DNA of 64,000 bases from Vicinamibacterales bacterium (GTDB lineage: Bacteria > Acidobacteriota > Vicinamibacteria > Vicinamibacterales > UBA8438): positions 47,896 through 111,895 of the forward strand of contig CBDATI010000022.1 in the NCBI GenBank assembly GCA_965199675.1, read 5' to 3'. This document shows positions 1-64,000 of this stretch, piece after piece. Both the position numbers and the translations under genes were made by a program. The notes under the pieces were generated by a model. That model had not been told where the DNA came from and searched no databases. It worked only from the letters and a program-made list of their open reading frames with translations. Numbering within the stretch: the stretch's first letter is position 1; each line of letters begins with the position of its first letter.

Positions 1-762
1 GAGGTCGATGGAGACGTTGCCCGTCCGCGCGGTGCTGCGGCCTAAGCCCGGGGGCGGCCCGCCGGGCCCGCCGCCGGTGCGCCCGAACCCGCCGCCGAAG
101 CGGAAGGTGGGGAACCCGTCCCGGAAATAGAACTTGCTGGACTGCCACGGCCGCAACCCTTGCGCCAACTGCTCCGGGAACCGGGCCGGATCGGCGGCCG
201 CCGCGTAGGCCTCGCGGGCGAGTATCGCCGACGCCTGGTGATGCTGCCCCCCGCCCTCGCCGTCGGGGCTCATCGCCACGATGACGTCGGGCCGGATGGT
301 GCGGATGAGGCGGACGAAGTCGCCGAGGATGATCTCGCGCCCCCATGCCTCGAACGTCTCCTCGCGGCTGAACGAGTAGCCGAAGTCGACGGCGCGGGTG
401 AAGAACTGCTCGGCCCCGTCGAGTCGGTGCGCGGCCAGCAGCTCCTCGGTCCTCAGCACGGCCAGGGCGTCGAAGAGCTCGGGGCCGATCTCGTTCTGTC
501 CGCCGTCGCCGCGGGTGGCGCTGACGAGGGTCGTGCGGACGCCCTCGCCGTGGCTCAACAGCGTCAGCAGCCCGTTGATCTCGTCGTCGGGATGCGCCAC
601 CGCCGACATGAACGTCCCGGTGTTGTTGAGCTGCCGCAGCACGAGCCCGAGTTCGGTCCGGCCGTTGATCCGCTCGGCGGGCTGCGCCTGCGGCGCCGGT
701 CCCGGCGCGGCGAGGAAAACACACAAGGCACCGATTGCCGCCAGTGTGCGAGTCTGTGTCAT
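1..762 (-). CDS. Secreted PIG-L/LmbE-family deacetylase (truncated by window edge)
   Basis: Not in the ORF track. Manual translation gives MTQTRTLAAIGALCVFLAAPG (signal-like), then AHPDDE, TRGDGGQNEIGPE, RTEELLAA, DFGYS and GQHHQ motifs. GGAGG RBS at 766-770. Confidence 0.85.
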   Translation of the reverse strand, partial: MTQTRTLAAIGALCVFLAAPGPAPQAQPAERINGRTELGLVLRQLNNTGTFMSAVAHPDDEINGLLTLLSHGEGVRTTLVSATRGDGGQNEIGPELFDALAVLRTEELLAAHRLDGAEQFFTRAVDFGYSFSREETFEAWGREIILGDFVRLIRTIRPDVIVAMSPDGEGGGQHHQASAILAREAYAAAADPARFPEQLAQGLRPWQSSKFYFRDGFPTFRFGGGFGRTGGGPGGPPPGLGRSTARTGNVSIDL

Positions 763-862
763 GGTCCTCCCAGTATACCCGCTGGCGGGCCCGCGCGAGG
801 GGGCGGGGAGCGCGCCGGCCAGGGCCGGTGGGGCGGGACGTCGGCCGGCCCAGCGCCTCCGG

Positions 863-2077
863 TCAGCGGACCGCGAGGACGGACTCGCGCGCGAGCACCT
901 CGGCGTAGAAGGCCTCGTAGCGGGGCACGATGGCGTTGACGCAGAACCGCTGCTGGACGGCGGCGAGCCCCGCCGCCGCGACCGCCCGGTGGCGCGGCTC
1001 GTCCGTCAGCAGGGCCGCCCCGCTCGACGCCATCCCCTCGAGGTCGTCGGGGTGATGGAGGAAGCCGGTGACCCCGTGCTCGATCACCTCGGGGAGACCT
1101 CCGACGCGAGACGCCACCACCGGCACCTGGCAGGCCATCGCCTCGAGCGCGGCCAGCCCGAAGCTCTCCTGCGCCGACGGCAGCAGGAACAGGTCGGCGA
1201 CCGAGAGCAGCGGCACCACCTGCTCCTGCTCGCCGAGGGGGGCGACGGCGTCGGCGAGCCCGAGGTCCCGCGCCTGCCGGACGGCCGGGTCGAGGTCGGG
1301 CCCGTCGCCGACGAGGAGCAGTTTCGACGGCACGCGCCGACGGATGCGGTCGAAGACGTCGATCACCGCCTCGATGCGCTTCACAGGCCGGAAGTTCGAG
1401 ACGTGGATGACGAGGCGCGTCGCCCCCGCGCCCGTCGCGCCGCCGTTGCCGTCCTCGACCCCGCTGCCCGGGGCGGCGCCGGCCGTCCCCGCGAACCGGG
1501 CGCGCAGAGCGGCGTCCTCCGAGCGGCGGTGGATGTCGCAGTCGAGGAAGTTCGGAATCACCCGAATGTCGGCCCGCACCGAGAGCTGCTGGTAGGTGTC
1601 GGCGCGCAGGCTCTCGGACACCGCGGTCACGCCGTCGGACTGGTCGATGCAGAACGCCGCCGTCTCCGAGTACGAGCTGTCGCTGCCGATCAGGGTCACG
1701 TCGGTGCCGTGCAGGGTGGTGATGACCCGCGGCACGCGCGCCCCCGCCGTGTTCGCGAGAATCTGCCGCGCCAGATACGCGGCCGCCGCATGGGGGATTG
1801 CGTAGTGGGCGTGGATGACGTCGAGGTGGTGCTCGCGGCTCACCTGGACGATCTTGTTGGCGAGCGACAACAAGTGTTGCGGCTCGCGAAACAGCGGGTA
1901 ACCGGGGGTCCGGACGGCGTGGAAGACCAGCCCGACCTGGAAGTCGGGCACGCGGAACGGCATCTCGGTGCTGATGAGCCGCACCTCGTGTCCCCGCTGG
2001 GCGAGGGCCTTGGCGAGCTCGGTGGCGACGATGCCGCTGCCGCCGACGGTGGGATAGCAGACGATGCCGATGTTCAT
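863..2077 (-). CDS. bshA: N-acetyl-alpha-D-glucosaminyl L-malate synthase (GT4)
   Basis: MNIGIVCYPTVGGSGIVATELA, HAHYAIPHA, TTLHGTD, HVSNFRPVKR and ESFGLAALEAM motifs. Start trimmed from the track ORF. Confidence 0.9.
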   Translation of the reverse strand: MNIGIVCYPTVGGSGIVATELAKALAQRGHEVRLISTEMPFRVPDFQVGLVFHAVRTPGYPLFREPQHLLSLANKIVQVSREHHLDVIHAHYAIPHAAAAYLARQILANTAGARVPRVITTLHGTDVTLIGSDSSYSETAAFCIDQSDGVTAVSESLRADTYQQLSVRADIRVIPNFLDCDIHRRSEDAALRARFAGTAGAAPGSGVEDGNGGATGAGATRLVIHVSNFRPVKRIEAVIDVFDRIRRRVPSKLLLVGDGPDLDPAVRQARDLGLADAVAPLGEQEQVVPLLSVADLFLLPSAQESFGLAALEAMACQVPVVASRVGGLPEVIEHGVTGFLHHPDDLEGMASSGAALLTDEPRHRAVAAAGLAAVQQRFCVNAIVPRYEAFYAEVLARESVLAVR

Positions 2078-2317
2078 GCGTGCGGGGTCTCCGCGGTGCG
2101 GCCGCCCCCGGCTCGGAAGGACCGCCCGCACGTCGAAGGACGAGCCGGCGGGCCCGATCGTTTCAGCGGCATGGTTCGTGCATACTTGGACTGCTGACGG
2201 TCACGCCTCTTCCGAGCACCCGGTCCGGAGCAGCGGGAGACAGACCTCGTTGCGCGCGTGGTCGGCCACCTCGGATCGACAGACCCGTCGCCGGCGTCCG
2301 AAACGTGAGGAGACCGC

Positions 2318-2899
2318 ATGAAGCCCATCGCCGCTCCCGCCCTGTCCGCGTTCGTCCTGGTCTCGGCGGTGGCCGGGGGCGCGACCGCGCAGTCCCTCGT
2401 CGAGGCGGCGCGGCAGGAACGGCTGCGGCGCGAGGCGTTGGTGCGGCACGCCGGCCCCGACGCGGCGCCGCTCAGGGTCTACACCAACGCCGACCTCGTG
2501 TACAGCGGCAGCCTGACCGTGCGAATCGGCGGCGACGAGCCGGCCGCGAGAGCAGAGTCGGGGGCCGCCGCGGCGGAACCGGAAACCCCGGCTGCGCCCC
2601 CCGAGGCCGAGGCCGCCGGCGACGAAGAGCGCTGGCGCAACCGCATGGCCGAGGCCCGGCAGGCCCTCGAGCGGGCCGAGCGCCGCGCCGCCGAGCTGCA
2701 GACCCGCGTGAACGGGCTGTGGGCCGACTTCACCGCCCGCGACGACCCCGCGCAGCGCGCCGCCATCGAGCAGGAGCGCCAGGCGGCGCTGGCCGGCCTG
2801 GAGGCGACCCGGACCGAAGTCGATGACCTCGCCCGGGCTGTCGCCGACCTCCGCGACGAGGCCCGACGCGCCGGCGTGCCGCCGGGCTGGTTGCGTTAG
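2318..2899 (+). CDS. Hypothetical secreted coiled-coil protein
   Basis: Signal peptide, QSLVEAARQER...VYTNADL, coiled-coil C-half ending GVPPGWLR. GAGGAG RBS. Confidence 0.7.
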   Translation: MKPIAAPALSAFVLVSAVAGGATAQSLVEAARQERLRREALVRHAGPDAAPLRVYTNADLVYSGSLTVRIGGDEPAARAESGAAAAEPETPAAPPEAEAAGDEERWRNRMAEARQALERAERRAAELQTRVNGLWADFTARDDPAQRAAIEQERQAALAGLEATRTEVDDLARAVADLRDEARRAGVPPGWLR

Positions 2900-2968
2900 C
2901 CTGGACTGGGCGGCCAACCGCACCGACCGAGGGAGACGCGCCGGCGTGCCGTCCGGCTGGCTGCTATG
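2865..2968. repeat. Two imperfect ~30-bp copies of the gene 3' end (period 70)
   Basis: gacgcgccggcgtgccgccgggctggttgc at 2865 and gacgcgccggcgtgccgtccggctggctgc at 2935. Confidence 0.7.
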
Positions 2969-4973
2969 GCGTCCGCTTCCCCGAATACTCCAGCATCTGC
3001 GCGGCCAGGTCCATCGGATAGGAGATCGCGACATCGACGATCTCCCCCGCGTCGTCGAGCACCGGCTCGAGACGCGGCTGCACGAAGCCCGAGTACGACG
3101 GCAGCCCGACGGCGTCGACCCGGGCCACGACCTCGTCGCGCAGGGCGGGGTCGAAGCGGATGCCGTGGGTCTCGAACAGGGTCCGGGCTGCGTCGTAGTC
3201 GCCCTCCGACTTGATGCGCTGCACCTCGGCGAGCAGCGTCGCCACCCCCGCCCGGAAGGCGTCGGCGTCGACCATCACGTAGTAGGTCTTGCCGTCGCGC
3301 TCGCGCCGCTCGATCGCCTCGGTGTTGGCCATCAGCCAGTGGACGATCATCTGGCGGTTGCGCATGTGGTCCTGCTCGATCTGGTTCCCTTCGCGCATCC
3401 GCCGAAGCTGGAGCAGGGCGTTGCGGGTGTACGCCTCGTACTGCGCGAGCACGATGTCGTCGTGCGCGTCGGCCGGGAGCACCCCGATCTCGACGAGCTT
3501 CGGGTCGGCGATGAAATAGAGGCCGATCAGGTCGGCCCGCGCCTCCTCGAGGGCGGAGTACTGTTCGTTCAGGTAGGGCTGGGCCGATCCGCCCAGCCGC
3601 TCGGCGAGCTGCCCCGAGGCGTGGCCGATGACCTCGTGCATGTTCGTCGTCATCTCGCTGGCGAGGCTGCCCCAGCGGCGCGACCGCTCGGCCTCCTCCT
3701 CGGTCCACGCAAACTCCTGCCGGTAGCCTCCCGGCTGGGACAGGTCGTAGCCCTCGATGACGTTGGCCAGCGAGATCGACTTGCTGCCGTGCTGCTCGCG
3801 CACCGTCTGGTCGTTGGGCAGGTTGATGCCGATCGGGGTCAGGGGGCCGGCGTCGCCGATCTCGACGACGACCTCGATGGCGTTGGCGGTGATGCCGGTC
3901 ACGCCGGCCTTGCGGTAGCGGGGGTCCCAGGGCATGCGGTCCTCGAACCACTGGGCGTGCTCGGCGAGGGTCCGGATGGCCCCCGTCTTCTCCGGGTTGA
4001 CGTAGAAGACCAGAGCCTCCCACGCGCCCTTGGCTCCCCGGGCGTCCATGTACACCTCGGTGAAGCCGTTGATGGTGTCGACGGACGAGTCCTGGTCCTC
4101 GACCCAGGCGATGTCGTAGGCCCGCTGGTCGACCGGCGCCCCTGTCTCGTAATAGGCGATGTTGGCGCGCAGCGCTTTCGCCATCGCCTCGCTCGCGTAG
4201 GGGACGGCCGCCTCGAGGTGGCCGATGATTTCGGTAATCTCGTCGCTGTACTTGCCGCCGACCTTGTAGACCTCCTCGACGAGCCCGCCGTCGACCTTCA
4301 CGAGGCGCGAGGTCAGCGGGTACTCCTCGTCGAAGGTCGCGAGGTCGGCCATCGACACGCCCTTGTAGAGGTTGTTGGCGCTGGCCAGCAGCATGTCCTC
4401 GCCGGGGCCCGGGGTCTTGTTCGTCACGATGGGCTCGAAGTCGGGATCGAAGAAGAGCGGCGCCATGCGCTCGACCATCGCCCCGAGGTCCTCGCCGTCG
4501 CGCAGGGGGAACTCGGCCCCGTCGGCCGCCGCCGCCCGGACCGCGTCGGCGAGCGCGGCGGGGGTCGTTTCCATCACGAATCGGCGCGCGGTGAGATTGT
4601 TGAACGGGCCGGTGTTGATCCAGAAGAGCTTGGCGTACTTCTCGATGGCGGCCAATGTTCCGCCGTCGACCCCGTCCGGGTGGGTGATGATCTCCTCGAG
4701 GACCTCGCGCATCTCGAGGTTGTGTTCGTAACGCTGGTCGTAGTAGATGTCGCGTCCCGCCAGCGCGGCCTGGTAGAGATGCCAGACGAGCGTCTTCTCA
4801 CGCAGCGACAGCCCCTCGAAGCCGTCGGCGTAGAGCTGCACGACGGCCGCATCGTCGATTCGCTCGAGCAGGTGCCGGCGCTCGCCCCCGTCCTGCGCCC
4901 CCGCCGGGGGCGCGCCGACAGACGTCGCCACCGCCAACGCCGCGGCCATTCCGACCCATTTCCGATACCGCAT
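2964..4973 (-). CDS. Peptidase M49 (dipeptidyl peptidase III), secreted
   Basis: HEVIGH zinc motif, EEARADL, PIGINLPN, signal peptide. Confidence 0.9.
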   Translation of the reverse strand: MRYRKWVGMAAALAVATSVGAPPAGAQDGGERRHLLERIDDAAVVQLYADGFEGLSLREKTLVWHLYQAALAGRDIYYDQRYEHNLEMREVLEEIITHPDGVDGGTLAAIEKYAKLFWINTGPFNNLTARRFVMETTPAALADAVRAAAADGAEFPLRDGEDLGAMVERMAPLFFDPDFEPIVTNKTPGPGEDMLLASANNLYKGVSMADLATFDEEYPLTSRLVKVDGGLVEEVYKVGGKYSDEITEIIGHLEAAVPYASEAMAKALRANIAYYETGAPVDQRAYDIAWVEDQDSSVDTINGFTEVYMDARGAKGAWEALVFYVNPEKTGAIRTLAEHAQWFEDRMPWDPRYRKAGVTGITANAIEVVVEIGDAGPLTPIGINLPNDQTVREQHGSKSISLANVIEGYDLSQPGGYRQEFAWTEEEAERSRRWGSLASEMTTNMHEVIGHASGQLAERLGGSAQPYLNEQYSALEEARADLIGLYFIADPKLVEIGVLPADAHDDIVLAQYEAYTRNALLQLRRMREGNQIEQDHMRNRQMIVHWLMANTEAIERRERDGKTYYVMVDADAFRAGVATLLAEVQRIKSEGDYDAARTLFETHGIRFDPALRDEVVARVDAVGLPSYSGFVQPRLEPVLDDAGEIVDVAISYPMDLAAQMLEYSGKRTP

Positions 4974-5026
4974 GCCACCTCCCCCTGCGGCGACGCGTCG
5001 CCGCGTACATCTCTGTTAAGCTAGCC

Positions 5027-5197
5027 GAAATCGGCGACGGCCGCGACGGCCGCCCGACCAGTCCCGCCCGGGAGTCGGCACCGCTTCCACGGCGCCGACT
5101 TCCGGGCGCGGAAATCGGCGGCGGGCCACGCAAGCCGCCCGACCCATCTCCCGCCGGGGTTTGCACCGTTCCGCGGCGCCGACTTCCGGCGAGCGCG
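5027..5197. repeat. Degenerate ~84-bp tandem duplication in the divergent intergenic region
   Basis: gaaatcggcg...gccgcccgacc...gcaccg...cggcgccgacttccgg occurs twice, at about 5027 and 5111. Confidence 0.65.
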
Positions 5198-5347
5198 TGC
5201 GGGCGCCGGCGGCGCGGGGGCTGCCGAAAGCAGTCCATCGTCCGCCCGGCGCGGGACATCCACGCCGGCGACCCCGGTCGCGAGGGGCTTGCCTGCGCCA
5301 GTTTATCCCGTACGGGAACGGTTCGGGCCGTATCGCAAGGAGGCACG

Positions 5348-7720
5348 ATGATCCGTTGGTATCGAGGAACCCGCAGCGAGACCGCATGTCGCACCGCGCC
5401 GGGCCGGGCGCCCGCGCGGCGGGACGTGCCGCAGGAACGGGTCGGGCGCCGACGCCCGCGGAGCGGGCACGGTCCGCGGGGCCGCGGCGTCCACGCAGGA
5501 TGCGTCGCCGTCCTCGCGACCCTCGCGGCGGCTCTCGCCGGACCGACGGCGGCCCAGCAACAGGCCCTCACCATCGACGCCATCTACCACCCCGACCGGC
5601 GGGTGGACTTCAACGGCGACGCCCCCATCGGGCTCACCTGGATCGACGATGCGCGTCACCTCCAGCGGGAACGCACCTCGGGCCGCGCGGACCTGCTGGC
5701 GGTGGACGCGGCGACCGGGGACGTCGAGCCGTTCCTGGATGGCGCCGCCCTCGAGCAGGCGCTCGCCGATCTGCCCGGCATGAGCGCGGCGGCGGCGCGG
5801 CGGGCGGCCCGGGGCCCCCGGCTCGTGTGGAACGCCGACCACTCCGCCGCGGTCATGAACATCTCCAGCGACCTCTACCACCTCGACCGGCGGCGCGCCG
5901 ACGACGTGCGGGTGCGGCGGCTGACCCGCGACCCCGCCGAGGAGTCGATGCCCGCGTTCAGCCCCGACGGCCGGATGGTGGCCTTCGTCCGTGACTACGA
6001 CCTCGCGGTCGTGGACGTCGACACCGGCCGCGAGTGGGCCCTCACCGAGGGCGGCGACGGCGTCGATCTCCTCAACGGCGAGCTCGACTGGGTGTACCAG
6101 GAGGAGATATACGGCCGCGGCAACTTCAAGGGCTTCTGGTGGAGCCCCGACTCGGCCCGCCTCGCCTACCTCCAGACCGACGAGAGCCCCGTCCAGGCCT
6201 TCACTGTCGTCGATCACCTGCCGTACCGGCTCGGGCTGGAGCAGACCAACTATCCCAAGGCCGGCGACCGCAACCCGCTCGTCCGCCTCGGCGTCGTGCC
6301 CGCGGCGGGCGGCGAGACGACCTGGGTCGACCTCGGCCGCTACACCCCGACCGACATGCTGCTCGTCTCGGTGGGCTGGACGCCCGGCGGCGGCGAAGTC
6401 GTCTTCCAGGTGCAGAATCGCGAGCAGACCTGGCTCGACCTGAACCTCGCCGAATCCGCGAGCGGCGCGATGACTCACCTCTTCCGCGAGACCACGCCGG
6501 CCTGGGTCTCCGTCAACGGCGACCCGTTGTGGCTCGAGGACGGGACGTTCCTCTGGCTCAGCGAGCGCTCGGGGTGGAAGCACCTCTACCACTACGGGGC
6601 GGACGGCGAGCTCGTCCGTCAGGTCACCGACGGCGAGTGGGAGCTGCGCACCCTGCACGGGCTCGACGAGGACACGGGGTGGGTCTACTTCTCGGGCACC
6701 CGCCGCAGCCCCATCGGCGGCGACGTCTACCGCGTCCGGCTCGACGGCGCCGACCTCACGCGGCTGTCCGAGCGCCCCGGCACCCACGCCGCCCGCTTCA
6801 GCCCCGGCTTCACCTGGTACCTCGACACCTGGAGCGACATCGAGACGCCCATTCAGGTGCGATTGCACGCGGCCGATGGCGACGAGGCCCGGGTCATCGC
6901 CGAGAACCGCGTCCGCGCCCTCGACGACTACCGGCTGTCGAGCCCCGAGTTCCTGCAGGTGCCGGCGCGGGACGGCTTCGTCATGGAGGCCATGCTCATC
7001 CGTCCCCCCGACTTCGACCCCACGCGCCGCTACCCCGTGTTCCAGCACACCTACGGCGGCCCCCACGCCCAGCAGGTCCGCAACCGCTGGGGCGGGACCG
7101 CCAACCTGTTCTACCAGCTCCTCGCCCAGCACGGCATCGTCGTCTGGGTCATGGACAACCGCACCGCGAGCGGCAAGGGGGCGGTCTCGACGTGGCCGGT
7201 CTACCAGCAGTTCGGCCGGCAGGAGCTCGCCGACATCGAGGACGGGGTGGCGTGGCTGCGCGAGCAGCCGTGGGTCGACGCGTCCCGCATCGGCATCGAG
7301 GGCTGGAGCTACGGCGGGTTCATGACCAGCTACGCCCTGACCCACAGCGACAGCTTCGCCATGGGCATCGCCGGGGGCACCGTCACCGACTGGCGCGACT
7401 ACGACACCATCTACACCGAGCGCTACATGCGCACGCCCCAGAACAACCCCGACGGCTACCGCGAGAGCTCGCCCCGCTTCAACGCCGCCGACCTCCACGG
7501 CGCCCTGCTCCTCATCCACGGCACCATGGACGACAACGTCCACATGCAGAACACCCTGCAGTTCGCCTACGAGCTGCAGAAGGCCGGCAAGCAGTTCGAC
7601 CTGATGCTGTATCCGCGCTCTCGGCACGGCATCACCGACCCCCACCTGAACGCCCACCTGCGGCAGAAGATGCTCGACTTCATCCTCGAGCACCTGCGGC
7701 CGGGCGGGGACGCGAACTGA
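5348..7720 (+). CDS. S9B dipeptidyl peptidase IV family, secreted (true start probably downstream)
   Basis: DPPIV_N motifs DWVYQEE and YPKAG; catalytic GWSYGG, DDNVH and RHG. Confidence 0.9.
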   Translation: MIRWYRGTRSETACRTAPGRAPARRDVPQERVGRRRPRSGHGPRGRGVHAGCVAVLATLAAALAGPTAAQQQALTIDAIYHPDRRVDFNGDAPIGLTWIDDARHLQRERTSGRADLLAVDAATGDVEPFLDGAALEQALADLPGMSAAAARRAARGPRLVWNADHSAAVMNISSDLYHLDRRRADDVRVRRLTRDPAEESMPAFSPDGRMVAFVRDYDLAVVDVDTGREWALTEGGDGVDLLNGELDWVYQEEIYGRGNFKGFWWSPDSARLAYLQTDESPVQAFTVVDHLPYRLGLEQTNYPKAGDRNPLVRLGVVPAAGGETTWVDLGRYTPTDMLLVSVGWTPGGGEVVFQVQNREQTWLDLNLAESASGAMTHLFRETTPAWVSVNGDPLWLEDGTFLWLSERSGWKHLYHYGADGELVRQVTDGEWELRTLHGLDEDTGWVYFSGTRRSPIGGDVYRVRLDGADLTRLSERPGTHAARFSPGFTWYLDTWSDIETPIQVRLHAADGDEARVIAENRVRALDDYRLSSPEFLQVPARDGFVMEAMLIRPPDFDPTRRYPVFQHTYGGPHAQQVRNRWGGTANLFYQLLAQHGIVVWVMDNRTASGKGAVSTWPVYQQFGRQELADIEDGVAWLREQPWVDASRIGIEGWSYGGFMTSYALTHSDSFAMGIAGGTVTDWRDYDTIYTERYMRTPQNNPDGYRESSPRFNAADLHGALLLIHGTMDDNVHMQNTLQFAYELQKAGKQFDLMLYPRSRHGITDPHLNAHLRQKMLDFILEHLRPGGDAN

Positions 7721-7746
7721 GTTCCGGGTCGGAAGTCCCGCTGCCC

Positions 7747-8469
7747 ATGGCTGAACTCGACGTCACGCCGCCGTCGCGGGCGCCCGGGTCGGCGACGCCA
7801 AACCCTCCGGCGTCGGAAACGCCCGCCCTGGAGAACGGAGACCGCCTCACGCGATGCGAGTTCGAGCGGCGCTATGCGATGCGGCCGGACCTCAAGAAGG
7901 CGCAACTGGTGGAGGGAATCGTCTACATGCCGTCGCCGGTCAGCCTCGTTCATGCCGAGGCCCATTCCGCGCTACACAGCGTGCTCGGTGTCTACGCGGC
8001 CTCGACCGCCGGCGTTCGCGTCGCCGACAACGCCACCGTTCGTCTCGACCTCGAGAACGAACCACAACCCGACGTGCTGCTGCGCATCGAACCGCCGGCC
8101 GGCGGCCGGTCACGGGTGAGCGACGGCTATCTGGAGGGGGCGCCGGAGCTCGTCGCGGAAGTTGCCGCCAGCAGCACGTCGATCGACCTGCACGACAAGC
8201 TCCGCGCCTACCGCCGCAACGGTGTGCAGGAGTACGTCGTGTGGCGGGTCCGGGACCGGCGCATCGACTGGTTCGCGCTGGCGGACGGCGAGTACCGTCT
8301 CCTGCCCGCCGATGCCGGCCTCATCCACAGCCGCGTCTTCCCCGGCCTGCGAATAGCCTGCCCCGCCCTGCTGGCCGGCGACATCGCGACCGCCCTCGCC
8401 GAGCTCCAGAAGGGCATCGACTCCGCCGAACACCGCCGGTTCATCGCCCAGCTCGCCGAAAGCGCCTGA
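7747..8469 (+). CDS. Uma2/DUF820 family endonuclease-like protein
   Basis: LENGDRLTRCEFERRY, EGIVYMPSP, EPQPD, PELVAEV, YRRNGVQEYVVW. ATG at 7747. Confidence 0.85.
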   Translation: MAELDVTPPSRAPGSATPNPPASETPALENGDRLTRCEFERRYAMRPDLKKAQLVEGIVYMPSPVSLVHAEAHSALHSVLGVYAASTAGVRVADNATVRLDLENEPQPDVLLRIEPPAGGRSRVSDGYLEGAPELVAEVAASSTSIDLHDKLRAYRRNGVQEYVVWRVRDRRIDWFALADGEYRLLPADAGLIHSRVFPGLRIACPALLAGDIATALAELQKGIDSAEHRRFIAQLAESA

Positions 8470-8546
8470 CCCTGCACCTGTCGCTCTGCTCGTCCGCGGC
8501 ATCCCGGACGAGCACAGGGTAATCACATCGGCCCGCCGCGGCCCGG

Positions 8547-10055
8547 CTACGGCGCCGGCACCTGCAGGTCGGGCATGGGCTCGGCGGCGAAGAGTCGGTG
8601 GGCCGGCTTGGCCATCAGGCGAGCCCACCGGGTGGAGCGCGACACGCGGGCGCTGTCGGTGGAGAGGCCGGTGTTGGCGAACATCTGTCGGTAGAGTTTC
8701 GAGACCAGGATGAAGGCCAGGCGGGCCTTCAACGACTTGACGACCGACGAGCGGCGCCAAGCCTCCCTGACGCTGTAGAAGTGGTCCCACACCTCCTGGG
8801 TGCGGACGCGGATCTCCTCGCCCGACATCGCCGGGTGAGGGGTCATCAGCTTGGGCCGCTTCGACTGCGGAATGAGCCAGTGGCGCGAGATGGGGATGCC
8901 GTCCACGTGCGGCATGTTCTCGGCGTTCTCCTGCTCCCACTTGTCGAAATCGAGCGTGCCCGGGAACGGCGTCAGGGTCACGAACTGCGCGAAGGTGATG
9001 TCGGCGCGGCGCGCCAAATCGAGGGTCGCCTCGAACGTGGCCGGACGGTCGCTGGGCAGCCCGAAGATGAACGACCCGAGGACGTGCACGCCGTGCGCCT
9101 TGAACAGCTTCAGCCGCTCGACGAGCTCCTCGCCGGCGAGGTTGAAGTCCTTGTAGACGTCCTTGAGGCCGTCGGGGGTCACCGCCTCGACCCCGACGAG
9201 GGCGCCGAGGATGCGGGCCCGGCGCATCGCCTTCAGGAACTCGGGGTCCTCGGCCGCCTCCATCGTGATCTGGGTGTAGAACACGAGGTCCTTCGGCAGC
9301 TTCTCGAGCTGGGCCATCAGCTCGAAACGCTCGTCGCGCAGGGCCTTGAGCTGGTTGTAGCGGGCCTTGTCCTCGCGGCGGTCCGCCATCCGCAGGTCTT
9401 CGAGGGTGACGGGATAGAAGTTGTCGTCGGCGAGGGCGATGAACCGGAAGCCCATGCGCCGCAGCTCGACGACCTCCTCGACGACGGGGTTCACCGGCCG
9501 CTGGCGCGGCTTCTGGCCGTCGGTGCGCCACACCGAGCAGAACGAGCAGTGCTTGGGGCAGCCCCGCACCGTCTGCACCGACGCCCACATGTAGTTCTCG
9601 CGCTTCAGCAGGTCCCAGCGCGCGGGTTTGAACCGGTTGGCGTCGACCTGGCCGGCGTCGTAGATGCGTTGCGGCTCGCCCTTGGCGCAGTCATCGATGA
9701 CGGCGCCCCAGGCGAGGTCGCCGTCGCCCTTGACCACCGCGTGGGCGCCCCCGCGCTCGTGCGCCTCGTCCGGATAGAGCGTCGCGTGGATGCCGCCGTA
9801 CACGACCCACGCCCCGCGCTCGCGGGCGCGCTTGCCGAGCGCGTACCCCACGAGGGCGTTGCCGGTGTGGATGCCGATGCCGACGACGTCGCCGGGCTCG
9901 ATCCGGCTGTCGTCGAACGGCTCGAGGCTCTCGTCGACGAGGATCGGATCGCCCCACTTGCGGGGGGTCGCCGCCGCGAGCACGTAGAGCCAGCGGGGCG
10001 TGATGACGGCCACCCCGAACGAGAAGTGGCTGGGGTTGACGATGAACACCCGCAC
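8547..10055 (-). CDS. B12-binding radical SAM protein
   Basis: N-terminal cobalamin-binding-like region (YGGIHATL, GDGD), CxxxCxxC (CPKHCSFC), DDNF, GVEA, TPFPGT. Confidence 0.88.
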   Translation of the reverse strand: MRVFIVNPSHFSFGVAVITPRWLYVLAAATPRKWGDPILVDESLEPFDDSRIEPGDVVGIGIHTGNALVGYALGKRARERGAWVVYGGIHATLYPDEAHERGGAHAVVKGDGDLAWGAVIDDCAKGEPQRIYDAGQVDANRFKPARWDLLKRENYMWASVQTVRGCPKHCSFCSVWRTDGQKPRQRPVNPVVEEVVELRRMGFRFIALADDNFYPVTLEDLRMADRREDKARYNQLKALRDERFELMAQLEKLPKDLVFYTQITMEAAEDPEFLKAMRRARILGALVGVEAVTPDGLKDVYKDFNLAGEELVERLKLFKAHGVHVLGSFIFGLPSDRPATFEATLDLARRADITFAQFVTLTPFPGTLDFDKWEQENAENMPHVDGIPISRHWLIPQSKRPKLMTPHPAMSGEEIRVRTQEVWDHFYSVREAWRRSSVVKSLKARLAFILVSKLYRQMFANTGLSTDSARVSRSTRWARLMAKPAHRLFAAEPMPDLQVPAP

Positions 10056-10495
10056 GTAGTCCCCTCCTGCAGCCTGCCGCCCTCAACACCGCCGCGGCGG
10101 CAATCGACGCATGCCGGCGCCCACGCCGCCACCGCGGAGACCCGCCCCCGGCAGACGTTTTCATCAGGAGCGGTACCGGCGCCGCCCCGGCACGGGCTCG
10201 ATTCCCGGCGACGAGGCGGACCCGACACGCCAAGAACTATCGATTGTATTCGCCTGGGGCGAACCGGGACAAGCGGCAAGACTCCGGGGTGCACGACAAG
10301 TAAGGTTGCGGACTTGCCGCTTGGGGGTATCGGGGGGGGCTGATCGGCGGCTACCGCGAGGCGCCAGACAGGAGGCCTCCGGGCGAGAATACGTACGGTT
10401 GCCCGGCTGCCGGCCAGAGTCGGCGCAGGAGCCACCGACTGCCGATGTTGCTCCAGAAGTCGTCCGCGGCGGGCTCGCGCGGTGCCAGGGCGCCC

Positions 10496-11296
10496 TCACG
10501 GGGCGGGCTCGACGGTGACCGCGACCCGGTTCGATGCCTCGCGCTCGCCGTCGCTGGCCCACAGCTCGAGCGCATAGCGCCCCGGGGTGTCGAACGAGGC
10601 CAGCGTGCGCGGCTCGTCCGGTGCGCTGAACGTCACCGCGCCGGGGCCGCTCAGCATCCGCCACTGCGTGACCAGCGTCCCCTCGCGGGGCAGCCCCTCG
10701 TCGCGGACGCTGCCGAACAGCTTCAGCGGCTCGCCGACGGCGGCCGTCACCTCGGGCGGGGCGCCCCCGGGACCGTTCCGCAGCCCGAGGAACCTCACTG
10801 TCGGCGACCGGTTGAGGCAGACGCCGCGGGGCGCCGCGGCCGGCTCGACGTCGCGCAGCAGGCGGCCCATCGAGCGCTCCTCGAATTCCCAGTTGTACTG
10901 CAGCATGTCCTCGCTGGTGGCGGTGGTGACGCCGGCGTGATCGAGCGTCCACCGCAGCCCGCCCGCGAAGTCGGGGCCGAGGACCACGATGCACTGGAAC
11001 CGGTGGTGCCCGGGCAGGAACGTCGTCGGCTGCCCGCGGTCGGCGGCGGCCGGCTCGAACCGGTTCTGCGGGCCGGGGGGCACGGTCACCGGCTCGAAGT
11101 TGTGGCTGAAGTAGGCGAACGACAGCACGTACAGGCCGTCATCGGTGACGGTGAACCCGTCGTACACGGGATACACCGGCTCGTTCTGCGCGAGCGCGGC
11201 AGGCGCCCCGGGACCGGCGGCCACAGCCGCGGCCAGCACGAAGGCCGCCGCCGGGCCGGACCATCGACGCGTGCCGCGAACCGTCATGGCGTTCAT
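10496..11296 (-). CDS. Hypothetical secreted protein with C-terminal PKD/Ig-like domain
   Basis: Signal peptide; C-terminal WRMLSGPGAVTF...FDTPGRYALELWASDG is PKD-like. Confidence 0.65.
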   Translation of the reverse strand: MNAMTVRGTRRWSGPAAAFVLAAAVAAGPGAPAALAQNEPVYPVYDGFTVTDDGLYVLSFAYFSHNFEPVTVPPGPQNRFEPAAADRGQPTTFLPGHHRFQCIVVLGPDFAGGLRWTLDHAGVTTATSEDMLQYNWEFEERSMGRLLRDVEPAAAPRGVCLNRSPTVRFLGLRNGPGGAPPEVTAAVGEPLKLFGSVRDEGLPREGTLVTQWRMLSGPGAVTFSAPDEPRTLASFDTPGRYALELWASDGEREASNRVAVTVEPAP

Positions 11297-11591
11297 TCTC
11301 CCGTTTCCTCCACACCGCTCCGGTGTCTTGCGTTGAGCCGCCGCTTCTCACGCCGCCATGCGCCCCGGGGGGAGCGCACATGGGCTCCATGAACCATTAC
11401 CACGTCGCCGCGACCCGCGACAAGCGCCGGCCGCGCCCCGGTGCCTTGCGTGCCTTTGCGGGGCGGTCGGTGCTTTCGGGTATGATATCGAGCTGTTCCG
11501 CACGCCGGTGCCCGCCCTGCTCGACAGATCACGTGCCAACTCCGGTGACAGGCAGGCGAAAGAAGGCGGACCGGGCGGTCCGCGACAGGAG

Positions 11592-12182
11592 ATGATTCTG
11601 CATTCGATCACGGTCCGCCCGCCGGCCGTCGTGCTCGCCATCGCGTGCGCGCTCTTCCTGGGGACGGGCGTCCTGACCGTCTTCATGGCGCAGGAGCCGG
11701 CGCCCGGCGAGGCCGAGCTCGCCCCGGCGCCGTCCGGCGAGGCCGGGGACGCGGCCGTGCCGCCGGATCCGGACGCGCAGCCCATCGACTTCAGCCATTC
11801 GCATCACGTCACCGAGATCGGCATCGACTGCCAGTTCTGCCACGCCTATGCGCGGCGGGGTCCGGTGGCGGGGATTCCGTCGGTGCAGCGCTGCGCGGGG
11901 TGCCACCGGGTGGTCCTGAGCGAGCAGCCGGAGATTCTCAAGGTTCTCGAGTACTGGGAGAACGAGGAGCCCATCCCCTGGGTCCGGGTGCACGACCTGC
12001 CCGACTACGTGCGCTTCACGCACAAGGCGCACGTGCGGGCGGGGGTCGGCTGCGAGACCTGCCACGGCGACGTGGCGCAGATGGAGGCGGCGGTGCAGGT
12101 GGAGAGCCTCAGCATGGGCTGGTGCGTGAGCTGTCACGAGGACCGGGGCGCCACCAGGGATTGTCTGGCATGTCACTACTGA
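11592..12182 (+). CDS. actA: Alternative complex III pentaheme cytochrome c
   Basis: N-terminal TM helix, QPIDFSH, five CxxCH (CQFCH, CAGCH, CETCH, CVSCH, CLACH). AGGAG RBS. Confidence 0.88.
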   Translation: MILHSITVRPPAVVLAIACALFLGTGVLTVFMAQEPAPGEAELAPAPSGEAGDAAVPPDPDAQPIDFSHSHHVTEIGIDCQFCHAYARRGPVAGIPSVQRCAGCHRVVLSEQPEILKVLEYWENEEPIPWVRVHDLPDYVRFTHKAHVRAGVGCETCHGDVAQMEAAVQVESLSMGWCVSCHEDRGATRDCLACHY

Positions 12183-12288
12183 CGCGGTGCGACGCCGGAA
12201 CGGACGTGGCGGCCGGCGGGCCGCCGGGGTTCGATCCAGTTGGCCGTCCCACGCCATGGGGCGCGTGGGCCGTCGGGGAGAAGGTGCA

Positions 12289-15200
12289 GTGAGCGAGCCG
12301 TCGTCGCCGCTTGTCGACCGGGTAGGCCGGCGGACGTTCCTCAAGGTGCTGGGCAGTGCCGGTCCCGCGGCGGCGGCCGCCGCCTGCTCGCCGGTGCCGC
12401 CCGAGCGCATCATTCCCTTCGTCGTCCCCCCCGACGACGTCGTGCCCGGAGTCGCTACCTGGTACGCCAGCGTCTGCGGGGAGTGTCCGGCCGGCTGCGG
12501 CATCCGCGTCCGCACCCGGGAAGGCCGGGCCGTCAAGATCGAGGGGAACCCCGAGCACCCCGTCAACCGCGGCGGGCTCTGCGTCCGGGGTCAGGCATCG
12601 CTCCAGGGGCTCTACAATCCCGACCGCATCACCGGGCCCCACCGCCGCCGCGTCACCGATGCGGCGGCGGGCCGGAGCGTACTCGAGCCCGTGGCCTGGG
12701 AGGAGGCGCAGCAGGACCTCGTCGACCGGTTGCAGGCGCTCTACGCGGCGGGCCGGGGCGACCGGGTGGCGCTGATCACGCCGCCGCTGACCGGCACGCT
12801 CGGCGAGCTGGTCTCGAGCTGGTCGGCTGCCCTCGGGGCGCGCTGGGTCCGCTACGAGCCGTTCGGCTACGAGGCGATCCGCGCCGCCAACGAGCGGGCC
12901 TTCGGGCGCGCCGACGTTCCCCACTACGACTTCGCCCGGGCCGAGATGGTGGTCTCGTTCGGGGCCGACTTCCTGGAGACGTTCGGCTCTCCCGTCGGGT
13001 TCGCCCGCGACCACGCAGGGCAGCGCCGGGTCCGGGACGGCCGCTCGACGCGGTTCGTGCAGATCGAGCCCCGTCTCTCGCTGACCGGGGCCGGGGCCGA
13101 CGCCTGGCACGCCGTCGCTCCCCAGACCGAGGGCCTCGTGGCCGCGGCGATGGTGCAGGTCATCGTGAGCGAGCAGCGGGCGCAGGGCGTGCCGGCCGAC
13201 GAGGCTGCGCGCATCGGCGAGCTCGTCGCCGGGGCATCGCCCGAAGCCGTGAGCGGCGTCGCGGGCCTCTCCGCCGACCGCATCCGCGAGCTGGCGCGCG
13301 CCTTCTCCGACCCCGCCCTCGGTTCCGGCCGGACCCTGGCGGTGGGCGGCGGGGTGGGGGTGTCGGGCGCCAACGCGACGGCGGCCCAGGTCGCCGTCTC
13401 GCTCCTGAATCACGTGGCCGGCAACGTCGGGTCGACGGTCGACTTCGGCGCCGCGTCCACCGCCGATCCCGCGCCGTACGCCGAGATGCAGGGGCTGGCC
13501 GACGCGATGCGGGCGGGCGAGATCGAGTTGGCCATCGTCCACGACGTCAACCCCGTGTTCGCGATGCCGGCCGCGGCGGACTTCCGGGGGGCGCTGGCCG
13601 CGGTGCCGTTCGTGGCCGCCCTGTCGAGCCTGCCGGACGAGACCACCGCCCAGGCCGACCTGCTGCTGCCCGTGCACACGGCCCTCGAGTCGTGGGGCGA
13701 CAGCAACCCCCGCCGCGGGGTCTGGGGCCTGATGCAGCCGACGATGCGGCCGGTGTTCGACACCCGCCACGTCGGCGACCTGCTCATCGAGGTGGCGCGT
13801 GCGCTGGGCGGCGACATGACCGCCTTTCTGCCCCGTCGCGGCGACTTCTACCGCTACCTGCGCGACGCGTGGGAGGCGATGCAGCCGGCTCCCGAACTTT
13901 CCGCGGAGGCGCCGGCCGCCGGCCCGGAGGCGTCGCCCGCCGACGCGCAGGCGCCCGCCGCCGATGACGCCCCGGCCCCCGAGCCCCCCGACTTCGAGAC
14001 GTGGTGGGCGGACGCCCTGCGCCGCGGCGGTGTCACGCTCCCCGCCGACCCGGTCGACACCGCCCTTCGCCCCGGCGTCTTCGGTCCCGACCTCGCCGCC
14101 GATCTCGGCGCCCCGGCGCGGCGGCGCCGGCTCAGCCTGGTTGCCTATCCGTCGTCGCAGTTCTTCGACGGGCGCGGCGCGAACCGGCCCTGGCTGCAGG
14201 AGGTCCCCGACCCGATGCTGAAGACGACGTGGGGCACCGGGGTCGAGATGACCCCGGAAACCGCCGAGGCCCTCGGGGCCGAGGAGGGCCAACTCGTCAC
14301 CGTGGCGTCGGACCACGGGCAGGTCGAGGCGAGCGTCATCGTCAACCCGCATCTCGCGGAAGGCGTCGTGGCCATCGCCATCGGGCAGGGGCACACCGAC
14401 TTCGGGCGCTATGCGACGGGGCGCGGGGTCAACCCCATCGCGCTGCTCGACCCCGCCCCGGAAGGGCCGTCGGGGGGCGTCCGGTGGGTCGGCGCCGGCG
14501 TCGACGTCACCCCGCGCGAGCTGTCGCGCCCCATCCCGCGGCTGCAGCGGAACTTCGACCAGGAGGGGCGGGGCCTCGCGCAGTCGGTGTCGCTGGCTGC
14601 CCTCGCGGCCGGCAACGTCCACCCCGAGGAGCACCACTTCAGCCTGTACCCCGAGCACGAGCACCCCGTGCACCGCTGGGGGATGGCCATCGACCTGGAC
14701 GCGTGCAACGGGTGCAACGCCTGCGTGGTCGCCTGCTACGCCGAGAACAACATCCCGGTGATGGGGGCCGACCGCATGCGCCGCGGCCGCACCATGTCGT
14801 GGCTGCGCATGGAGCGGTTCGACGAGCCGCGGGCCGCCGGCGATGGCCCCGACGTCCGCTTCCTCCCCATGCTCTGCCAGCAGTGCGACCACGCGCCCTG
14901 CGAGAGCGTCTGTCCGGTGTACGCCACGTATCACACCGACGAGGGGCTGAACGCGCAGATCTACAACCGCTGCGTGGGCACCCGCTATTGCTCGAACAAC
15001 TGCCCCTACAAGGTGCGGCGGTTCAACTGGTTCATGCCCGAGTTCGAGGCTCCGCTCCAGCTTCAGCTCAACCCCGACGTCACCGCGCGCAGCGACGGCG
15101 TCATGGAGAAGTGCACGTTCTGCGTCCAGCGGATACAGGACGGCAAGGAGCGGGCCCGCGACGAGGAGCGCCCCGTGCGCGACGGCGACGTCTCGCCCGC

Positions 15201-15366
15201 GTGCGCCCAGAGCTGCCCATCGCAGGCCATCGTCTTCGGTGACATGAACGATCCGTCGAGCCGCGTCACCCGGCTCTCGGCCGACGCCCGCGCGTACCAC
15301 GCGCTCGCCGTGTTCAACACCCGGCCCGCCGTCACCTACCTGAAGAAGGTCGACCGCGACGGGTGA
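12289..15366 (+). CDS. actB: Alternative complex III molybdopterin-oxidoreductase-like / Fe-S subunit
   Basis: Tat motif GRRTFLK, KIEGNPEHP, C-terminal ferredoxin motifs CNGCNACVVAC, CQQC..PCESVCP, CVGTRYCSNNCP and CTFC..CAQSCP. Confidence 0.9.
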   Translation: MSEPSSPLVDRVGRRTFLKVLGSAGPAAAAAACSPVPPERIIPFVVPPDDVVPGVATWYASVCGECPAGCGIRVRTREGRAVKIEGNPEHPVNRGGLCVRGQASLQGLYNPDRITGPHRRRVTDAAAGRSVLEPVAWEEAQQDLVDRLQALYAAGRGDRVALITPPLTGTLGELVSSWSAALGARWVRYEPFGYEAIRAANERAFGRADVPHYDFARAEMVVSFGADFLETFGSPVGFARDHAGQRRVRDGRSTRFVQIEPRLSLTGAGADAWHAVAPQTEGLVAAAMVQVIVSEQRAQGVPADEAARIGELVAGASPEAVSGVAGLSADRIRELARAFSDPALGSGRTLAVGGGVGVSGANATAAQVAVSLLNHVAGNVGSTVDFGAASTADPAPYAEMQGLADAMRAGEIELAIVHDVNPVFAMPAAADFRGALAAVPFVAALSSLPDETTAQADLLLPVHTALESWGDSNPRRGVWGLMQPTMRPVFDTRHVGDLLIEVARALGGDMTAFLPRRGDFYRYLRDAWEAMQPAPELSAEAPAAGPEASPADAQAPAADDAPAPEPPDFETWWADALRRGGVTLPADPVDTALRPGVFGPDLAADLGAPARRRRLSLVAYPSSQFFDGRGANRPWLQEVPDPMLKTTWGTGVEMTPETAEALGAEEGQLVTVASDHGQVEASVIVNPHLAEGVVAIAIGQGHTDFGRYATGRGVNPIALLDPAPEGPSGGVRWVGAGVDVTPRELSRPIPRLQRNFDQEGRGLAQSVSLAALAAGNVHPEEHHFSLYPEHEHPVHRWGMAIDLDACNGCNACVVACYAENNIPVMGADRMRRGRTMSWLRMERFDEPRAAGDGPDVRFLPMLCQQCDHAPCESVCPVYATYHTDEGLNAQIYNRCVGTRYCSNNCPYKVRRFNWFMPEFEAPLQLQLNPDVTARSDGVMEKCTFCVQRIQDGKERARDEERPVRDGDVSPACAQSCPSQAIVFGDMNDPSSRVTRLSADARAYHALAVFNTRPAVTYLKKVDRDG

Positions 15367-15375
15367 CGCCCCGCC

Positions 15376-16710
15376 ATGAGCTTCGCGAAGATCAACGACG
15401 ATATCCTGCGCACGCTCCGGCCCCCCGGGGTGCTGTATTACGCGGGGCTGGCGCTGGCCCTCTCGGCCCTCGCCACGGGGACCGCCGCGTTCTTGCACCA
15501 GGCGCAGACCGGTCTCGGGGTCGCCGGCTACGAACACCCCATCTTCTGGGGCATCTACATCACCGACTTCGTGTTCTGGGTCGGCATCGCCCACTCCGGC
15601 ACCCTCATCTCGGCCGTGCTGTTCCTGTTCCGTGCGAAGTGGCGGACGGCGGTGGCGCGGGCGTCCGAGGCGATGACGGTGTTCGCGGTGATGACGGCGG
15701 GGCTGTTCCCCATCATCCACATCGGCCGGCCGTGGTTCTTCTACTGGCTGATCCCGTATCCGAACGCGCGCGACCTCTGGGTGAACTTCCGCTCCCCGCT
15801 GATCTGGGACGTGTTCGCCATCACCACCTATCTCACGGTCAGCGCGATGTTCCTGTACCTGGGGTTGATGCCGGACATCGCCGCCGCCCGCGACGGCGTC
15901 AAGGGCTGGCGGCGTCCCATCTACCGGTTCCTCTCGTTCGGCTGGCTGGGCACCGACCGGCAGTGGCGGCACTACACCGCCCTCTACGGCTTTTTCGCGG
16001 CCCTCGCGACGCCGCTCGTCATCTCCGTCCACAGCGTGGTGTCGTGGGACTTCGCGGTGTCCATCCTGCCCGGGTGGCACAGCACCATCTTCGCCCCGTA
16101 CTTCGTGGCCGGCGCCATCTTCTCGGGGCTGGCGATGGTCATCACCCTGCTCGTGCCGATGCGGCGCATCTTCCGGCTCGAGAGCTACATCACCGTGCAT
16201 CACTTCGAGAACCTCGCGAAGCTGATGCTGACCACGTCGCTCATCGTCGGCTACGCGTACCTGACGGAGTTCTTCATCGCCTGGTACAGCGGCAGCCCGT
16301 TCGAGCAGGGCACGTTCTTCGACCGCATGTTCGGCCAGTACTGGGGCTACAGTTGGATGATGTTCGCCTGCAACGTCATCGTCCCGCTCGCGCTGTTCTG
16401 GAAGGCGGTGAGGACCAACCTCGGCGTGCTCTTCGTCATCTCGATCCTGGTCAACATCGGCATGTGGCTCGAGCGCTACGTCATCATCGTCACGTCGCTC
16501 TCGCACGACTTCGACCCCGCCAACTGGGCCGGCGTCTACCAGCCGACGTGGGTCGAGGCGGCCATCACGGTGGGGTCGTTCGGGCTGTTCTTCACCCTGT
16601 TCCTCCTCTTCGTGAAGAACTTCCCGGCGGTGTCGATCACCGAGATGAAGGAGACCATGGACCGGTCGGCGGAGGCCGATCCCGCCAGCGCCTGGCCCGA
16701 CCCGGTGTAG
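15376..16710 (+). CDS. actC: Alternative complex III NrfD/PsrC-type membrane subunit
   Basis: FVFWVGIAHSGTLISA, HIGRPW, NFRSPLIWD, SVHSVVSWDFA, PGWHSTIFAPYFV. Confidence 0.92.
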   Translation: MSFAKINDDILRTLRPPGVLYYAGLALALSALATGTAAFLHQAQTGLGVAGYEHPIFWGIYITDFVFWVGIAHSGTLISAVLFLFRAKWRTAVARASEAMTVFAVMTAGLFPIIHIGRPWFFYWLIPYPNARDLWVNFRSPLIWDVFAITTYLTVSAMFLYLGLMPDIAAARDGVKGWRRPIYRFLSFGWLGTDRQWRHYTALYGFFAALATPLVISVHSVVSWDFAVSILPGWHSTIFAPYFVAGAIFSGLAMVITLLVPMRRIFRLESYITVHHFENLAKLMLTTSLIVGYAYLTEFFIAWYSGSPFEQGTFFDRMFGQYWGYSWMMFACNVIVPLALFWKAVRTNLGVLFVISILVNIGMWLERYVIIVTSLSHDFDPANWAGVYQPTWVEAAITVGSFGLFFTLFLLFVKNFPAVSITEMKETMDRSAEADPASAWPDPV

Positions 16711-16721
16711 GGTGGCGACGC

Positions 16722-17213
16722 ATGGAGATACTCGGCATCTTCGATCGGGGCAAGACGGCGGCGGCGGCAACGCGCGAGATCCTCGATGGAGGGCTCGGCG
16801 AGGTCGTGGCGTACTCGCCGGTGCCCGATCACGCCCTCGACCAGGCCCTGCACGTCTCGGTCAGCCCGGTGCGGGTGTTCGTCCTCGTCGGCGGGCTCCT
16901 CGGCTGCTTTCTCGGCTTCGCGTTCCCCATCTACACCGTGCTCGACTGGCCGATGATCACCGGCGGCAAGCCGCTCATCTCGATTCCCCCGTTCGTGGTC
17001 ATCGCCTTCGAGCTGACGATCCTGCTCGGGGCGATCGGCGGCATGCTCGGCTTCCTGTTGCTGTCGGGTCTGCCGCGCGTCTTCGGCCGTCCCGCCCCGG
17101 ACCCCCGATTCACCAACGACATGACCGGCATCGCGGTGACGTGTCCCCGCGAGCAGGTGACGGCGGTCCGGGCCTGTCTCGAGCGCCACGAAGCCGTGGA
17201 GATCCGAGGATGA
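16722..17213 (+). CDS. actD: Alternative complex III DUF3341 subunit
   Basis: YSPVP, DWPMITGGKP, FELTILLG, DPRFT; two TM helices; position after actC. Confidence 0.85.
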   Translation: MEILGIFDRGKTAAAATREILDGGLGEVVAYSPVPDHALDQALHVSVSPVRVFVLVGGLLGCFLGFAFPIYTVLDWPMITGGKPLISIPPFVVIAFELTILLGAIGGMLGFLLLSGLPRVFGRPAPDPRFTNDMTGIAVTCPREQVTAVRACLERHEAVEIRG

Positions 17214-17340
17214 CCCTGCCCTGCCCGGCGCCAATTCCGGTCTCGACGCCGGCCGGGCGTGTCTGGCGCGCCCCGAAGCCGTCGGGGGCAGCGGATGGCG
17301 TTGTCCGCCCGTGCTCGCCGACATCCGCCTCGGCGGCGAA

Positions 17341-17515
17341 GGCCCGTGCGTGTCTGACGTCAGGACGGGATGGAGGAGCGACGATGACGATGTCCGCCCG
17401 CGCCGGCCGTTACCGGTCCAGAGGCCGGCCCGGTCTCGGCGCCGGCCGTGCGTGTCCGACGCGCCAGGCAGCCGGGGAGGTGCGACGATGACGATGCCCG
17501 CCCGCGCCCGGCGAT
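17341..17515. repeat. Degenerate duplication (~104 period) of the actE RBS/start region
   Basis: ccgtgcgtgtc(t/c)gacg...ggagg(a/t)gcgacgatgacgatg(t/c)ccgcccgcgcc occurs twice. Confidence 0.65.
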
Positions 17516-18102
17516 GCCTCGGTATGCGCTGGCCTGCGCCGGCCGCTCCGGCCGCCCTCGAGACGGCTGCCGGCCGTGTTCCCGGTGCGCGCTCGCGGCG
17601 CCGGTTCGCCCGCGGCGTCCTCGCTGCGATGCTCGCCGCCGCCGCCGGCGCCGTCGCCCTGGCCCAGCCGGCCTTCATGCGGAACATGTACACGGGGCCG
17701 GTGGTACTGCCCCAGGTCGATCCGCGGGCGCCGGTCGAAGACACCATCGCCGTCGACGGCCAGCGGCAGCGCGACCGCCTCGAGTCGCGCGACCTCCCCA
17801 ACCCCGTGCCCGCCACGCCCGCCGTCCTCGCGGAAGGCGAGTGGCTCTACGACGTGTACTGCGCGATGTGTCACGGCCCGGACGGGCTCGGCGACGGCCA
17901 GATCGCGGGTCACTACCCGCGCATGCCGAGCCTCGCGGCGCGCCACGTGCAGAACAACTACACCGACGGCTGGATCTTCAGCATCATCGGCGACGGCGGG
18001 TTCCGCATGCCCCCGTTCGCCCACTCCATGAGCGCCCGCGAGCGCTGGGCGCTGGTGCGGTACGTCAAGACGTTCACCCTGCCGGCTGACGAAGGACGAT
18101 GA
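17488..18102 (+). CDS. actE: Alternative complex III monoheme cytochrome c (start uncertain)
   Basis: NPVPAT..GEWLYDVYCAMCHG..GDG, MPPF, ERWALVRYV. GGAGG upstream of 17488. Confidence 0.82.
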   Translation: MTMPARARRCLGMRWPAPAAPAALETAAGRVPGARSRRRFARGVLAAMLAAAAGAVALAQPAFMRNMYTGPVVLPQVDPRAPVEDTIAVDGQRQRDRLESRDLPNPVPATPAVLAEGEWLYDVYCAMCHGPDGLGDGQIAGHYPRMPSLAARHVQNNYTDGWIFSIIGDGGFRMPPFAHSMSARERWALVRYVKTFTLPADEGR

Positions 18103-19355
18103 TCACGGTCGGAACCCCTCTCGTCACGGACGGCGCCCGACGCCTGTGCGGCATCGCGGCCGGGCTGGGTGGCTTGGCGTTCCTCTACACGTTCTTCCAC
18201 GGCGACCCCATTCGCGCGTGGCAGTCGCTGCTCGTCGCCTTCCTGATTTTCGGCGGGCTCGCCCAGGCCGGCGTGGTGGTCTCGGCCATCATGCAGGTGA
18301 CCTCGTCGCGCTGGGGCCGGGCCCTCAAGCGGATGGCCGAGGCCACCGCCGCGTTCCTGCCCATCGCGTTCGGGCTGCTCCTCGTCCTGCTGGCGGGGGT
18401 CGAGGACTGGGCGCCGTGGGTGCATGAGCCGGTCGAGGCCAAGGCGCCGTGGCTCAACGTGCCGTTCTTCGTCTCCCGGCAGATCGTCGCCTTCCTTCTG
18501 CTCGGCGGCCTGAGCCTGTACTACGTGTACCGGTCGCTGCGGCCGGACGTGGGGCTGCTCGACCAGTCGGGCCAACACCCCGCCACCGGGTTCACCCGCC
18601 GGCTCATCGCGGGGTGGCGGGGCATCCATTACGAACGCGAGGCGGCGCAGCGGGCGCAGAGCCGCCTCGCGCCGGCGGTGCTCATCGCCTATGGCTGGGT
18701 GTTCACCCTGGTGGGGTTCGACTTCTTCATGTCGCTCGACCCGCACTGGTTCTCGACGCTGGCCGGCGGCTACTACTTCATCGGCAACCTGTTCCTGGGG
18801 CTGGCGTTCCTCGCCGTGGTTGCGGTGTGGGCGCAGAAGCGGCTGCGGTTGACCGAGTACATCGGCCCCCACCAGTTGCACGACATCGGCAAGTTGCTGT
18901 TCGGGTTCTGCATCCTGTGGGCGTACATGTTCTGGTCGCAGTACCTCGTGATCTGGTACGGCGACCTCGCCGAGGAGACCGAGTTCATCTACCACCGCAT
19001 GCACGGCGCGTGGGCGCCGGTGGCGTGGACGGTGTTCGCGACGGCGTTCGTCATTCCGTTCGTGGTGCTCCTGAGCCGGGCCGTGAAGACGAGCCCGCGC
19101 GGGTTGACCGCGATTGCGGTGGTGGCGTTCGCGGGCATGTGCCTCGAGCGCTTCCTGCTCGTCTCGCCGTCGTTGTGGCACGGCGAGGGAGTGCCCCTGG
19201 GCCCTGTCGAGGTCCTCGTCGGGGCGGGGGTGGCGGGATTGTTCTTCCGGTCGTACACGGCGTTCCTCGAGACGTTCCCGGTGCTGCCGCTGGCCGACCC
19301 CCGCCTCGAGCCGGCGACGGCCCATCCCCACGCCCACGATCTCCACGGAGAGTGA
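18099..19355 (+). CDS. actF: Alternative complex III membrane subunit
   Basis: MSLDPHWFST, HDIGKLLFGF, WAYMFWSQYLVIWYGDL. ATGA overlap with actE. Confidence 0.88.
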   Translation: MITVGTPLVTDGARRLCGIAAGLGGLAFLYTFFHGDPIRAWQSLLVAFLIFGGLAQAGVVVSAIMQVTSSRWGRALKRMAEATAAFLPIAFGLLLVLLAGVEDWAPWVHEPVEAKAPWLNVPFFVSRQIVAFLLLGGLSLYYVYRSLRPDVGLLDQSGQHPATGFTRRLIAGWRGIHYEREAAQRAQSRLAPAVLIAYGWVFTLVGFDFFMSLDPHWFSTLAGGYYFIGNLFLGLAFLAVVAVWAQKRLRLTEYIGPHQLHDIGKLLFGFCILWAYMFWSQYLVIWYGDLAEETEFIYHRMHGAWAPVAWTVFATAFVIPFVVLLSRAVKTSPRGLTAIAVVAFAGMCLERFLLVSPSLWHGEGVPLGPVEVLVGAGVAGLFFRSYTAFLETFPVLPLADPRLEPATAHPHAHDLHGE

Positions 19356-19458
19356 GCCGGGGGAAGACACTGCTGCGGTTTCGCGCGCCGGACCGACGGC
19401 AGGGCGGTTTCCGGCGGCGTTCCGGGCGACGCGCTCCACAGACCGCGCGCATCCGCCG

Positions 19459-20184
19459 ATGACGAGGCAACCCCACCAGTACATCGCCGAACCGGACCGG
19501 GGGGCGGCGCCTCTGTCAGAGGAGTGGCGAGTCCGCCGGCGCTTCCGGCGCCGCCTGGGCCTGCTCGGCATCCCCGCCGATCTCACGGGCTGGAGCGTGC
19601 TCGACATCGGGGCGTGGCACGGGTATTTCTCGTTCGAGTGCGAGCGTCGGGGGGCCGAGCGGGTGGTCGCCGTCGACCGGTTCGCCTGGGACCGCTACGG
19701 CATGGACGAGTTCCTCGCGGCCCGCGAGCGCCTCGGGTCCCGGGTCGAGTACGAGCGCCTGGACGCCCACGACCTCGACGTCGACCGCCTCGGCCGGTTC
19801 GATCTGGTGCTGCTGCTCGGCGTGTTCTACCATTTGCGCAACCCGTTGGCGGCGCTGGAGCGGATTGCTAGCGTGACGCGCCAGTTGCTGATCTGCGAGA
19901 CGCACGTCCTGCTGCCGTTCATCCACGAGCGGTATCCGCTGGTGCCGTTCTTCCCGGGGGACGAGCGGGTCGACGAACAGACCCGCGACCTGTGCGGCAT
20001 CCCCACGATGACCGCCCTGACGGAGATGCTGCGTTCCGCCGGGTTCGGTTCGGTGGACGTCGTCTATCGGCCGTCGTTCCGCTACTGGAAGAAGCTGCTG
20101 GCCCTCGTGACGACCCGCCCGCAGTCGGGTCGCGGCATCGTGCATGCGAGACCCGGCCCGATCGCGTCGCCACCCACAGTCTGA
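19459..20184 (+). CDS. Class I SAM methyltransferase (DUF1698/CmoB-like)
   Basis: VLDIGAWHGYFSF, FDLVLLLGVFYHLRNP. Confidence 0.8.
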   Translation: MTRQPHQYIAEPDRGAAPLSEEWRVRRRFRRRLGLLGIPADLTGWSVLDIGAWHGYFSFECERRGAERVVAVDRFAWDRYGMDEFLAARERLGSRVEYERLDAHDLDVDRLGRFDLVLLLGVFYHLRNPLAALERIASVTRQLLICETHVLLPFIHERYPLVPFFPGDERVDEQTRDLCGIPTMTALTEMLRSAGFGSVDVVYRPSFRYWKKLLALVTTRPQSGRGIVHARPGPIASPPTV

Positions 20185-20199
20185 AGGAGACAGTCACCC

Positions 20200-21096
20200 A
20201 TGAGCATCGCGGTCATCGGAATGGGGACCATGGGCGCTCCCATGGCGAGGAACCTGTTGAAGGCCGGCCACCACGTGGTGGTGCACAACCGGACGCGCGA
20301 GCGCGAGGAGCCCCTCGCGGCCGAGGGCGCGAGCCGCGCCGCGAGCCCCGCCGAGGCCGCCGGCGGCGCCGACATCGTGCTGACCTGCGTCTCGGACACC
20401 CCCGATGTGGAGCGGGTGCTGCTCGACGCCGACAGCGGCGCCATCAACGGCCTGCGCGCGGGGGGGCTGGTCATCGACTGCTCGTCGATCGCCCCGGCCG
20501 CCACCCGCGACATCGCCGCCCGGTTCCGCGAGAAGGGCATCGGCTACGTCGACGCGCCGGTGTCGGGGGGCTCGGAGGGCGCCATCAAGGGCACCCTCGC
20601 CATCATGTGCGGCGGCACGGAGTCCGACTTCGAGCGGGCCAGGCCGGTGCTCGAAGTGCTGGGGGCCAAGATCACCCGCATCGGCGATGTCGGCGCGGGA
20701 CAGATTGCCAAGGTCGCCAACCAGGTGGTCATCGCCGGCACCTTCCTCGCCCTCGGCGAGGCCCTGACGCTCGCCCACCGCGCCGGGGCCGACCCCGAGA
20801 AGGTCGTCGAGGCCATCGGCGGCGGCGTGGCCGGCTCCTGGATTCTCCAGAACCGGTCGGGGAACATGCTGAACGACACCTATCCCCTCGGCTTCCGGAC
20901 CCGCCTGCACCGCAAGGACCTCGGCATCGCCCTCGACACCGCCCGCACGTTCGAGGTGCCGGCGCACATCGCCAGCCTCGTCGCGACCCTCGAGGACGGT
21001 CTGATAGCCCAGGGCTACGGCGACGAGGACATGTCGAACCTCGCGCGCTGCGTGCGCAAGGGGGCCGGGGTCCCCGACGGTCCGATGAAGGGGTAG
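20200..21096 (+). CDS. Beta-hydroxyacid dehydrogenase (3-hydroxyisobutyrate / tartronate semialdehyde reductase family)
   Basis: IGMGTMGAPMA, DAPVSGG, GAGQIAKVANQ, KDL. Confidence 0.88.
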   Translation: MSIAVIGMGTMGAPMARNLLKAGHHVVVHNRTREREEPLAAEGASRAASPAEAAGGADIVLTCVSDTPDVERVLLDADSGAINGLRAGGLVIDCSSIAPAATRDIAARFREKGIGYVDAPVSGGSEGAIKGTLAIMCGGTESDFERARPVLEVLGAKITRIGDVGAGQIAKVANQVVIAGTFLALGEALTLAHRAGADPEKVVEAIGGGVAGSWILQNRSGNMLNDTYPLGFRTRLHRKDLGIALDTARTFEVPAHIASLVATLEDGLIAQGYGDEDMSNLARCVRKGAGVPDGPMKG

Positions 21097-21378
21097 GAAC
21101 AGAACGGCGCGGACTTCCCCAGAAGGGGTGGTCGGGAGCCAACGGAGCCGCGAGACGGCCGGTTCGGCGGGTCCGGGCGCCTGCACCGTGGGAACGGCCC
21201 GGGGCGCACCGGGCCCGGGGGATCGGGCGGCGCCGTGGCAGGACGCCGCCCGCCGTCTCGGGCGGGTGTTCTCGGACTGGGCGGCGCGGACTCCGGCGTC
21301 GAATGCGAGGCGGACTCCGCCGCAGGCTGGCAGGCTGGGCGGCAGCAACGGAGCCCCACTCGGAGATGGGCGGTTGGC

Positions 21379-22083
21379 ATGAGCAAGAAGGTGTATTCCG
21401 GCTCGAAGGAGGCCCTCGACGGCCTGCTCCACGACGGCATGACCCTGATGGTCGGCGGGTTCGGCCTGTGCGGCGTGCCCCAGAGTCTCGTGCTCGCGCT
21501 GCGCGACTCGGGCGTGCGGCGCCTGACGTGCATCAGCAACAACGCCGGCGTCGACGGCGCCGGGCTCGGCCTGCTGCTCGAGACCCGCCAGATCGACAAG
21601 ATGATCGCCAGCTATGTCGGCGAGAACAAGCTCTTCGAGCGGCAGTTCCTCGACGGCATCCTCGAGGTCGAGCTGAACCCCCAGGGCACCATGGCCGAGC
21701 GCATGCGGGCCGGCGGGGCCGGCATCGCTGCCTTCTTCACCCCCACCGGCTACGGCACTCCTCTGACCGAGGGCAAGGAGACCCGCCAGTTCGACGGGCG
21801 CTGGTACGTGCTCGAGACCGCCCTGCACGCGGACGTCTCCCTCGTCAAGGCGTGGAAGGCCGACGAGGAGGGAAACCTCGTCTACCGCATGACCGCCCGC
21901 AACTTCAACCCCCCGATGGCCGAGGCGGGCCGCGTCACCGTCGCCGAGGTCGAGGAGATCGTCCCCGCCGGCGCCATCGACCCCCACCTGGTCCACACCC
22001 CCGGCATCTACGTCGACCGCGTGGTCGTCGGCGAGCACCAGGAGAAGGTCATCGAGCGCCGCAAGACGCGTCCGGGCGGGTGA
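21379..22083 (+). CDS. scoA: 3-oxoacid CoA-transferase subunit A
   Basis: GGFGLCGVP, SNNAG, SYVGEN, PQGTMAER, TARNFNP. Confidence 0.9.
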   Translation: MSKKVYSGSKEALDGLLHDGMTLMVGGFGLCGVPQSLVLALRDSGVRRLTCISNNAGVDGAGLGLLLETRQIDKMIASYVGENKLFERQFLDGILEVELNPQGTMAERMRAGGAGIAAFFTPTGYGTPLTEGKETRQFDGRWYVLETALHADVSLVKAWKADEEGNLVYRMTARNFNPPMAEAGRVTVAEVEEIVPAGAIDPHLVHTPGIYVDRVVVGEHQEKVIERRKTRPGG

Positions 22084-22102
22084 CGGCCTGCGCCGGCGGC
22101 CC

Positions 22103-22134
22103 CCCCGGCCGCGGCGCGGCCGGGGCTGTTTTCT
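22103..22134 (+). terminator. Probable intrinsic terminator after scoA
   Basis: Stem ccccggccgc/gcggccgggg followed by ctgttttct. Confidence 0.55.
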
Positions 22135-22228
22135 GCTAGGCTGTTCCAAATAAGGCTCTCTGCGGGTAACAGGTTTGGCTTTGCGATGGCCAACACGTTG
22201 CCCATACGACCGAACGAGGAGAAACGAG

Positions 22229-23023
22229 ATGTTCAACAGGATCACGCCAGTGCTCGCTGCCGGCGCCTCGAGCACGCCGCCGACAGCGTCGCGCCGAGCC
22301 TTTGGACAACGTCTTGGCCTGTCGGCCGCCGGACTTGCCCTCGCGGGATGCTCGGCGTCTGAGCCCTCGGCCGACTCGGCGCCCGCCGAGGCGGCGGACG
22401 ACCAGGAGTTCGCGCCGGCCCAGGATGCTGCGTCACAGGCTGCCGTCACGCCTGACGCCGCCCTCACGCTCCTTGCCGACGGCAACGCGAGATTCGTGGC
22501 CGGGACTCCTGTCCGTCGCGACTACAGCGATCAGATTCGAGCGACCGCCGCCGGGCAGTACCCGTTCGCGGTGGTGCTCGGGTGCATCGATTCGCGAGTC
22601 CCCATCGAGACGGTCTTCGATCAGGGGATCGGGGACATCTTTGCGGCCCGGGTCGCCGGCAACATCGTGAACACCGAACTGCTGGGCAGCATGGAGTTCG
22701 CCTGTCAACTCGCCGGGTCGAAGCTCGTGGTCGTCCTCGGACACACCTCGTGCGGCGCCGTGAAGGGGGCCATCAGCAGCGCCCGGCTCGGCAATCTCAC
22801 GCAGCTCGTGCAGAAGATCGAACCAGCCGTGGAGGCGAACGACGGCGAGCGCGATGTCGACAACGCCGACTACGTCGACGGGGTCGCCGAAGAGAACGTG
22901 CGCATGGTGATGGCGGAGATTCGCCGAGAGAGCCCGGTACTGGCCGCGATGGAGGAGGAAGGAACGATCCGAATCGTGGGCGGGATGTATGACGTCTCCA
23001 CCGGCGTCGTGCGCTTCATCTGA
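22229..23023 (+). CDS. Beta-carbonic anhydrase, predicted Tat lipoprotein
   Basis: CIDSRV and HTSCG zinc motifs, RVAGN; SRRAF twin-arginine and LAGC lipobox. Confidence 0.88.
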   Translation: MFNRITPVLAAGASSTPPTASRRAFGQRLGLSAAGLALAGCSASEPSADSAPAEAADDQEFAPAQDAASQAAVTPDAALTLLADGNARFVAGTPVRRDYSDQIRATAAGQYPFAVVLGCIDSRVPIETVFDQGIGDIFAARVAGNIVNTELLGSMEFACQLAGSKLVVVLGHTSCGAVKGAISSARLGNLTQLVQKIEPAVEANDGERDVDNADYVDGVAEENVRMVMAEIRRESPVLAAMEEEGTIRIVGGMYDVSTGVVRFI

Positions 23024-23026
23024 CCC

Positions 23027-23731
23027 ATGCAGCGGTTGCTCGGCGCCCTCGTTCTTGCCGGCGTCATGCTGGCGCCCGGTGCGGCCCCGGCGCAGACGCC
23101 GGTCGACTGGGACCAGCTCGGCGCCTGGTACATGCTGTTCTGGTCGACTCGCTTCGATGACACGTCGGTGGGACTACAGGGTGACGTGCAGCACCGCAAC
23201 TGGAACATGGGAACCGACCTGGAGCAGTTGCTGATCCGGGGCGGCCTGACCTACGACCTGCCCGAATCTCCGGTGCGAGTGACCGGTGGCGTGGCGCACA
23301 TCACGAGCGGCGCCTTCGGCGACAGCGACGAGACCAGCGGGGAGCGACGCGTGTATCAGGAGGCCTTGGTTCGGCAGTCTTTGGGACGGGTCGTTTCTCT
23401 GCGCCACCGCTACCGGTACGAACAGCGTTGGGTCGACGGCCAGGACTTCCGGACTCGGTTTCGCTACGCCCTGTTCGGCGATGTCGCGCTGAATGGACGG
23501 GGGACCGGAAACAGGTCCATCTACCTGGCGCTGTACAACGAAGTCTTCATGAACGGGGAGCTCGAAATCGGGCCGGGCAGGACCGTGGAGCGCTTCGACC
23601 GCAACCGGTTCTACACCGCACTTGGCTTCGGAGTCAGCGACCGGTCCCAGGTTCAGGCCGGCTACATGATCCAGACGGTGCGAGGCGGCTCGAAGGGGCA
23701 GATCCAGATCAGTCTCCACTCGTCCTTCTGA
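23027..23731 (+). CDS. DUF2490-like outer-membrane beta-barrel
   Basis: Signal peptide, LEQLLIRGG, RYRYEQRW, RFRY, YNEVF, FDRNR, terminal F. Confidence 0.75.
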   Translation: MQRLLGALVLAGVMLAPGAAPAQTPVDWDQLGAWYMLFWSTRFDDTSVGLQGDVQHRNWNMGTDLEQLLIRGGLTYDLPESPVRVTGGVAHITSGAFGDSDETSGERRVYQEALVRQSLGRVVSLRHRYRYEQRWVDGQDFRTRFRYALFGDVALNGRGTGNRSIYLALYNEVFMNGELEIGPGRTVERFDRNRFYTALGFGVSDRSQVQAGYMIQTVRGGSKGQIQISLHSSF

Positions 23732-23989
23732 ATGCACAACCCGATCAGGGCCGGCGGCGAACCGCGCCGGTCCGCGCGCGGAGCCTCCAGACCCTCGATG
23801 GGCCGGTGCGGAGCGCCCTCGGACAACCCGCCCTGCCGCCGATCCTGGCCCGGCTTCCGGGGAACCATCGCGAGAGCGGTCCTTGCGGGCGGCGGTCGCC
23901 GAGGCGACGCCGGCCGATCGGCGCGGCCCGGGTCCGGGCCGCAGGGCGCGTCGATTCGTCGACACGATTCGAGCGTCAGGTCGGCGTGT

Positions 23990-24568
23990 TCACGGCCACA
24001 GGTCGCCGAGGCTGAAGGTGACTGCCTCGAAGGGGCGGATGCGGACCGGGGCGTCGCTTCTTGCGGTCGCGATCGGCGCCCACTCGCCGTCGCGCAGCTC
24101 GAATGCCTCGAGTGTTCGAGCTGGTGGGTCGACGAGCCAGAGATGCCCCACGCCCTCGCGCGCGTAGACGGGGCGCTTGGCGTGCAGGTCGAGCCTGCGG
24201 GTCGAGGGCGAGAGGACTTCGCACACCCAGTCGGGCGCCAGGGTGGCGTATGCGGCATCGGGGAAGTCTGGCATCCGCTCTCGGCGCCAGCCCGCGAGGT
24301 CGGGCACGAGGATGTCGTCGCCCAAGTGGAGCTCGGGTTCGAAGATGATCCACCAGCCGCCGGGGCCGCCGCGGGCGAACTGGAAGGGGCCGGAGAGATC
24401 GTGCCCGAGCGCCGATGTCGCCAGCGCATGCGGCAAGGCCGGCCGTGGGCTGGTGTAGAGCACGCCGTCGACGATTTCGGCGACGCGATGGGGCGGGGCG
24501 TCGAGCACGTCCTGGTAGGTGGCGCGCGGCTGCGGGCCGGCATCGCGCCGCCGTGCTGCCGTGCTCAT
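23990..24568 (-). CDS. Uma2/DUF820 family endonuclease-like protein
   Basis: ATYQDVLDAPPHRVAEIVDG, EPELHL, PDLAGWRRER, PDWVCEVLSPST. ATGA overlap with the pqqE stop. Confidence 0.88.
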   Translation of the reverse strand: MSTAARRRDAGPQPRATYQDVLDAPPHRVAEIVDGVLYTSPRPALPHALATSALGHDLSGPFQFARGGPGGWWIIFEPELHLGDDILVPDLAGWRRERMPDFPDAAYATLAPDWVCEVLSPSTRRLDLHAKRPVYAREGVGHLWLVDPPARTLEAFELRDGEWAPIATARSDAPVRIRPFEAVTFSLGDLWP

Positions 24569-25656
24569 CGCGGCATGACGCGGTAGACCAGGGGCGGGTC
24601 GCCCTGCGCGGCCTCTTCGAGGGCGGCGGCCACGAGGTGGTGGTGGGGCGAGAGCTCGCAGATGGGGTCGGTGGCGGTGACGTCGCCGGTCATGAGGAAC
24701 GCCTGACAGCGGCAGCCGCCGAAGTCGATCTCGCGGCGGTCGCAGCTTCGGCACGGCTCTGGCATCCAGTCGGTGCCGCGGAAGCGCTGGAAGATGGGCG
24801 CCCGCTCCCAGATCTCGGCCAGCGCGTGGTCGCGCACGTTGGGGAACTCCAGCCCCGGAATCTCGCGGGCGGTCTGGCACGGCAGGACGTAGCCGTCGGG
24901 GGCCACGCTCATCGACACCATGCCCCAGCCCTGGAGGCAGGCCTTCGGGTAGCGCTCGAAGTAGTAGTCGGGGAGGACGTGCTGGATGTCGACGCCGCCG
25001 GTCCCCGCCGCGCGCACCCGCTCGACCTCGGCGTGGGCGCGGTCGAGCTGCTCGCGAGTGGGCATGAGCGCGGCCCGGTTCTTGAACGCCCACCCGGTGT
25101 ACTGGGTGTGCGCGAGCTCGAGCCGGTCGACCCGCCATTCCTGCGCGAGGGCGATGACCTCGGCGATGCGGTCGAGGTTCTGCCGGTGCAGCACCACGTT
25201 CAGGGTCACCGGGAACCCGAGCCGCTTGGCTCCGAGCACCGCCTCGCGCTTGCGGTCGAACGACTGCGTCCCCGCGAGTCGGTCGTTCGACTCGGGCAGG
25301 GTGTCGAGCAGGCTCACCTGGAAGTGGTCGAGGCCGGCCTCGCGCAGTTGCTCGATCCGGGCGCCGTCGACCACCGTGGCCCCGGTGCTCATGTTCGAGT
25401 AGAGCCCGGCCGCGGCGGCGGCGCGGACGAGGTCGAGGATGTCGCGGCGCACCAGGGGCTCGCCGCCCGACAGGTGGAGCTGCACCACCCCGAGGTCGGC
25501 CGCCTCGTTGAACACGCGGACCCACGTCTCGGTGTCGAGCTCGTCGCGGTACTTGTTCAGTTCGAGGGGGTTGCTGCAGTAGGGGCACTGCAGCGGACAG
25601 CGGTACGTGACCTCCGCGAGCAGGGCGAGTGGCCGGGGCAGGGGGGTGTCGGTCAA
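24565..25656 (-). CDS. pqqE: PqqA peptide cyclase (radical SAM/SPASM)
   Basis: LLAEVTYRCPLQCPYCSNP, SGGEP, YPKACLQGWG, DFGGCRCQA. TTG start overlaps the pqqD stop. Confidence 0.92.
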   Translation of the reverse strand: MTDTPLPRPLALLAEVTYRCPLQCPYCSNPLELNKYRDELDTETWVRVFNEAADLGVVQLHLSGGEPLVRRDILDLVRAAAAAGLYSNMSTGATVVDGARIEQLREAGLDHFQVSLLDTLPESNDRLAGTQSFDRKREAVLGAKRLGFPVTLNVVLHRQNLDRIAEVIALAQEWRVDRLELAHTQYTGWAFKNRAALMPTREQLDRAHAEVERVRAAGTGGVDIQHVLPDYYFERYPKACLQGWGMVSMSVAPDGYVLPCQTAREIPGLEFPNVRDHALAEIWERAPIFQRFRGTDWMPEPCRSCDRREIDFGGCRCQAFLMTGDVTATDPICELSPHHHLVAAALEEAAQGDPPLVYRVMPR

Positions 25657-25928
25657 CGCTGACCTCCGTCGCGCACCAGCCCCCGTTCCGCCAGATGGCC
25701 GAGGAACTCGTGGACGTCGCCGGCGGGCTCGGCGCCGGGGAACTGCTCCTTCAAGGTCGCGATCAGCTCGTCGGTGGTCCGTCCGTCGCACAACTGCACG
25801 ATGGCCTTTCCCGGTTCGTTCAGGACCATCATGCCCTCGGGGAACACGAGCTGGTGCTGGTTGCGCACCTTGTCCCAACGGTAGCGGGCGCCGGGGGCGA
25901 GGACGGGGGTGGTGATCGGCTGCGGCAT
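25653..25928 (-). CDS. pqqD: PqqA-binding chaperone
   Basis: WDKVRNQHQLVFPEGMMVLNE..IVQLCDG..DVHEFL. Confidence 0.9.
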   Translation of the reverse strand: MPQPITTPVLAPGARYRWDKVRNQHQLVFPEGMMVLNEPGKAIVQLCDGRTTDELIATLKEQFPGAEPAGDVHEFLGHLAERGLVRDGGQR

Positions 25929-26047
25929 GGCTCGGTGTGGCGGCGAACGCCACAGTGATGATACAACGAACGCCGCCACAGGCTCCCCGGTAGCCGCCGC
26001 GGTCCGGGAGGCAGAGCGCTCATCCTCATCAGACACCGGGGTAATCG

Positions 26048-26962
26048 ATGCAGATACACGTGTTGGGATCGGCCGCCGGGGGAGGGTTCCCCCAGTGGAA
26101 CTGCAACTGCCGCAACTGCCGGCGGCTCCGCGAGGGGACGCTCCGCGGGAGCGCCCGCACGCAGTCGTCCATCACCGTCAGCAGCAACGGGGTCGACTGG
26201 GTGCTCTTCAATGCGTCGCCGGACATCCGGCAGCAGCTCGCCTCGTTTCCGCCCCTGCAGCCGGGGCGTGCGGTCCGCGACACGGGCATCTGCGCCATCG
26301 TCGTCGTCGACTCGCAGGTCGACCACACGACCGGCCTCGTCGTGCTGCGCGAGCACACCGAGGCGTGGGACATCTACTGCACGCGGGTGGTGTACGACGA
26401 CCTCACCACCGGCTATCCGCTCTTCAACGTCCTGTCCCACTTCAAGGGCGTGAACTGGCGCGAGGTGAGGCTGGACGAGGTCCCCTTCGCCATCCCGAAG
26501 GCGGACGGGCTGCTCTTCACCGCCGTGCCGCTGAAGAGCGAGGCGCCGCCGTACTCGCCCCACCGGCACAACACCATTCCCGGGAACAACATCGGGGTAC
26601 GGGTGGCCGACGCCGCCACCGGCCGCAACCTGTTCTACGCCCCGGGCCTGGGCGAGATCGAGCCGCACGTGCGCCGCTACATGGAAGAGGCCGACTGCCT
26701 GCTCGTGGACGGCACGGTGTGGACCGACAACGAGCTCGCCCGCGAGGGCATCAGTGACAAGCGCGCCCAGGACATGGGCCACCTGAACCAGTCGGGGGCG
26801 GGCGGCATGGTCGAGACCCTGGTGTCGCTGGACTGCCCGCGGAAGATCGTGATCCACATCAACAACACCAACCCCATCCTCGACGAAGAGTCGGCCGAGC
26901 ACGCCGCCCTCGTCGAGGCCGGGATCGAGATCGCTTACGATGGCATGGACATCGCGCTGTGA
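26048..26962 (+). CDS. pqqB: PQQ biosynthesis protein B
   Basis: LGSAAGGGFPQWNCNC, RTQSS, NASPDIRQQ, MGHL, IHINNTNP. Confidence 0.95.
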   Translation: MQIHVLGSAAGGGFPQWNCNCRNCRRLREGTLRGSARTQSSITVSSNGVDWVLFNASPDIRQQLASFPPLQPGRAVRDTGICAIVVVDSQVDHTTGLVVLREHTEAWDIYCTRVVYDDLTTGYPLFNVLSHFKGVNWREVRLDEVPFAIPKADGLLFTAVPLKSEAPPYSPHRHNTIPGNNIGVRVADAATGRNLFYAPGLGEIEPHVRRYMEEADCLLVDGTVWTDNELAREGISDKRAQDMGHLNQSGAGGMVETLVSLDCPRKIVIHINNTNPILDEESAEHAALVEAGIEIAYDGMDIAL

Positions 26963-27140
26963 GGGGCTGTGAGGCGCCTCGATCGATATCGACCGGCGCC
27001 ACGACGACCTGTTCGTGCCCTGGCCAACGCCCTGGCTGGCGGCAAGACGATGCGCGGCCGCGGCGCCGTCCGCGGGTGGGCGTCGCCCGCGTCCTGGGGA
27101 CGCGGCGGGTTGACGGCGCGAACGACCGGGAGGTGACCGA

Positions 27141-28964
27141 ATGACAGCAGGCAACCCCGTGCGGGGGCTGGTGACGACCCTCGTCGTGCTCGCGGTCGGG
27201 GCGGCGGGAGCCGGCCGGGCCGAGGCGCAGGGCCGGACGACGCGGGGGACGGCCCCGCCCGACATCACCGCGGGCGGGCAGACCAACTGGACGAGCCACA
27301 ACCTCGACCTCGCGAACAGCCGCTACTCGGGGCTCGACGAGATCGACGCCGGGAACGTGGGACGCCTGACCGAGATTTGGTCGGCGACGGCGCCGGCCGG
27401 CGTCAACATCGCCCAGGTGACGCCGCTCGTCGTCGACGGCCTGATGTACTTCCACGCCGGGGCGAACGTCGTGGCCGTCAGCGCGACGACCGGCGAGTCG
27501 GTGTGGACGCTCGAACTCGACTCGGCCCGGCCGAACCGTTCGCGCGGACCGACCTACGCCGAGGGGAAGATCTACGCCTACACCGGACCGAACCTGGTAG
27601 CGGCCGACGCCCGCACCGGTGCGCTCGTGGAGTCGTACGGCGACGGCGGGGTGCTCCCGGTGGTCGCCCTGGCGTTGCAGGCCAAGTACCCGGACGCCTA
27701 TCCGCCGGACTTCGATCCCCACGACATCGGCTACCGCATCACGAGCGCGCCCGCCTACCACGACGGGACCCTCTACCTCGGCACCTCCAACTCGGAGAAC
27801 CACATCCCCGGCGGCCTCGTCATCGCCGCCGACGCCGAGACGGGCGCCATCCGGTGGGTGTTCAACACCATTCCCCAGCGCCCCCAGGACGACGGGTGGG
27901 AGGTCGCGCGCGACACCTGGGGCGACGGCCAGCGCGCCGGGGGCGGGGTCTGGACGCAGCCCGCCATCGATCCCGATCTCGGCCTCGTGTACTTCAACAC
28001 CGGCAACCCGTCGCCCGACTACGACGGCTCGGCCCGCCCCGGGGCCAACCTGTTCACCAACGCCACCATCGCCCTCGACCTCGAGACGGGGGCGCTGCGC
28101 TGGCACTACCAGGCCATCCACCACGACCTCTGGGACTGGGACCACGTCACCGGGCCGGTGCTCTTCGACGTGACCCGCGACGGCGAGACCATCGCGGGCG
28201 TCGGCGCCGCCGGCAAGAACTGCCTGCTCTATCTCTGGCGCCGCGAGACCGGCGTGCCGATCAACCCGATGGTGGAGACGGCCGTCCCCACCGAGAGCAA
28301 CGTGCCCGGCGAGGTCGTCTACCCGACCCAGCCGATTCCCCACAACGCGCGGGGCATTCCCATGACCCCGTTCTGCGCGACGTTCGTGCATCTCGACGAC
28401 CCCGAGCTGCAGGCGCAGACGCGGCAGATGTACACGCCGTACTCCATCGACGAGCACCTCATCGTCGCCCACGGCGGATCGAGCTTCGGCTCGCCGGCGT
28501 TCAGCCCGCGGACCGGCCTGCTCTACGTCACCGGCAAGAACGCCGCCGTCTCGATGATCGTCAGGCCCCTCGGCGACAGTCTCCGCCCGGGGCCGCACGG
28601 GCTCGGTCACAACGGCAACTTCGAGGAGATCAGCCGCGTTCCCGCCTTCACCCCGACCACGACGCTGACCGCGTACGAGCCGGCGAGCGGCGAGGAGGCG
28701 TGGCAGCAGGTGTTTCCCGCCCTCACCCACATCGGGGCGAGCGGGAACCTCGCGACGGCCGGCGACCTCGTGTTCCAGGGCGCCGACGACGGGGCGTTCT
28801 ACGCGTTCCACGCCGCCACCGGCGAGCAGTTGTTCCGGTACGACGCGCCCCGGCCCATCCGGGCGAGCCCGATGACCTACGCGGTGAACGGCCGGCAGTA
28901 CGTCACGGTCATCGCGACCGACACCATCATCACGTTGGCGCTGTCGCCGGGGTCGGTGCCGTAG
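27141..28964 (+). CDS. Secreted PQQ-dependent dehydrogenase-like beta-propeller
   Basis: Signal peptide, RYSGLDEIDAGNV, TPLVVDG, GGGVW, TGNPSPD, HHDLWDWD, SPMTYAVNGRQYV. No vicinal CC and no heme motif. Confidence 0.85.
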   Translation: MTAGNPVRGLVTTLVVLAVGAAGAGRAEAQGRTTRGTAPPDITAGGQTNWTSHNLDLANSRYSGLDEIDAGNVGRLTEIWSATAPAGVNIAQVTPLVVDGLMYFHAGANVVAVSATTGESVWTLELDSARPNRSRGPTYAEGKIYAYTGPNLVAADARTGALVESYGDGGVLPVVALALQAKYPDAYPPDFDPHDIGYRITSAPAYHDGTLYLGTSNSENHIPGGLVIAADAETGAIRWVFNTIPQRPQDDGWEVARDTWGDGQRAGGGVWTQPAIDPDLGLVYFNTGNPSPDYDGSARPGANLFTNATIALDLETGALRWHYQAIHHDLWDWDHVTGPVLFDVTRDGETIAGVGAAGKNCLLYLWRRETGVPINPMVETAVPTESNVPGEVVYPTQPIPHNARGIPMTPFCATFVHLDDPELQAQTRQMYTPYSIDEHLIVAHGGSSFGSPAFSPRTGLLYVTGKNAAVSMIVRPLGDSLRPGPHGLGHNGNFEEISRVPAFTPTTTLTAYEPASGEEAWQQVFPALTHIGASGNLATAGDLVFQGADDGAFYAFHAATGEQLFRYDAPRPIRASPMTYAVNGRQYVTVIATDTIITLALSPGSVP

Positions 28965-29171
28965 TCGGGCAGGTCAGGCCGGCGAGTCGCCCGGGCGGCG
29001 CGGTCCGCGACCCACGTCATCGTCACGTTGGCGCTGTCGCCGGGGGTCGGTGCTGTAGTCGGGCAGGTCACGTCGGCCCGGCGAGTTGCAGGCGGGGGGG
29101 CCGGGACCGACGCCATCATCACGTTGTCGCTGTCGCCGGGTCGGTGCTGTAGGTCGGGCAGGTCAGGCCGG
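28916..29171. repeat. Three imperfect copies of the PQQ-enzyme 3' end (periods 93 and 96)
   Basis: gacc.ac..catc.tcacgttg.cgctgtcgccggg..tcggtgc.gtag..cgggcaggtca at about 28916, 29009 and 29105. Confidence 0.85.
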
Positions 29172-29348
29172 CTCGGTGAAGTCGCTCGGCGCGGGGGCAG
29201 CGCCTCGCGTCGTCTGCAACACCGGCGCGGTCTCGAGCGCGTGGGACGGGCGCAAGACCGTCTTCAGGGCCAAGGCGTCGTCGGCGACGACGGGCCCGGT
29301 CGGGTCGGGGAGACCCGCGGGGTAGATCCAGGGCCAGGGCGCCGGTAC

Positions 29349-29385
29349 AAAAAAGAGCGCGTGCGCGACAGAGCCGCACACGCGC
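29349..29385 (-). terminator. Intrinsic terminator downstream of pqqA
   Basis: Minus strand GCGCGTGTGCG-loop-CGCGCACGCGC followed by TCTTTTTT. A second hairpin lies at 29455-29476, just after the pqqA stop. Confidence 0.7.
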
Positions 29386-29485
29386 AGCAGAACCGGGGAA
29401 CACGATATCCCTGGTTCGAGACCAGAAGACGCCGTATACCCCAAGGCGCGAACAGGAGCGCCCCAAGAGGCGCTCCCGGATCGGC

Positions 29486-29560
29486 CTAGCGAGCGGTGAC
29501 GTAGAGAGTCACTTCCATGTTGAGGGCGATCTCTCTGATCTCGGGCTTGGTCCAGGTCAT
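29486..29560 (-). CDS. pqqA: PQQ precursor peptide MTWTKPEIREIALNMEVTLYVTAR
   Basis: Manual translation: W-x-K-P leader and E-V-T-L-Y core. AAGGAG RBS. Too short for the ORF track. Confidence 0.93.
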   Translation of the reverse strand: MTWTKPEIREIALNMEVTLYVTAR

Positions 29561-29602
29561 GTTCTCGCTCCTTCTGTCGGAAAAAGTCAACCGGAAAGGC
29601 AG

Positions 29603-29640
29603 ACTATACACAGCCCGCCGGAGCAGTGCAAGAAAAAAAA
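29603..29640 (-). promoter_or_regulatory. Sigma70-like promoter for pqqA
   Basis: Minus strand TTGCAC-N17-TATAGT with an upstream T8 tract, within a GC-rich genome. Confidence 0.6.
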
Positions 29641-29739
29641 TGCGCCATCGCTGCGGGGCGCCGCCGGCGGGTTGCGGAGACAGCCCCCGCCGGATCGTGC
29701 TAGCCTGACGCGACGAACGGACGCGGGGAGGCCGAGCAG

Positions 29740-30468
29740 GTGAACGATGTGGAGAGGGCGGCGTGGTCGCGCGATGAGTTCGAGCAGAGGCTGCGCGCGA
29801 AGGAGAAGTACTATCACGTGAACCACGAGTTCCACGTCCGGATGCACGCCGGCGAGCTCGACCGGCCGGCCATCCAGGGGTGGGTGGCCAACCGCTTCTA
29901 CTACCAGGTCTCGATTCCCGTCAAGGACGCGGCGCTGATGTCGAACTGCCCGGACCGCGAGGTCCGGCGCGAGTGGGTCAAGCGCATCGTCGACCACGAC
30001 GGCAGCGCCGGCGCCGAGGGCGGCATCGAGGCGTGGCTGCAGTTGGGCGAGGCCGTCGGCCTGTCGCGCGACGACCTGTGGGCCCAGAAGCATCTGCTGC
30101 CGGGGGTGAAGTTCGCCATCGACGCCTACGTGAATTTCGCGCGGCGGCAGCCGTGGCAGGTCGCGGCGGGGTCGTCGCTGACCGAGCTCTTCGCCCCGAA
30201 GATCCACCAGCGGCGGCTCGAGAACTGGCCGCAGCACTACCCGTGGATCTCGGAGCAGGGCTACAACTACTTCCGCAAGCGGCTCTCCGAGGCCCGCCGC
30301 GACGTCGTGCACGGCCTGAACATCACCCTCGACTACTGCCGGACCCGCGAGCAGCAGGAGTCGATGCTCGACGTGCTGCAGTTCAAGCTCGACGTGCTGT
30401 GGACCATGCTGGACTGCATGTGGATGGCCTATGTCGAGCACCGGCCGCCCTACCACAACGTCGAGTGA
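29740..30468 (+). CDS. pqqC: Pyrroloquinoline-quinone synthase
   Basis: [48 protein letters not shown]. Confidence 0.95.
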
Positions 30469-30489
30469 CACGCTCGGGAGAACGTCGTC

Positions 30490-31377
30490 GTGAATCCGCG
30501 GTACGCATCGACGGCGAGGGCGCCGGTGGACGGCGCGCCCCCGGGCGACCGGGCGCGGCGAGGGCGGTCCGCGACGACGACCGCCGCGGGTGAGGCCGCC
30601 GACGGCCTCCTGCCGCTCTCGCTGATCGTGCTCGCCCGGAACGAGGAGGCCGCCATCGGCCGCTGCCTCGACAGCGTCCCCTTCGCGGCCGAGAAGATCG
30701 TCATCGACTCGGGCAGCACCGACGGCACCGCGGCGGTGGCGGCGGCGCACGGCGCGACCGTGATAGACCGCGAGTGGCTGGGCTTCGGGCCGATGCGGCG
30801 GCGGGCCGAGGACGACGCCGGCCACGAGTGGATCCTCATGCTCGACGCCGACGAGTGGATGAGCGACGCGCTGCAACGGCAGTGCCGCGCCGAGCTGCCG
30901 GGGCTGCTGGAGCGGGCCGACGCCGTGCAGCTCTCGCGGCGCACCCGCTACTGCGGCCGGACGATGAACCACTACCGGCCGTTCGCGCGCGACCACATCT
31001 GGCGCTGCTACCGGAAGGGCCGCGCGGCGTGGACGCCCGACCGGGTGCACGAGCGCCTGCGGCCGGCCCCGGGCTGCCGCACCCACCGCCTGACCGCGCC
31101 CCTCGTCCACGACAGCTACGCCAGCGTGGCCCATCACCAGGCGAAGGCCTGCCGCTACATCGACCTGTGGGCCCGGCAGGCGTTCGAACGGGGGAGGAAG
31201 CCGAGGCTGCTGGGGACGTTCCTGTCGCTGCCCGCGTACCTGTTCCGCGACCTCGTGCTCCGCCGGGCGGTCCTCGACGGCTGGCCGGGCGTCATCGCGG
31301 CCTGGATCACCGTCCACAGCACGGTCATGAAGCGCCTGCGGCTGTACGAGCTCCACCGGGACGCCGGTCGTTCATGA
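30490..31377 (+). CDS. GT2 glycosyltransferase (KdtX/WaaE-like; start uncertain)
   Basis: ARNEE..RCLDS, DSGSTD, LDADE, VHE. Confidence 0.82.
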   Translation: MNPRYASTARAPVDGAPPGDRARRGRSATTTAAGEAADGLLPLSLIVLARNEEAAIGRCLDSVPFAAEKIVIDSGSTDGTAAVAAAHGATVIDREWLGFGPMRRRAEDDAGHEWILMLDADEWMSDALQRQCRAELPGLLERADAVQLSRRTRYCGRTMNHYRPFARDHIWRCYRKGRAAWTPDRVHERLRPAPGCRTHRLTAPLVHDSYASVAHHQAKACRYIDLWARQAFERGRKPRLLGTFLSLPAYLFRDLVLRRAVLDGWPGVIAAWITVHSTVMKRLRLYELHRDAGRS

Positions 31378-32210
31378 CCGCGGTCTCCGTCGTCATCGCC
31401 ACGTACAACTGGCCCGCCGCGCTCGACGCGTGCCTCCATGCCTTGCGGCGGCAGACCGCGGTCCCCTGCGAGATCATCGTGGCCGACGACGGCAGCGGAC
31501 CCGACACCCGCGCCGTCGTCGAGCGTCACCAGCCGGTGGCCCCCTGCCCTCTGCGCCACGTCTGGCACCCCGACCACGGGTTCCGGCTCGGGGCCATCCG
31601 CAACAAGGCCATGGCCCGGGCCGCCGGCGACTACATCGTGAGCCTCGACGGCGACATGGTGTGCCACCCGCGGTGCGTCGAAGACCACGGCCGGCTGCGC
31701 GATCCGGGCTGCTTCCGCCAGGGGTCGCGCATTCCGTTGGGCCCGGCGGCGACGGCGTTGATGACGGGGCGGCCGGGCTGGTGGCCCTCGGTATTCACCC
31801 CCGGCGTCCGGCGGCGGGCGAGGCTCGCTCGGCTGCCGGTCGCGGCGGCGCGGCTGCTCAACCCTCCGCACCGCGACCCGATGACGGTCCGCGGCTGCCA
31901 CCAGGGCTTCTGGCGGCGCGACCTGGTGGCCGTCAACGGCTTCAACGAGGCCATGTGGGGCTGGGGGCGCGAGGACAACGAGCTGGCGGTGCGGCTCGGC
32001 CACCTCGGGCGCCGGCGCCGCAACCTGCGCGGGGCGGCCCTGGCGTGCCATCTCCACCACCGCGAGGGCGATCGCGGCCGGCTCGGCGAGAACGAGCGCA
32101 TCCTCCGAGAGACCATCGCCGCGGGGCGTGTCCGGTGCGAGCGCGGCCTCGACCAGTGGACGGGCGACCCCGAGGCCTGGGACTACCTGGCGCAGCATCG
32201 GGGCCGATGA
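31374..32210 (+). CDS. GT2 glycosyltransferase (galactosyltransferase-like C-terminus)
   Basis: VIATYN, ADDGS, DGD, VNGFNE..GWGRED. ATGA overlap. Confidence 0.85.
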   Translation: MTAVSVVIATYNWPAALDACLHALRRQTAVPCEIIVADDGSGPDTRAVVERHQPVAPCPLRHVWHPDHGFRLGAIRNKAMARAAGDYIVSLDGDMVCHPRCVEDHGRLRDPGCFRQGSRIPLGPAATALMTGRPGWWPSVFTPGVRRRARLARLPVAAARLLNPPHRDPMTVRGCHQGFWRRDLVAVNGFNEAMWGWGREDNELAVRLGHLGRRRRNLRGAALACHLHHREGDRGRLGENERILRETIAAGRVRCERGLDQWTGDPEAWDYLAQHRGR

Positions 32211-32325
32211 CCGCTTCGGCCCGCCGCCGTTCCGTGGCGTCCCGCGCGCGCCACCGTTCCCGCCGTGTTCCCGTCGCGATCGAGCCCGCCAATCGTCGCC
32301 TTCGAGCCAGGAAGTTCGGCAAGCA

Positions 32326-32625
32326 CTACTCCATGCTTCGCCTGGCGCCCCCACTGTTCAGGGGAGCCGGTCCTGCCTGGTTCTCTGTCTGCTGGCGAGA
32401 GACATCTCGAATCGCTATTCCGAAGTCCTGTCGGTCCTCGATGGCTTGTGCGATCTCGCGGTCGACGATCCGTCGTGTTCGCAGGCGGGCGTTCTCGCTG
32501 TTCCAGTCGGCGATTCCTCTTGCGATTGAGTCCTCGTCGAAGTACTGCCGCGACAGACGGTCGTCGTTGTCGCGCTTCCAGGCGCTCTTTCCTGCGCCGT
32601 TGCCGCCCATCACAAAGGTGAACAC
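32326..32625 (-). pseudogene. Truncated zeta-toxin-like P-loop ATPase/kinase fragment
   Basis: FVMGGNGAGKS P-loop, DEDSIA and AIEDRQDFGI, after which similarity appears to be lost. Lower-GC patch. Confidence 0.5.
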
Positions 32626-32653
32626 CGGGCGGTTGTCGAGTTGGTCGGCCGGT

Positions 32654-34066
32654 CTACCCCTGCGGCCTCATCGAAGCCCGCCGCTTCCAGCGTCCGGACC
32701 GGAACAGGCGCACCATCAACCCGAGCTGCACGAGGGGCGCCGCCGCCCAGGCCAGCAGGGGCCCCTCCGGCTCCCACCCCAACACCGCCACGGTGATGAA
32801 CGTCAGCGACAGCAGCAGTCCCCACTGCGTGATCAGGGTGTAGGTCAGGATCGGCCTGGTGTCTCCGGCGCCGGTCAGCGCGCCCTGCACGCAGATGCTC
32901 ACCGAGCTGAAGAACTGCGCCACCGCGAACCACCGCAGCACCGTCGCGGCGAGGGGCGCCACCTCGGCGTCGGCGATGAACAGGGCGGCGAGGGGCCGCG
33001 CGAACGCGAACGTCAGCGCGACCACCCCGGCCATGATCAGCGACAGGAGCTGCACGCTGCGGCGCCCCAGGGCCTCGGCCCGGTCGAGCTGCCCGGCGCC
33101 GACAGCCTGGCCCACGAGGGTGGCGGTGGCGATCTGGAACGCCAGGGCCGGCAGCACGCTGACCAGCCGCACCTGCAGCCCGACCCCGGCCGCTGCGTGC
33201 ATCGACGCCCCCAGGGCGCCGGCCCCGAGCAGGCCCAGGTACACCACCCGGGCGCCGTTGCGGGCGACGCCGGCGAGGGCGGGGGGCATGCCGATCCGCA
33301 GCATGCGCCGGATCAGGGGCCAGTCCAGCCCCAGCACGGGCCGGAAGCGGACCCGGCCGTGCCGCGTGCCGCGGGTCAGGAGCGCCAGATAGAGGCCGGC
33401 GCCGATGGCCCGGGCCGCCACCGTCCCCACCGCCGCCCCCGCGACCCCCATCGGCGCCCACGGTCCCGCCCCGAAGATGAACACGTAGTTCAGGGGGACG
33501 TTCAGCACCGCGACGGCGGTGGCGAGCCTGAGGGGCGTCTTCGCGTCGCCGTTCCCGCGGAAGATCGCGGCGGGGATGACCGTCCCCCACAGGAACACCG
33601 TCCCGAGGAAATAGGTGTGCAGATACGGGACGGCGTGGTTCAGCGCCGCGTCGTCCGCCTGCATCGCGACGAGCAGCGGCCGGCTCAGCAGGTAGCCGGC
33701 GAGGGTGATGGGCGGGCTCAGCAGCAGCACGAGGCGCGTGCCCTGGTGCATCACGCCCTCGACCTGCCGGCGGTCGCCGGCCCCCGCGCCCTGGCTGACG
33801 AGCGCGATCACGCCGGTGGCGACGGCCAGCGCCGACGCCTCGACGAGGAACGCGATCTGGCGCGTCAGGCCAATCGCGGCCGTCGCCTCGTGCCCGAGCC
33901 CCCGCACCATCAGCAGGTCGGCCACCCCGAGGCTCAGCTCGAGCACGTTGTAGAGCAGGGTGGGCCACGCGAGGGCCCAGATGCGGCGGAACGTCGCCGT
34001 CTCGGCGGGGTCGTGCGAAGCCCGGTCAGAGCGGTCGGGCGGCGCGGTGGCTTCTCGCGCTGTCAT
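32654..34066 (-). CDS. MATE family transporter
   Basis: LAWP, SQGAGAG, FRGNGDAKTP, NVPLNYVFIFG, MGVAGAA, GQAVGAG. Confidence 0.9.
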   Translation of the reverse strand: MTAREATAPPDRSDRASHDPAETATFRRIWALAWPTLLYNVLELSLGVADLLMVRGLGHEATAAIGLTRQIAFLVEASALAVATGVIALVSQGAGAGDRRQVEGVMHQGTRLVLLLSPPITLAGYLLSRPLLVAMQADDAALNHAVPYLHTYFLGTVFLWGTVIPAAIFRGNGDAKTPLRLATAVAVLNVPLNYVFIFGAGPWAPMGVAGAAVGTVAARAIGAGLYLALLTRGTRHGRVRFRPVLGLDWPLIRRMLRIGMPPALAGVARNGARVVYLGLLGAGALGASMHAAAGVGLQVRLVSVLPALAFQIATATLVGQAVGAGQLDRAEALGRRSVQLLSLIMAGVVALTFAFARPLAALFIADAEVAPLAATVLRWFAVAQFFSSVSICVQGALTGAGDTRPILTYTLITQWGLLLSLTFITVAVLGWEPEGPLLAWAAAPLVQLGLMVRLFRSGRWKRRASMRPQG

Positions 34067-34418
34067 CGTGCAGCCGGTGCGCCACCGCGCCCGTTGTGGT
34101 CCGACATCGGGTTGCCGACAGCGCCGGCAGATCCTACTTCACTTGGCGCCTGCGTTCATGCGGGGCATGCGGGCCGCGACGGTTCGGCACATAATCTTCG
34201 ACGAACCGCACCGCTGGCCGTCGCCGCCGGCCGCGGCGCCCCTGAGCGAATCGCGGGCGAGCCGGTCGTGACCGCCGGGCACGGCTCGACTCTGCGGATG
34301 ACGAGTACGGCCGGGCCGCTGTCGGTGATACCGTCATGACGAGCGGTGACCCGGCCCTGGTGGACTGCCGCGCCGCCGTCGAAAGGTCGGGACGGCGCGA
34401 GCCGAATCCGGGCGCCCA

Positions 34419-35891
34419 ATGACCGACGCCGCACCGCTCCCGCCTGTCGCGCCGTCCCCCCTCGCGCGCGCCGCCGCGGACCGCGCGGTCGCCAACCACT
34501 TCGACGCCGTCGTCGACACGTTGGCCGACCTCGTCGCCTTTCGCACCGTCGTCGAGGAAGGGGTGCCCAATGCCCGCCACCCCGAGTTCCTGCGTCTCAA
34601 GGGCTATCTCGCCGACCTCGCCGCTCGCCTGGGGCTCGACTTCGAGGACCACGGCGCGGCCCTGGTGCTGGGCCTGGGCCGGTCGGCAGATCGTCTCGGC
34701 CTCCTGACGCACGCCGACGTGCGGCCCGCCGACGCGGCCGCGTGGCGCACCGACCCGTTCACTCTCGACCGCGACTCGGAGCCGGGGCGGCTGCTGGGCC
34801 GCGGGGTCGAGGACGACAAGGGGGCCGTCGCCGCCGCGCTCTACAGCCTCGGAGCCCTGCGCGACGAGGGGCTGCCCCGGCGCCGCCGCGTCGAGCTGAT
34901 CGTCTCGTTGCACGAGGAGTCCGACTGGACCCCCTTTCGCGAGTTCCTCGCCGGCTGGACGCCGCCGCCGCTGAACGTGGCGTTCGACGCCCTCTACCCG
35001 GTGGTCACCGGCGAGTTCGGCGCCGGCGAGATTCGGGTCACCCTGCGCGACCGCGCCCCGGCCGCCTCCGCGGGCGCGCCGCGGCTGGTGTCGTTCACCG
35101 GCGGCGGCTATCTCTCGCGGGTGCCGGGTTCCGCCGAAGCGGTCGTCGCCGGCGCCGACGACCGGTTGGCCGCCGCGATGGAGGGGGCCGTCGCCGCGGC
35201 CGAAGCCGGCCGGTTCGAGATCGATCGCGACGGCGACGTCATCCGCATCCGGTCTCACGGCGTCGCCGCCCACTCGTCCGCCCCGTGGACGGGGCGCAAC
35301 GCCATCGTCCAGCTCGCGGCCCTGCTCGGCCGCCGCCGGTGGCCGCCGACCGCGGCGGGAACCATGGTGCGTTTCGTCAACGACCTCGTCGGCTCCGGCC
35401 ACCACGCCGAGTGCTTCGGCGACCTCGCCTACGCCCACGAGGTCATGGGCCGGCTGACGCTCACCCTCGCGACCCTGACCCCGGCGGCCGGCGGTGGCCT
35501 CGTCGCCGCCCTCAACGTCCGCCGCCCCGTCGGCCGGACCGGGCCGGCGGTGGAGCGGACCATCCGCGCCGCCCTCGACGCCTGGCGGCGGCAGACCGGG
35601 CTGTCGTTCGACTGTACGACGGACATCGGCGACCCCTACTACGTCGAGTCGGCCCCGCACGTCCCGGTCCTGCTCGACGTCTTCCGCCACTACACCGGCC
35701 GCCCCGCGCCGGGGCCCATCTCGGTGGGCGGCGGCACCCAGGCCCGGCTGCTGCCCAACGGCGTGAACTTCGGTCCCGCGATGCCCGACGAGCCCTACAC
35801 CGGCCACAGCGACCACGAGTTCATGACCGTCGACCGCCTGCGGTTGAACCTGCGGATGGTCACGGCGGCGCTCGTCGATCTGGCGGGTTGA
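34419..35891 (+). CDS. M20 family metallo-dipeptidase (Sapep/PepV-like)
   Basis: [27 protein letters not shown]-terminal GH..HE. Confidence 0.85.
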
Positions 35892-35917
35892 CGCCCCCGA
35901 AGCGTGGTTGCTACGCT
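35888..35917 (+). promoter_or_regulatory. Candidate sigma70 promoter for scoB
   Basis: TTGACG-N18-TACGCT with TGn extended -10. Confidence 0.45.
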
Positions 35918-35940
35918 TGCTCGTTTCGGGAGATCCATCG

Positions 35941-36600
35941 ATGGCACTGACCCGCGAGCAGATGGCGGCCCGCGCCGCCCGCGAGATCGAGGACGGCTAC
36001 TACGTCAACCTCGGCATCGGCATGCCGACCCTGTGCGCGAACTACATCCCGGCCGGCGTGGACGTGAAGTTGCAGAGCGAGAACGGCCTGCTCGGCATCG
36101 GGCCGTACCCGACCGACGACGAGATCGACGCCGACCTCATCAACGCCGGCAAGGAGACGGTGACGGCAGTGCCCGGGGCCAGCTTCTTCAGCAGCGCTCA
36201 GAGCTTCGCGATGATCCGGGGCGGGCACATCGACCTCGCCATCCTCGGGGCGATGCAGGTGTCGCAGGGCGGCGACCTCGCCAACTGGATGATTCCCGGC
36301 GCGATGGTCAAGGGGCCCGGCGGCGCCATGGACCTGGTGACGGGGGCGAAGCGGGTCCTCATCGTCATGGACCACGTGTCGAAACGGGGCGACCTGAAGA
36401 TTCTCAACGAATGCAGCCTGCCCCTGACCGGCAAGAGCGTGGTCGACCGGCTCGTCACCTCGCTCGCGGTCATCGAGGTGACCCCCGAGGGGCTGCGCCT
36501 GCGGGAGCGGGCCCCCGGGGTCTCCGTCGACGAGATCCGCGCCGCGACCGAGCCCGAGCTGCTGGTCGAGGGCGACGTGCCGGAAGTGTCGGTTCAGTAG
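35941..36600 (+). CDS. scoB: 3-oxoacid CoA-transferase subunit B
   Basis: VNLGIGMPT, catalytic [27 protein letters not shown]. Confidence 0.92.
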
Positions 36601-36755
36601 TCCGCGCCGGGCGGCCGGCGGCGGGTCGGGCGCCAACCGGGCGACGGCGCCCGGCGCCGAGGGGGCCGCGTGCGGTCACGGCCGCACGGTCTTGCCCCCA
36701 TCGGGGCGTCGTGTCCCTGGTGATTCCCAATCGATTCCGAGGAGGTTGAGAGAGC

Positions 36756-38381
36756 ATGACGAAACCGACCTGGCGCGGCATTCGTGTCGCGCGTGTCATG
36801 GCCGCGGTGCTGGTTGCCGGGATGCTGCCGGCGACCCCGGTCGCCGCCCAGGAGGGGCCGACGCTGCCGGCGCCGTACCAGGAGCCGATTCCCTACCAGC
36901 CCGCCGTGCTCGGTCCCTATTCGTTCGCGATCTCCTCGGACGACGAGAAGGCGCAGCAGTTCTTCGACCAGGGCATGCAGTTGATGTACGCCTTCGCCAA
37001 GGTCGACGCGGTGCGGTCGTTCCGCCAGGCGTGGGCCAACGACCCCGACTGCGCCATCTGCTACTGGGGCGAGGCCTGGGCCTGGGGCTCGTACCTCAAC
37101 GGGCCGATGCGGCCGCCCGAAGCGCCCCATGCCCATGCCGCCCTCCAGAAGGCGATGGCCCTCGCGGCGGCGGGGCACGGCACGCCCCGCGAGCGCGACT
37201 ACATCGACGCCCTGTCGGTGCGCTACGTCGAGGACTTCGACGTGGCGAGGAGGCGCGAACAGGACGAGGCCTACGCCGAGGCGATGAAGGCGCTCTCGGA
37301 GCGCTATCCCGACGACCTCGACGCCGCCACACTCTACGGCGACGCGCTGTTCCTGCTCGAGCCGCGCCGGGGCACGCGCGACCTGAACGACCCCAACGTC
37401 CAGCGGCTCCACGGCGTGCTGGAGAGCGTGCTCGCCCGCGACATCGAGCATCCCGGCGCCTGTCATCTCTACATCCACGCCACCGAGTCGACCGTCGATC
37501 CGGGCCGGGCGGCGGCGTGCGCCGAGCACCTCGGCGCCGCCATCCCCGGCGCCAGCCACATCAACCACATGCCGTCGCACACCTGGAACGAGATCGGGCG
37601 CTGGGCCGACGGGGTGCGGGCCAACCTCCGCGCCTGGCACTCGGACCTGAAGGCGGCCGACGGCGGCGGCGAAGGCGTGGCCATCTACCCCACCCACAAC
37701 CTGCACATGCTGCTGTTCGCGGCGTCGATGGACGGGCAGGGCGCCGTCGCCATCCAGGCCGGCAAGGACTATCACCGGCTGACCGGCGACGGCGTGCACC
37801 ACGTGCTGACCCTGCTGCGCTTCGGCCGGTTCGACGAGGTGCTGGCGGTGACCGACCGGCCTGAGAACGAGGTCTCCGCCGGGCTGTGGGACTTCGCCCA
37901 GGGCTATGCCCACCTGCGCCAGGGCGCCGCCGACTTCGCCGAGGTCTATCTGAACCGGGTGCGGCGCCTCGCCGAGACCTCGGAGGCGCAAATGCGGTTC
38001 CACCCCGCCGAGACCCTGCTCGGCGTCGTCGCCGGCATTCTCGAGGGAGAGCTGCTCCGCGAGCGGGGCGACACCGACGGCGCCGTCGCCGCCTTCGAGC
38101 GCGCGGTCGAGCTGGAGGACACGCTGGCCTACGACGAGCCCGAGCCGCTGCCGTTCGCGGCCCGGCACTGGCTGGGTGCGCTCCTGCTCGAGCTGGAGCG
38201 CCACGCGGAGGCCGAGCAGGCGTACCGCGACGAGCTCGCCGACCATCCCCACAACGGCTGGTCGCTCTTCGGCCTGAAGACGGCTGTCGAGGCGCAGGGC
38301 CGCACCGACGCGGCCGTCGACGCCGACCTCGAAGCGAGCTGGGCGCGGTCGGACACCTGGATCAAGGCGTCGCGCTTCTGA
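36756..38381 (+). CDS. Secreted TPR-repeat protein
   Basis: Signal peptide, AQQFFDQG, CAICYWGEAWA, HPGACHLYIHA, HMPSH, HPHNGWSLFGL. Confidence 0.8.
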   Translation: MTKPTWRGIRVARVMAAVLVAGMLPATPVAAQEGPTLPAPYQEPIPYQPAVLGPYSFAISSDDEKAQQFFDQGMQLMYAFAKVDAVRSFRQAWANDPDCAICYWGEAWAWGSYLNGPMRPPEAPHAHAALQKAMALAAAGHGTPRERDYIDALSVRYVEDFDVARRREQDEAYAEAMKALSERYPDDLDAATLYGDALFLLEPRRGTRDLNDPNVQRLHGVLESVLARDIEHPGACHLYIHATESTVDPGRAAACAEHLGAAIPGASHINHMPSHTWNEIGRWADGVRANLRAWHSDLKAADGGGEGVAIYPTHNLHMLLFAASMDGQGAVAIQAGKDYHRLTGDGVHHVLTLLRFGRFDEVLAVTDRPENEVSAGLWDFAQGYAHLRQGAADFAEVYLNRVRRLAETSEAQMRFHPAETLLGVVAGILEGELLRERGDTDGAVAAFERAVELEDTLAYDEPEPLPFAARHWLGALLLELERHAEAEQAYRDELADHPHNGWSLFGLKTAVEAQGRTDAAVDADLEASWARSDTWIKASRF

Positions 38382-38735
38382 GGGGGCTGCGCCGGCCGAA
38401 CGGCGAGAGGGGAGCGGCCCGGCCGGCGCCGGCGTTTGGCAGGACCCGAGAGCCGGGCAAGCGCTCGGCGAGCGGCGCCAGCCATGACCATGGGCAATGG
38501 AGGGGGCTGCGCCGGCCGACGGCGAAGGGGAGCGGCCCGGCCGGCGCCGGCGTTTGGCGGGACCCGAGAGCCGGGCAAGCGCTCGGCGAGCGGCGCCAGC
38601 CATGACCATGGGCAATTGAGGGAGCTGCGCCGGCCGACGGCGAAGGGGAGCGGCCGGCCGGCGCCGGCGTTTGGCAGGATCCGAGGGCCGGGCAAGTGCT
38701 CGGCGAGCGGCGCCAGCCATGACCGTGGGCAATTG
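38380..38735. repeat. Three near-identical ~119-bp tandem units
   Basis: Units start at 38380, 38500 and 38618 (gaggg.gctgcgccggccga...gctcggcgagcggcgccagccatgacc.tgggcaat). Confidence 0.95.
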
Positions 38736-38786
38736 GCTCGCGGGAACGTTCCACTTCCGGCAGGTTCAAGGTGACAGGAGGTTCGG

Positions 38787-39647
38787 ATGATGCGAGCCGT
38801 TGTCGTCGCTCTTGTCGCCGTCGCCGTGTTCCAGATTGGCGCCTGGCTGGCGGTGGTGGGCACCATCGCCCGTGGGGAGACTGCCGCCCCCGTCTCCGCC
38901 GCTCATCTGCCGCCGAGCGGGGCCACCGCCGAGGGCGACCTCGCGGTGTCGCCCCGGCGCGGCGAGTTCGTCGACATCCCGGCGCCGGGCAGCGCCGTGC
39001 CCGTCCGCACCTGGGTGGTGCGGCCCGAGCGCTCGCCCGCCCCGGTCGTGGTCGTCGTCCACGACGCCTACCGGCTGTCGGACTGGGTGCGCAGCATCGC
39101 CGACGCCCTCGCGGCCGAGGGGTTCCTCGCGGTCGCCCCCGACATCCCTTCGGGGCTGACGCCCGACGGGGCCTATCTCGGCGGCGCGGATGGTCTCGTC
39201 CCCGCCGTCGCGATGATCGGGCCGCGGGAGCGGACGCGTCGGCTCGACGCGGTTCGCGCCTGGGCCCTCGACCTGCCGGCCGCCCATCCACGACTCGGCG
39301 TGGTCGGGTTCAGTTGGGGCGGTTCGGCCGGCTTCGCCTACGCCGTCGAGCAGCCCGGGCTCGATGCCCTGGTCGTCTTCTACGGCGACGCGCCCCGCGT
39401 GGAAGCAGACTACCGACGCATTGAAGCGCCGGTCCTCGGCCTGTACGGCGGGGAGCTCCAGACGGCGGCGACGATGCCCGGCGCGCGGGCGGCGATGGCC
39501 GCCGCCGGCAAGTCGTTCGAGGGCATCGTCTACGACGGCGCCACCGTTTTCCTCAAGGCCCAGGAAGGGCTGGACGCCAACCGGCGCGCGACGGAAGACG
39601 CGTGGCCGCGCACCTTGGCGTTCCTCCGCGAGCATCTGGCCGGGTAG
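38787..39647 (+). CDS. Dienelactone hydrolase family protein with altered catalytic residues
   Basis: VVVHD, ADALAAEGFLAVAPD, GVVGFSWGG, VFYG, PVLGLYG; N-terminal anchor. Confidence 0.78.
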   Translation: MMRAVVVALVAVAVFQIGAWLAVVGTIARGETAAPVSAAHLPPSGATAEGDLAVSPRRGEFVDIPAPGSAVPVRTWVVRPERSPAPVVVVVHDAYRLSDWVRSIADALAAEGFLAVAPDIPSGLTPDGAYLGGADGLVPAVAMIGPRERTRRLDAVRAWALDLPAAHPRLGVVGFSWGGSAGFAYAVEQPGLDALVVFYGDAPRVEADYRRIEAPVLGLYGGELQTAATMPGARAAMAAAGKSFEGIVYDGATVFLKAQEGLDANRRATEDAWPRTLAFLREHLAG

Positions 39648-40028
39648 CCCTCGTCGCGTCCGCTGTCGGCTCCGCCCGCCGGCAAGTCGTTCGAGGGCAT
39701 CGTGTACGACGGCGCCACCGTTTTCCTCAAGGCCCAGGAAGGGCTGGACGCCAACCGGCGCGCGACGGACGCGTGGCCGCGCACCCTTGGCGTTTCCTCC
39801 GCGAGCATCTGGCCGGGTAGCCGCAGTCGCGCCCGCCGCCGGCTCGGCCCGTCGGCAAGTCGTTCGAGGGCATCGTGTACGACGGCGCCACCGTTTCCTC
39901 AAGGCCCAGGAAGGGCTGGACGCCAACCGGCGCGCGACGGAAGACCCGTGGCCCGCACCCTGGCGTTCCTCCGCGAGCATCTGACCGGGTAGCCCCAGTC
40001 GCGCCCCGCCGTCGGCTCCGCCCGCCGC
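39501..40028. repeat. Three tandem ~175-bp copies of the hydrolase 3' end
   Basis: cggcaagtcgttcgagggcatcgt.tacgacggcgccaccg...gagcatctg.ccgggtagcc at about 39506, 39680 and 39853; copies 2 and 3 carry small indels. Confidence 0.95.
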
Positions 40029-40137
40029 TGAATCGGCTCTCCAGCCCCCCGCTCCGGCTGCCGGGTCTGCTTCGGCGAGACGGGACACTCCGTGCTGGTC
40101 CCTTGTTCGTCTCTTCCGCAGACGTCGGGTTGGCCGT

Positions 40138-42818
40138 CTACGGGCCGAGCAGGCTGGCCGGAATCACCGCTATCCCGTCACGGCGGCGATAGGCGTCGGC
40201 GCCGGTGGTGACGATGGCGGCATCGAGCAGTTGCGGACCGATGCGGTCGGCGAGGCGGCGCAGATGCCTGACGTCCCGGTCCGCGACCACGGCGGTCAGC
40301 TTCACCTCGACGGCGACCACCCGCTGGTCGCCCCGCACGACGACGAGGTCGACTTCGAGCTCACCGCCCCAGGTCCGCAGGTGGTTCACGTCGGCTTCCG
40401 CCGCCTGGGCGTAGACCCGCAGGCTCTGGGTGACGAGCGATTCGAAGAGCGCGCCGAGCAGCGTGCCGTTCCGAGGGATGACGGGCGCCGCCGGTCGCGG
40501 CTCGAGCAGGGCGCCGGCGTCCATGCCCAGCAGCCGCGCGGCCAGCGCCGGATCGGCGAGGTGGTGCTTGGGCCCGACGTTCAGCCGTGACAGGTGTCCG
40601 CCGCCGGGCAGCCACGCGAACACCGGGTCGAGAATGCCGAGGCGCTCCAGCGTGTCGCGGTAGGGGCGGGTGGTCGACCGGGCCGGCTTGTCGCCCTCGC
40701 CGGCGGTGGAGGCGTCGCGGATGCGGTCGTGGCTGGCGGTGGTGGCGGTGGCGGCCGCGCAGGCCCGCAGCCAGCGGCGCAGCATGGCGGGGTTGCGGGT
40801 GCGGACGCCCTGTTCGGGCAGCTCGCGGTCGACGATTCGCGAGATGTAGCCGTCGAGCTCCGCCCGCCGGGCACGGCCCGTTCCGCCGTGCATGCCGGGG
40901 AATCCGCCGGCCACGATCTCCTCGACATAGCGGTCCAGGGTGACGTCGGTGTGGCCGGCGATCGCCGGCCGGACGCCGGCAAGCAGATCCGCCAGACTCA
41001 CCGCCGGCGCGTCCACGCCACGCTCCGCGAGCGACAGCGGGCGCATCCTCACCGTGACGATGCGCCCGGCGCCGGAATGCGTGCCCCGGGCGTCGTCCGA
41101 GGCCGATCCGGTGAGGATGAACCGCCCGGGCCGGCGCCCGGCGTCCACCGCCCGCCGGACGAGGTCCCAGGAGGGGGGATAGCGTTGCCACTCGTCGACG
41201 AAGTCGGTTCGCTGAGCGGGGTTCAAGCAGCTTGGGGACGAGCCTGAGCCCCAGGGGGCGACCGCCCATTTGGCAGAGGCCGTTCAGACGCCCCCAGAGG
41301 CCCATGGGGTTCGATCGCCCGAGAATCGCCGAAAGAGCCCGTGCCCGGCCTCCGGGGCGTACCGACGCTCGTCAGGCGGCGCAGCAACAGACCACAGGTT
41401 GCGCCCGCCGCCTGGACCAGCACCCGCTTGCGACATTCTCATGGCCGCGCACCCACACCCGACGCAGACCCCCGGTCTCATACTGGTGAGCGAAAGGCCG
41501 CTCCACCAGCTCGGCAGCGTTGGAGACGACGGCCCCGGTCCCCGCGAATACGCCGACGATTCCCATACAGCGCCGACTGCGCGCACGCTTCTCCGGCGGC
41601 GTCTCACCCGTCTTCGTCCTGCCAGACGCGCCGACCACGCGCCGGCTCCGCGATGTAGCTGCGTACACCAAGGTCGTCGAGCGCCACCAGCGTCGCGTCG
41701 CTGTGATACCCCTTGTCGGCCACCACCTCTTCGACGCCCTCACCGTCTGAACCGCCTCCACCTGCTCCGCCGCCTTCGTCAGCGTCTCCGGCAGCGTCGC
41801 CGTATCACCCTCCGACGCGTCCTGAACCGTCACCGACAGGAGCGCTCCCGTCTCCAGGTCGACACCGTGCTCCGCCTTGTGGGCCAGATGCGTCCCTCGT
41901 CCTTCATCTTCGCGATCTTCGCGTCCGGGTCCTGCGGAGACGTCCACTCTTCATTCGACGTCTTCCGCCCTTCCGCGAACGGTCGAAACGCGCCAACTCC
42001 GCCCGCGTCGGCGTCGCAATGCCAGATGCCTCCGCCAGCCCCCGCACGAACGCGTCGTACGAGTCCCCCGTATCCCGACGCTCGATGCTCCGCATCGCCG
42101 CGTTCGCTTCCAGCGCGTCGCGTCCACCCCGATCGTCTTCCCCTTCGGGGCCAGACCCGCTTCCGGGCGTGAACACCGCCGCGTGCGTCTCGTCGATCAG
42201 AGAGCCGAGTCCGTGACAGCGTCGAGTGGTTCGGCGTCGCCTGTCACGCCCGGCAGGCTCAGCGAATCCGCGACCCGCCTGGACGCAATCGCGCGCTCCG
42301 ATGGACCCTCGAAATACCCGATCTGACCGCCCGGGTCGGACTCCGACCCATCCGGTAGAAGACCGCACACAACCCCTCCACGAAATCCGAACCGATTTCT
42401 CCCCGATTCAGCCGCTCGGCCCCGCCTCTTGGGAAGGGCCGTCACCCACATCGGTGGCGCCGGTCGAGCCCCGGCCCTTGCCCATCGCCATGCGAAGTCT
42501 ACGACACTCCTCAGGAGGGCCCGAATTTGCCCTTTTTCCACGGGGATAGCGTTGCCACTCGTCGATGAGGATGGGCTCGGCCCCGCGCACGAGCCGATCG
42601 GGGTCCGCCTCGACCAGATCGGACGCGCCCGGCCGATCCAGCTCGTGACGGCTAGCCGCCCACTGGCGGGCCGTCTCCGTCTTCCCGACGCCCTTGGGCC
42701 CTTCGACGCTGACCGCGGGGAGGTTCGCCAGCAGCTCGTGCAACTCGGCGTCGACGATCCGCGGCCGGTAGCCCGCTCTCCCGACCCGCCGCGCACGACC
42801 CGCTACACTACCGTTCAT
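40138..42818 (-). pseudogene. AAA+ ATPase/DUF4143 gene interrupted by an IS
   Basis: N-part 42542-42818 (YRPRIVD, GPKGVGKT, ILIDEWQ). C-part 40138-41198 (FILTGS, HSGAGR, GGFP, LFESLV, EVDLV, VEVK). Removing the insert plus one repeat restores a 437-aa frame. Confidence 0.88.
41199..42541 (-). mobile_element. Degenerate insertion sequence (IS1182/IS5-like DDE transposase remnant)
   Basis: Frameshifted fragments IGYFEG..SERAIA..VADSLSL, LEANAAMRSIERRDTG, THLAHKAEHGVDLETGA and ELVERPFAHQYETGGLRR. Flanked by a 24-bp direct repeat at 41175-41198 and 42542-42565. Confidence 0.8.
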
Positions 42819-43581
42819 CGAGCATCTGCAATACAATTCCTGTAGTTGTTACACTACCATTTCTCGGATGGTTGCGCTACTGCTCATCTGAAGTCTCCGC
42901 GCCATCAGGAAGCCGTGGCGGTCCCGCTGTTCGAGCAGGAACCGCTCGGGGCGGCCGGGGAAGAGACAGTCGGGCCGACCTGGTGCTCGACGGGATCGCC
43001 GCCGCCGGGTGCGCGCCCGGAGCAGGGCGCGAATCTCGGCTCCCGGTTCGTCGCGGCGGCAGAGCTGTTATCGTCTCGCCTTCCCGAAGCTGACCGACGT
43101 AGCGCGAGAGGTGGATCTTCGCCCCGTGCATGCAAACAAGAATCATGGCCATGATTCTTGTTGATTTCCGAGTCTGACAAACTCGTCCGCTTTACATCCG
43201 ATCCGCCCCTCGCGGCTCTCGCCGGCGGTTCGCGAAATCCGGTCTCCCCCCAATTATCCCGCCAAATTTCCCCCCATTTTTGGTGGAAAAACGGCGAGCG
43301 GGCGGAGCCCTCCGCCATCGGTCACGACACCGCGTTTTTGCCCGGATTCAGGGCCAAAATTCGCCCTCGACGCCCGTTCGCCCACCCGAAAAAATGGCGG
43401 ACTGATCCAATTCCCCCGTTGCCGATGGAAAAGCGGCTGTCGCGACGGCAGCACATCGTGAAGCTGGGTGCGGGAGATTCAAGTGAGAGGAGCCGTAGCC
43501 GAGGGCTATGCGGGAGGAAGGCGGAGAGGCGAGTGCTTCCGTCGTGGCGGGGCGGGAACGGACTTCAAGGGAGATTGTGAC

Positions 43582-46500
43582 ATGCGCATGGGAGCGATTT
43601 TGACGAGAGGCAGTTGCAGGGCGCTGAAGTGGATGGCGATGGTCGGGGTGGTGTTCGCGCTGGGGAACGGGGCTGAGGCCCAAACCCTGGAAGTGACGTA
43701 CGGCTCTGAGATGGACCACGACTATAACGTCGATCTGGGCCCGATACCCATCACGGTAACCTATACTCGCGATTCGACGAATCCCCTCAGTCCCACACCA
43801 CGCTATTTGACCCTGAACTTGGTTCCCCACGAGAAGAGCCGGGATCTTGGAATGGGGGGTCGTAGCGGCATGACAGAGGACCCCGACGGGACGTTCAAGC
43901 TGGCGACCAGGAGCATGATGCCCAGCGCTGACGGCGACACGTTCACCGCGACCTTCAACGTGGAGGCTGCACGTTCGACCGGCAGGGGGAAAAGACGTGT
44001 CGTTGTTACAGCGGCTGCGCTGGAGGTTCGAGTCGGTGGCTCCCGTATTCCTATACCGGACACGGGTGACGTCAACGGCGTGTCCGCGATCCTGCGCCTC
44101 AAGCTGTCGCCCCTGGATCCGGTGCCTGACATGATCGTCTCCGCAGGCGAAGAAATCACGCCGATAACCCTGCCCGAGGCTCTCGGCGGCCTCGGCATGG
44201 AGACCCAATACAGCACGACCGCCTTGCCCGCGGGCCTGATGTTCGAGGCGGATGATATGAAGGATACTTGGCGTATGCTCACTGGAACGCCGACCATGCC
44301 GATTGACCAGGGCGGCGTATCTGTGACCTATTCCGCGGCAGATGGCACGGGGATGCCTCAATCGGAGACTTTTCGAATCACGGTGCAGTACATGCCGGAC
44401 ATGCCGGATGCGCCTACGGTGACTCCGAACACAACGTCCGGAGACCTGGACGTGTCTTGGGATATGCCGGCCGACAACAACGACCCCATCATCTACTATC
44501 AGGTGCAGCACCGAATGATGGGTGAAACCGCGTGGTCCGTGCCCCCGGTGAACGCCACGATGGGGACCTCATACACCTTCACGGATCTGACCGACGGCGA
44601 GACGTACGAATTTCAGGTGCGCGCCGTGAACAGCCTCGGCATGTCCGATTGGTCCGCTACTGGCTCCGGTATCGACCCGGCGGACCCTCCGGTCGCTCCG
44701 ACACTGAGGGGCCAGATCACCAGGATGGAGATCAAGGGCAATTTTGAGGAGAAGACAATCGGAGGCGACACGCGGATCCACGTGGAAGAGGGTGAATTGG
44801 ATCTCAGCGTGGAGCTGGAAGTTAGTTGGACACACAAGGAGCTCACCGAGCTTCACGCCCAGAACACGAAGTATGTTTTTGTCGACATATATGCAGGATG
44901 GTCGTCGGCCGCTGGCGTAACCTTGCCGGATTGGGTGTCCTGGCTCGACTACGAACAGGACGTGGACTTTCCGGACACGAGATATGGAGGCGGACGCTAT
45001 GCCAGTGGACGCACGTGGGCCCGGATGCGCATAGATCTGCCCCCGGCGCCGAAAACGTCGCCAAACAGCGAGCTTGACCGCGAAGTGAATTCGGGCGAGC
45101 TGGCTATCCGAGTGCTCGAAGACCAGAGTGAAGCGGAAAACGACGCGTTCCTTGTCGGGGTGAGCGGAAGCGAGGACGTCGACGTAAACGTCCGTCGCCC
45201 CGACGATGTGTTGGTAATCATCGAGGACAACGAGGAACAAACGGTCACCGTGAAGAGGGGCAGGTCGTCGGGACCGACGACGGTCTACGAGAACGCGGAG
45301 GAAGTGGAGTTCATCATCGAGGCGGTGCCTCACAGAGAAGACCTCCCGCTCGATGTTCGGCTCAATATGGTGGATCTCCACGGCGCGACCGTGAGTTCGG
45401 CCATGATCTCGGTGAGTGACACGTCGTTGGTCTTGAACGCGCGTGGAGCCGGCGGAGCCAACCCGGACGACAACAAGGAGAACGTCACCGTTCATCTGCC
45501 GGCGTCCGATGGCAACAGGGTGGACGACACGTACCATCTGGAGGCGTCGGTGAGTGAGTACTCGTTGGCGTCGGGCGGTTACCACCTGATTCCGAGTACG
45601 CCTCATGAGCTCAAGGTGCTGGACATCCACAAGCTGCCGCTGCTCGCGGTGGATCCGAGCATGGGCAGCGTCGCGGAAGGCGGGGAGATCGAGCTGAAGC
45701 TGACCCTCGACCGGAATCCGCCGGAGACCATCGCCATCGATCCGGAGACGAGGCGCTACACCTCGGAAGCGGTGGATGTCATGCTGACGATGGGTGCGGG
45801 CACCACGGCCGGCATGGGAGACTACCAGTTGCCGGCGACCGTCGAGTTCCCGAAGCACAACGGCAAATCGCCGTGGACGCAGTCGATGATGGTGAAGGTC
45901 ATGGCCCTCGAGGACGAGGTGCTCGACGACGGCGAGATGCTGGTGCTCGACGCCATGCTCGCCGGCAAGGAGACCAGGAACGGCGCCGAGAAAATGTCCG
46001 TGCCCATGGTGACCGAGCTGACCATCAGCGATCAGACGATGGAGCTGGTGTGGGCGAAGACGCAGGCCGAAGTCGAGGCCGCCGTCTACGACGCGAAGGA
46101 AAAGGGCATGGGCGGCGACATGATGTTCACCCATGGCGAGATGATCGAGATCATGGGCAGCGCCCTCTTCAACGCCGCGCCGAACGTGACGCTGTCGTAC
46201 TCGGTCATGTCGAGTGACGAGCAGGTGGCGTCGACGATGGTCAGCGGCGGCATGGTGTCGGTGATGGCCGAGGCCATGGGGATGGCGGACATCACCATCA
46301 CCGCGCACGCGAGCATGCCGTCGGGCGTGAAGATCGCCGATCAGACGGATCCGCGCGAGGCGAGCATCATGTTCCCGGTCGAGGTGGGCGTCGAAGCGCT
46401 GACCCTGACCCTGACCGGCCCCGAAGACATGAACGTCGTCGAGGGGGGCGGGGGCGCGATGCTCACGGTGACGGCGAACCGTGCGGTCACCGAAGCGGTG

Positions 46501-46821
46501 ACGGTGAACCTGATGCGTGACCGGGCCATGAGCGGCGCCGGGGACGACGACTTCACCGCCGACCCGATTGTCATCCGTGCGGGCCAGATGAGCGGCACGA
46601 CGATGGTGATGGCGGTGGAAGACGGCATGATGGAGAACATGGACAACATGCCGGAAGAGCTGGTGCTCTACGGCATGGCGGAAGGCATGGCGGCTGAGGT
46701 GACGGGCGAAGTGAAGCTCTACCTCTGGGATGCCGCGGTGCCGGCCCTGCCGATCATCGCGCAGCTCCTGCTGGCGGCCTTCCTCGCCGTCGGCGGCTAT
46801 CGGCGGTACCACCGTCGGTAG
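43582..46821 (+). CDS. Large Met-rich surface protein with Ig-like, FN3 and Calx-beta-like domains and an IPTL-CTERM-like anchor
   Basis: Signal peptide; LPAGLMF..LTGTPT; FN3 (LDVSW..YQVQ..LTDGETYEFQVRAVN); C-terminus VPALP + TM + RRYHRR. Confidence 0.82.
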   Translation: MRMGAILTRGSCRALKWMAMVGVVFALGNGAEAQTLEVTYGSEMDHDYNVDLGPIPITVTYTRDSTNPLSPTPRYLTLNLVPHEKSRDLGMGGRSGMTEDPDGTFKLATRSMMPSADGDTFTATFNVEAARSTGRGKRRVVVTAAALEVRVGGSRIPIPDTGDVNGVSAILRLKLSPLDPVPDMIVSAGEEITPITLPEALGGLGMETQYSTTALPAGLMFEADDMKDTWRMLTGTPTMPIDQGGVSVTYSAADGTGMPQSETFRITVQYMPDMPDAPTVTPNTTSGDLDVSWDMPADNNDPIIYYQVQHRMMGETAWSVPPVNATMGTSYTFTDLTDGETYEFQVRAVNSLGMSDWSATGSGIDPADPPVAPTLRGQITRMEIKGNFEEKTIGGDTRIHVEEGELDLSVELEVSWTHKELTELHAQNTKYVFVDIYAGWSSAAGVTLPDWVSWLDYEQDVDFPDTRYGGGRYASGRTWARMRIDLPPAPKTSPNSELDREVNSGELAIRVLEDQSEAENDAFLVGVSGSEDVDVNVRRPDDVLVIIEDNEEQTVTVKRGRSSGPTTVYENAEEVEFIIEAVPHREDLPLDVRLNMVDLHGATVSSAMISVSDTSLVLNARGAGGANPDDNKENVTVHLPASDGNRVDDTYHLEASVSEYSLASGGYHLIPSTPHELKVLDIHKLPLLAVDPSMGSVAEGGEIELKLTLDRNPPETIAIDPETRRYTSEAVDVMLTMGAGTTAGMGDYQLPATVEFPKHNGKSPWTQSMMVKVMALEDEVLDDGEMLVLDAMLAGKETRNGAEKMSVPMVTELTISDQTMELVWAKTQAEVEAAVYDAKEKGMGGDMMFTHGEMIEIMGSALFNAAPNVTLSYSVMSSDEQVASTMVSGGMVSVMAEAMGMADITITAHASMPSGVKIADQTDPREASIMFPVEVGVEALTLTLTGPEDMNVVEGGGGAMLTVTANRAVTEAVTVNLMRDRAMSGAGDDDFTADPIVIRAGQMSGTTMVMAVEDGMMENMDNMPEELVLYGMAEGMAAEVTGEVKLYLWDAAVPALPIIAQLLLAAFLAVGGYRRYHRR

Positions 46822-46849
46822 AATTCGGCGGCGTTCGTAGTCTCCGTTG

Positions 46850-46896
46850 CCCCCTCTTCCTCGGGAATGCTCCCGGGGGAGAGGGGGTTTCTCTTT
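46850..46896 (+). terminator. Intrinsic terminator
   Basis: ccccctcttcctcggga/tcccgggggagaggggg stem followed by tttctcttt. Confidence 0.7.
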
Positions 46897-46899
46897 GCC

Positions 46900-47130
46900 C
46901 GTTTCGACGGCGTCATCATGCGCATCGACGGGCGTCATCATGCGCATCGGCGGCGTCAACACGCGCATCGACGGATCGCTTCAACGGCGTCAACGCCCGC
47001 ATCAGCGAACTCCGCGACGATCTTGCCCGCGTCGATGACCGGCTCCGGGCCGTCGAGATCGCCGTGGGGGAAAGTGGATCAGCGCCTGCTGACCATCGAC
47101 CGCGTCGTGCTGCCCGGAGCCGGGGCTGAC
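46900..47130 (+). pseudogene. Remnant of a heptad-repeat coiled-coil gene (21-nt repeats)
   Basis: gacggcgtca.ca.gcgcatc repeats encode DGV(I/N)xRI. It continues through frameshifts as ELRDDLARVDDRLRAVEI..GKVDQRLLTIDRVVLP. No 5' end. Confidence 0.5.
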
Positions 47131-47361
47131 GCACGCCCGCAAGATTCCCGCGAAGTGCCGAACTCGGGCCCGCGGCCACCCCGCCCTCAGCGCCCGCGCT
47201 GCTCCGTTCCGGAGCTCGCCTCGACCGACTCCCCTTCGCCCGGGTGCCAGTGACACTTGGCGCACGGGTGTCCGGTCGAACGGCTTTGTGAACCGGCCCA
47301 GGGGTGCGCAACTGAAGCACGCTTCGCCTCGTCTGTTGGACGAGGAAGCCGTGCAGGGGGT

Positions 47362-47961
47362 TCAAGGGAACTTGTACGGGTAGCGCGCCGCCAGTGCTTC
47401 CTGGAACCGGCGGAATGCAGACACGTTCTCGAGCGGACTGTAGTCTGCGATGTACTCGGCGACGCTGACGCGACGATCCACGATTGAACGCAGGAATTTT
47501 CTGCCGCGACGGCCCGCGGGCGCCCCAGCCGCGTCGTAGAGGAGTCGGTCCAGGCGATCCTTGGCATCCGGGATGTTCTCAATCTGGCCGATGCCGGGCG
47601 CCGGTACCTGCGCCGACGGTTCGCCGGCCGCCTTGGCGATTGCGGGTCCGTCGAAAAGGAGCCACGACTCTGACATCCGAACAGGTACGACCGGAACGAC
47701 ATCCTGTCGATCCACGGCGTCGAACTCCTGCAGGCGCTCGTCGAGCGTGACGTTCTCGGAATCGCGGTGGACGAAGATCAGCATCGCCCCGGTCCTGTAG
47801 TTCGCCAGGAACTCCGTCACGCTGTGTTTTCGCTTCCGGAACTCCGGTTCGAGGATCTCCACGCCGGGGTCCAAGCGGTGCACCGCCCATTGGATGATCG
47901 GAACGAGAAGCCGATCCGTTCCGCCATCCGCGACCACGGCGTACGCCAACTGTCGGTTCAC
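47362..47961 (-). CDS. DUF4276/TOPRIM-like protein
   Basis: VVADGGTD, FVHRDSE, PVVPVRMSESWLLFD, SAFRRF. GTGA overlap with the ATPase stop. Confidence 0.7.
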   Translation of the reverse strand: MNRQLAYAVVADGGTDRLLVPIIQWAVHRLDPGVEILEPEFRKRKHSVTEFLANYRTGAMLIFVHRDSENVTLDERLQEFDAVDRQDVVPVVPVRMSESWLLFDGPAIAKAAGEPSAQVPAPGIGQIENIPDAKDRLDRLLYDAAGAPAGRRGRKFLRSIVDRRVSVAEYIADYSPLENVSAFRRFQEALAARYPYKFP

Positions 47962-49331
47962 CTGGCGGATCCAAACTCCAGGTTCAGTTGCCCGAACTCG
48001 AGGCTGACGGGCGAGCCGCCGATGAAGTCGGCCACCGCCTGCCGATCCGCGGGCAGCACGCTCGACTCGCTTCCGTTCGGCAGGTTCGTTCGCCACGTGT
48101 CGGCGATCGGCCGGAACACGCTGATGGGCCCGTCGGTACTCGTGAGCGCCCGCTCGACGAAGATCAGATCGTCGCAGGAGAACTGTCGCGCCACTTCGGG
48201 CGAATGGGAGTTGAGCAGGACCTGCCGCAGCGGGTTGTCATCGTCCACTGCGTCGTCCACGTCTACGGCGTAGTCCCGCAACAGATCCGCCAAATGGGGC
48301 ACCCGAGAGGGATGGATTCCGTTCTCGGGTTCCTCGATGCACAGCACGGCGCGATCCTGAACATCCACCAGCATCAGGACCAGGGCGATGTACCGCAGCG
48401 TACCGTCCGAGAGGGAACGGCCGTACAGCCAGTTGTCCACGCCGCGGACGCGGGCGCGCAGAGCGAACTGGTCACGGACGTCGTCCGTGTAGACATCGAG
48501 CTCCGCGATGTCCGAGTTGAGCTGCCGAAGCCGGTAGAGGATCTCGGCGCTTGCATTCGGGTTTTTCCTGACGAGGGCGTGGAGCGTGGCCGGGATGTGA
48601 CCGCCCGAGGCGGAGACGTGGGCGGGCGCCGAGCGGGTGTCCGGCGTCCTCATCGCGCTGGGCTCGAGATGGAGGATGCGCCACGACGACATTTCCCGCT
48701 TCGCAGCCAGGACGGTCGGGTAGTCGGAGGTGTTCGTGCCCCCCACCACGGTCAGGGGAGACCGGCCGACCGGTGTGGGGCGGCCTCGGCTCCCGCCGTC
48801 GCCGTGGAGCTGGATCCTGTTCTCGCTGGTGGAGATGAGCGGTCCTCCCCGACGCCCTCCCGACGCGACCGCCTTCTTGAAGTCGTTGGAGCAACGGAAC
48901 CCGATGAAGCTCTTCGCGTTCTTGAGCTTGGCGTGGGTCAGGCTCTCGTACTGCACCAGCAGCCGGTCAGACTCGGGCGTATAGCGCAACCCCACGGTGT
49001 AGGTCAGCAGGGTCGTGCTCGGTATCGCCGATTCGCCGAAGTCGTCCAGGACCACCGGAGGCGCCACCATGTCCGCCGACAGCTCGATCCTGCGCCTGGG
49101 GTCCCGGCCGAACACGAGGTCGAGTGGCGAATGGCCGCCGTCGCTCGTGCGCCGCACGACGGTGGCCGCGGCCGAGATGTTCTGCTCGGCAAGTGCGCTC
49201 AGGAAGTGGATGGCGTCGAACAGGTTGCTCTTGCCGACGCCGTTGTGGCCGATGAAGCAGGTGAACGGCCCGAAGCGGACGTGCGCTTCGCGGATGCTCT
49301 TGAAGTTCTTGATCGAGAGGGCGACGAGCAT
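47958..49331 (-). CDS. Soluble ABC-type (AAA_21/RecF-like) ATPase
   Basis: IKNFKS, GHNGVGKSN, LSDGT, CIEEPENGIHP, NSHSP. Confidence 0.88.
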   Translation of the reverse strand: MLVALSIKNFKSIREAHVRFGPFTCFIGHNGVGKSNLFDAIHFLSALAEQNISAAATVVRRTSDGGHSPLDLVFGRDPRRRIELSADMVAPPVVLDDFGESAIPSTTLLTYTVGLRYTPESDRLLVQYESLTHAKLKNAKSFIGFRCSNDFKKAVASGGRRGGPLISTSENRIQLHGDGGSRGRPTPVGRSPLTVVGGTNTSDYPTVLAAKREMSSWRILHLEPSAMRTPDTRSAPAHVSASGGHIPATLHALVRKNPNASAEILYRLRQLNSDIAELDVYTDDVRDQFALRARVRGVDNWLYGRSLSDGTLRYIALVLMLVDVQDRAVLCIEEPENGIHPSRVPHLADLLRDYAVDVDDAVDDDNPLRQVLLNSHSPEVARQFSCDDLIFVERALTSTDGPISVFRPIADTWRTNLPNGSESSVLPADRQAVADFIGGSPVSLEFGQLNLEFGSAR

Positions 49332-49416
49332 CGGTGCACAGGGTCTCGGAACGGCCCGGCGATTGTCGCCTCGGCTGGGAGCATCGACCAGCGGGTTCTC
49401 GATGGTCCGCCGCGCC

Positions 49417-50505
49417 TCAATAGAACACGATGGCGAGGACGAAGACGACGATGGCGAGCATGACGAACCACTGCCAGATCTCCTGCTGGTCGTCCGAGGG
49501 GACGAGCTCGAAGGAGATGCTGCGGTGCGAGTCGACGACGTTGCGGAGGAAGGTGGCGGCGTCGACCTGGGGGCTGTCGACGATGACCGAGCGGCCGCCG
49601 GTGCGCTGCTCGACCATGTTGATGCCCTCGAAGCCGAGCTGGGTGCGCAGCCCCGCGAGGTCCTGCTCGAGGGTCTCGTCGTAGTCGATGCCGCGCACGT
49701 AGTCGATGAGCACAGAGTCGACGTTGGCCCCGGTGCGGCTGCCGATGCCGATGGTGTAGATGACGAGGCCGCGACGGCGGAACTCGGCGAGGGCGGTGTC
49801 GAGCCGGCTCATCTGCTCGGCGTCGATGAGGAAGTCGCCGTCGGTGAACAGCAGCAGCACGCGGTCGTTGCGCTCCTCGGGCAGCCAATCGTCGTCGCCC
49901 GACTCGAAGCGGTCCTGGTTGTCGAGCGACAGGTAGATCGACTCGAACGCGGTGGCGATGTCGCTGTCCCACGGGAAGGCGTCGCCGGTGAGGCTCACGG
50001 GCGGGGCGATGCGCCCCACCTCCTCGATGAACCGCTCGGCGTTCGACGCCATGTGGGCCCGGCGCAGGGTGGTGGTGCCCCAGACGTACACGGCGGTGCG
50101 GTCGCCGGGGGTGAGGATGTCCTGGGTGTAGAGGCCCAGCGCCTCGCGGACCGCGAGGTCGAGGCGCGAGGGTCCGAGGTCCTTGACCCACATCGACGCG
50201 GAGGCGTCGATGGCGACCACGACATCGACGTCGCCCCGCCGGAAGGTCTGGCCGCCGTAGACCCAGAACGGCCGGGCGGCGGCGACGGCGACCAGGGCGA
50301 GGGCGATGATGGCGAGGAACCAGAACTTGACGTGGCCGAAGAGCGGGTACTTCGAGCCCTCGGTGCGGGCCGGGCGCAACTGCAGCCGCAGCGCGAAGAC
50401 GAGGAGGCCGAAGACGAGCAGCAGGCCCGCGAGCGGGACGATCGCCAGGTACTCGGGGTTGGCGAACTCGACGCTCTCCCGGAGCAGGCGGCTGATGGTG
50501 TCCAT
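49417..50505 (-). CDS. Membrane vWA protein (MxaL/BatB-like)
   Basis: N-terminal TMs, AARP, MIDAS DASAS, TDGD, IYTIGIG, C-terminal TM. Confidence 0.82.
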   Translation of the reverse strand: MDTISRLLRESVEFANPEYLAIVPLAGLLLVFGLLVFALRLQLRPARTEGSKYPLFGHVKFWFLAIIALALVAVAAARPFWVYGGQTFRRGDVDVVVAIDASASMWVKDLGPSRLDLAVREALGLYTQDILTPGDRTAVYVWGTTTLRRAHMASNAERFIEEVGRIAPPVSLTGDAFPWDSDIATAFESIYLSLDNQDRFESGDDDWLPEERNDRVLLLFTDGDFLIDAEQMSRLDTALAEFRRRGLVIYTIGIGSRTGANVDSVLIDYVRGIDYDETLEQDLAGLRTQLGFEGINMVEQRTGGRSVIVDSPQVDAATFLRNVVDSHRSISFELVPSDDQQEIWQWFVMLAIVVFVLAIVFY

Positions 50506-50523
50506 CGGGTCGTGCGCAGGCGA

Positions 50524-51189
50524 CTACCCGCGGCGGCGGCGCACCGGGGTGCCCTCACCCTTCATCTGCTCGAGCTCGGGCGGCTCGATCTCGCGGGGCG
50601 CCTCGAGGGCGCGCCGCACCGCCTCGGCGTTGCTGGTCAGGTCGTAGTTCCACTTGTAGTCGAAGCGGTCGCCGGGGTCGCCGCGCAGGGCCCGCTCGTA
50701 GTCGGCGTTCACCGTCTCCATCACCTCGAGGATGATGGCCTCGCGCTGCGTCGCGGCGTCGGGGGCCTCGGGGTCGATGGCGCGGTAGCGCTGCCGCGCC
50801 AGCATGAACCTGGCGTTCGCGAGCAGGTGCGACGCCCGCGGATCGTCGATCTCGTCGGCGAGGTCGGCCACCACCGTCTGGTAGTCGCCGGTCAGGTAGT
50901 TGTAGGACGCCTGCTGGAGGAACGAGTCGCGGAACAGGTACGAGTCGGCGAACCACTGCATGCCCCACGCCCGGCTGCCCTGGTAGAACGCCGACACCTC
51001 GGCGAGCTGCGTCTCGGCCGTCTCGAAGTCGCCGCGCTCGACGCTGGCGCTCAGCCCTTCGAGGTTCGTGTAGAACGCGGTCAGGCTGCGCGCCGGTATC
51101 GAGACCCCGGCGAAGAAGAGCAGGGCGAGCACGAAGCCGACGAGATACCGGAACGAGTGCTCCTTGTCGAGCAGGTCTGTCAGTCGCAT
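50524..51189 (-). CDS. Membrane-anchored helical protein (MxaK/BatC-like)
   Basis: One N-terminal TM, LLANARF, YERALR..DYKWNYDL; position between two vWA genes. Confidence 0.65.
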   Translation of the reverse strand: MRLTDLLDKEHSFRYLVGFVLALLFFAGVSIPARSLTAFYTNLEGLSASVERGDFETAETQLAEVSAFYQGSRAWGMQWFADSYLFRDSFLQQASYNYLTGDYQTVVADLADEIDDPRASHLLANARFMLARQRYRAIDPEAPDAATQREAIILEVMETVNADYERALRGDPGDRFDYKWNYDLTSNAEAVRRALEAPREIEPPELEQMKGEGTPVRRRRG

Positions 51190-51274
51190 GTCACTTCTCT
51201 CTCGAGCGCCGCGGGTCTCGCGAGCGGCCGCCTCCGGGGGCGCCCGCCCGTCTCCGTTCCGGAGGGGGAACCCG

Positions 51275-52405
51275 CTACGGCGTGGTCCCCCACAGCAGCT
51301 CCGACACGAACCCGACGGGGATGCCGACGAGCAGCAGCCCCATCGCCACGAGCAGGAACCGCGAGTAGATGGGCACCTTCAGGGCCCGGTGCTTCAGCTC
51401 CATGCGCACCGCCTCGCGCTCGTCGATAGCCTGGTAGGCGCGCAGCAGGCTGTCCTCGTCGGTCACGTCGAAGTAGTCGCCGCCGTATTCCTGAATCTGT
51501 CCGACGAGCTGGGGGACGGTGGGGTGGAGAAAGCTCGCGGTGCGCGCGTCGCTGGTGTTGATGTAGATGATGTACGGCACGATGTTCCGCTTGTTCAGCT
51601 CCGCGAACTCGGCGTCGGGGAACTCGTCGACGGCCGCGTCGGTGATGATGAGCACCGCCCGGTTCTGGTTCTGGCCGCGGCCCACCGCCGCCTCGTCCTG
51701 GTCGAAGTACTTCACGATGTCCTGCAGGGGGCGGATGATGTTGGTGTCGCCCTCGGCGGGAACGATGCGGACCTTGTCGCGCGGCACCACCATCGCCTTG
51801 TCGAGGCGCTGGGTCATGACGTAGGGCGCGTCCCACACCTGGTAGTAGTACAGCTCGTCGTCCATGACGAAGTCGTCCACCTTGTAGGGATAGGTGGAGA
51901 ACAGCCACAGCGACACGCGGTCGTTCTTGTCGCGCCGCATCTCGAGGAACTCGAGATGGGCGTCGCGGGCCACCTCGGCCTTCGACTTGTTGGTGTCGGG
52001 GAACTCCCACGCCATCGACCCCGACGTGTCGACCAGATCGACCCGGACCCGCGACTCGACGTAGCCGCTGACCTCCTCGGTGGCGGTGAGGAACGGGTCG
52101 GCGACCGAGAACACGAGCAGCGCGAGAGCGCCGGCGGCGAGCGCCTTGGGGGCGGTGTGGAGGACGCGGATCCACAGCCGCTTGCGGTGCCCCGGCTCGA
52201 TGACGTGGCCGGAGTGCTCGCGCACGTGGCGCTTGCTCACGGCGGCCAGCCGCACCAGGGTCACGGCGAGCACGACCCCGAGCACGAGCGCGATTCCCAT
52301 CGCGATGCCGACGTCGCCGTACCGGATCTGCGCGAAGTCGGTCTCGATCAGCTCGCGCACGCCGCCGTCGACGAACATGACGAACTCGGACCAGGGCATC
52401 AGCAT
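51275..52405 (-). CDS. Membrane vWA protein (MxaC/BatA-like)
   Basis: Two N-terminal TMs, ADP, MIDAS DTSGS, DRVSL, GDT, ITD, AIDERE, C-terminal TM. Confidence 0.82.
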   Translation of the reverse strand: MLMPWSEFVMFVDGGVRELIETDFAQIRYGDVGIAMGIALVLGVVLAVTLVRLAAVSKRHVREHSGHVIEPGHRKRLWIRVLHTAPKALAAGALALLVFSVADPFLTATEEVSGYVESRVRVDLVDTSGSMAWEFPDTNKSKAEVARDAHLEFLEMRRDKNDRVSLWLFSTYPYKVDDFVMDDELYYYQVWDAPYVMTQRLDKAMVVPRDKVRIVPAEGDTNIIRPLQDIVKYFDQDEAAVGRGQNQNRAVLIITDAAVDEFPDAEFAELNKRNIVPYIIYINTSDARTASFLHPTVPQLVGQIQEYGGDYFDVTDEDSLLRAYQAIDEREAVRMELKHRALKVPIYSRFLLVAMGLLLVGIPVGFVSELLWGTTP

Positions 52406-52414
52406 GATCTCGTC

Positions 52415-53536
52415 CTAACCCTTCACCGGCCGCGGCGCCGCCATTCCCACCAGCGCCTTCAGGTTGTTCACCATCCGCACGTACGGGCGCAGTCGGTACA
52501 GCGCCTCCCCGAGCAGGCGCGCCTCGCTGGCGGGGTGCTCCACCGGCGCCGGCGCGCCGGTCTCCAGCCCCCGCTGATAGGCCACGAGCCGGCCCGCGAT
52601 CACCCCGAGGGCGCCCTTCCGGTAGCTGTCTTTCAGCCCGTCGACGTGCCGCTGGATGTCGAGGGCGGTGTCGCCGGAATGGAGGGCCGGCAGGTCTGCC
52701 TGCAGGTAGTCGCGCAGGGCCAGCACGAGCGCCCGCTGGCGGTCGGCGAGCTGGTCGGCGGCGACGTCCCGGGGCAGTCTCCGCAGCGCCGCCAGCTCGC
52801 GGCTCACGGCCCGGCGCGCCTCCCAGATCGAGGGGAGGACCGGGATCTGCGCCTCGATGCGGGCCAGCTCGTCCTCTTCCTGCTGCTTCTCGATCGAGAC
52901 CGCCTTCGGCTTGCGGGCGAACCGCACCAGCATCACGAACCAGACGAGCAGCGGCAGGGGGGCGATGCCCCACGCCAGGGTGCGGAAGAACGTCGCGAGG
53001 CCCGAGAACGTGCCGAGCTCGATGGTGTCGCGGATGTCGAGCAGCGGCTCGTCGGTGATCGACGTCACGTAGCGCACCAGCCCCTGCCCCCCGTCGACCT
53101 GCTGGACCTCGGCGTCCTCGATGTCCTCGCCGAGATCCCGCACGAGGTAGTAGAAGCTGAAGCTCGGCAGGGCGTAGGTCATCTTGGTGGGGTCGACGAG
53201 GCGGAACTCGTACACGAAGTCCCACACGTGCGTGTCGTCGATGCGGTCCTTCTCGACCACCAGGGCCGTCGCCTCGAACGGGTGGACCGGCAGCGCCTCG
53301 GGGGTCATGCGGTCTTCGAGGACGATGATCTCCCGGCCGCTCGGGATCAGGTCGGGGAAGCGCAGCCGGTAGCGCTGCGTGATGCGGTCGCCGGTCTTGA
53401 CGACGGTCGGCTCGAGCTCCAGCGTCTCGACCCGCACGAGGCCCTCGCCGGGCGCGCCGGGATCGGGCGGCTGAGCGGCGGACCCCGGCGGCGCGATCAA
53501 GAAGAGGCCGGCGGCGACGGCGAATAGGCGTGTCAT
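52415..53536 (-). CDS. Exported single-TM protein (MxaA/BatD-like)
   Basis: Signal peptide MTRLFAVAAG, TGDRIT, beta-rich domain, TM, helical tail. Confidence 0.62.
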   Translation of the reverse strand: MTRLFAVAAGLFLIAPPGSAAQPPDPGAPGEGLVRVETLELEPTVVKTGDRITQRYRLRFPDLIPSGREIIVLEDRMTPEALPVHPFEATALVVEKDRIDDTHVWDFVYEFRLVDPTKMTYALPSFSFYYLVRDLGEDIEDAEVQQVDGGQGLVRYVTSITDEPLLDIRDTIELGTFSGLATFFRTLAWGIAPLPLLVWFVMLVRFARKPKAVSIEKQQEEDELARIEAQIPVLPSIWEARRAVSRELAALRRLPRDVAADQLADRQRALVLALRDYLQADLPALHSGDTALDIQRHVDGLKDSYRKGALGVIAGRLVAYQRGLETGAPAPVEHPASEARLLGEALYRLRPYVRMVNNLKALVGMAAPRPVKG

Positions 53537-53586
53537 GGTCACCCGATCTTCCCTGCCAGTCTGCGAAGGTCCCGCCCGCGAGACAC

Positions 53587-54504
53587 CTAGCGCGCGAAGC
53601 GCGACATCAGGAACCTGGGCAGCTCCTCGAGGTGGTTCTGCTCGGTCAGCACCACCGAGTCGATGCCCGCCTGGTGTTTCAGCTTGTACTGCAGCGCCGC
53701 CCGCGTCTCCTCGATGCGCCGGCGAATCGCGCCCGCCTTCCGCGCCGATATCACGGTCTGCTTGCGCGTCTCCATGTCCGAGATCCGGATGTAGCCGAGC
53801 CGGCTCCTGACCCGGAACTCGTCGGGGTCGTCGAGGACGAGCACGATCATATCGTGCTTCGCGGCCAGCGTGCTCAGTTGCTTGAAATCGACGGCGTCGG
53901 GGTCGTTGACGAGGTCGACGCCGTCGGTCAGCAGGACAATCGAGTGGCGCATCTTGAGCCGCGCCAGCATGAAGTCGAGGGCGACCTTCAGGTGGGCCCG
54001 CCGCCGGGCCGGGAACTCCCGCTCGAGTTTCAGCTTCTCGAAGATCTTGTACGCCATGTAGAAGACCTGCGAGGTCCCGAGCTTCGGGCGCAGGTAGAGC
54101 TCGATGCGGTCCGAGTAGCCGAGCAGCCCCACCGGGTCGCGCAGGTTGGCGCGGGTCAGCCCGATGTTGCCGAGCAGGTCGAGCATCAGCAGCGCCTTGT
54201 TGGTCTCCTGCGACACCTGGAACAGGGTCGAGTACGACAGGTCGCAGACGATCAGGGTGCGGAGCTCCTTGGGCTCCATCCGCTCGATGCGGTACAGCTT
54301 CTCGGGGTAGGTGCGGAGGCTGAGGCTCCACGCCACGTCCTTCAGGGGCTGGCCCGGCCGCCACTGATCGACGCCGACGATGTCGTAGCCGGTCCCCTTG
54401 AACCCGCTCTTGTGCTCGCCGAAGTGGATGCTGTTGGAGGGCTTGCGGGCCCGGATGCCGTGCTTGATGTCGCGGAACCGGGCGTAGACCTCCTCTACTT
54501 CCAC
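53587..54504 (-). CDS. DUF58 protein (MxaS-like)
   Basis: GEHKSGFKGTG, WRPGQ..VAW, DLSYS, DPVGL. Confidence 0.82.
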   Translation of the reverse strand: MEVEEVYARFRDIKHGIRARKPSNSIHFGEHKSGFKGTGYDIVGVDQWRPGQPLKDVAWSLSLRTYPEKLYRIERMEPKELRTLIVCDLSYSTLFQVSQETNKALLMLDLLGNIGLTRANLRDPVGLLGYSDRIELYLRPKLGTSQVFYMAYKIFEKLKLEREFPARRRAHLKVALDFMLARLKMRHSIVLLTDGVDLVNDPDAVDFKQLSTLAAKHDMIVLVLDDPDEFRVRSRLGYIRISDMETRKQTVISARKAGAIRRRIEETRAALQYKLKHQAGIDSVVLTEQNHLEELPRFLMSRFAR

Positions 54505-55610
54505 GGCGGAACCTCCATGTCCCGCAGGATCTGCTGGAGCAGGTCGTCCTTGTCGACGGAGAACTCCATGCCCTCGCGCAGCACGATGCGGTGGGCGAGC
54601 ACGGGGCCGGCGACCGCCTTGATGTGGTCCGGGGTGATCGCCATGTCGCCGTTGAAGAAGGCGAACGTCCGGGCCACCGCCTCGAGGTGGAAGTGCACGC
54701 GGGGGGAGATGCCCACGCGGATGTACTCCTTGACGGTCCGGGCCGCCCGTCCCATCACCCGGTGCGGCCGGGTGTTCCGGATCAACCGCACCTTGTACTG
54801 CTGCCCGTAGTCCGACATCGAGACGTTGTCGAAGATGTAGCGGGCTATGTCGAGCACCTCGTGGAGGTCGGTCAGCTTCTCGACCTTGCGTCCGACCACG
54901 TTGCGGGCGCTGATGTTCAGCTCGTCCTCCTCGTCCTCGGGGTCGAGCATGTTGATGGACAGGGTCGTGCGGTCGAGCTGGGCCACCGGGTTGGCGAACG
55001 TGCCCTCCTCCTCGCCGAAGATGTTCTCGGTGCAGATGACCATGAAGAAGCGGGGGCCGTCGATGTCGTTGAAGTCGCCCGACAGCGGGAACAGGGGCAG
55101 CATCTTGCCCTCGGCGAGGTTGCCGTAGTCGGAGCTGAGGGTCGCCGAGCTCTCCTCCATGCCCTCGAGCACCGCCGCCTTGGTCTTGCCCGACAGCCGG
55201 TTGTCCTCGTCGATGAGGACGATGTGGGCCATCAGCTTGCCGGGCTTGAACACCAGCTTCCGCGAGCCGTCGGTCTCCTCGACGATCGTCTCATAGCCGA
55301 GGATGTCTTCGGGCATGTACGTCGGCAGGCCCTGGATGCGCTCGAACTTGGCGTCGATGGCCATCGCGCAGGCGCTGACGAGGTCGGTCTTGCCGGTGCC
55401 CGTCGGCCCCCGGAACATCACGTGGGGCTGGCGCAGCAGCTTGCTCTGGCTCAGCTTGTCGGTGTACGGCAGCAACGTGAAGAACGCCCAGGACAGGATG
55501 CGGGCGGCATCGTCGAGGCCGTAGAGCCACTTGGTCGACTCCTTCTGGAACCGCTGGACCACTTCGTTGGCCCGGTCGAAGTCGATTTCGCGCGTCGTTT
55601 GCACGGCCAT
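54495..55610 (-). CDS. MoxR family AAA+ ATPase (MxaR-like)
   Basis: GPTGTGKT, RIQG..MPEDILG, DEDNR, AAVLEGMEE, AQLDR, GISPR, VLAHRI. Confidence 0.9.
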   Translation of the reverse strand: MAVQTTREIDFDRANEVVQRFQKESTKWLYGLDDAARILSWAFFTLLPYTDKLSQSKLLRQPHVMFRGPTGTGKTDLVSACAMAIDAKFERIQGLPTYMPEDILGYETIVEETDGSRKLVFKPGKLMAHIVLIDEDNRLSGKTKAAVLEGMEESSATLSSDYGNLAEGKMLPLFPLSGDFNDIDGPRFFMVICTENIFGEEEGTFANPVAQLDRTTLSINMLDPEDEEDELNISARNVVGRKVEKLTDLHEVLDIARYIFDNVSMSDYGQQYKVRLIRNTRPHRVMGRAARTVKEYIRVGISPRVHFHLEAVARTFAFFNGDMAITPDHIKAVAGPVLAHRIVLREGMEFSVDKDDLLQQILRDMEVPPWK

Positions 55611-55801
55611 GAGTCTGTTCTGCTCTCCCTTTGCATGGTGCGGCGGTGGCGTCCATCGGGGCCGTCGAGTCTCGCGCGCCCGGTCCGCCCGCCGTCGGCA
55701 CCGGCCAGAGGCGCCCGCCTCCGCGAAGCGAGCCCCTAAGTGTGTCCGCACCGCCGCCCGGCGTCAAGGTTCCGGGCGTCTGCGGAGCGCCGTGCAGACG
55801 C

Positions 55802-58150
55802 CTACCGGGGCCCCCCGCCGATGGTCAGTCCCACGTAGTACTCGCGGTCCGGGGAAGGCTCGAAGTAGCGGCTGCCGAACGCGTTGGTGATGGTGGACGA
55901 GTTGTAGATCTCGTTGAACAGGTTGTCGATGCCGAGGAACGGACGGACGTCGACGCCGCCCAGCGTCGCATCGAACCCGAAGCGCAGGTCGACCACCGTG
56001 TACGCCCAGTTGAACACGGTGTTGGCGTTGTCGAGGGTGTAGTCGTCGACCCACCGGACCGTCATGCCCGAGCGCAGGCCGAACGGCGCGGTGTGGTTGA
56101 AGCCGGCGAAGAGGCGGTGCGGCGGCGACCCCGGCTCGACGTTGCCGGCGAAGTCGTTGCCGCCCGGCGCGAACTGCACGAACCTGAAGTTCTGGTACGT
56201 GTACGCGAACCGGGTGCTGAACGCCGGGTCCGGGATCCACTCGAGCAGCAGCTCGACGCCGTCGCGCGACGACTCGCCGGCGTTGCGGAAGAAGACCTCT
56301 TCGGTCGGGCTCTGGAACGAGACGAGGGCGTTGTCGACGGTGGAGACGTACACCGCCGCCTCGTAGCGCAGGCGCGCCGCCTCGGCCAGTCCCCGCACCC
56401 CGACCTCGAAGCTGCGCAGGTCCTGCGGCCCGAGCTCCTGGTTGAACCCGCCCTCGCCGGTCGGGGTGTTCGACAGCTCGACGGTGGTGGGGGTCTCGTA
56501 GGCGGTGGCGAGGCTCGTGAACAGGTTGACGTTGGGGGCGGCGGCGACGGTCATGCCGACCGAGGGGCTGAACGCGTCCATCCTGCGGTCGCCGGACTGG
56601 TCGCCGTCGTCGAGCTTGCGGTCGCCCGCGCGGAAGTCGTAGTAGTCCCAGCGCACGCCGGCCGTGAACCGCACGCGGTCGGTCGGCGAGACGCCGATCT
56701 GGGCGAAGGGGCCGGCCGACCGCACGTCCTCGGTCTGGTCGATCTGCAGGGCGCCGCTCGTCGCGCGCTCGCCGCTCACCTCGGGGGCCACCTGCGAGAA
56801 CTCGCGCCGGTCGTCGTTCTGCGACGCCACGTCGACGCCGGCCGCCCAGTCGATGCCCGCCGCGCCCGCCGCTGCGCCGCCGACGTACTCCGACCGCAGG
56901 CCGCGCCCGTTCCGCCTCAATTCGACGTTGCGGAACGCCCCCACCGCGTCCAGATCCCGCCACATGCCCCAGCCCGTCACCCGGAACATCTGGGTCTCGG
57001 TGAAGCGGTGCTCCAGCGTCACGCCGCCCTGGCCCTGGTTCGCGCCCTCGCCCCAGTTGCGGGCGCGGGCGACGCCGCGGGCCATCCGCCGCCGCATGGG
57101 GTCGCGGGCGTCCTCCTCGTTGAGGAAGCTCGCGCTCTCGGCGAACGGGCTGTCGTAGAGGTTGAACACGCCGCGGATCTCGGTGGCGTCGCCCAGCTCG
57201 CGCCGCACCACGAAGTTGGCCTGGGTGATCTCGGCGTGGCTGTTCTCGCGGAACCCGTCGGTCTCGAAGCGGCTCACGCTCGTCATGAACTGGGTGGGGC
57301 CGTCGCCCCCGGCGTCGATGCGGACCTGCTGCCGGTTGTAGCCGTAGCTGCCGAACTGGACGTCGGGCCGGATGACGAACGGGCGGGAGGTGTCGAACGT
57401 CGTGGTGAGGTTGATGACCCCGCCGGCGGAGTTCCCGTACAGCACCGAGCTCGGCCCCCGGATGACGTCGATGCGGCCGACCGAGCCGAGGTCGACGTTG
57501 CCCGGCTCGGTGGTGCCGTCGGCGGTGGTGATGGGAATGCCGTCCTGGATGAGGGCGAGCCCGCGCAGGCCGAAGCGCGGTTCGGGGGCGCGGATGCTCA
57601 GGCCGATGCCCCCCGACAGGCCGTAGTTGCGCCGGTTCTGCACGAAGAGCCCGGGAATGCCGCGCAGCGCCTCGTCGAGCGACGAGCGCCGCTGGGCGAA
57701 CTCGATCTGCTCGCGCCCGACCACCGCCACCGACTGCGGGACGGTGGCGAGGTCCTGATCGGTCCGGGTCACGGTGACCGTCTCGGTCAGCGGCGCGAGC
57801 TCGAGCCGCAGGTTCGCGGTGGCGACGGCCCCCGCCTCGACCGCCACGAACGCGATCTCGCTGCTGAAGCCCGGCAGCACCCCGCGCACCTGATACCGGC
57901 CGGCGGGGAGGTTCGGGATCTCGTACTCGCCGAACCCGTCGCTGACGCCGGTGTGGCCGCCGCCGCCGGCCTCGGCCACGGCGGTCACCGCCACGCCCGG
58001 CAGCACCCCGCCGCTCTCGTCCACGATCACGCCGGCGATGGCGCCCGAGCCCTGGCCTGCCCGGCTCGTCGACGCCCCGACGGTCAGGAGCATCAGTACG
58101 GCGGCGAGTCGTTCGAGCCGCTGCCAGCCCGGCTGTCTCCGGTTGTTCAT
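55802..58150 (-). CDS. TonB-dependent receptor with N-terminal carboxypeptidase-regulatory-like domain
   Basis: DESGGVLPGV, ETVTVT, plug IDVIRGPSSVLYGNSAGGVIN, DNLFN. Confidence 0.9.
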   Translation of the reverse strand: MNNRRQPGWQRLERLAAVLMLLTVGASTSRAGQGSGAIAGVIVDESGGVLPGVAVTAVAEAGGGGHTGVSDGFGEYEIPNLPAGRYQVRGVLPGFSSEIAFVAVEAGAVATANLRLELAPLTETVTVTRTDQDLATVPQSVAVVGREQIEFAQRRSSLDEALRGIPGLFVQNRRNYGLSGGIGLSIRAPEPRFGLRGLALIQDGIPITTADGTTEPGNVDLGSVGRIDVIRGPSSVLYGNSAGGVINLTTTFDTSRPFVIRPDVQFGSYGYNRQQVRIDAGGDGPTQFMTSVSRFETDGFRENSHAEITQANFVVRRELGDATEIRGVFNLYDSPFAESASFLNEEDARDPMRRRMARGVARARNWGEGANQGQGGVTLEHRFTETQMFRVTGWGMWRDLDAVGAFRNVELRRNGRGLRSEYVGGAAAGAAGIDWAAGVDVASQNDDRREFSQVAPEVSGERATSGALQIDQTEDVRSAGPFAQIGVSPTDRVRFTAGVRWDYYDFRAGDRKLDDGDQSGDRRMDAFSPSVGMTVAAAPNVNLFTSLATAYETPTTVELSNTPTGEGGFNQELGPQDLRSFEVGVRGLAEAARLRYEAAVYVSTVDNALVSFQSPTEEVFFRNAGESSRDGVELLLEWIPDPAFSTRFAYTYQNFRFVQFAPGGNDFAGNVEPGSPPHRLFAGFNHTAPFGLRSGMTVRWVDDYTLDNANTVFNWAYTVVDLRFGFDATLGGVDVRPFLGIDNLFNEIYNSSTITNAFGSRYFEPSPDREYYVGLTIGGGPR

Positions 58151-58674
58151 GGCTATCGTGTCCCCGTTCGGTGCGCTACGGCGACGACGATTCGCGGGCG
58201 GCAGGTCGATCTGCCAAGTGCGGCGTCGCGGTCAGCGATTCTCCCTGACGGCCATGATAGCAACCCGCCGCGCGGACGAACAATGGACTGCGGCCGACCG
58301 GCTCGGGCCTGAACGGGTCACCCGGCTCGGCTGGCTCGCCGCGCCGAGCGATTGCGGCATTATTTGTTTGACCTGATGGAGTTGTCGTCCGTACATCTGC
58401 CCGGGAAGGGGTCGGCGCCGACGACCTGCAGGCCCCGCGGGCCTGGGGTCAGGAGGGGGACCGCCGGACGAAATCGCGCCGAGCGCCCCGACGCCACCCT
58501 CGAACGGGAACCGCCCGGTGCTTCAGCGACGATTACGTCGCGCGACCGCTTCTGGCAGAAATTCGCCCGGACGTTGTCGGAGAACAGCCTGCCCGGAGTC
58601 TCTGTCGAGGCTCCGGGCAGGTCGGATCGGTGGGGATCGGAACCGCGGGCGGCGAACTCCGGGCAGGTCCCGGT

Positions 58675-60855
58675 CTACTCCGCCAGCGGGTCGGGGCGCA
58701 CCTGGAACTTGAGCATGCCTGGCTTCACGCCGCGGCCGCCCTCGATGTGCCAGGTGGCGGCGGCGCCGTAGGTGGCCCACACCCCGCGTCCCTTCCAACC
58801 GGCGTCGGGGTCGTCGATGCGGCCGTCGAGGCCGCGGGTAAAGAAGCCCTGCGGATACGGCACGCGCAGGACCGTCCATTCGCGGGTTTCCGGATCCAGG
58901 GCGAGCAGCGAGTCCGAGTTCGACCCGGTGGCGATGGGGACGTCGCGGCCGAGCCCGAGCGTGTTCCACTGGTCGACCCAGTTGTAGTAGTGGTAGTCGG
59001 CCCGCACCGGGGGGTCGGTGCCGGCGATCACCGGGCCGGGGGTCGGATACAGCGTCCAGCCGTCGACGCAGTGGCGGCCGTCGGCCGTCTCCGGGCCGTT
59101 GTGGACGGCGCACTTCGTGCGGTCGAAGCTGGCGAGGTGGCTCGAGCCCGAGAGGGCGGTCCAGACGACCCCGTTGCGGTCGATGTCGAGGCCGCGCGAG
59201 CCGAACCCGATCTTGTCCCTCGGCGCGTTCGGATCGAGCGCCGACGGCACCTCGTACATCTCGGTGACGCAGGTCTCGGGCGGGTCGTCGCCCACGTGCA
59301 GGCGGGCGAGCCGCCCCGGGAACCGGGTGGAGCTGATCCAGACCACCTTGTCGTCGGTCGGATCGCCGATGACCCCGTAGCTCCCGACCACGACCCGGGT
59401 GTCGAGGGCGGGGTCGTGCTCGGCCGGCCGTCGGCCGCGGGGCGGCTCGTTCCACGGTTTGGTGACGACGCCGTCGCCGTTGGTGTCTAGGACCGTCGGG
59501 CACCAGCCCTGCGCGGCCACCTCGTCGCCCGTCTCGTCCCACAGCTTCGTGTCGATCCAGCCGATGACCTGCCCGCCGCCACTGAAGTACAGCGTGTCGT
59601 TCTCGTCCTCGGCGAACTGCAGGTGGTGGGTGCCGAAGCAGGTGTCGACCATCACGAACTCGCCGGTGTCCGGCTCGTAGTAGACGGCCGAGCGGAACCC
59701 GTTGTCGAGGGGGAAGTAGCGCGCGAACGGGTTGTCCGACCCCTCGCGGCAGTAGTCGGGATTGGCCCGGTTGCGGATGGCCGAGGTCATCCACACCCGC
59801 CCCTTCTGGTCCATCATCGGGTTGTGGGGGTTGGCGGGGTCGTTCCAGATCAGCTCATCGCCGAAGAAGCGCGACGGGGCCGGCATCGACATCGCGATCA
59901 TGCCCGGCACCGTGGCCGGGTCGACCCGGAGCGGCACGTCGAGGCTCGTCGCCACGTTGGTGACCGGGTCGAGGATGGTCAGCGCGTCGTTCGAGATGTT
60001 GACCCCGTAGACGGGGCCGTTCGCGTTGATCTCGGGGTTGCGCTTGTCGGTGGCGATCTCGTCGTGGATGTAGTCGATGTCGGTGCCCCATTCCCACATC
60101 GAGACGACCACGTTCCGCTCGATCCCGGCGGGGCGCGGCGGCGATGCGGGCACCGCGCCGGCGGCGATGCGGTCGCTCCAGTCGGCGAACATCTGCAGGC
60201 CGCGCGCCCGGCCGAACCGGTTCATGACGTTGGTCATCTGGCCGCCGCGCTGGCCCATCTGCACCCGGTGGTCCCACGCCGCGAGGCTCGAGTCGAACTG
60301 CGCGAGGTTGTCGATCTCGCGGATGATCCGGTTGCCGAGCTGGTGGCAGAGCATGCACCCCTGCTTCTGCACGTCGAGCCACTGGTCCTGGTGCTGCAGG
60401 TTGGCGGAGATGCCGTTGCCGTCGGGCCCCGTGCCCGGGAACTCGGCCTGCGCGGGCGGGCGGATCAGCGAGTACCAGTAGTTGGCGGGGTAGACCGCCG
60501 CGGCCTCGCCGGGGGTTTCGGCGACCGTTGCCGAGAGGTCCACGGTGTCGCCGGGCGACGCCTGCACGGGGGCGGAGTCGACGAGGCCGTAGCCGCGGAC
60601 CCACACGTCATAGGCGGCGTCCGGGAGGTCCGGGATGAGATAGCGGCCGCCGTCGCCGGTCACCACGCTCTTCACGAACTTCGTCGGCAACCCGGTGGTC
60701 TCGGCGATCACCCAGACCCCCTCCTCGGGGCCGTTCGCGCTCGTCACGACGCCGCCGATGTCGTCCTCGGCGGCGCGCACGAACGCGGCGAACGAGACGA
60801 GCGCCGCCGACACGAGCAGCGCGACGGCCAACGCACCTGCAAAGCGGTTTCTCAT
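58675..60855 (-). CDS. Secreted protein: carboxypeptidase-regulatory-like domain, monoheme c and beta-propeller
   Basis: Signal peptide, GVWVIAET, single CMLCH, propeller-like DQKGRVW and DRNGVVW, His motifs IHD, PHN and THH. Confidence 0.8.
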   Translation of the reverse strand: MRNRFAGALAVALLVSAALVSFAAFVRAAEDDIGGVVTSANGPEEGVWVIAETTGLPTKFVKSVVTGDGGRYLIPDLPDAAYDVWVRGYGLVDSAPVQASPGDTVDLSATVAETPGEAAAVYPANYWYSLIRPPAQAEFPGTGPDGNGISANLQHQDQWLDVQKQGCMLCHQLGNRIIREIDNLAQFDSSLAAWDHRVQMGQRGGQMTNVMNRFGRARGLQMFADWSDRIAAGAVPASPPRPAGIERNVVVSMWEWGTDIDYIHDEIATDKRNPEINANGPVYGVNISNDALTILDPVTNVATSLDVPLRVDPATVPGMIAMSMPAPSRFFGDELIWNDPANPHNPMMDQKGRVWMTSAIRNRANPDYCREGSDNPFARYFPLDNGFRSAVYYEPDTGEFVMVDTCFGTHHLQFAEDENDTLYFSGGGQVIGWIDTKLWDETGDEVAAQGWCPTVLDTNGDGVVTKPWNEPPRGRRPAEHDPALDTRVVVGSYGVIGDPTDDKVVWISSTRFPGRLARLHVGDDPPETCVTEMYEVPSALDPNAPRDKIGFGSRGLDIDRNGVVWTALSGSSHLASFDRTKCAVHNGPETADGRHCVDGWTLYPTPGPVIAGTDPPVRADYHYYNWVDQWNTLGLGRDVPIATGSNSDSLLALDPETREWTVLRVPYPQGFFTRGLDGRIDDPDAGWKGRGVWATYGAAATWHIEGGRGVKPGMLKFQVRPDPLAE

Positions 60856-60970
60856 GGCTGCCTTCCGTTTCCTGGGACCCGGGGCCGAATCGCGCGTTCC
60901 GCCCCGGGCGCCCGTCGTCACCTCGCGACCCCGCAAGCCGGCGGGAATCCGCCGGTTCCTCCTGCTTGTC

Positions 60971-61355
60971 CTACTTGCGGGTCGCCTTCCAGTCGCCGGT
61001 GCCGTACCAACTGAAGCTGCCCGGGGCGCCCTGGATGGTGTCGCCCACGGAGCTCGCCCTCGAAGTCGATGGGCTGGTCGCCGTCGAGGTCGGGCACGAC
61101 GATGACGAACGTCAGCTTCGCGCCCTCGACGGCGCCGTCCACGTCGAGGATCTCGTTGTCGCCGAGGTCGATCTCGCCGCCGAGCCTGTCGCCGTCCTGC
61201 TCGAACCGCGCCTGCCACGTCGTCACGCCGGTCTGCGTCGTCAGCCGGATCTCCCAGTCGCCGGTCACGTCGGCCTGGGCGTGCGCGAGCGTCAGGCCCG
61301 CCGCGCCCGCGACGAGCGTCGCGAGGGCCGCCATCACTCTCAATCTCGACATCAT
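60971..61355 (-). pseudogene. Small secreted beta protein with an apparent 1-nt frameshift
   Basis: MMSRLRV..ADVTGDW..IDFEGEL. Removing one base near 61047 gives GDTIQG..GDWKATRK*. Confidence 0.6.
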
Positions 61356-61969
61356 CGTTCCTGCCCCGTTTCCTCCAGGACCTTCGTGTACCACATGACC
61401 CCGAAGTTGACGAACGGCTCGCCGTCGACCGAGATTTCCTGGTTGACCCGGTACGCGTACGGCGAAACGAGATAGCTCCGACCCCGGATCATCAGCTCGG
61501 CGTCGCCGTGCCGGATGGGGGCCGGGGTCTCCCAGAATTGGCTGTAGTAGCCCCCGAGGTCCCCACCGAGGGGGCCCGGCTGCAGCAGCGCGAACCCGGC
61601 GTCGTACACCACGTACTTGGTGAGGTGGGCGCCGAAGGGGCCGGTTTCCAGGAACAGGATGCCCTGGCCGCGCAGCGACCGCTCCTCGCCTTCGAGCTCG
61701 ACCGTCACCTCGAGATACCGGCCGTCCGCGATGTGGCGGACGCGTTCGACCCCGGTGTAGCTCCCGCCCGGCAACAGCGGCGTGTCGAGGGGAGACCACT
61801 CGATCTCCCAGTCGCCGAGGAAGTACCGCAGGTCGAACGGCGGCATCATCTCGTCGCCGGTCGTCGGTCCGCCCTGCGTCGCCCCCGGCTGTTGCCGCTG
61901 GGCTTGCAGGGGAGGCGCGGCTCCCGCGGCGACGCCGATCCCCAACAGAACCGCCAGCAACTGCCTCAT
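61352..61969 (-). CDS. Hypothetical secreted beta-barrel protein
   Basis: Signal peptide, LRYFLGDWEIEW; ATGA coupling to the next gene. Confidence 0.65.
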   Translation of the reverse strand: MRQLLAVLLGIGVAAGAAPPLQAQRQQPGATQGGPTTGDEMMPPFDLRYFLGDWEIEWSPLDTPLLPGGSYTGVERVRHIADGRYLEVTVELEGEERSLRGQGILFLETGPFGAHLTKYVVYDAGFALLQPGPLGGDLGGYYSQFWETPAPIRHGDAELMIRGRSYLVSPYAYRVNQEISVDGEPFVNFGVMWYTKVLEETGQER

Positions 61970-62245
61970 GCGGGGATTCTATCCCGTCTTTGCCCGTGAC
62001 GGGATGCTCCTCTCCGTTGAGGGACAACGGAAGTCGGCGTCGCGCATTCCCGCGATGCCGTCGGCGCGCCGTTGGCCGCTTGGCGGAGGGGACGACGGCC
62101 CCTTCACGCACCCCACCGTGCCCGTCGGCGCGGCCCGGCCGGCCTCGTCCGGTTGATCGTCCACCGGGGCCATGGTACAAGTTGGCGGTCGTCGGCCATT
62201 CGTCGAGTCGGTGCGGCCGCCGCAATTTCACCGCGGGCTTCACCC

Positions 62246-62629
62246 ATGATGCGCATCTCCTCCTGCAACTGTGCGGTCTCCGTGCTGCTTGCCGGCATGG
62301 TCGCGGCCGCTCCGGCCCAGGCCGGCCAGGATCCGGAGGTCGAGATGCGGACCGTCGTCGGGTGTCTGGCGGGCGGCGGCGCGTGGATGCTTGAACGCGC
62401 CACCCCGGGCGAGCCGACGGAGCAGGCGTTCACCAGCGAGGACGAACTCGACGCCTCGCGGGGGCGGGCGCTCGGATCGCTGAGCTACCGGCTGCTCGGC
62501 GTGGGCGAGTTCGCGGTCGAAGACCACGATGGGCACAAGGTGCAGGTGAAGGGCCTGCGGTTCGCCCGCGACGGAGAGCTGCGGCTCAACGTCACCTCGT
62601 TCCAGCCACTCGATCCGGACTGCCGCTAG
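62246..62629 (+). CDS. Hypothetical secreted protein
   Basis: Signal peptide, VVGCL..WML..GHKVQVKG..VTSF..C. Confidence 0.65.
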   Translation: MMRISSCNCAVSVLLAGMVAAAPAQAGQDPEVEMRTVVGCLAGGGAWMLERATPGEPTEQAFTSEDELDASRGRALGSLSYRLLGVGEFAVEDHDGHKVQVKGLRFARDGELRLNVTSFQPLDPDCR

Positions 62630-62901
62630 TGGCTCGTCGAGCTGCACGCCCGCCGCGACGACATCCGCGGCCTGCCCGTCGTCCCCTCGCTCGACCCCAA
62701 CGGCAGAAGCGCTCGATTCCCCGGCGGATCGATGCCCTGTCCACCAGACCGAGACGCAGGCCGCCGATGAGCAGCGCCAGCAGGAGGGGCCGCCAGGGAT
62801 TCCGGATCGAGAGGCCGGGTATCTCGAAGCCGCCGAAGACCGCGGCTTGGAGCGCCGCGAGCACGAGCAGGATGGTCAGGACGTCGTCGGCGCGCACCCA
62901 C
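62626..62901 (-). CDS. Small membrane protein or gene fragment
   Basis: Two hydrophobic segments around SIRNPWRP. Confidence 0.35.
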   Translation of the reverse strand: MGARRRRPDHPARARGAPSRGLRRLRDTRPLDPESLAAPPAGAAHRRPASRSGGQGIDPPGNRALLPLGSSEGTTGRPRMSSRRACSSTSH

Positions 62902-63004
62902 CGTGGCTGCGGCGCCGGGGTGGGGATGCGTGGTCGTTGCGCAAGGGCGTGCTCCGCGTGGTGCGGGGAATCGCCGACCGGTCGCGATGTCCCCTGCGGC
63001 TAGT

Positions 63005-64000
63005 TCAGCCGCCCGTGGCGTGAGTCCCCGCGGCGAGATCCGGGCTCTCCGACGGCGGGACCGGCCCGCGCGGTGCGCGCTCGACGACCCCGGCGGCCGG
63101 CGGCAGGTTCCGACGCCGCCGGCCGAGCCATCCGGGCATCGGCTCCATGGTGTGCGCGTTGCCCGCGTCGTCCTCCTGCTGCAGCCGGTGCAGCAGGTCG
63201 AGGTACTTTCGATCGATCTCCGGCCACGTGTAGTGCCGCTCGAAGTACCGGCGGCCGTTGGCGCCGAGGCCGGCGCGCAGCCGGGGGTCGTTCTCCAGCC
63301 GCCGCAGTGTTTCTGCGAACTCCGGGTAGCTCGTGTAGTAGAGGCCGGCGTTGCTCCGGACCGCCTGACCGCGGAGCACGTCGCAGTCGCCGTTGACGAG
63401 CACCGGCAGCCCCATCGCCCAGGCTTCCAGCGTCACCATCGACAGGCTCTCGTACGGCGACGGCATGATCAGCAGGTCGGCGGCGGCGAGGGCGTCGTAC
63501 TTCTCCTCTTCGGACACGAACCCCAGGTGGCGGATGCGCGGGTCGTCGGGGACCGTCATGCGCGTCGACCCGGCGAGCACCAGATCGAGCCCCCCCCCCT
63601 CGGCCGCGTAGCGCCGGAAGTGGCCGAACAGGTCGGCGCACCCCTTGTTGGGGTCGATGCGGCCGACGTAGAGGGCGAAGGGGCCCCTGATGCCGGTCTG
63701 CGCCCGAAACCGCGCCGCGCTGGCCTCGTCGGGCACCTCCGAGCCGATGCCCACAACGACCCCCGGCACCGCTTGGTTTCCCGATACGTGGTGTATGAGC
63801 GCCTGCTCCTCGAACGAGTTGTAGAGGATGCCGCGTACGCCGCGGAAGGTCGGACCGAAGAGGGACAGGCCGATGGCGGGGTCGCGCTCGGCCGTCGGCG
63901 CCAGCAGGGCGCGTCGTGCGACGGCCCGGATGCCGTGGTAGGCGTGGTAGTACCGGTAGCTGAAGAAGATGCAGTAGTCGTACTCGTCCTCGTGGCGAAC
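63005..64000 (-). CDS. GT4 glycosyltransferase (5' end beyond window)
   Basis: Frame open to 64000; YVGRIDPNKG, PSPYESLSMVTLEAW. Confidence 0.88.
   Translation of the reverse strand, partial: VRHEDEYDYCIFFSYRYYHAYHGIRAVARRALLAPTAERDPAIGLSLFGPTFRGVRGILYNSFEEQALIHHVSGNQAVPGVVVGIGSEVPDEASAARFRAQTGIRGPFALYVGRIDPNKGCADLFGHFRRYAAEGGGLDLVLAGSTRMTVPDDPRIRHLGFVSEEEKYDALAAADLLIMPSPYESLSMVTLEAWAMGLPVLVNGDCDVLRGQAVRSNAGLYYTSYPEFAETLRRLENDPRLRAGLGANGRRYFERHYTWPEIDRKYLDLLHRLQQEDDAGNAHTMEPMPGWLGRRRRNLPPAAGVVERAPRGPVPPSESPDLAAGTHATGG

Follow-up and report, generated by a model that had tools for sequence, protein, structure and literature searches.

A conserved six-gene MoxR/vWA cassette beside a PqqU-type importer in Vicinamibacterales, a candidate maturation system for PQQ enzymes

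The window, the whole 64,000-nt stretch of Vicinamibacterales DNA analysed here, carries six co-directional genes (g1–g6) on the minus strand at 49417-55610, delimited by GC3-guided ORF calling. In order, they encode a MoxR AAA+ ATPase, a DUF58 protein, an exported protein with one transmembrane (TM) segment, a vWA protein, a protein with a TM segment and a TPR-like domain, and a second vWA protein; the intergenic gaps from g1 to g6, calculated from the coordinates, are -10, 44, 9, 85 and 18 nt. An earlier note on this DNA had described a six-gene operon with these domains, order and motifs, all of which were recovered, with outer ends at exactly 49417 and 55610. The arrangement is not due to chance, because tblastn found the same gene order in 80 related loci (g1 in 80/80, g2 in 77, g3 in 75, g4 in 74, g5 in 73 and g6 in 71). 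The cassette is conserved in one order of Acidobacteria, the Vicinamibacterales, and in some ultra-small bacteria, and MoxR identity is 79-99% over 76 Vicinamibacterales-type loci (L001-L076 and L080) and 66% in L077. Between 49000 and 58400, one sigma-70-like promoter match was found (58359-58388, minus strand, 5' of the importer gene described below), against a mean of 0.4 in shuffled sequences and therefore weak evidence, and no terminator-like sites were found in the same interval. This pattern is compatible with a single transcript spanning the importer gene and g1–g6, and is no demonstration of one.

The first gene, g1 (54495-55610, minus strand), encodes a cytoplasmic MoxR-type AAA+ ATPase of 371 aa (Pfam AAA_3, 5.2e-25; AAA_lid_2, 1.1e-13) with no predicted TM segments and a median identity of 90% over the 80 loci. 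Its Walker A motif is GPTGTGKT and its Walker B motif VLIDEDNR; Walker A and the D-E pair of Walker B are kept in 77/77 aligned sequences. The earlier note had singled out DEDNR as an atypical Walker B. The motif is present, but it is no meaningful anomaly, because the third residue varies across the subfamily (D, S, A, G, I or L) while D134, E135 and R138 are invariant. In alignment with ordinary MoxR proteins g1 has three insertions, its sole PDB relative is 2r44 (2.3e-29), and a quick tree places g1-type MoxR proteins in a clade apart from ordinary MoxR (SH-aLRT 100). On these sequence comparisons, g1 is assigned to a distinct MoxR subfamily of ~371 aa.

Four of the six cassette proteins are predicted to be membrane-anchored. 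The cytoplasmic, vWA-like DUF58 protein g2 (53587-54504, minus strand, 305 aa; DUF58, 8.9e-20; VWA_2, weak at 0.0046) has no predicted TM segment, and the beginning of its gene shares 10 nt with the end of g1; a DxSxS motif is present here too (DLSYS), with S90 and S92 invariant among 22 sequences, and the median identity of g2 is 75%. The exported protein g3 (52415-53542, minus strand, 375 aa; candidate starts GTG 53542 or ATG 53536) has a signal-peptide-like N-terminus and a TM segment at residues 188-206, followed by R/K-rich sequence. Its AF2 model (pLDDT 78) has strands within residues 37-158 and helices within 179-368, predicting a beta-sandwich in the periplasm, one TM segment and a helical domain in the cytoplasm. 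At E<=1, g3 matched no family in Pfam or NCBIfam, its median identity is 61%, and a profile of its family searched against 1.84 billion proteins matched only 174 representative clusters. The vWA proteins g4 (51275-52405, minus strand, 376 aa; VWA_2, 1.5e-07; TM 32-50, 88-106 and 350-368) and g6 (49417-50505, minus strand, 362 aa; VWA_2, 3.4e-06; TM 20-38, 59-77 and 343-361) share a topology of two N-terminal TM segments and one C-terminal TM segment. Both have the intact DxSxS motifs reported in the earlier note (DTSGS in g4 and DASAS in g6), kept in 74/74 and 72/72 sequences, respectively; MIDAS sites of vWA domains bind metal ions. The vWA domain of g4 is probably periplasmic, because the loop between TM1 and TM2 is R/K/H-rich, and by such positive-inside reasoning the vWA domains of both proteins are predicted to lie outside the cytoplasmic membrane. 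Between them, g5 (50524-51189, minus strand, 221 aa) encodes a one-TM protein (TM 15-33) with a TPR-like helical domain and a basic C-terminal tail, GEGTPVRRRRG, whose residues are invariant or nearly so among 21 sequences. It has no family above a curated cut-off (a lone weak match to GAP1-C, E 0.0026, reaches 17.6 bits against a cut-off of 27.9); its AF2 model (pLDDT 77) is helical throughout, and the top-scoring PDB structures are those of TPR proteins (TM-score on target up to 0.69, but E>=0.03).

The gene just upstream of g1 (55802-58150, also on the minus strand), at a distance of 191 nt, encodes a PqqU/YncD-type TonB-dependent outer-membrane PQQ importer. The protein resembles PqqU (YncD) in its full-length match to PDB entries 6v81 and 9c4o (9.4e-65; next receptor 3.5e-17) and in its kept signature residues, and differs in falling below the NCBIfam PqqU equivalog cut-off (288 versus 1200 bits; next model 136 bits), in Glu274 and in having no Arg at position 536. 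A profile of 17 importer orthologues scored 1.2e-102, and the PQQ-binding signature published in PMC12124388 is invariant in them: R304 and R365 are kept, Y99 is replaced by F, and K274 is replaced by an invariant Glu, a substitution for which modelling excerpted from the same paper proposes that Ca2+ or La3+ can be bound together with PQQ. The importer occurs in 60/80 loci, directly adjoining g1 on the same strand in 44/80, and 20/80 have none within the fetched flank. It is probably independent of the cassette, because PqqU is reported in 22 phyla, a term search of PMC12124388 turned up no neighbouring genes of PqqU, and the words AAA and von Willebrand are absent from that paper. That source lists PqqU for the class Vicinamibacteria (n=17) and reports its Acidobacteria to be devoid of genes for PQQ synthesis, whereas the present window combines the importer with pqqA/B/C/E.

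The earlier claim that the window encodes PQQ synthesis held: pqqE (24565-25953, minus strand, 492 bits), pqqB (26048-26962, plus strand, 406 bits) and pqqC (29740-30468, plus strand, 352 bits) score above their NCBIfam equivalog cut-offs, and a pqqA-like ORF of 24 aa with an E-x3-Y motif lies at 29486-29560 on the minus strand; PqqD was searched for in the window and not found. This block (24565-30468) sits about 19-25 kb from g6, and in relatives without the lower-GC island (40-49 kb) it is closer to the cassette. Between pqqB and pqqC is a gene for a divergent PQQ propeller dehydrogenase (27141-28964, plus strand; PF01011, 343 bits; TIGR03075, 261 bits against a cut-off of 480). The statement that methanol dehydrogenase genes are absent is therefore correct only in a strict sense: with this propeller homologue in the midst of the pqq genes, the window does contain a candidate client.

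Across the related loci, pqqB/C/E lie <=10 kb from the cassette in 12/80, in at least three arrangements, and a PQQ alcohol dehydrogenase gene follows the cassette or lies just upstream in 5/80, including one locus of another phylum. With the importer directly upstream, these counts do not refute the earlier interpretation, which a lack of co-occurrence with PQQ or propeller enzymes would have contradicted. The dehydrogenase is downstream of g6 in four Vicinamibacterales loci. In L039, g6 is followed by a dihaem cytochrome c and then by the dehydrogenase (TIGR03075, 535 bits against the cut-off of 480), with a stop-start overlap; the same enzyme is encoded downstream of g6 in L034 and L035, and in L069 a single array comprises pqqB/C/E, importer, cassette and a PQQ dehydrogenase gene (482 bits). 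The cross-phylum case is a single contig of Candidatus Yanofskybacteria (L079), which encodes all six proteins in the same order at 26-50% identity. Its propeller gene, 1.4 kb upstream of the cassette, encodes a protein 39-41% identical to the L034/L035/L039 enzyme, and an amicyanin-like cupredoxin is encoded further upstream. No TonB-dependent receptor adjoins this cassette; Yanofskybacteria-type bacteria are not known to have an outer membrane. All six propellers examined contain the D-x-D motif, which excerpts of PMC11996626 take as diagnostic of lanthanide binding; among the six, the L079 protein has R in place of the Glu metal ligand, and only the L034/L035/L039 enzymes have a Cys-Cys pair. 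The dehydrogenase adjacency could be chance, given its 5/80 rate and the up to 70 such genes in some marine Acidobacteria (PMC11996626, in part). The importer and pqq adjacency is mostly synteny within one order, not a set of independent events, and 11/80 loci have no PQQ-related neighbour, 6 of these with an upstream flank of at least 3 kb. We note that local inversions keep genes near each other without selection.

Weighing what is observed, namely which genes the cassette contains, how they are ordered, their motifs, the predicted topology, the strong conservation and the genomic surroundings, we consider the chances about even that g1–g6 form one inner-membrane MoxR/vWA machine that resembles MxaRSACKL but serves PQQ-dependent enzymes different from MxaFI. 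In this layout, g1, g2 and the C-terminal helices of g3 would lie on the cytoplasmic side, and the MIDAS-bearing vWA domains of g4 and g6, the beta-sandwich of g3 and, less certainly, the TPR-like domain of g5 would face the periplasm. ATP hydrolysis by g1 would act through the membrane subunits on the periplasmic vWA/MIDAS domains, which may bind Ca2+ or a lanthanide and either place this metal ion in the active site of a PQQ propeller dehydrogenase or open the enzyme for metal entry, and the cassette would be co-expressed with the importer that brings in PQQ. We infer metal insertion from analogy and genomic context, and complex formation, direction of energy transfer, client enzymes and metal identity are likewise putative. 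The earlier reading, a divergent metal-insertion machine for another propeller enzyme, is partly supported. Counting against metal loading, maturation of XoxF-type (lanthanide) enzymes proceeds in the absence of the six auxiliary proteins, according to excerpts of PMC12276312.

A tentative alternative, which we regard as possible but doubtful, is that the cassette is a lineage-specific Bat-type MoxR/DUF58/vWA envelope system acting in stress or oxygen tolerance or envelope integrity, and that the PQQ genes are inherited neighbours in a PQQ-rich clade. The building blocks are those of Bat operons; g4 and g6 have BatA_Lepto matches far below the NCBIfam threshold (E 0.016 and 0.0031); the nearest named Atlas clusters of g3 are BatD (11% of members) and DUF4381 (24%), with 1/20 distant g3 homologues giving a sub-threshold BatD match (22.4 versus 24.1 bits); and the low dehydrogenase count and the loci without PQQ-related neighbours point the same way. 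Against this, no Pfam BatA, BatD or TPR match was found in the window proteins, not even at E 0.1-1, the importer is a very constant neighbour, and a related propeller adjoins the cassette in a second phylum. Because the MoxR protein belongs to a separate subfamily with three insertions and g3 and g5 have no family, the cassette is, on sequence comparison, not an ordinary Bat operon, an outcome that leaves the earlier interpretation standing on this point. An improbable reading is that the cassette is not a maturase and serves as a periplasmic station that receives PQQ or a PQQ-metal complex from PqqU and stores, strips or passes on the metal. The importer immediately upstream, the window interval free of terminator-like sites, the invariant Glu274 with its modelled metal and the metal-binding MIDAS sites would suit such a role, but the Yanofskybacteria cassette has no adjoining receptor and the importer is missing from 20/80 flanks. 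We know of no precedent for such a station. A conflict or defence module is very improbable: some systems of this kind do contain MoxR-vWA pairs, a paper on NTP-dependent conflict systems (PMC7159879) mentions MoxR 78 times, and genes just downstream match candidate defence families (47958-49331, directly after g6, HEC-01A, 254 bits; 40138-41226, PDC-S01, 203 bits), but these lie in a lower-GC stretch (0.61-0.67 versus about 0.70) and adjoin the cassette only in close relatives (10/80 loci), whereas the cassette is core-like in its MoxR identity and g1–g6 match no PADLOC model, a result that also counts in favour of the proposed PQQ-maturase reading.

Among known systems, MxaRSACKL of methylotrophs is the closest in layout, and the earlier claim of a mirrored order agrees with the description excerpted from PMC12276312, in which incorporating Ca2+ into MxaFI in E. 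coli requires every one of MxaR/S/A/C/K/L. Both comprise six genes for a MoxR ATPase, a DUF58/vWA, a non-vWA, a vWA, a non-vWA and a vWA protein, with the MxaA and MxaK counterparts assigned by position and kind only, and each is associated with a cytochrome c as well as a periplasmic PQQ propeller enzyme, here in L039. The cassette differs in its MoxR insertions, in having no adjoining mxaF, mxaI, mxaJ or mxaG in the window, in neighbouring ethanol-type or divergent D-x-D propellers rather than MxaF, in its hosts, which are Acidobacteria and a lineage of a candidate phylum instead of Proteobacteria, and in its coupling to a PqqU importer. To our knowledge, such coupling is unreported for mxa. 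Bat operons (MoxR, DUF58 and BatA-BatE) share the parts list, including two TM-flanked vWA proteins, a TPR-type protein and an exported TM protein, but the context of the cassette is PQQ, and its gene order is that of Mxa; in Bat operons the two vWA genes are adjacent, with the TPR and BatD genes after them. NorQ/NorD and CbbQ/CbbO share the principle that a MoxR hexamer with a MIDAS vWA partner inserts metal into, or remodels, an enzyme (PMC9976466 and PMC13036017, in part); these are two-protein, soluble systems of the cytoplasmic side, whereas the cassette is largely membrane-anchored, with its vWA domains predicted outside the membrane.

The cassette comprises six minus-strand genes (49417-55610; g1 to g6 in reading order), called from third-position G+C content and ORF listing in a window of ~70% G+C, with intergenic gaps of -10, 44, 9, 85 and 18 nt from the ORF coordinates. 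The first gene, g1 (54495-55610), encodes a 371-aa MoxR-type AAA+ ATPase that matches both Pfam MoxR models above cut-off (AAA_3, 5.2e-25, 88.3 versus 27 bits; AAA_lid_2, 1.1e-13, 51.2 versus 22.7 bits). Its Walker A motif is GPTGTGKT and its Walker B region IDEDNR, with the D-E pair intact; because of an insertion, the AAA_3 match covers model positions 1-100 of 131 only. DUF58 (PF01882) is found in g2 (53587-54504; 8.9e-20, 71.3 bits, cut-off 23.4), and VWA_2 (cut-off 27 bits) in g4 (51275-52405; 1.5e-07, 32.4 bits) and g6 (49417-50505; 3.4e-06, 28.1 bits). No Pfam or NCBIfam match at E<=1 was obtained for g3 (52415-53542), and g5 (50524-51189) has no family above cut-off in these collections, its single weak match lying below the curated cut-off. 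ORF calls and Pfam bear out the six co-directional genes and domains named in the earlier note, including intact DxSxS MIDAS motifs in both vWA proteins (DTSGS in g4, DASAS in g6). These motifs are conserved in all aligned orthologues of g4 (74/74) and g6 (72/72), as is the Walker motif in those of g1 (77/77). Rfam gave no match in 49000-58600 at E<=0.1.

By hydropathy scan, g1 and g2 have no transmembrane (TM) segments. A single segment is predicted for g3 (188-206, preceded by a signal-peptide-like N terminus) and likewise for g5 (15-33); g4 and g6 share a layout of two N-terminal segments and one C-terminal segment. Arg/Lys-rich stretches occupy the TM1-TM2 loops of g4 and g6 and follow the g3 TM segment. 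Under the positive-inside rule, the predicted topology therefore places the vWA domains of g4 and g6 and the N-terminal domain of g3 in the periplasm, and the C-terminal domain of g3 in the cytoplasm.

The scan of one genome per species, which detects only sequences fitting two peptide patterns, matched 105 stretches, of which 92 were relatives; 80 loci were kept and 12 left out. By title, 77 belong to Vicinamibacterales, Vicinamibacteria, Vicinamibacteraceae or Acidobacteria, two to Candidatus Yanofskybacteria (L078 and L079) and one to an 'uncultured bacterium'. With window proteins as tblastn queries, g1 to g6 were found in 80, 77, 75, 74, 73 and 71 loci at median identities of 90, 75, 61, 76, 70 and 68%, respectively; gene order is constant across the 80 loci and absences mostly reflect short contigs. 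The Candidatus Yanofskybacteria contig L079 carries all six genes at 26-50% identity, with sizes and domains as in the window. In some loci, L032 among them, a long open frame precedes g1; it was considered as an N-terminal extension and rejected as the antisense of an opposite-strand gene, by eye encoding a 4-hydroxyphenylacetate monooxygenase-type protein. In one genome (record OZ253576.1), the entire array of upstream genes, receptor and g1-g6 occurs twice (L028 and L029), the copies being near-equal in identity to the window and separated by ~110 kb when counted over the ends of the record. This doubling reflects segmental duplication or, alternatively, an effect of assembly. Locus L039 has 52% G+C versus 70-72% in the other loci measured, yet MoxR identity is kept at 88-89% (noted for L034, L035 and L039).

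The ATPase belongs to a distinct MoxR subfamily. A search with g1 gave three tiers: at the top, proteins of 77-96% identity (58, all full-length); in the middle, a diverse group at 40-53% that includes one protein named Candidatus Yanofskybacteria; and at the bottom, ordinary MoxR at ~31-35%. Homologues from outside Vicinamibacterales number roughly 50, mostly from metagenome contigs. Three insertions distinguish the subfamily from ordinary MoxR in an alignment of 16 sequences: the first, of ~15 residues, precedes the P-loop, another of ~25 follows the second region of homology, and the third precedes the lid. The MoxR phylogeny proposed in the earlier note, run as a quick tree, sets g1 and its relatives apart from ordinary MoxR (SH-aLRT 100) and unites Vicinamibacterales sequences in one tight clade (support 100). 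Rooted on ordinary MoxR, this clade falls inside far more diverse other lineages, with support of only 82-84 at the relevant forks; judged from sequence, the cassette was likely transferred between Vicinamibacterales and those lineages. The Walker B motif, previously described as atypical, does read VLIDEDNR but is no anomaly: D134, E135 and R138 are invariant in the 16-sequence alignment, and the residue after D-E varies within the subfamily (D, S, A, G, I or L). As the catalytic pair is intact, we give this variation no weight.

The two orphan proteins bear on a possible, if rather doubtful, alternative: a Bat-like role unrelated to PQQ. Among 1.84 billion proteins, a g3 profile matched no more than 174 representative clusters at E<=1e-3, with 152 remaining at 1e-10 and 98 at 1e-30; in a second protein collection, the best 120 of 369 matches had no Pfam domain and were 'hypothetical' wherever named. 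BatD was annotated on 11% and DUF4381 on 24% of members of the Atlas clusters for g3, and BatD was found in 1 of 20 distant g3 homologues, at 22.4 bits, just under the cut-off of 24.1. These matches are weak leads from g3 to BatD/DUF4381, and to that extent would favour the Bat-like role. Against it, Pfam detected no BatA N-terminal domain (PF07584), BatD (PF13584) or TPR in g3-g6 at E<=0.1 to 1, and NCBIfam BatA_Lepto scored only 14-17 bits on window proteins versus a cut-off of 380, so that the likeness to Bat operons suggested earlier did not hold at the level of families. The AF2 model of g3 (pLDDT 78) consists of a beta-sandwich (37-158), followed by the TM helix and, at 217-368, a bundle of helices, and its comparison with PDB folds was uninformative (TM-score <=0.22 on the query, ~0.4 on small TRAP subunits). 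That of g5 is all-helical (pLDDT 77); its best PDB folds were TPR proteins, none significant (E>=0.03). The C-terminal end of g5 is an invariant basic tail, and its nearest Atlas cluster is a hypothetical family of 110 members, commonest in Candidatus Yanofskyibacteriota. Complex prediction for g2 and the g3 C-terminal domain (207-375), run without controls, scored 0.00, which speaks neither for nor against binding.

A TonB-dependent receptor gene (55802-58150) lies on the same strand as g1, 191 nt upstream. Its best NCBIfam model is PqqU (NF041535) at 288 bits, below the equivalog cut-off of 1200, and the next model scores 136. Among PDB structures it matches YncD/PqqU over its full length (9.4e-65; next receptor, 3.5e-17), and a profile of 17 orthologues matches 6v81 at 1.2e-102. 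The defining PqqU signature, according to PMC12124388, is Y99 (or F/W), R304 and R365; the receptor has F193, R398 and R448 at these positions, all invariant in the 17 orthologues. Residues were placed by profile alignment to 6v81, as single-sequence alignment misplaces R304 beside a gap. The position of K274 is an invariant Glu in the same orthologues, a substitution modelled in that source to let Ca2+ or La3+ bind together with PQQ. This residue would suit a cassette acting as cargo-handling partner of the importer, a reading that we consider improbable. The stretch 49000-58400 has a single promoter-like match, ahead of the receptor gene, and no terminator-like sites, weakly hinting that the receptor and g1-g6 may share one transcript. 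Further upstream (58675-62629) are three conserved genes encoding proteins of 847, 205 and 185 aa, which recur upstream in 34, 26 and 19 of the 80 loci, respectively; the first (58675-61218) has only a sub-threshold CarboxypepD_reg match in Pfam and no PDB relative by sequence, and the other two have no family.

The window also encodes PQQ synthesis, as claimed previously: pqqB, pqqC and pqqE exceed their NCBIfam equivalog cut-offs, and a pqqA-like 24-aa ORF with an E-x3-Y motif (29486-29560) separates the propeller gene from pqqC and, being on the minus strand, runs counter to pqqB and pqqC. PqqD was looked for, also within the first 105 residues of PqqE, and no such domain was found. PqqU in the class Vicinamibacteria is already on record in PMC12124388, which describes its Acidobacteria as lacking pqq synthesis genes, whereas the window has both importer and synthesis genes. 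Between pqqB and pqqC is a propeller gene (27141-28964, plus strand), the only PQQ propeller among the 40 window ORFs called and scanned. It scores 261 bits versus a cut-off of 480 for TIGR03075 (PQQ-dependent dehydrogenase, methanol/ethanol family), with 1kb0 as its best PDB match (7.5e-46), and by these scores is classed as a distant family member. The earlier statement that methanol dehydrogenase genes are missing thus stands insofar as the propeller is below the methanol/ethanol cut-off, but a PQQ propeller does exist 20 kb away. A tandem repeat with a 94-bp unit (28913-29166; 2.7 copies, 83% matches) begins in the last codons of this gene and continues downstream, so that the 3' end is partly duplicated.

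Elsewhere in the window, a plus-strand run (11358-19355) encodes a multihaem cytochrome c7-like protein, a 1059-aa molybdopterin/4Fe-4S protein, an NrfD-like protein, cytochrome c and a 418-aa protein without family, and resembles a cluster of alternative complex III type. A stretch of lower G+C (40138-49331; 0.61-0.67 versus ~0.70) separates the pqq block from the cassette; it is missing from most relatives, parts of it adjoin the cassette in close relatives only, and it is likely an inserted island. It encodes two ATPases with matches to candidate defence families, one of DUF4143 type (PDC-S01, 203 bits) and one of AAA_21/AAA_15 type (HEC-01A, 254 bits; also MADS3, at a below-cut-off 106 bits), together with a 1117-aa protein for which fibronectin-III is the sole family match. 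Candidate defence genes beside the cassette might suggest a defence role, which is scarcely credible given that PADLOC returned no match for g1-g6.

The question of co-occurrence with PQQ genes, raised in the earlier note, has a positive answer across the related loci (neighbours counted as matches with >=40% coverage): at least one of receptor, pqq gene or PQQ dehydrogenase is present in 69/80. A PqqU-like receptor occurs in 60 loci, on the same strand upstream in 58 and within 600 nt in 44; pqqB, pqqC or pqqE in 12, in at least three arrangements; and a PQQ dehydrogenase near the cassette in 5. Eleven loci have no PQQ-related neighbour, and in five of these the upstream flank is <3 kb. In L039, g6 is followed by a dihaem cytochrome c and a PQQ dehydrogenase, with overlapping stop and start; this dehydrogenase exceeds the TIGR03075 cut-off (535 versus 480 bits), and L034 and L035 carry the same type downstream of g6. 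The best solved relative of the L039 enzyme is 6zcv/6zcw (1.5e-102), which PMC11996626 identifies as lanthanide-dependent PedH. L069 combines pqqB/C/E, receptor and cassette in a single array with a PQQ dehydrogenase that scores 482 bits (cut-off 480). In L079, a propeller 39-41% identical to the L034/L035/L039 enzyme, and below the TIGR03075 cut-off (402 versus 480 bits), lies 1.4 kb upstream of g1, with a trypsin-like gene between them and an amicyanin-like cupredoxin further upstream. Trypsin-like peptidase genes directly precede the MoxR gene in both L078 (1646-2443) and L079 (9072-9899) and are 40% identical. All six propellers aligned have an extra Asp two residues past the catalytic Asp (DYD, DVD or DWD), and this D-x-D is a mark of lanthanide-type PQQ dehydrogenases according to PMC11996626; by motif, all six would fit the lanthanide type. 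Within this set, a Cys-Cys pair is confined to the L034, L035 and L039 enzymes, and in the L079 protein the Glu ligand is missing.

We consider it an even call that the cassette is an Mxa-like maturase, that is, a cofactor-insertion machine that would serve clients other than MxaFI. The Mxa architecture and the PQQ link by importer, synthesis genes and enzymes support this reading. It is weakened in that the importer and pqq neighbours mostly reflect synteny within a single order, that genes can stay close through local inversions without selection, and that the cross-phylum case is one contig. Dehydrogenase adjacency is rare and could be chance in genomes with dozens of such genes (PMC11996626), and lanthanide-type enzymes are said to need no helpers, XoxF-type enzymes doing without the six Mxa proteins according to PMC12276312.

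A broader and unlikely version of the maturase reading is that the cassette is a general loader for lanthanide-type (D-x-D) PQQ enzymes, working in series with a Glu274 PqqU variant that would import PQQ together with a metal ion. The module, accompanied by a client propeller, would have passed between bacteria of a candidate phylum and the ancestor of Vicinamibacterales, there becoming core and supporting very large PQQ dehydrogenase sets. We know of no dedicated machinery for cofactor loading of lanthanide-type PQQ enzymes, and metal acquisition by PQQ enzymes beyond MxaFI is unsettled, above all for lanthanide-dependent ones. As an Mxa-like, strongly conserved unit beside a PQQ importer, synthesis genes and D-x-D dehydrogenases, the cassette is a concrete candidate for metal loading, and a machine of this kind could explain failed expression of such enzymes in foreign hosts. 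Candidatus Yanofskybacteria-type bacteria are usually credited with minimal redox metabolism, and the combination of cassette, quinoprotein-like propeller and cupredoxin in one of their contigs is unexpected on that account.

Within the main texts of the partial literature covered, we found no paper describing the cassette or its PqqU link, and none among those listed that contains both PqqU and MoxR; others listed deal, by title, with different systems. The genome tables of PMC12124388 might nevertheless include these loci. MoxR and von Willebrand are absent from the text of PMC10875860 and PMC11996626, as are AAA and von Willebrand from PMC12124388; a ped-cluster review (PMC12997753) has MoxR in its reference list only. 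New here are a MoxR/DUF58/vWA cassette of cofactor-insertion type in new hosts, its two orphan subunits, its PqqU partner and, likely, different clients. A cluster with mxa genes was also sought by tblastn of the window propeller against plasmids (584 records; three loci taken from 60 listed): the unannotated L081 and L083 had no MoxR homologue, and the annotated L082 had no mxa genes.

For the Mxa system, PMC12276312 reports from a reconstitution in E. coli that MxaFI requires every one of the six proteins to incorporate Ca2+. ORFs and Pfam, set beside that account, uphold the earlier proposal that the gene order mirrors mxaRSACKL, for order and domain classes: MoxR, DUF58/vWA, non-vWA, vWA, non-vWA and vWA correspond to MxaR-S-A-C-K-L, a match of architecture only. 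The cassette differs in that the mxaF/J/G/I clustering is not seen among the 40 ORFs scanned in the window, and in that g6 is followed, in relatives, by genes for a cytochrome c and a PQQ dehydrogenase of ethanol type.
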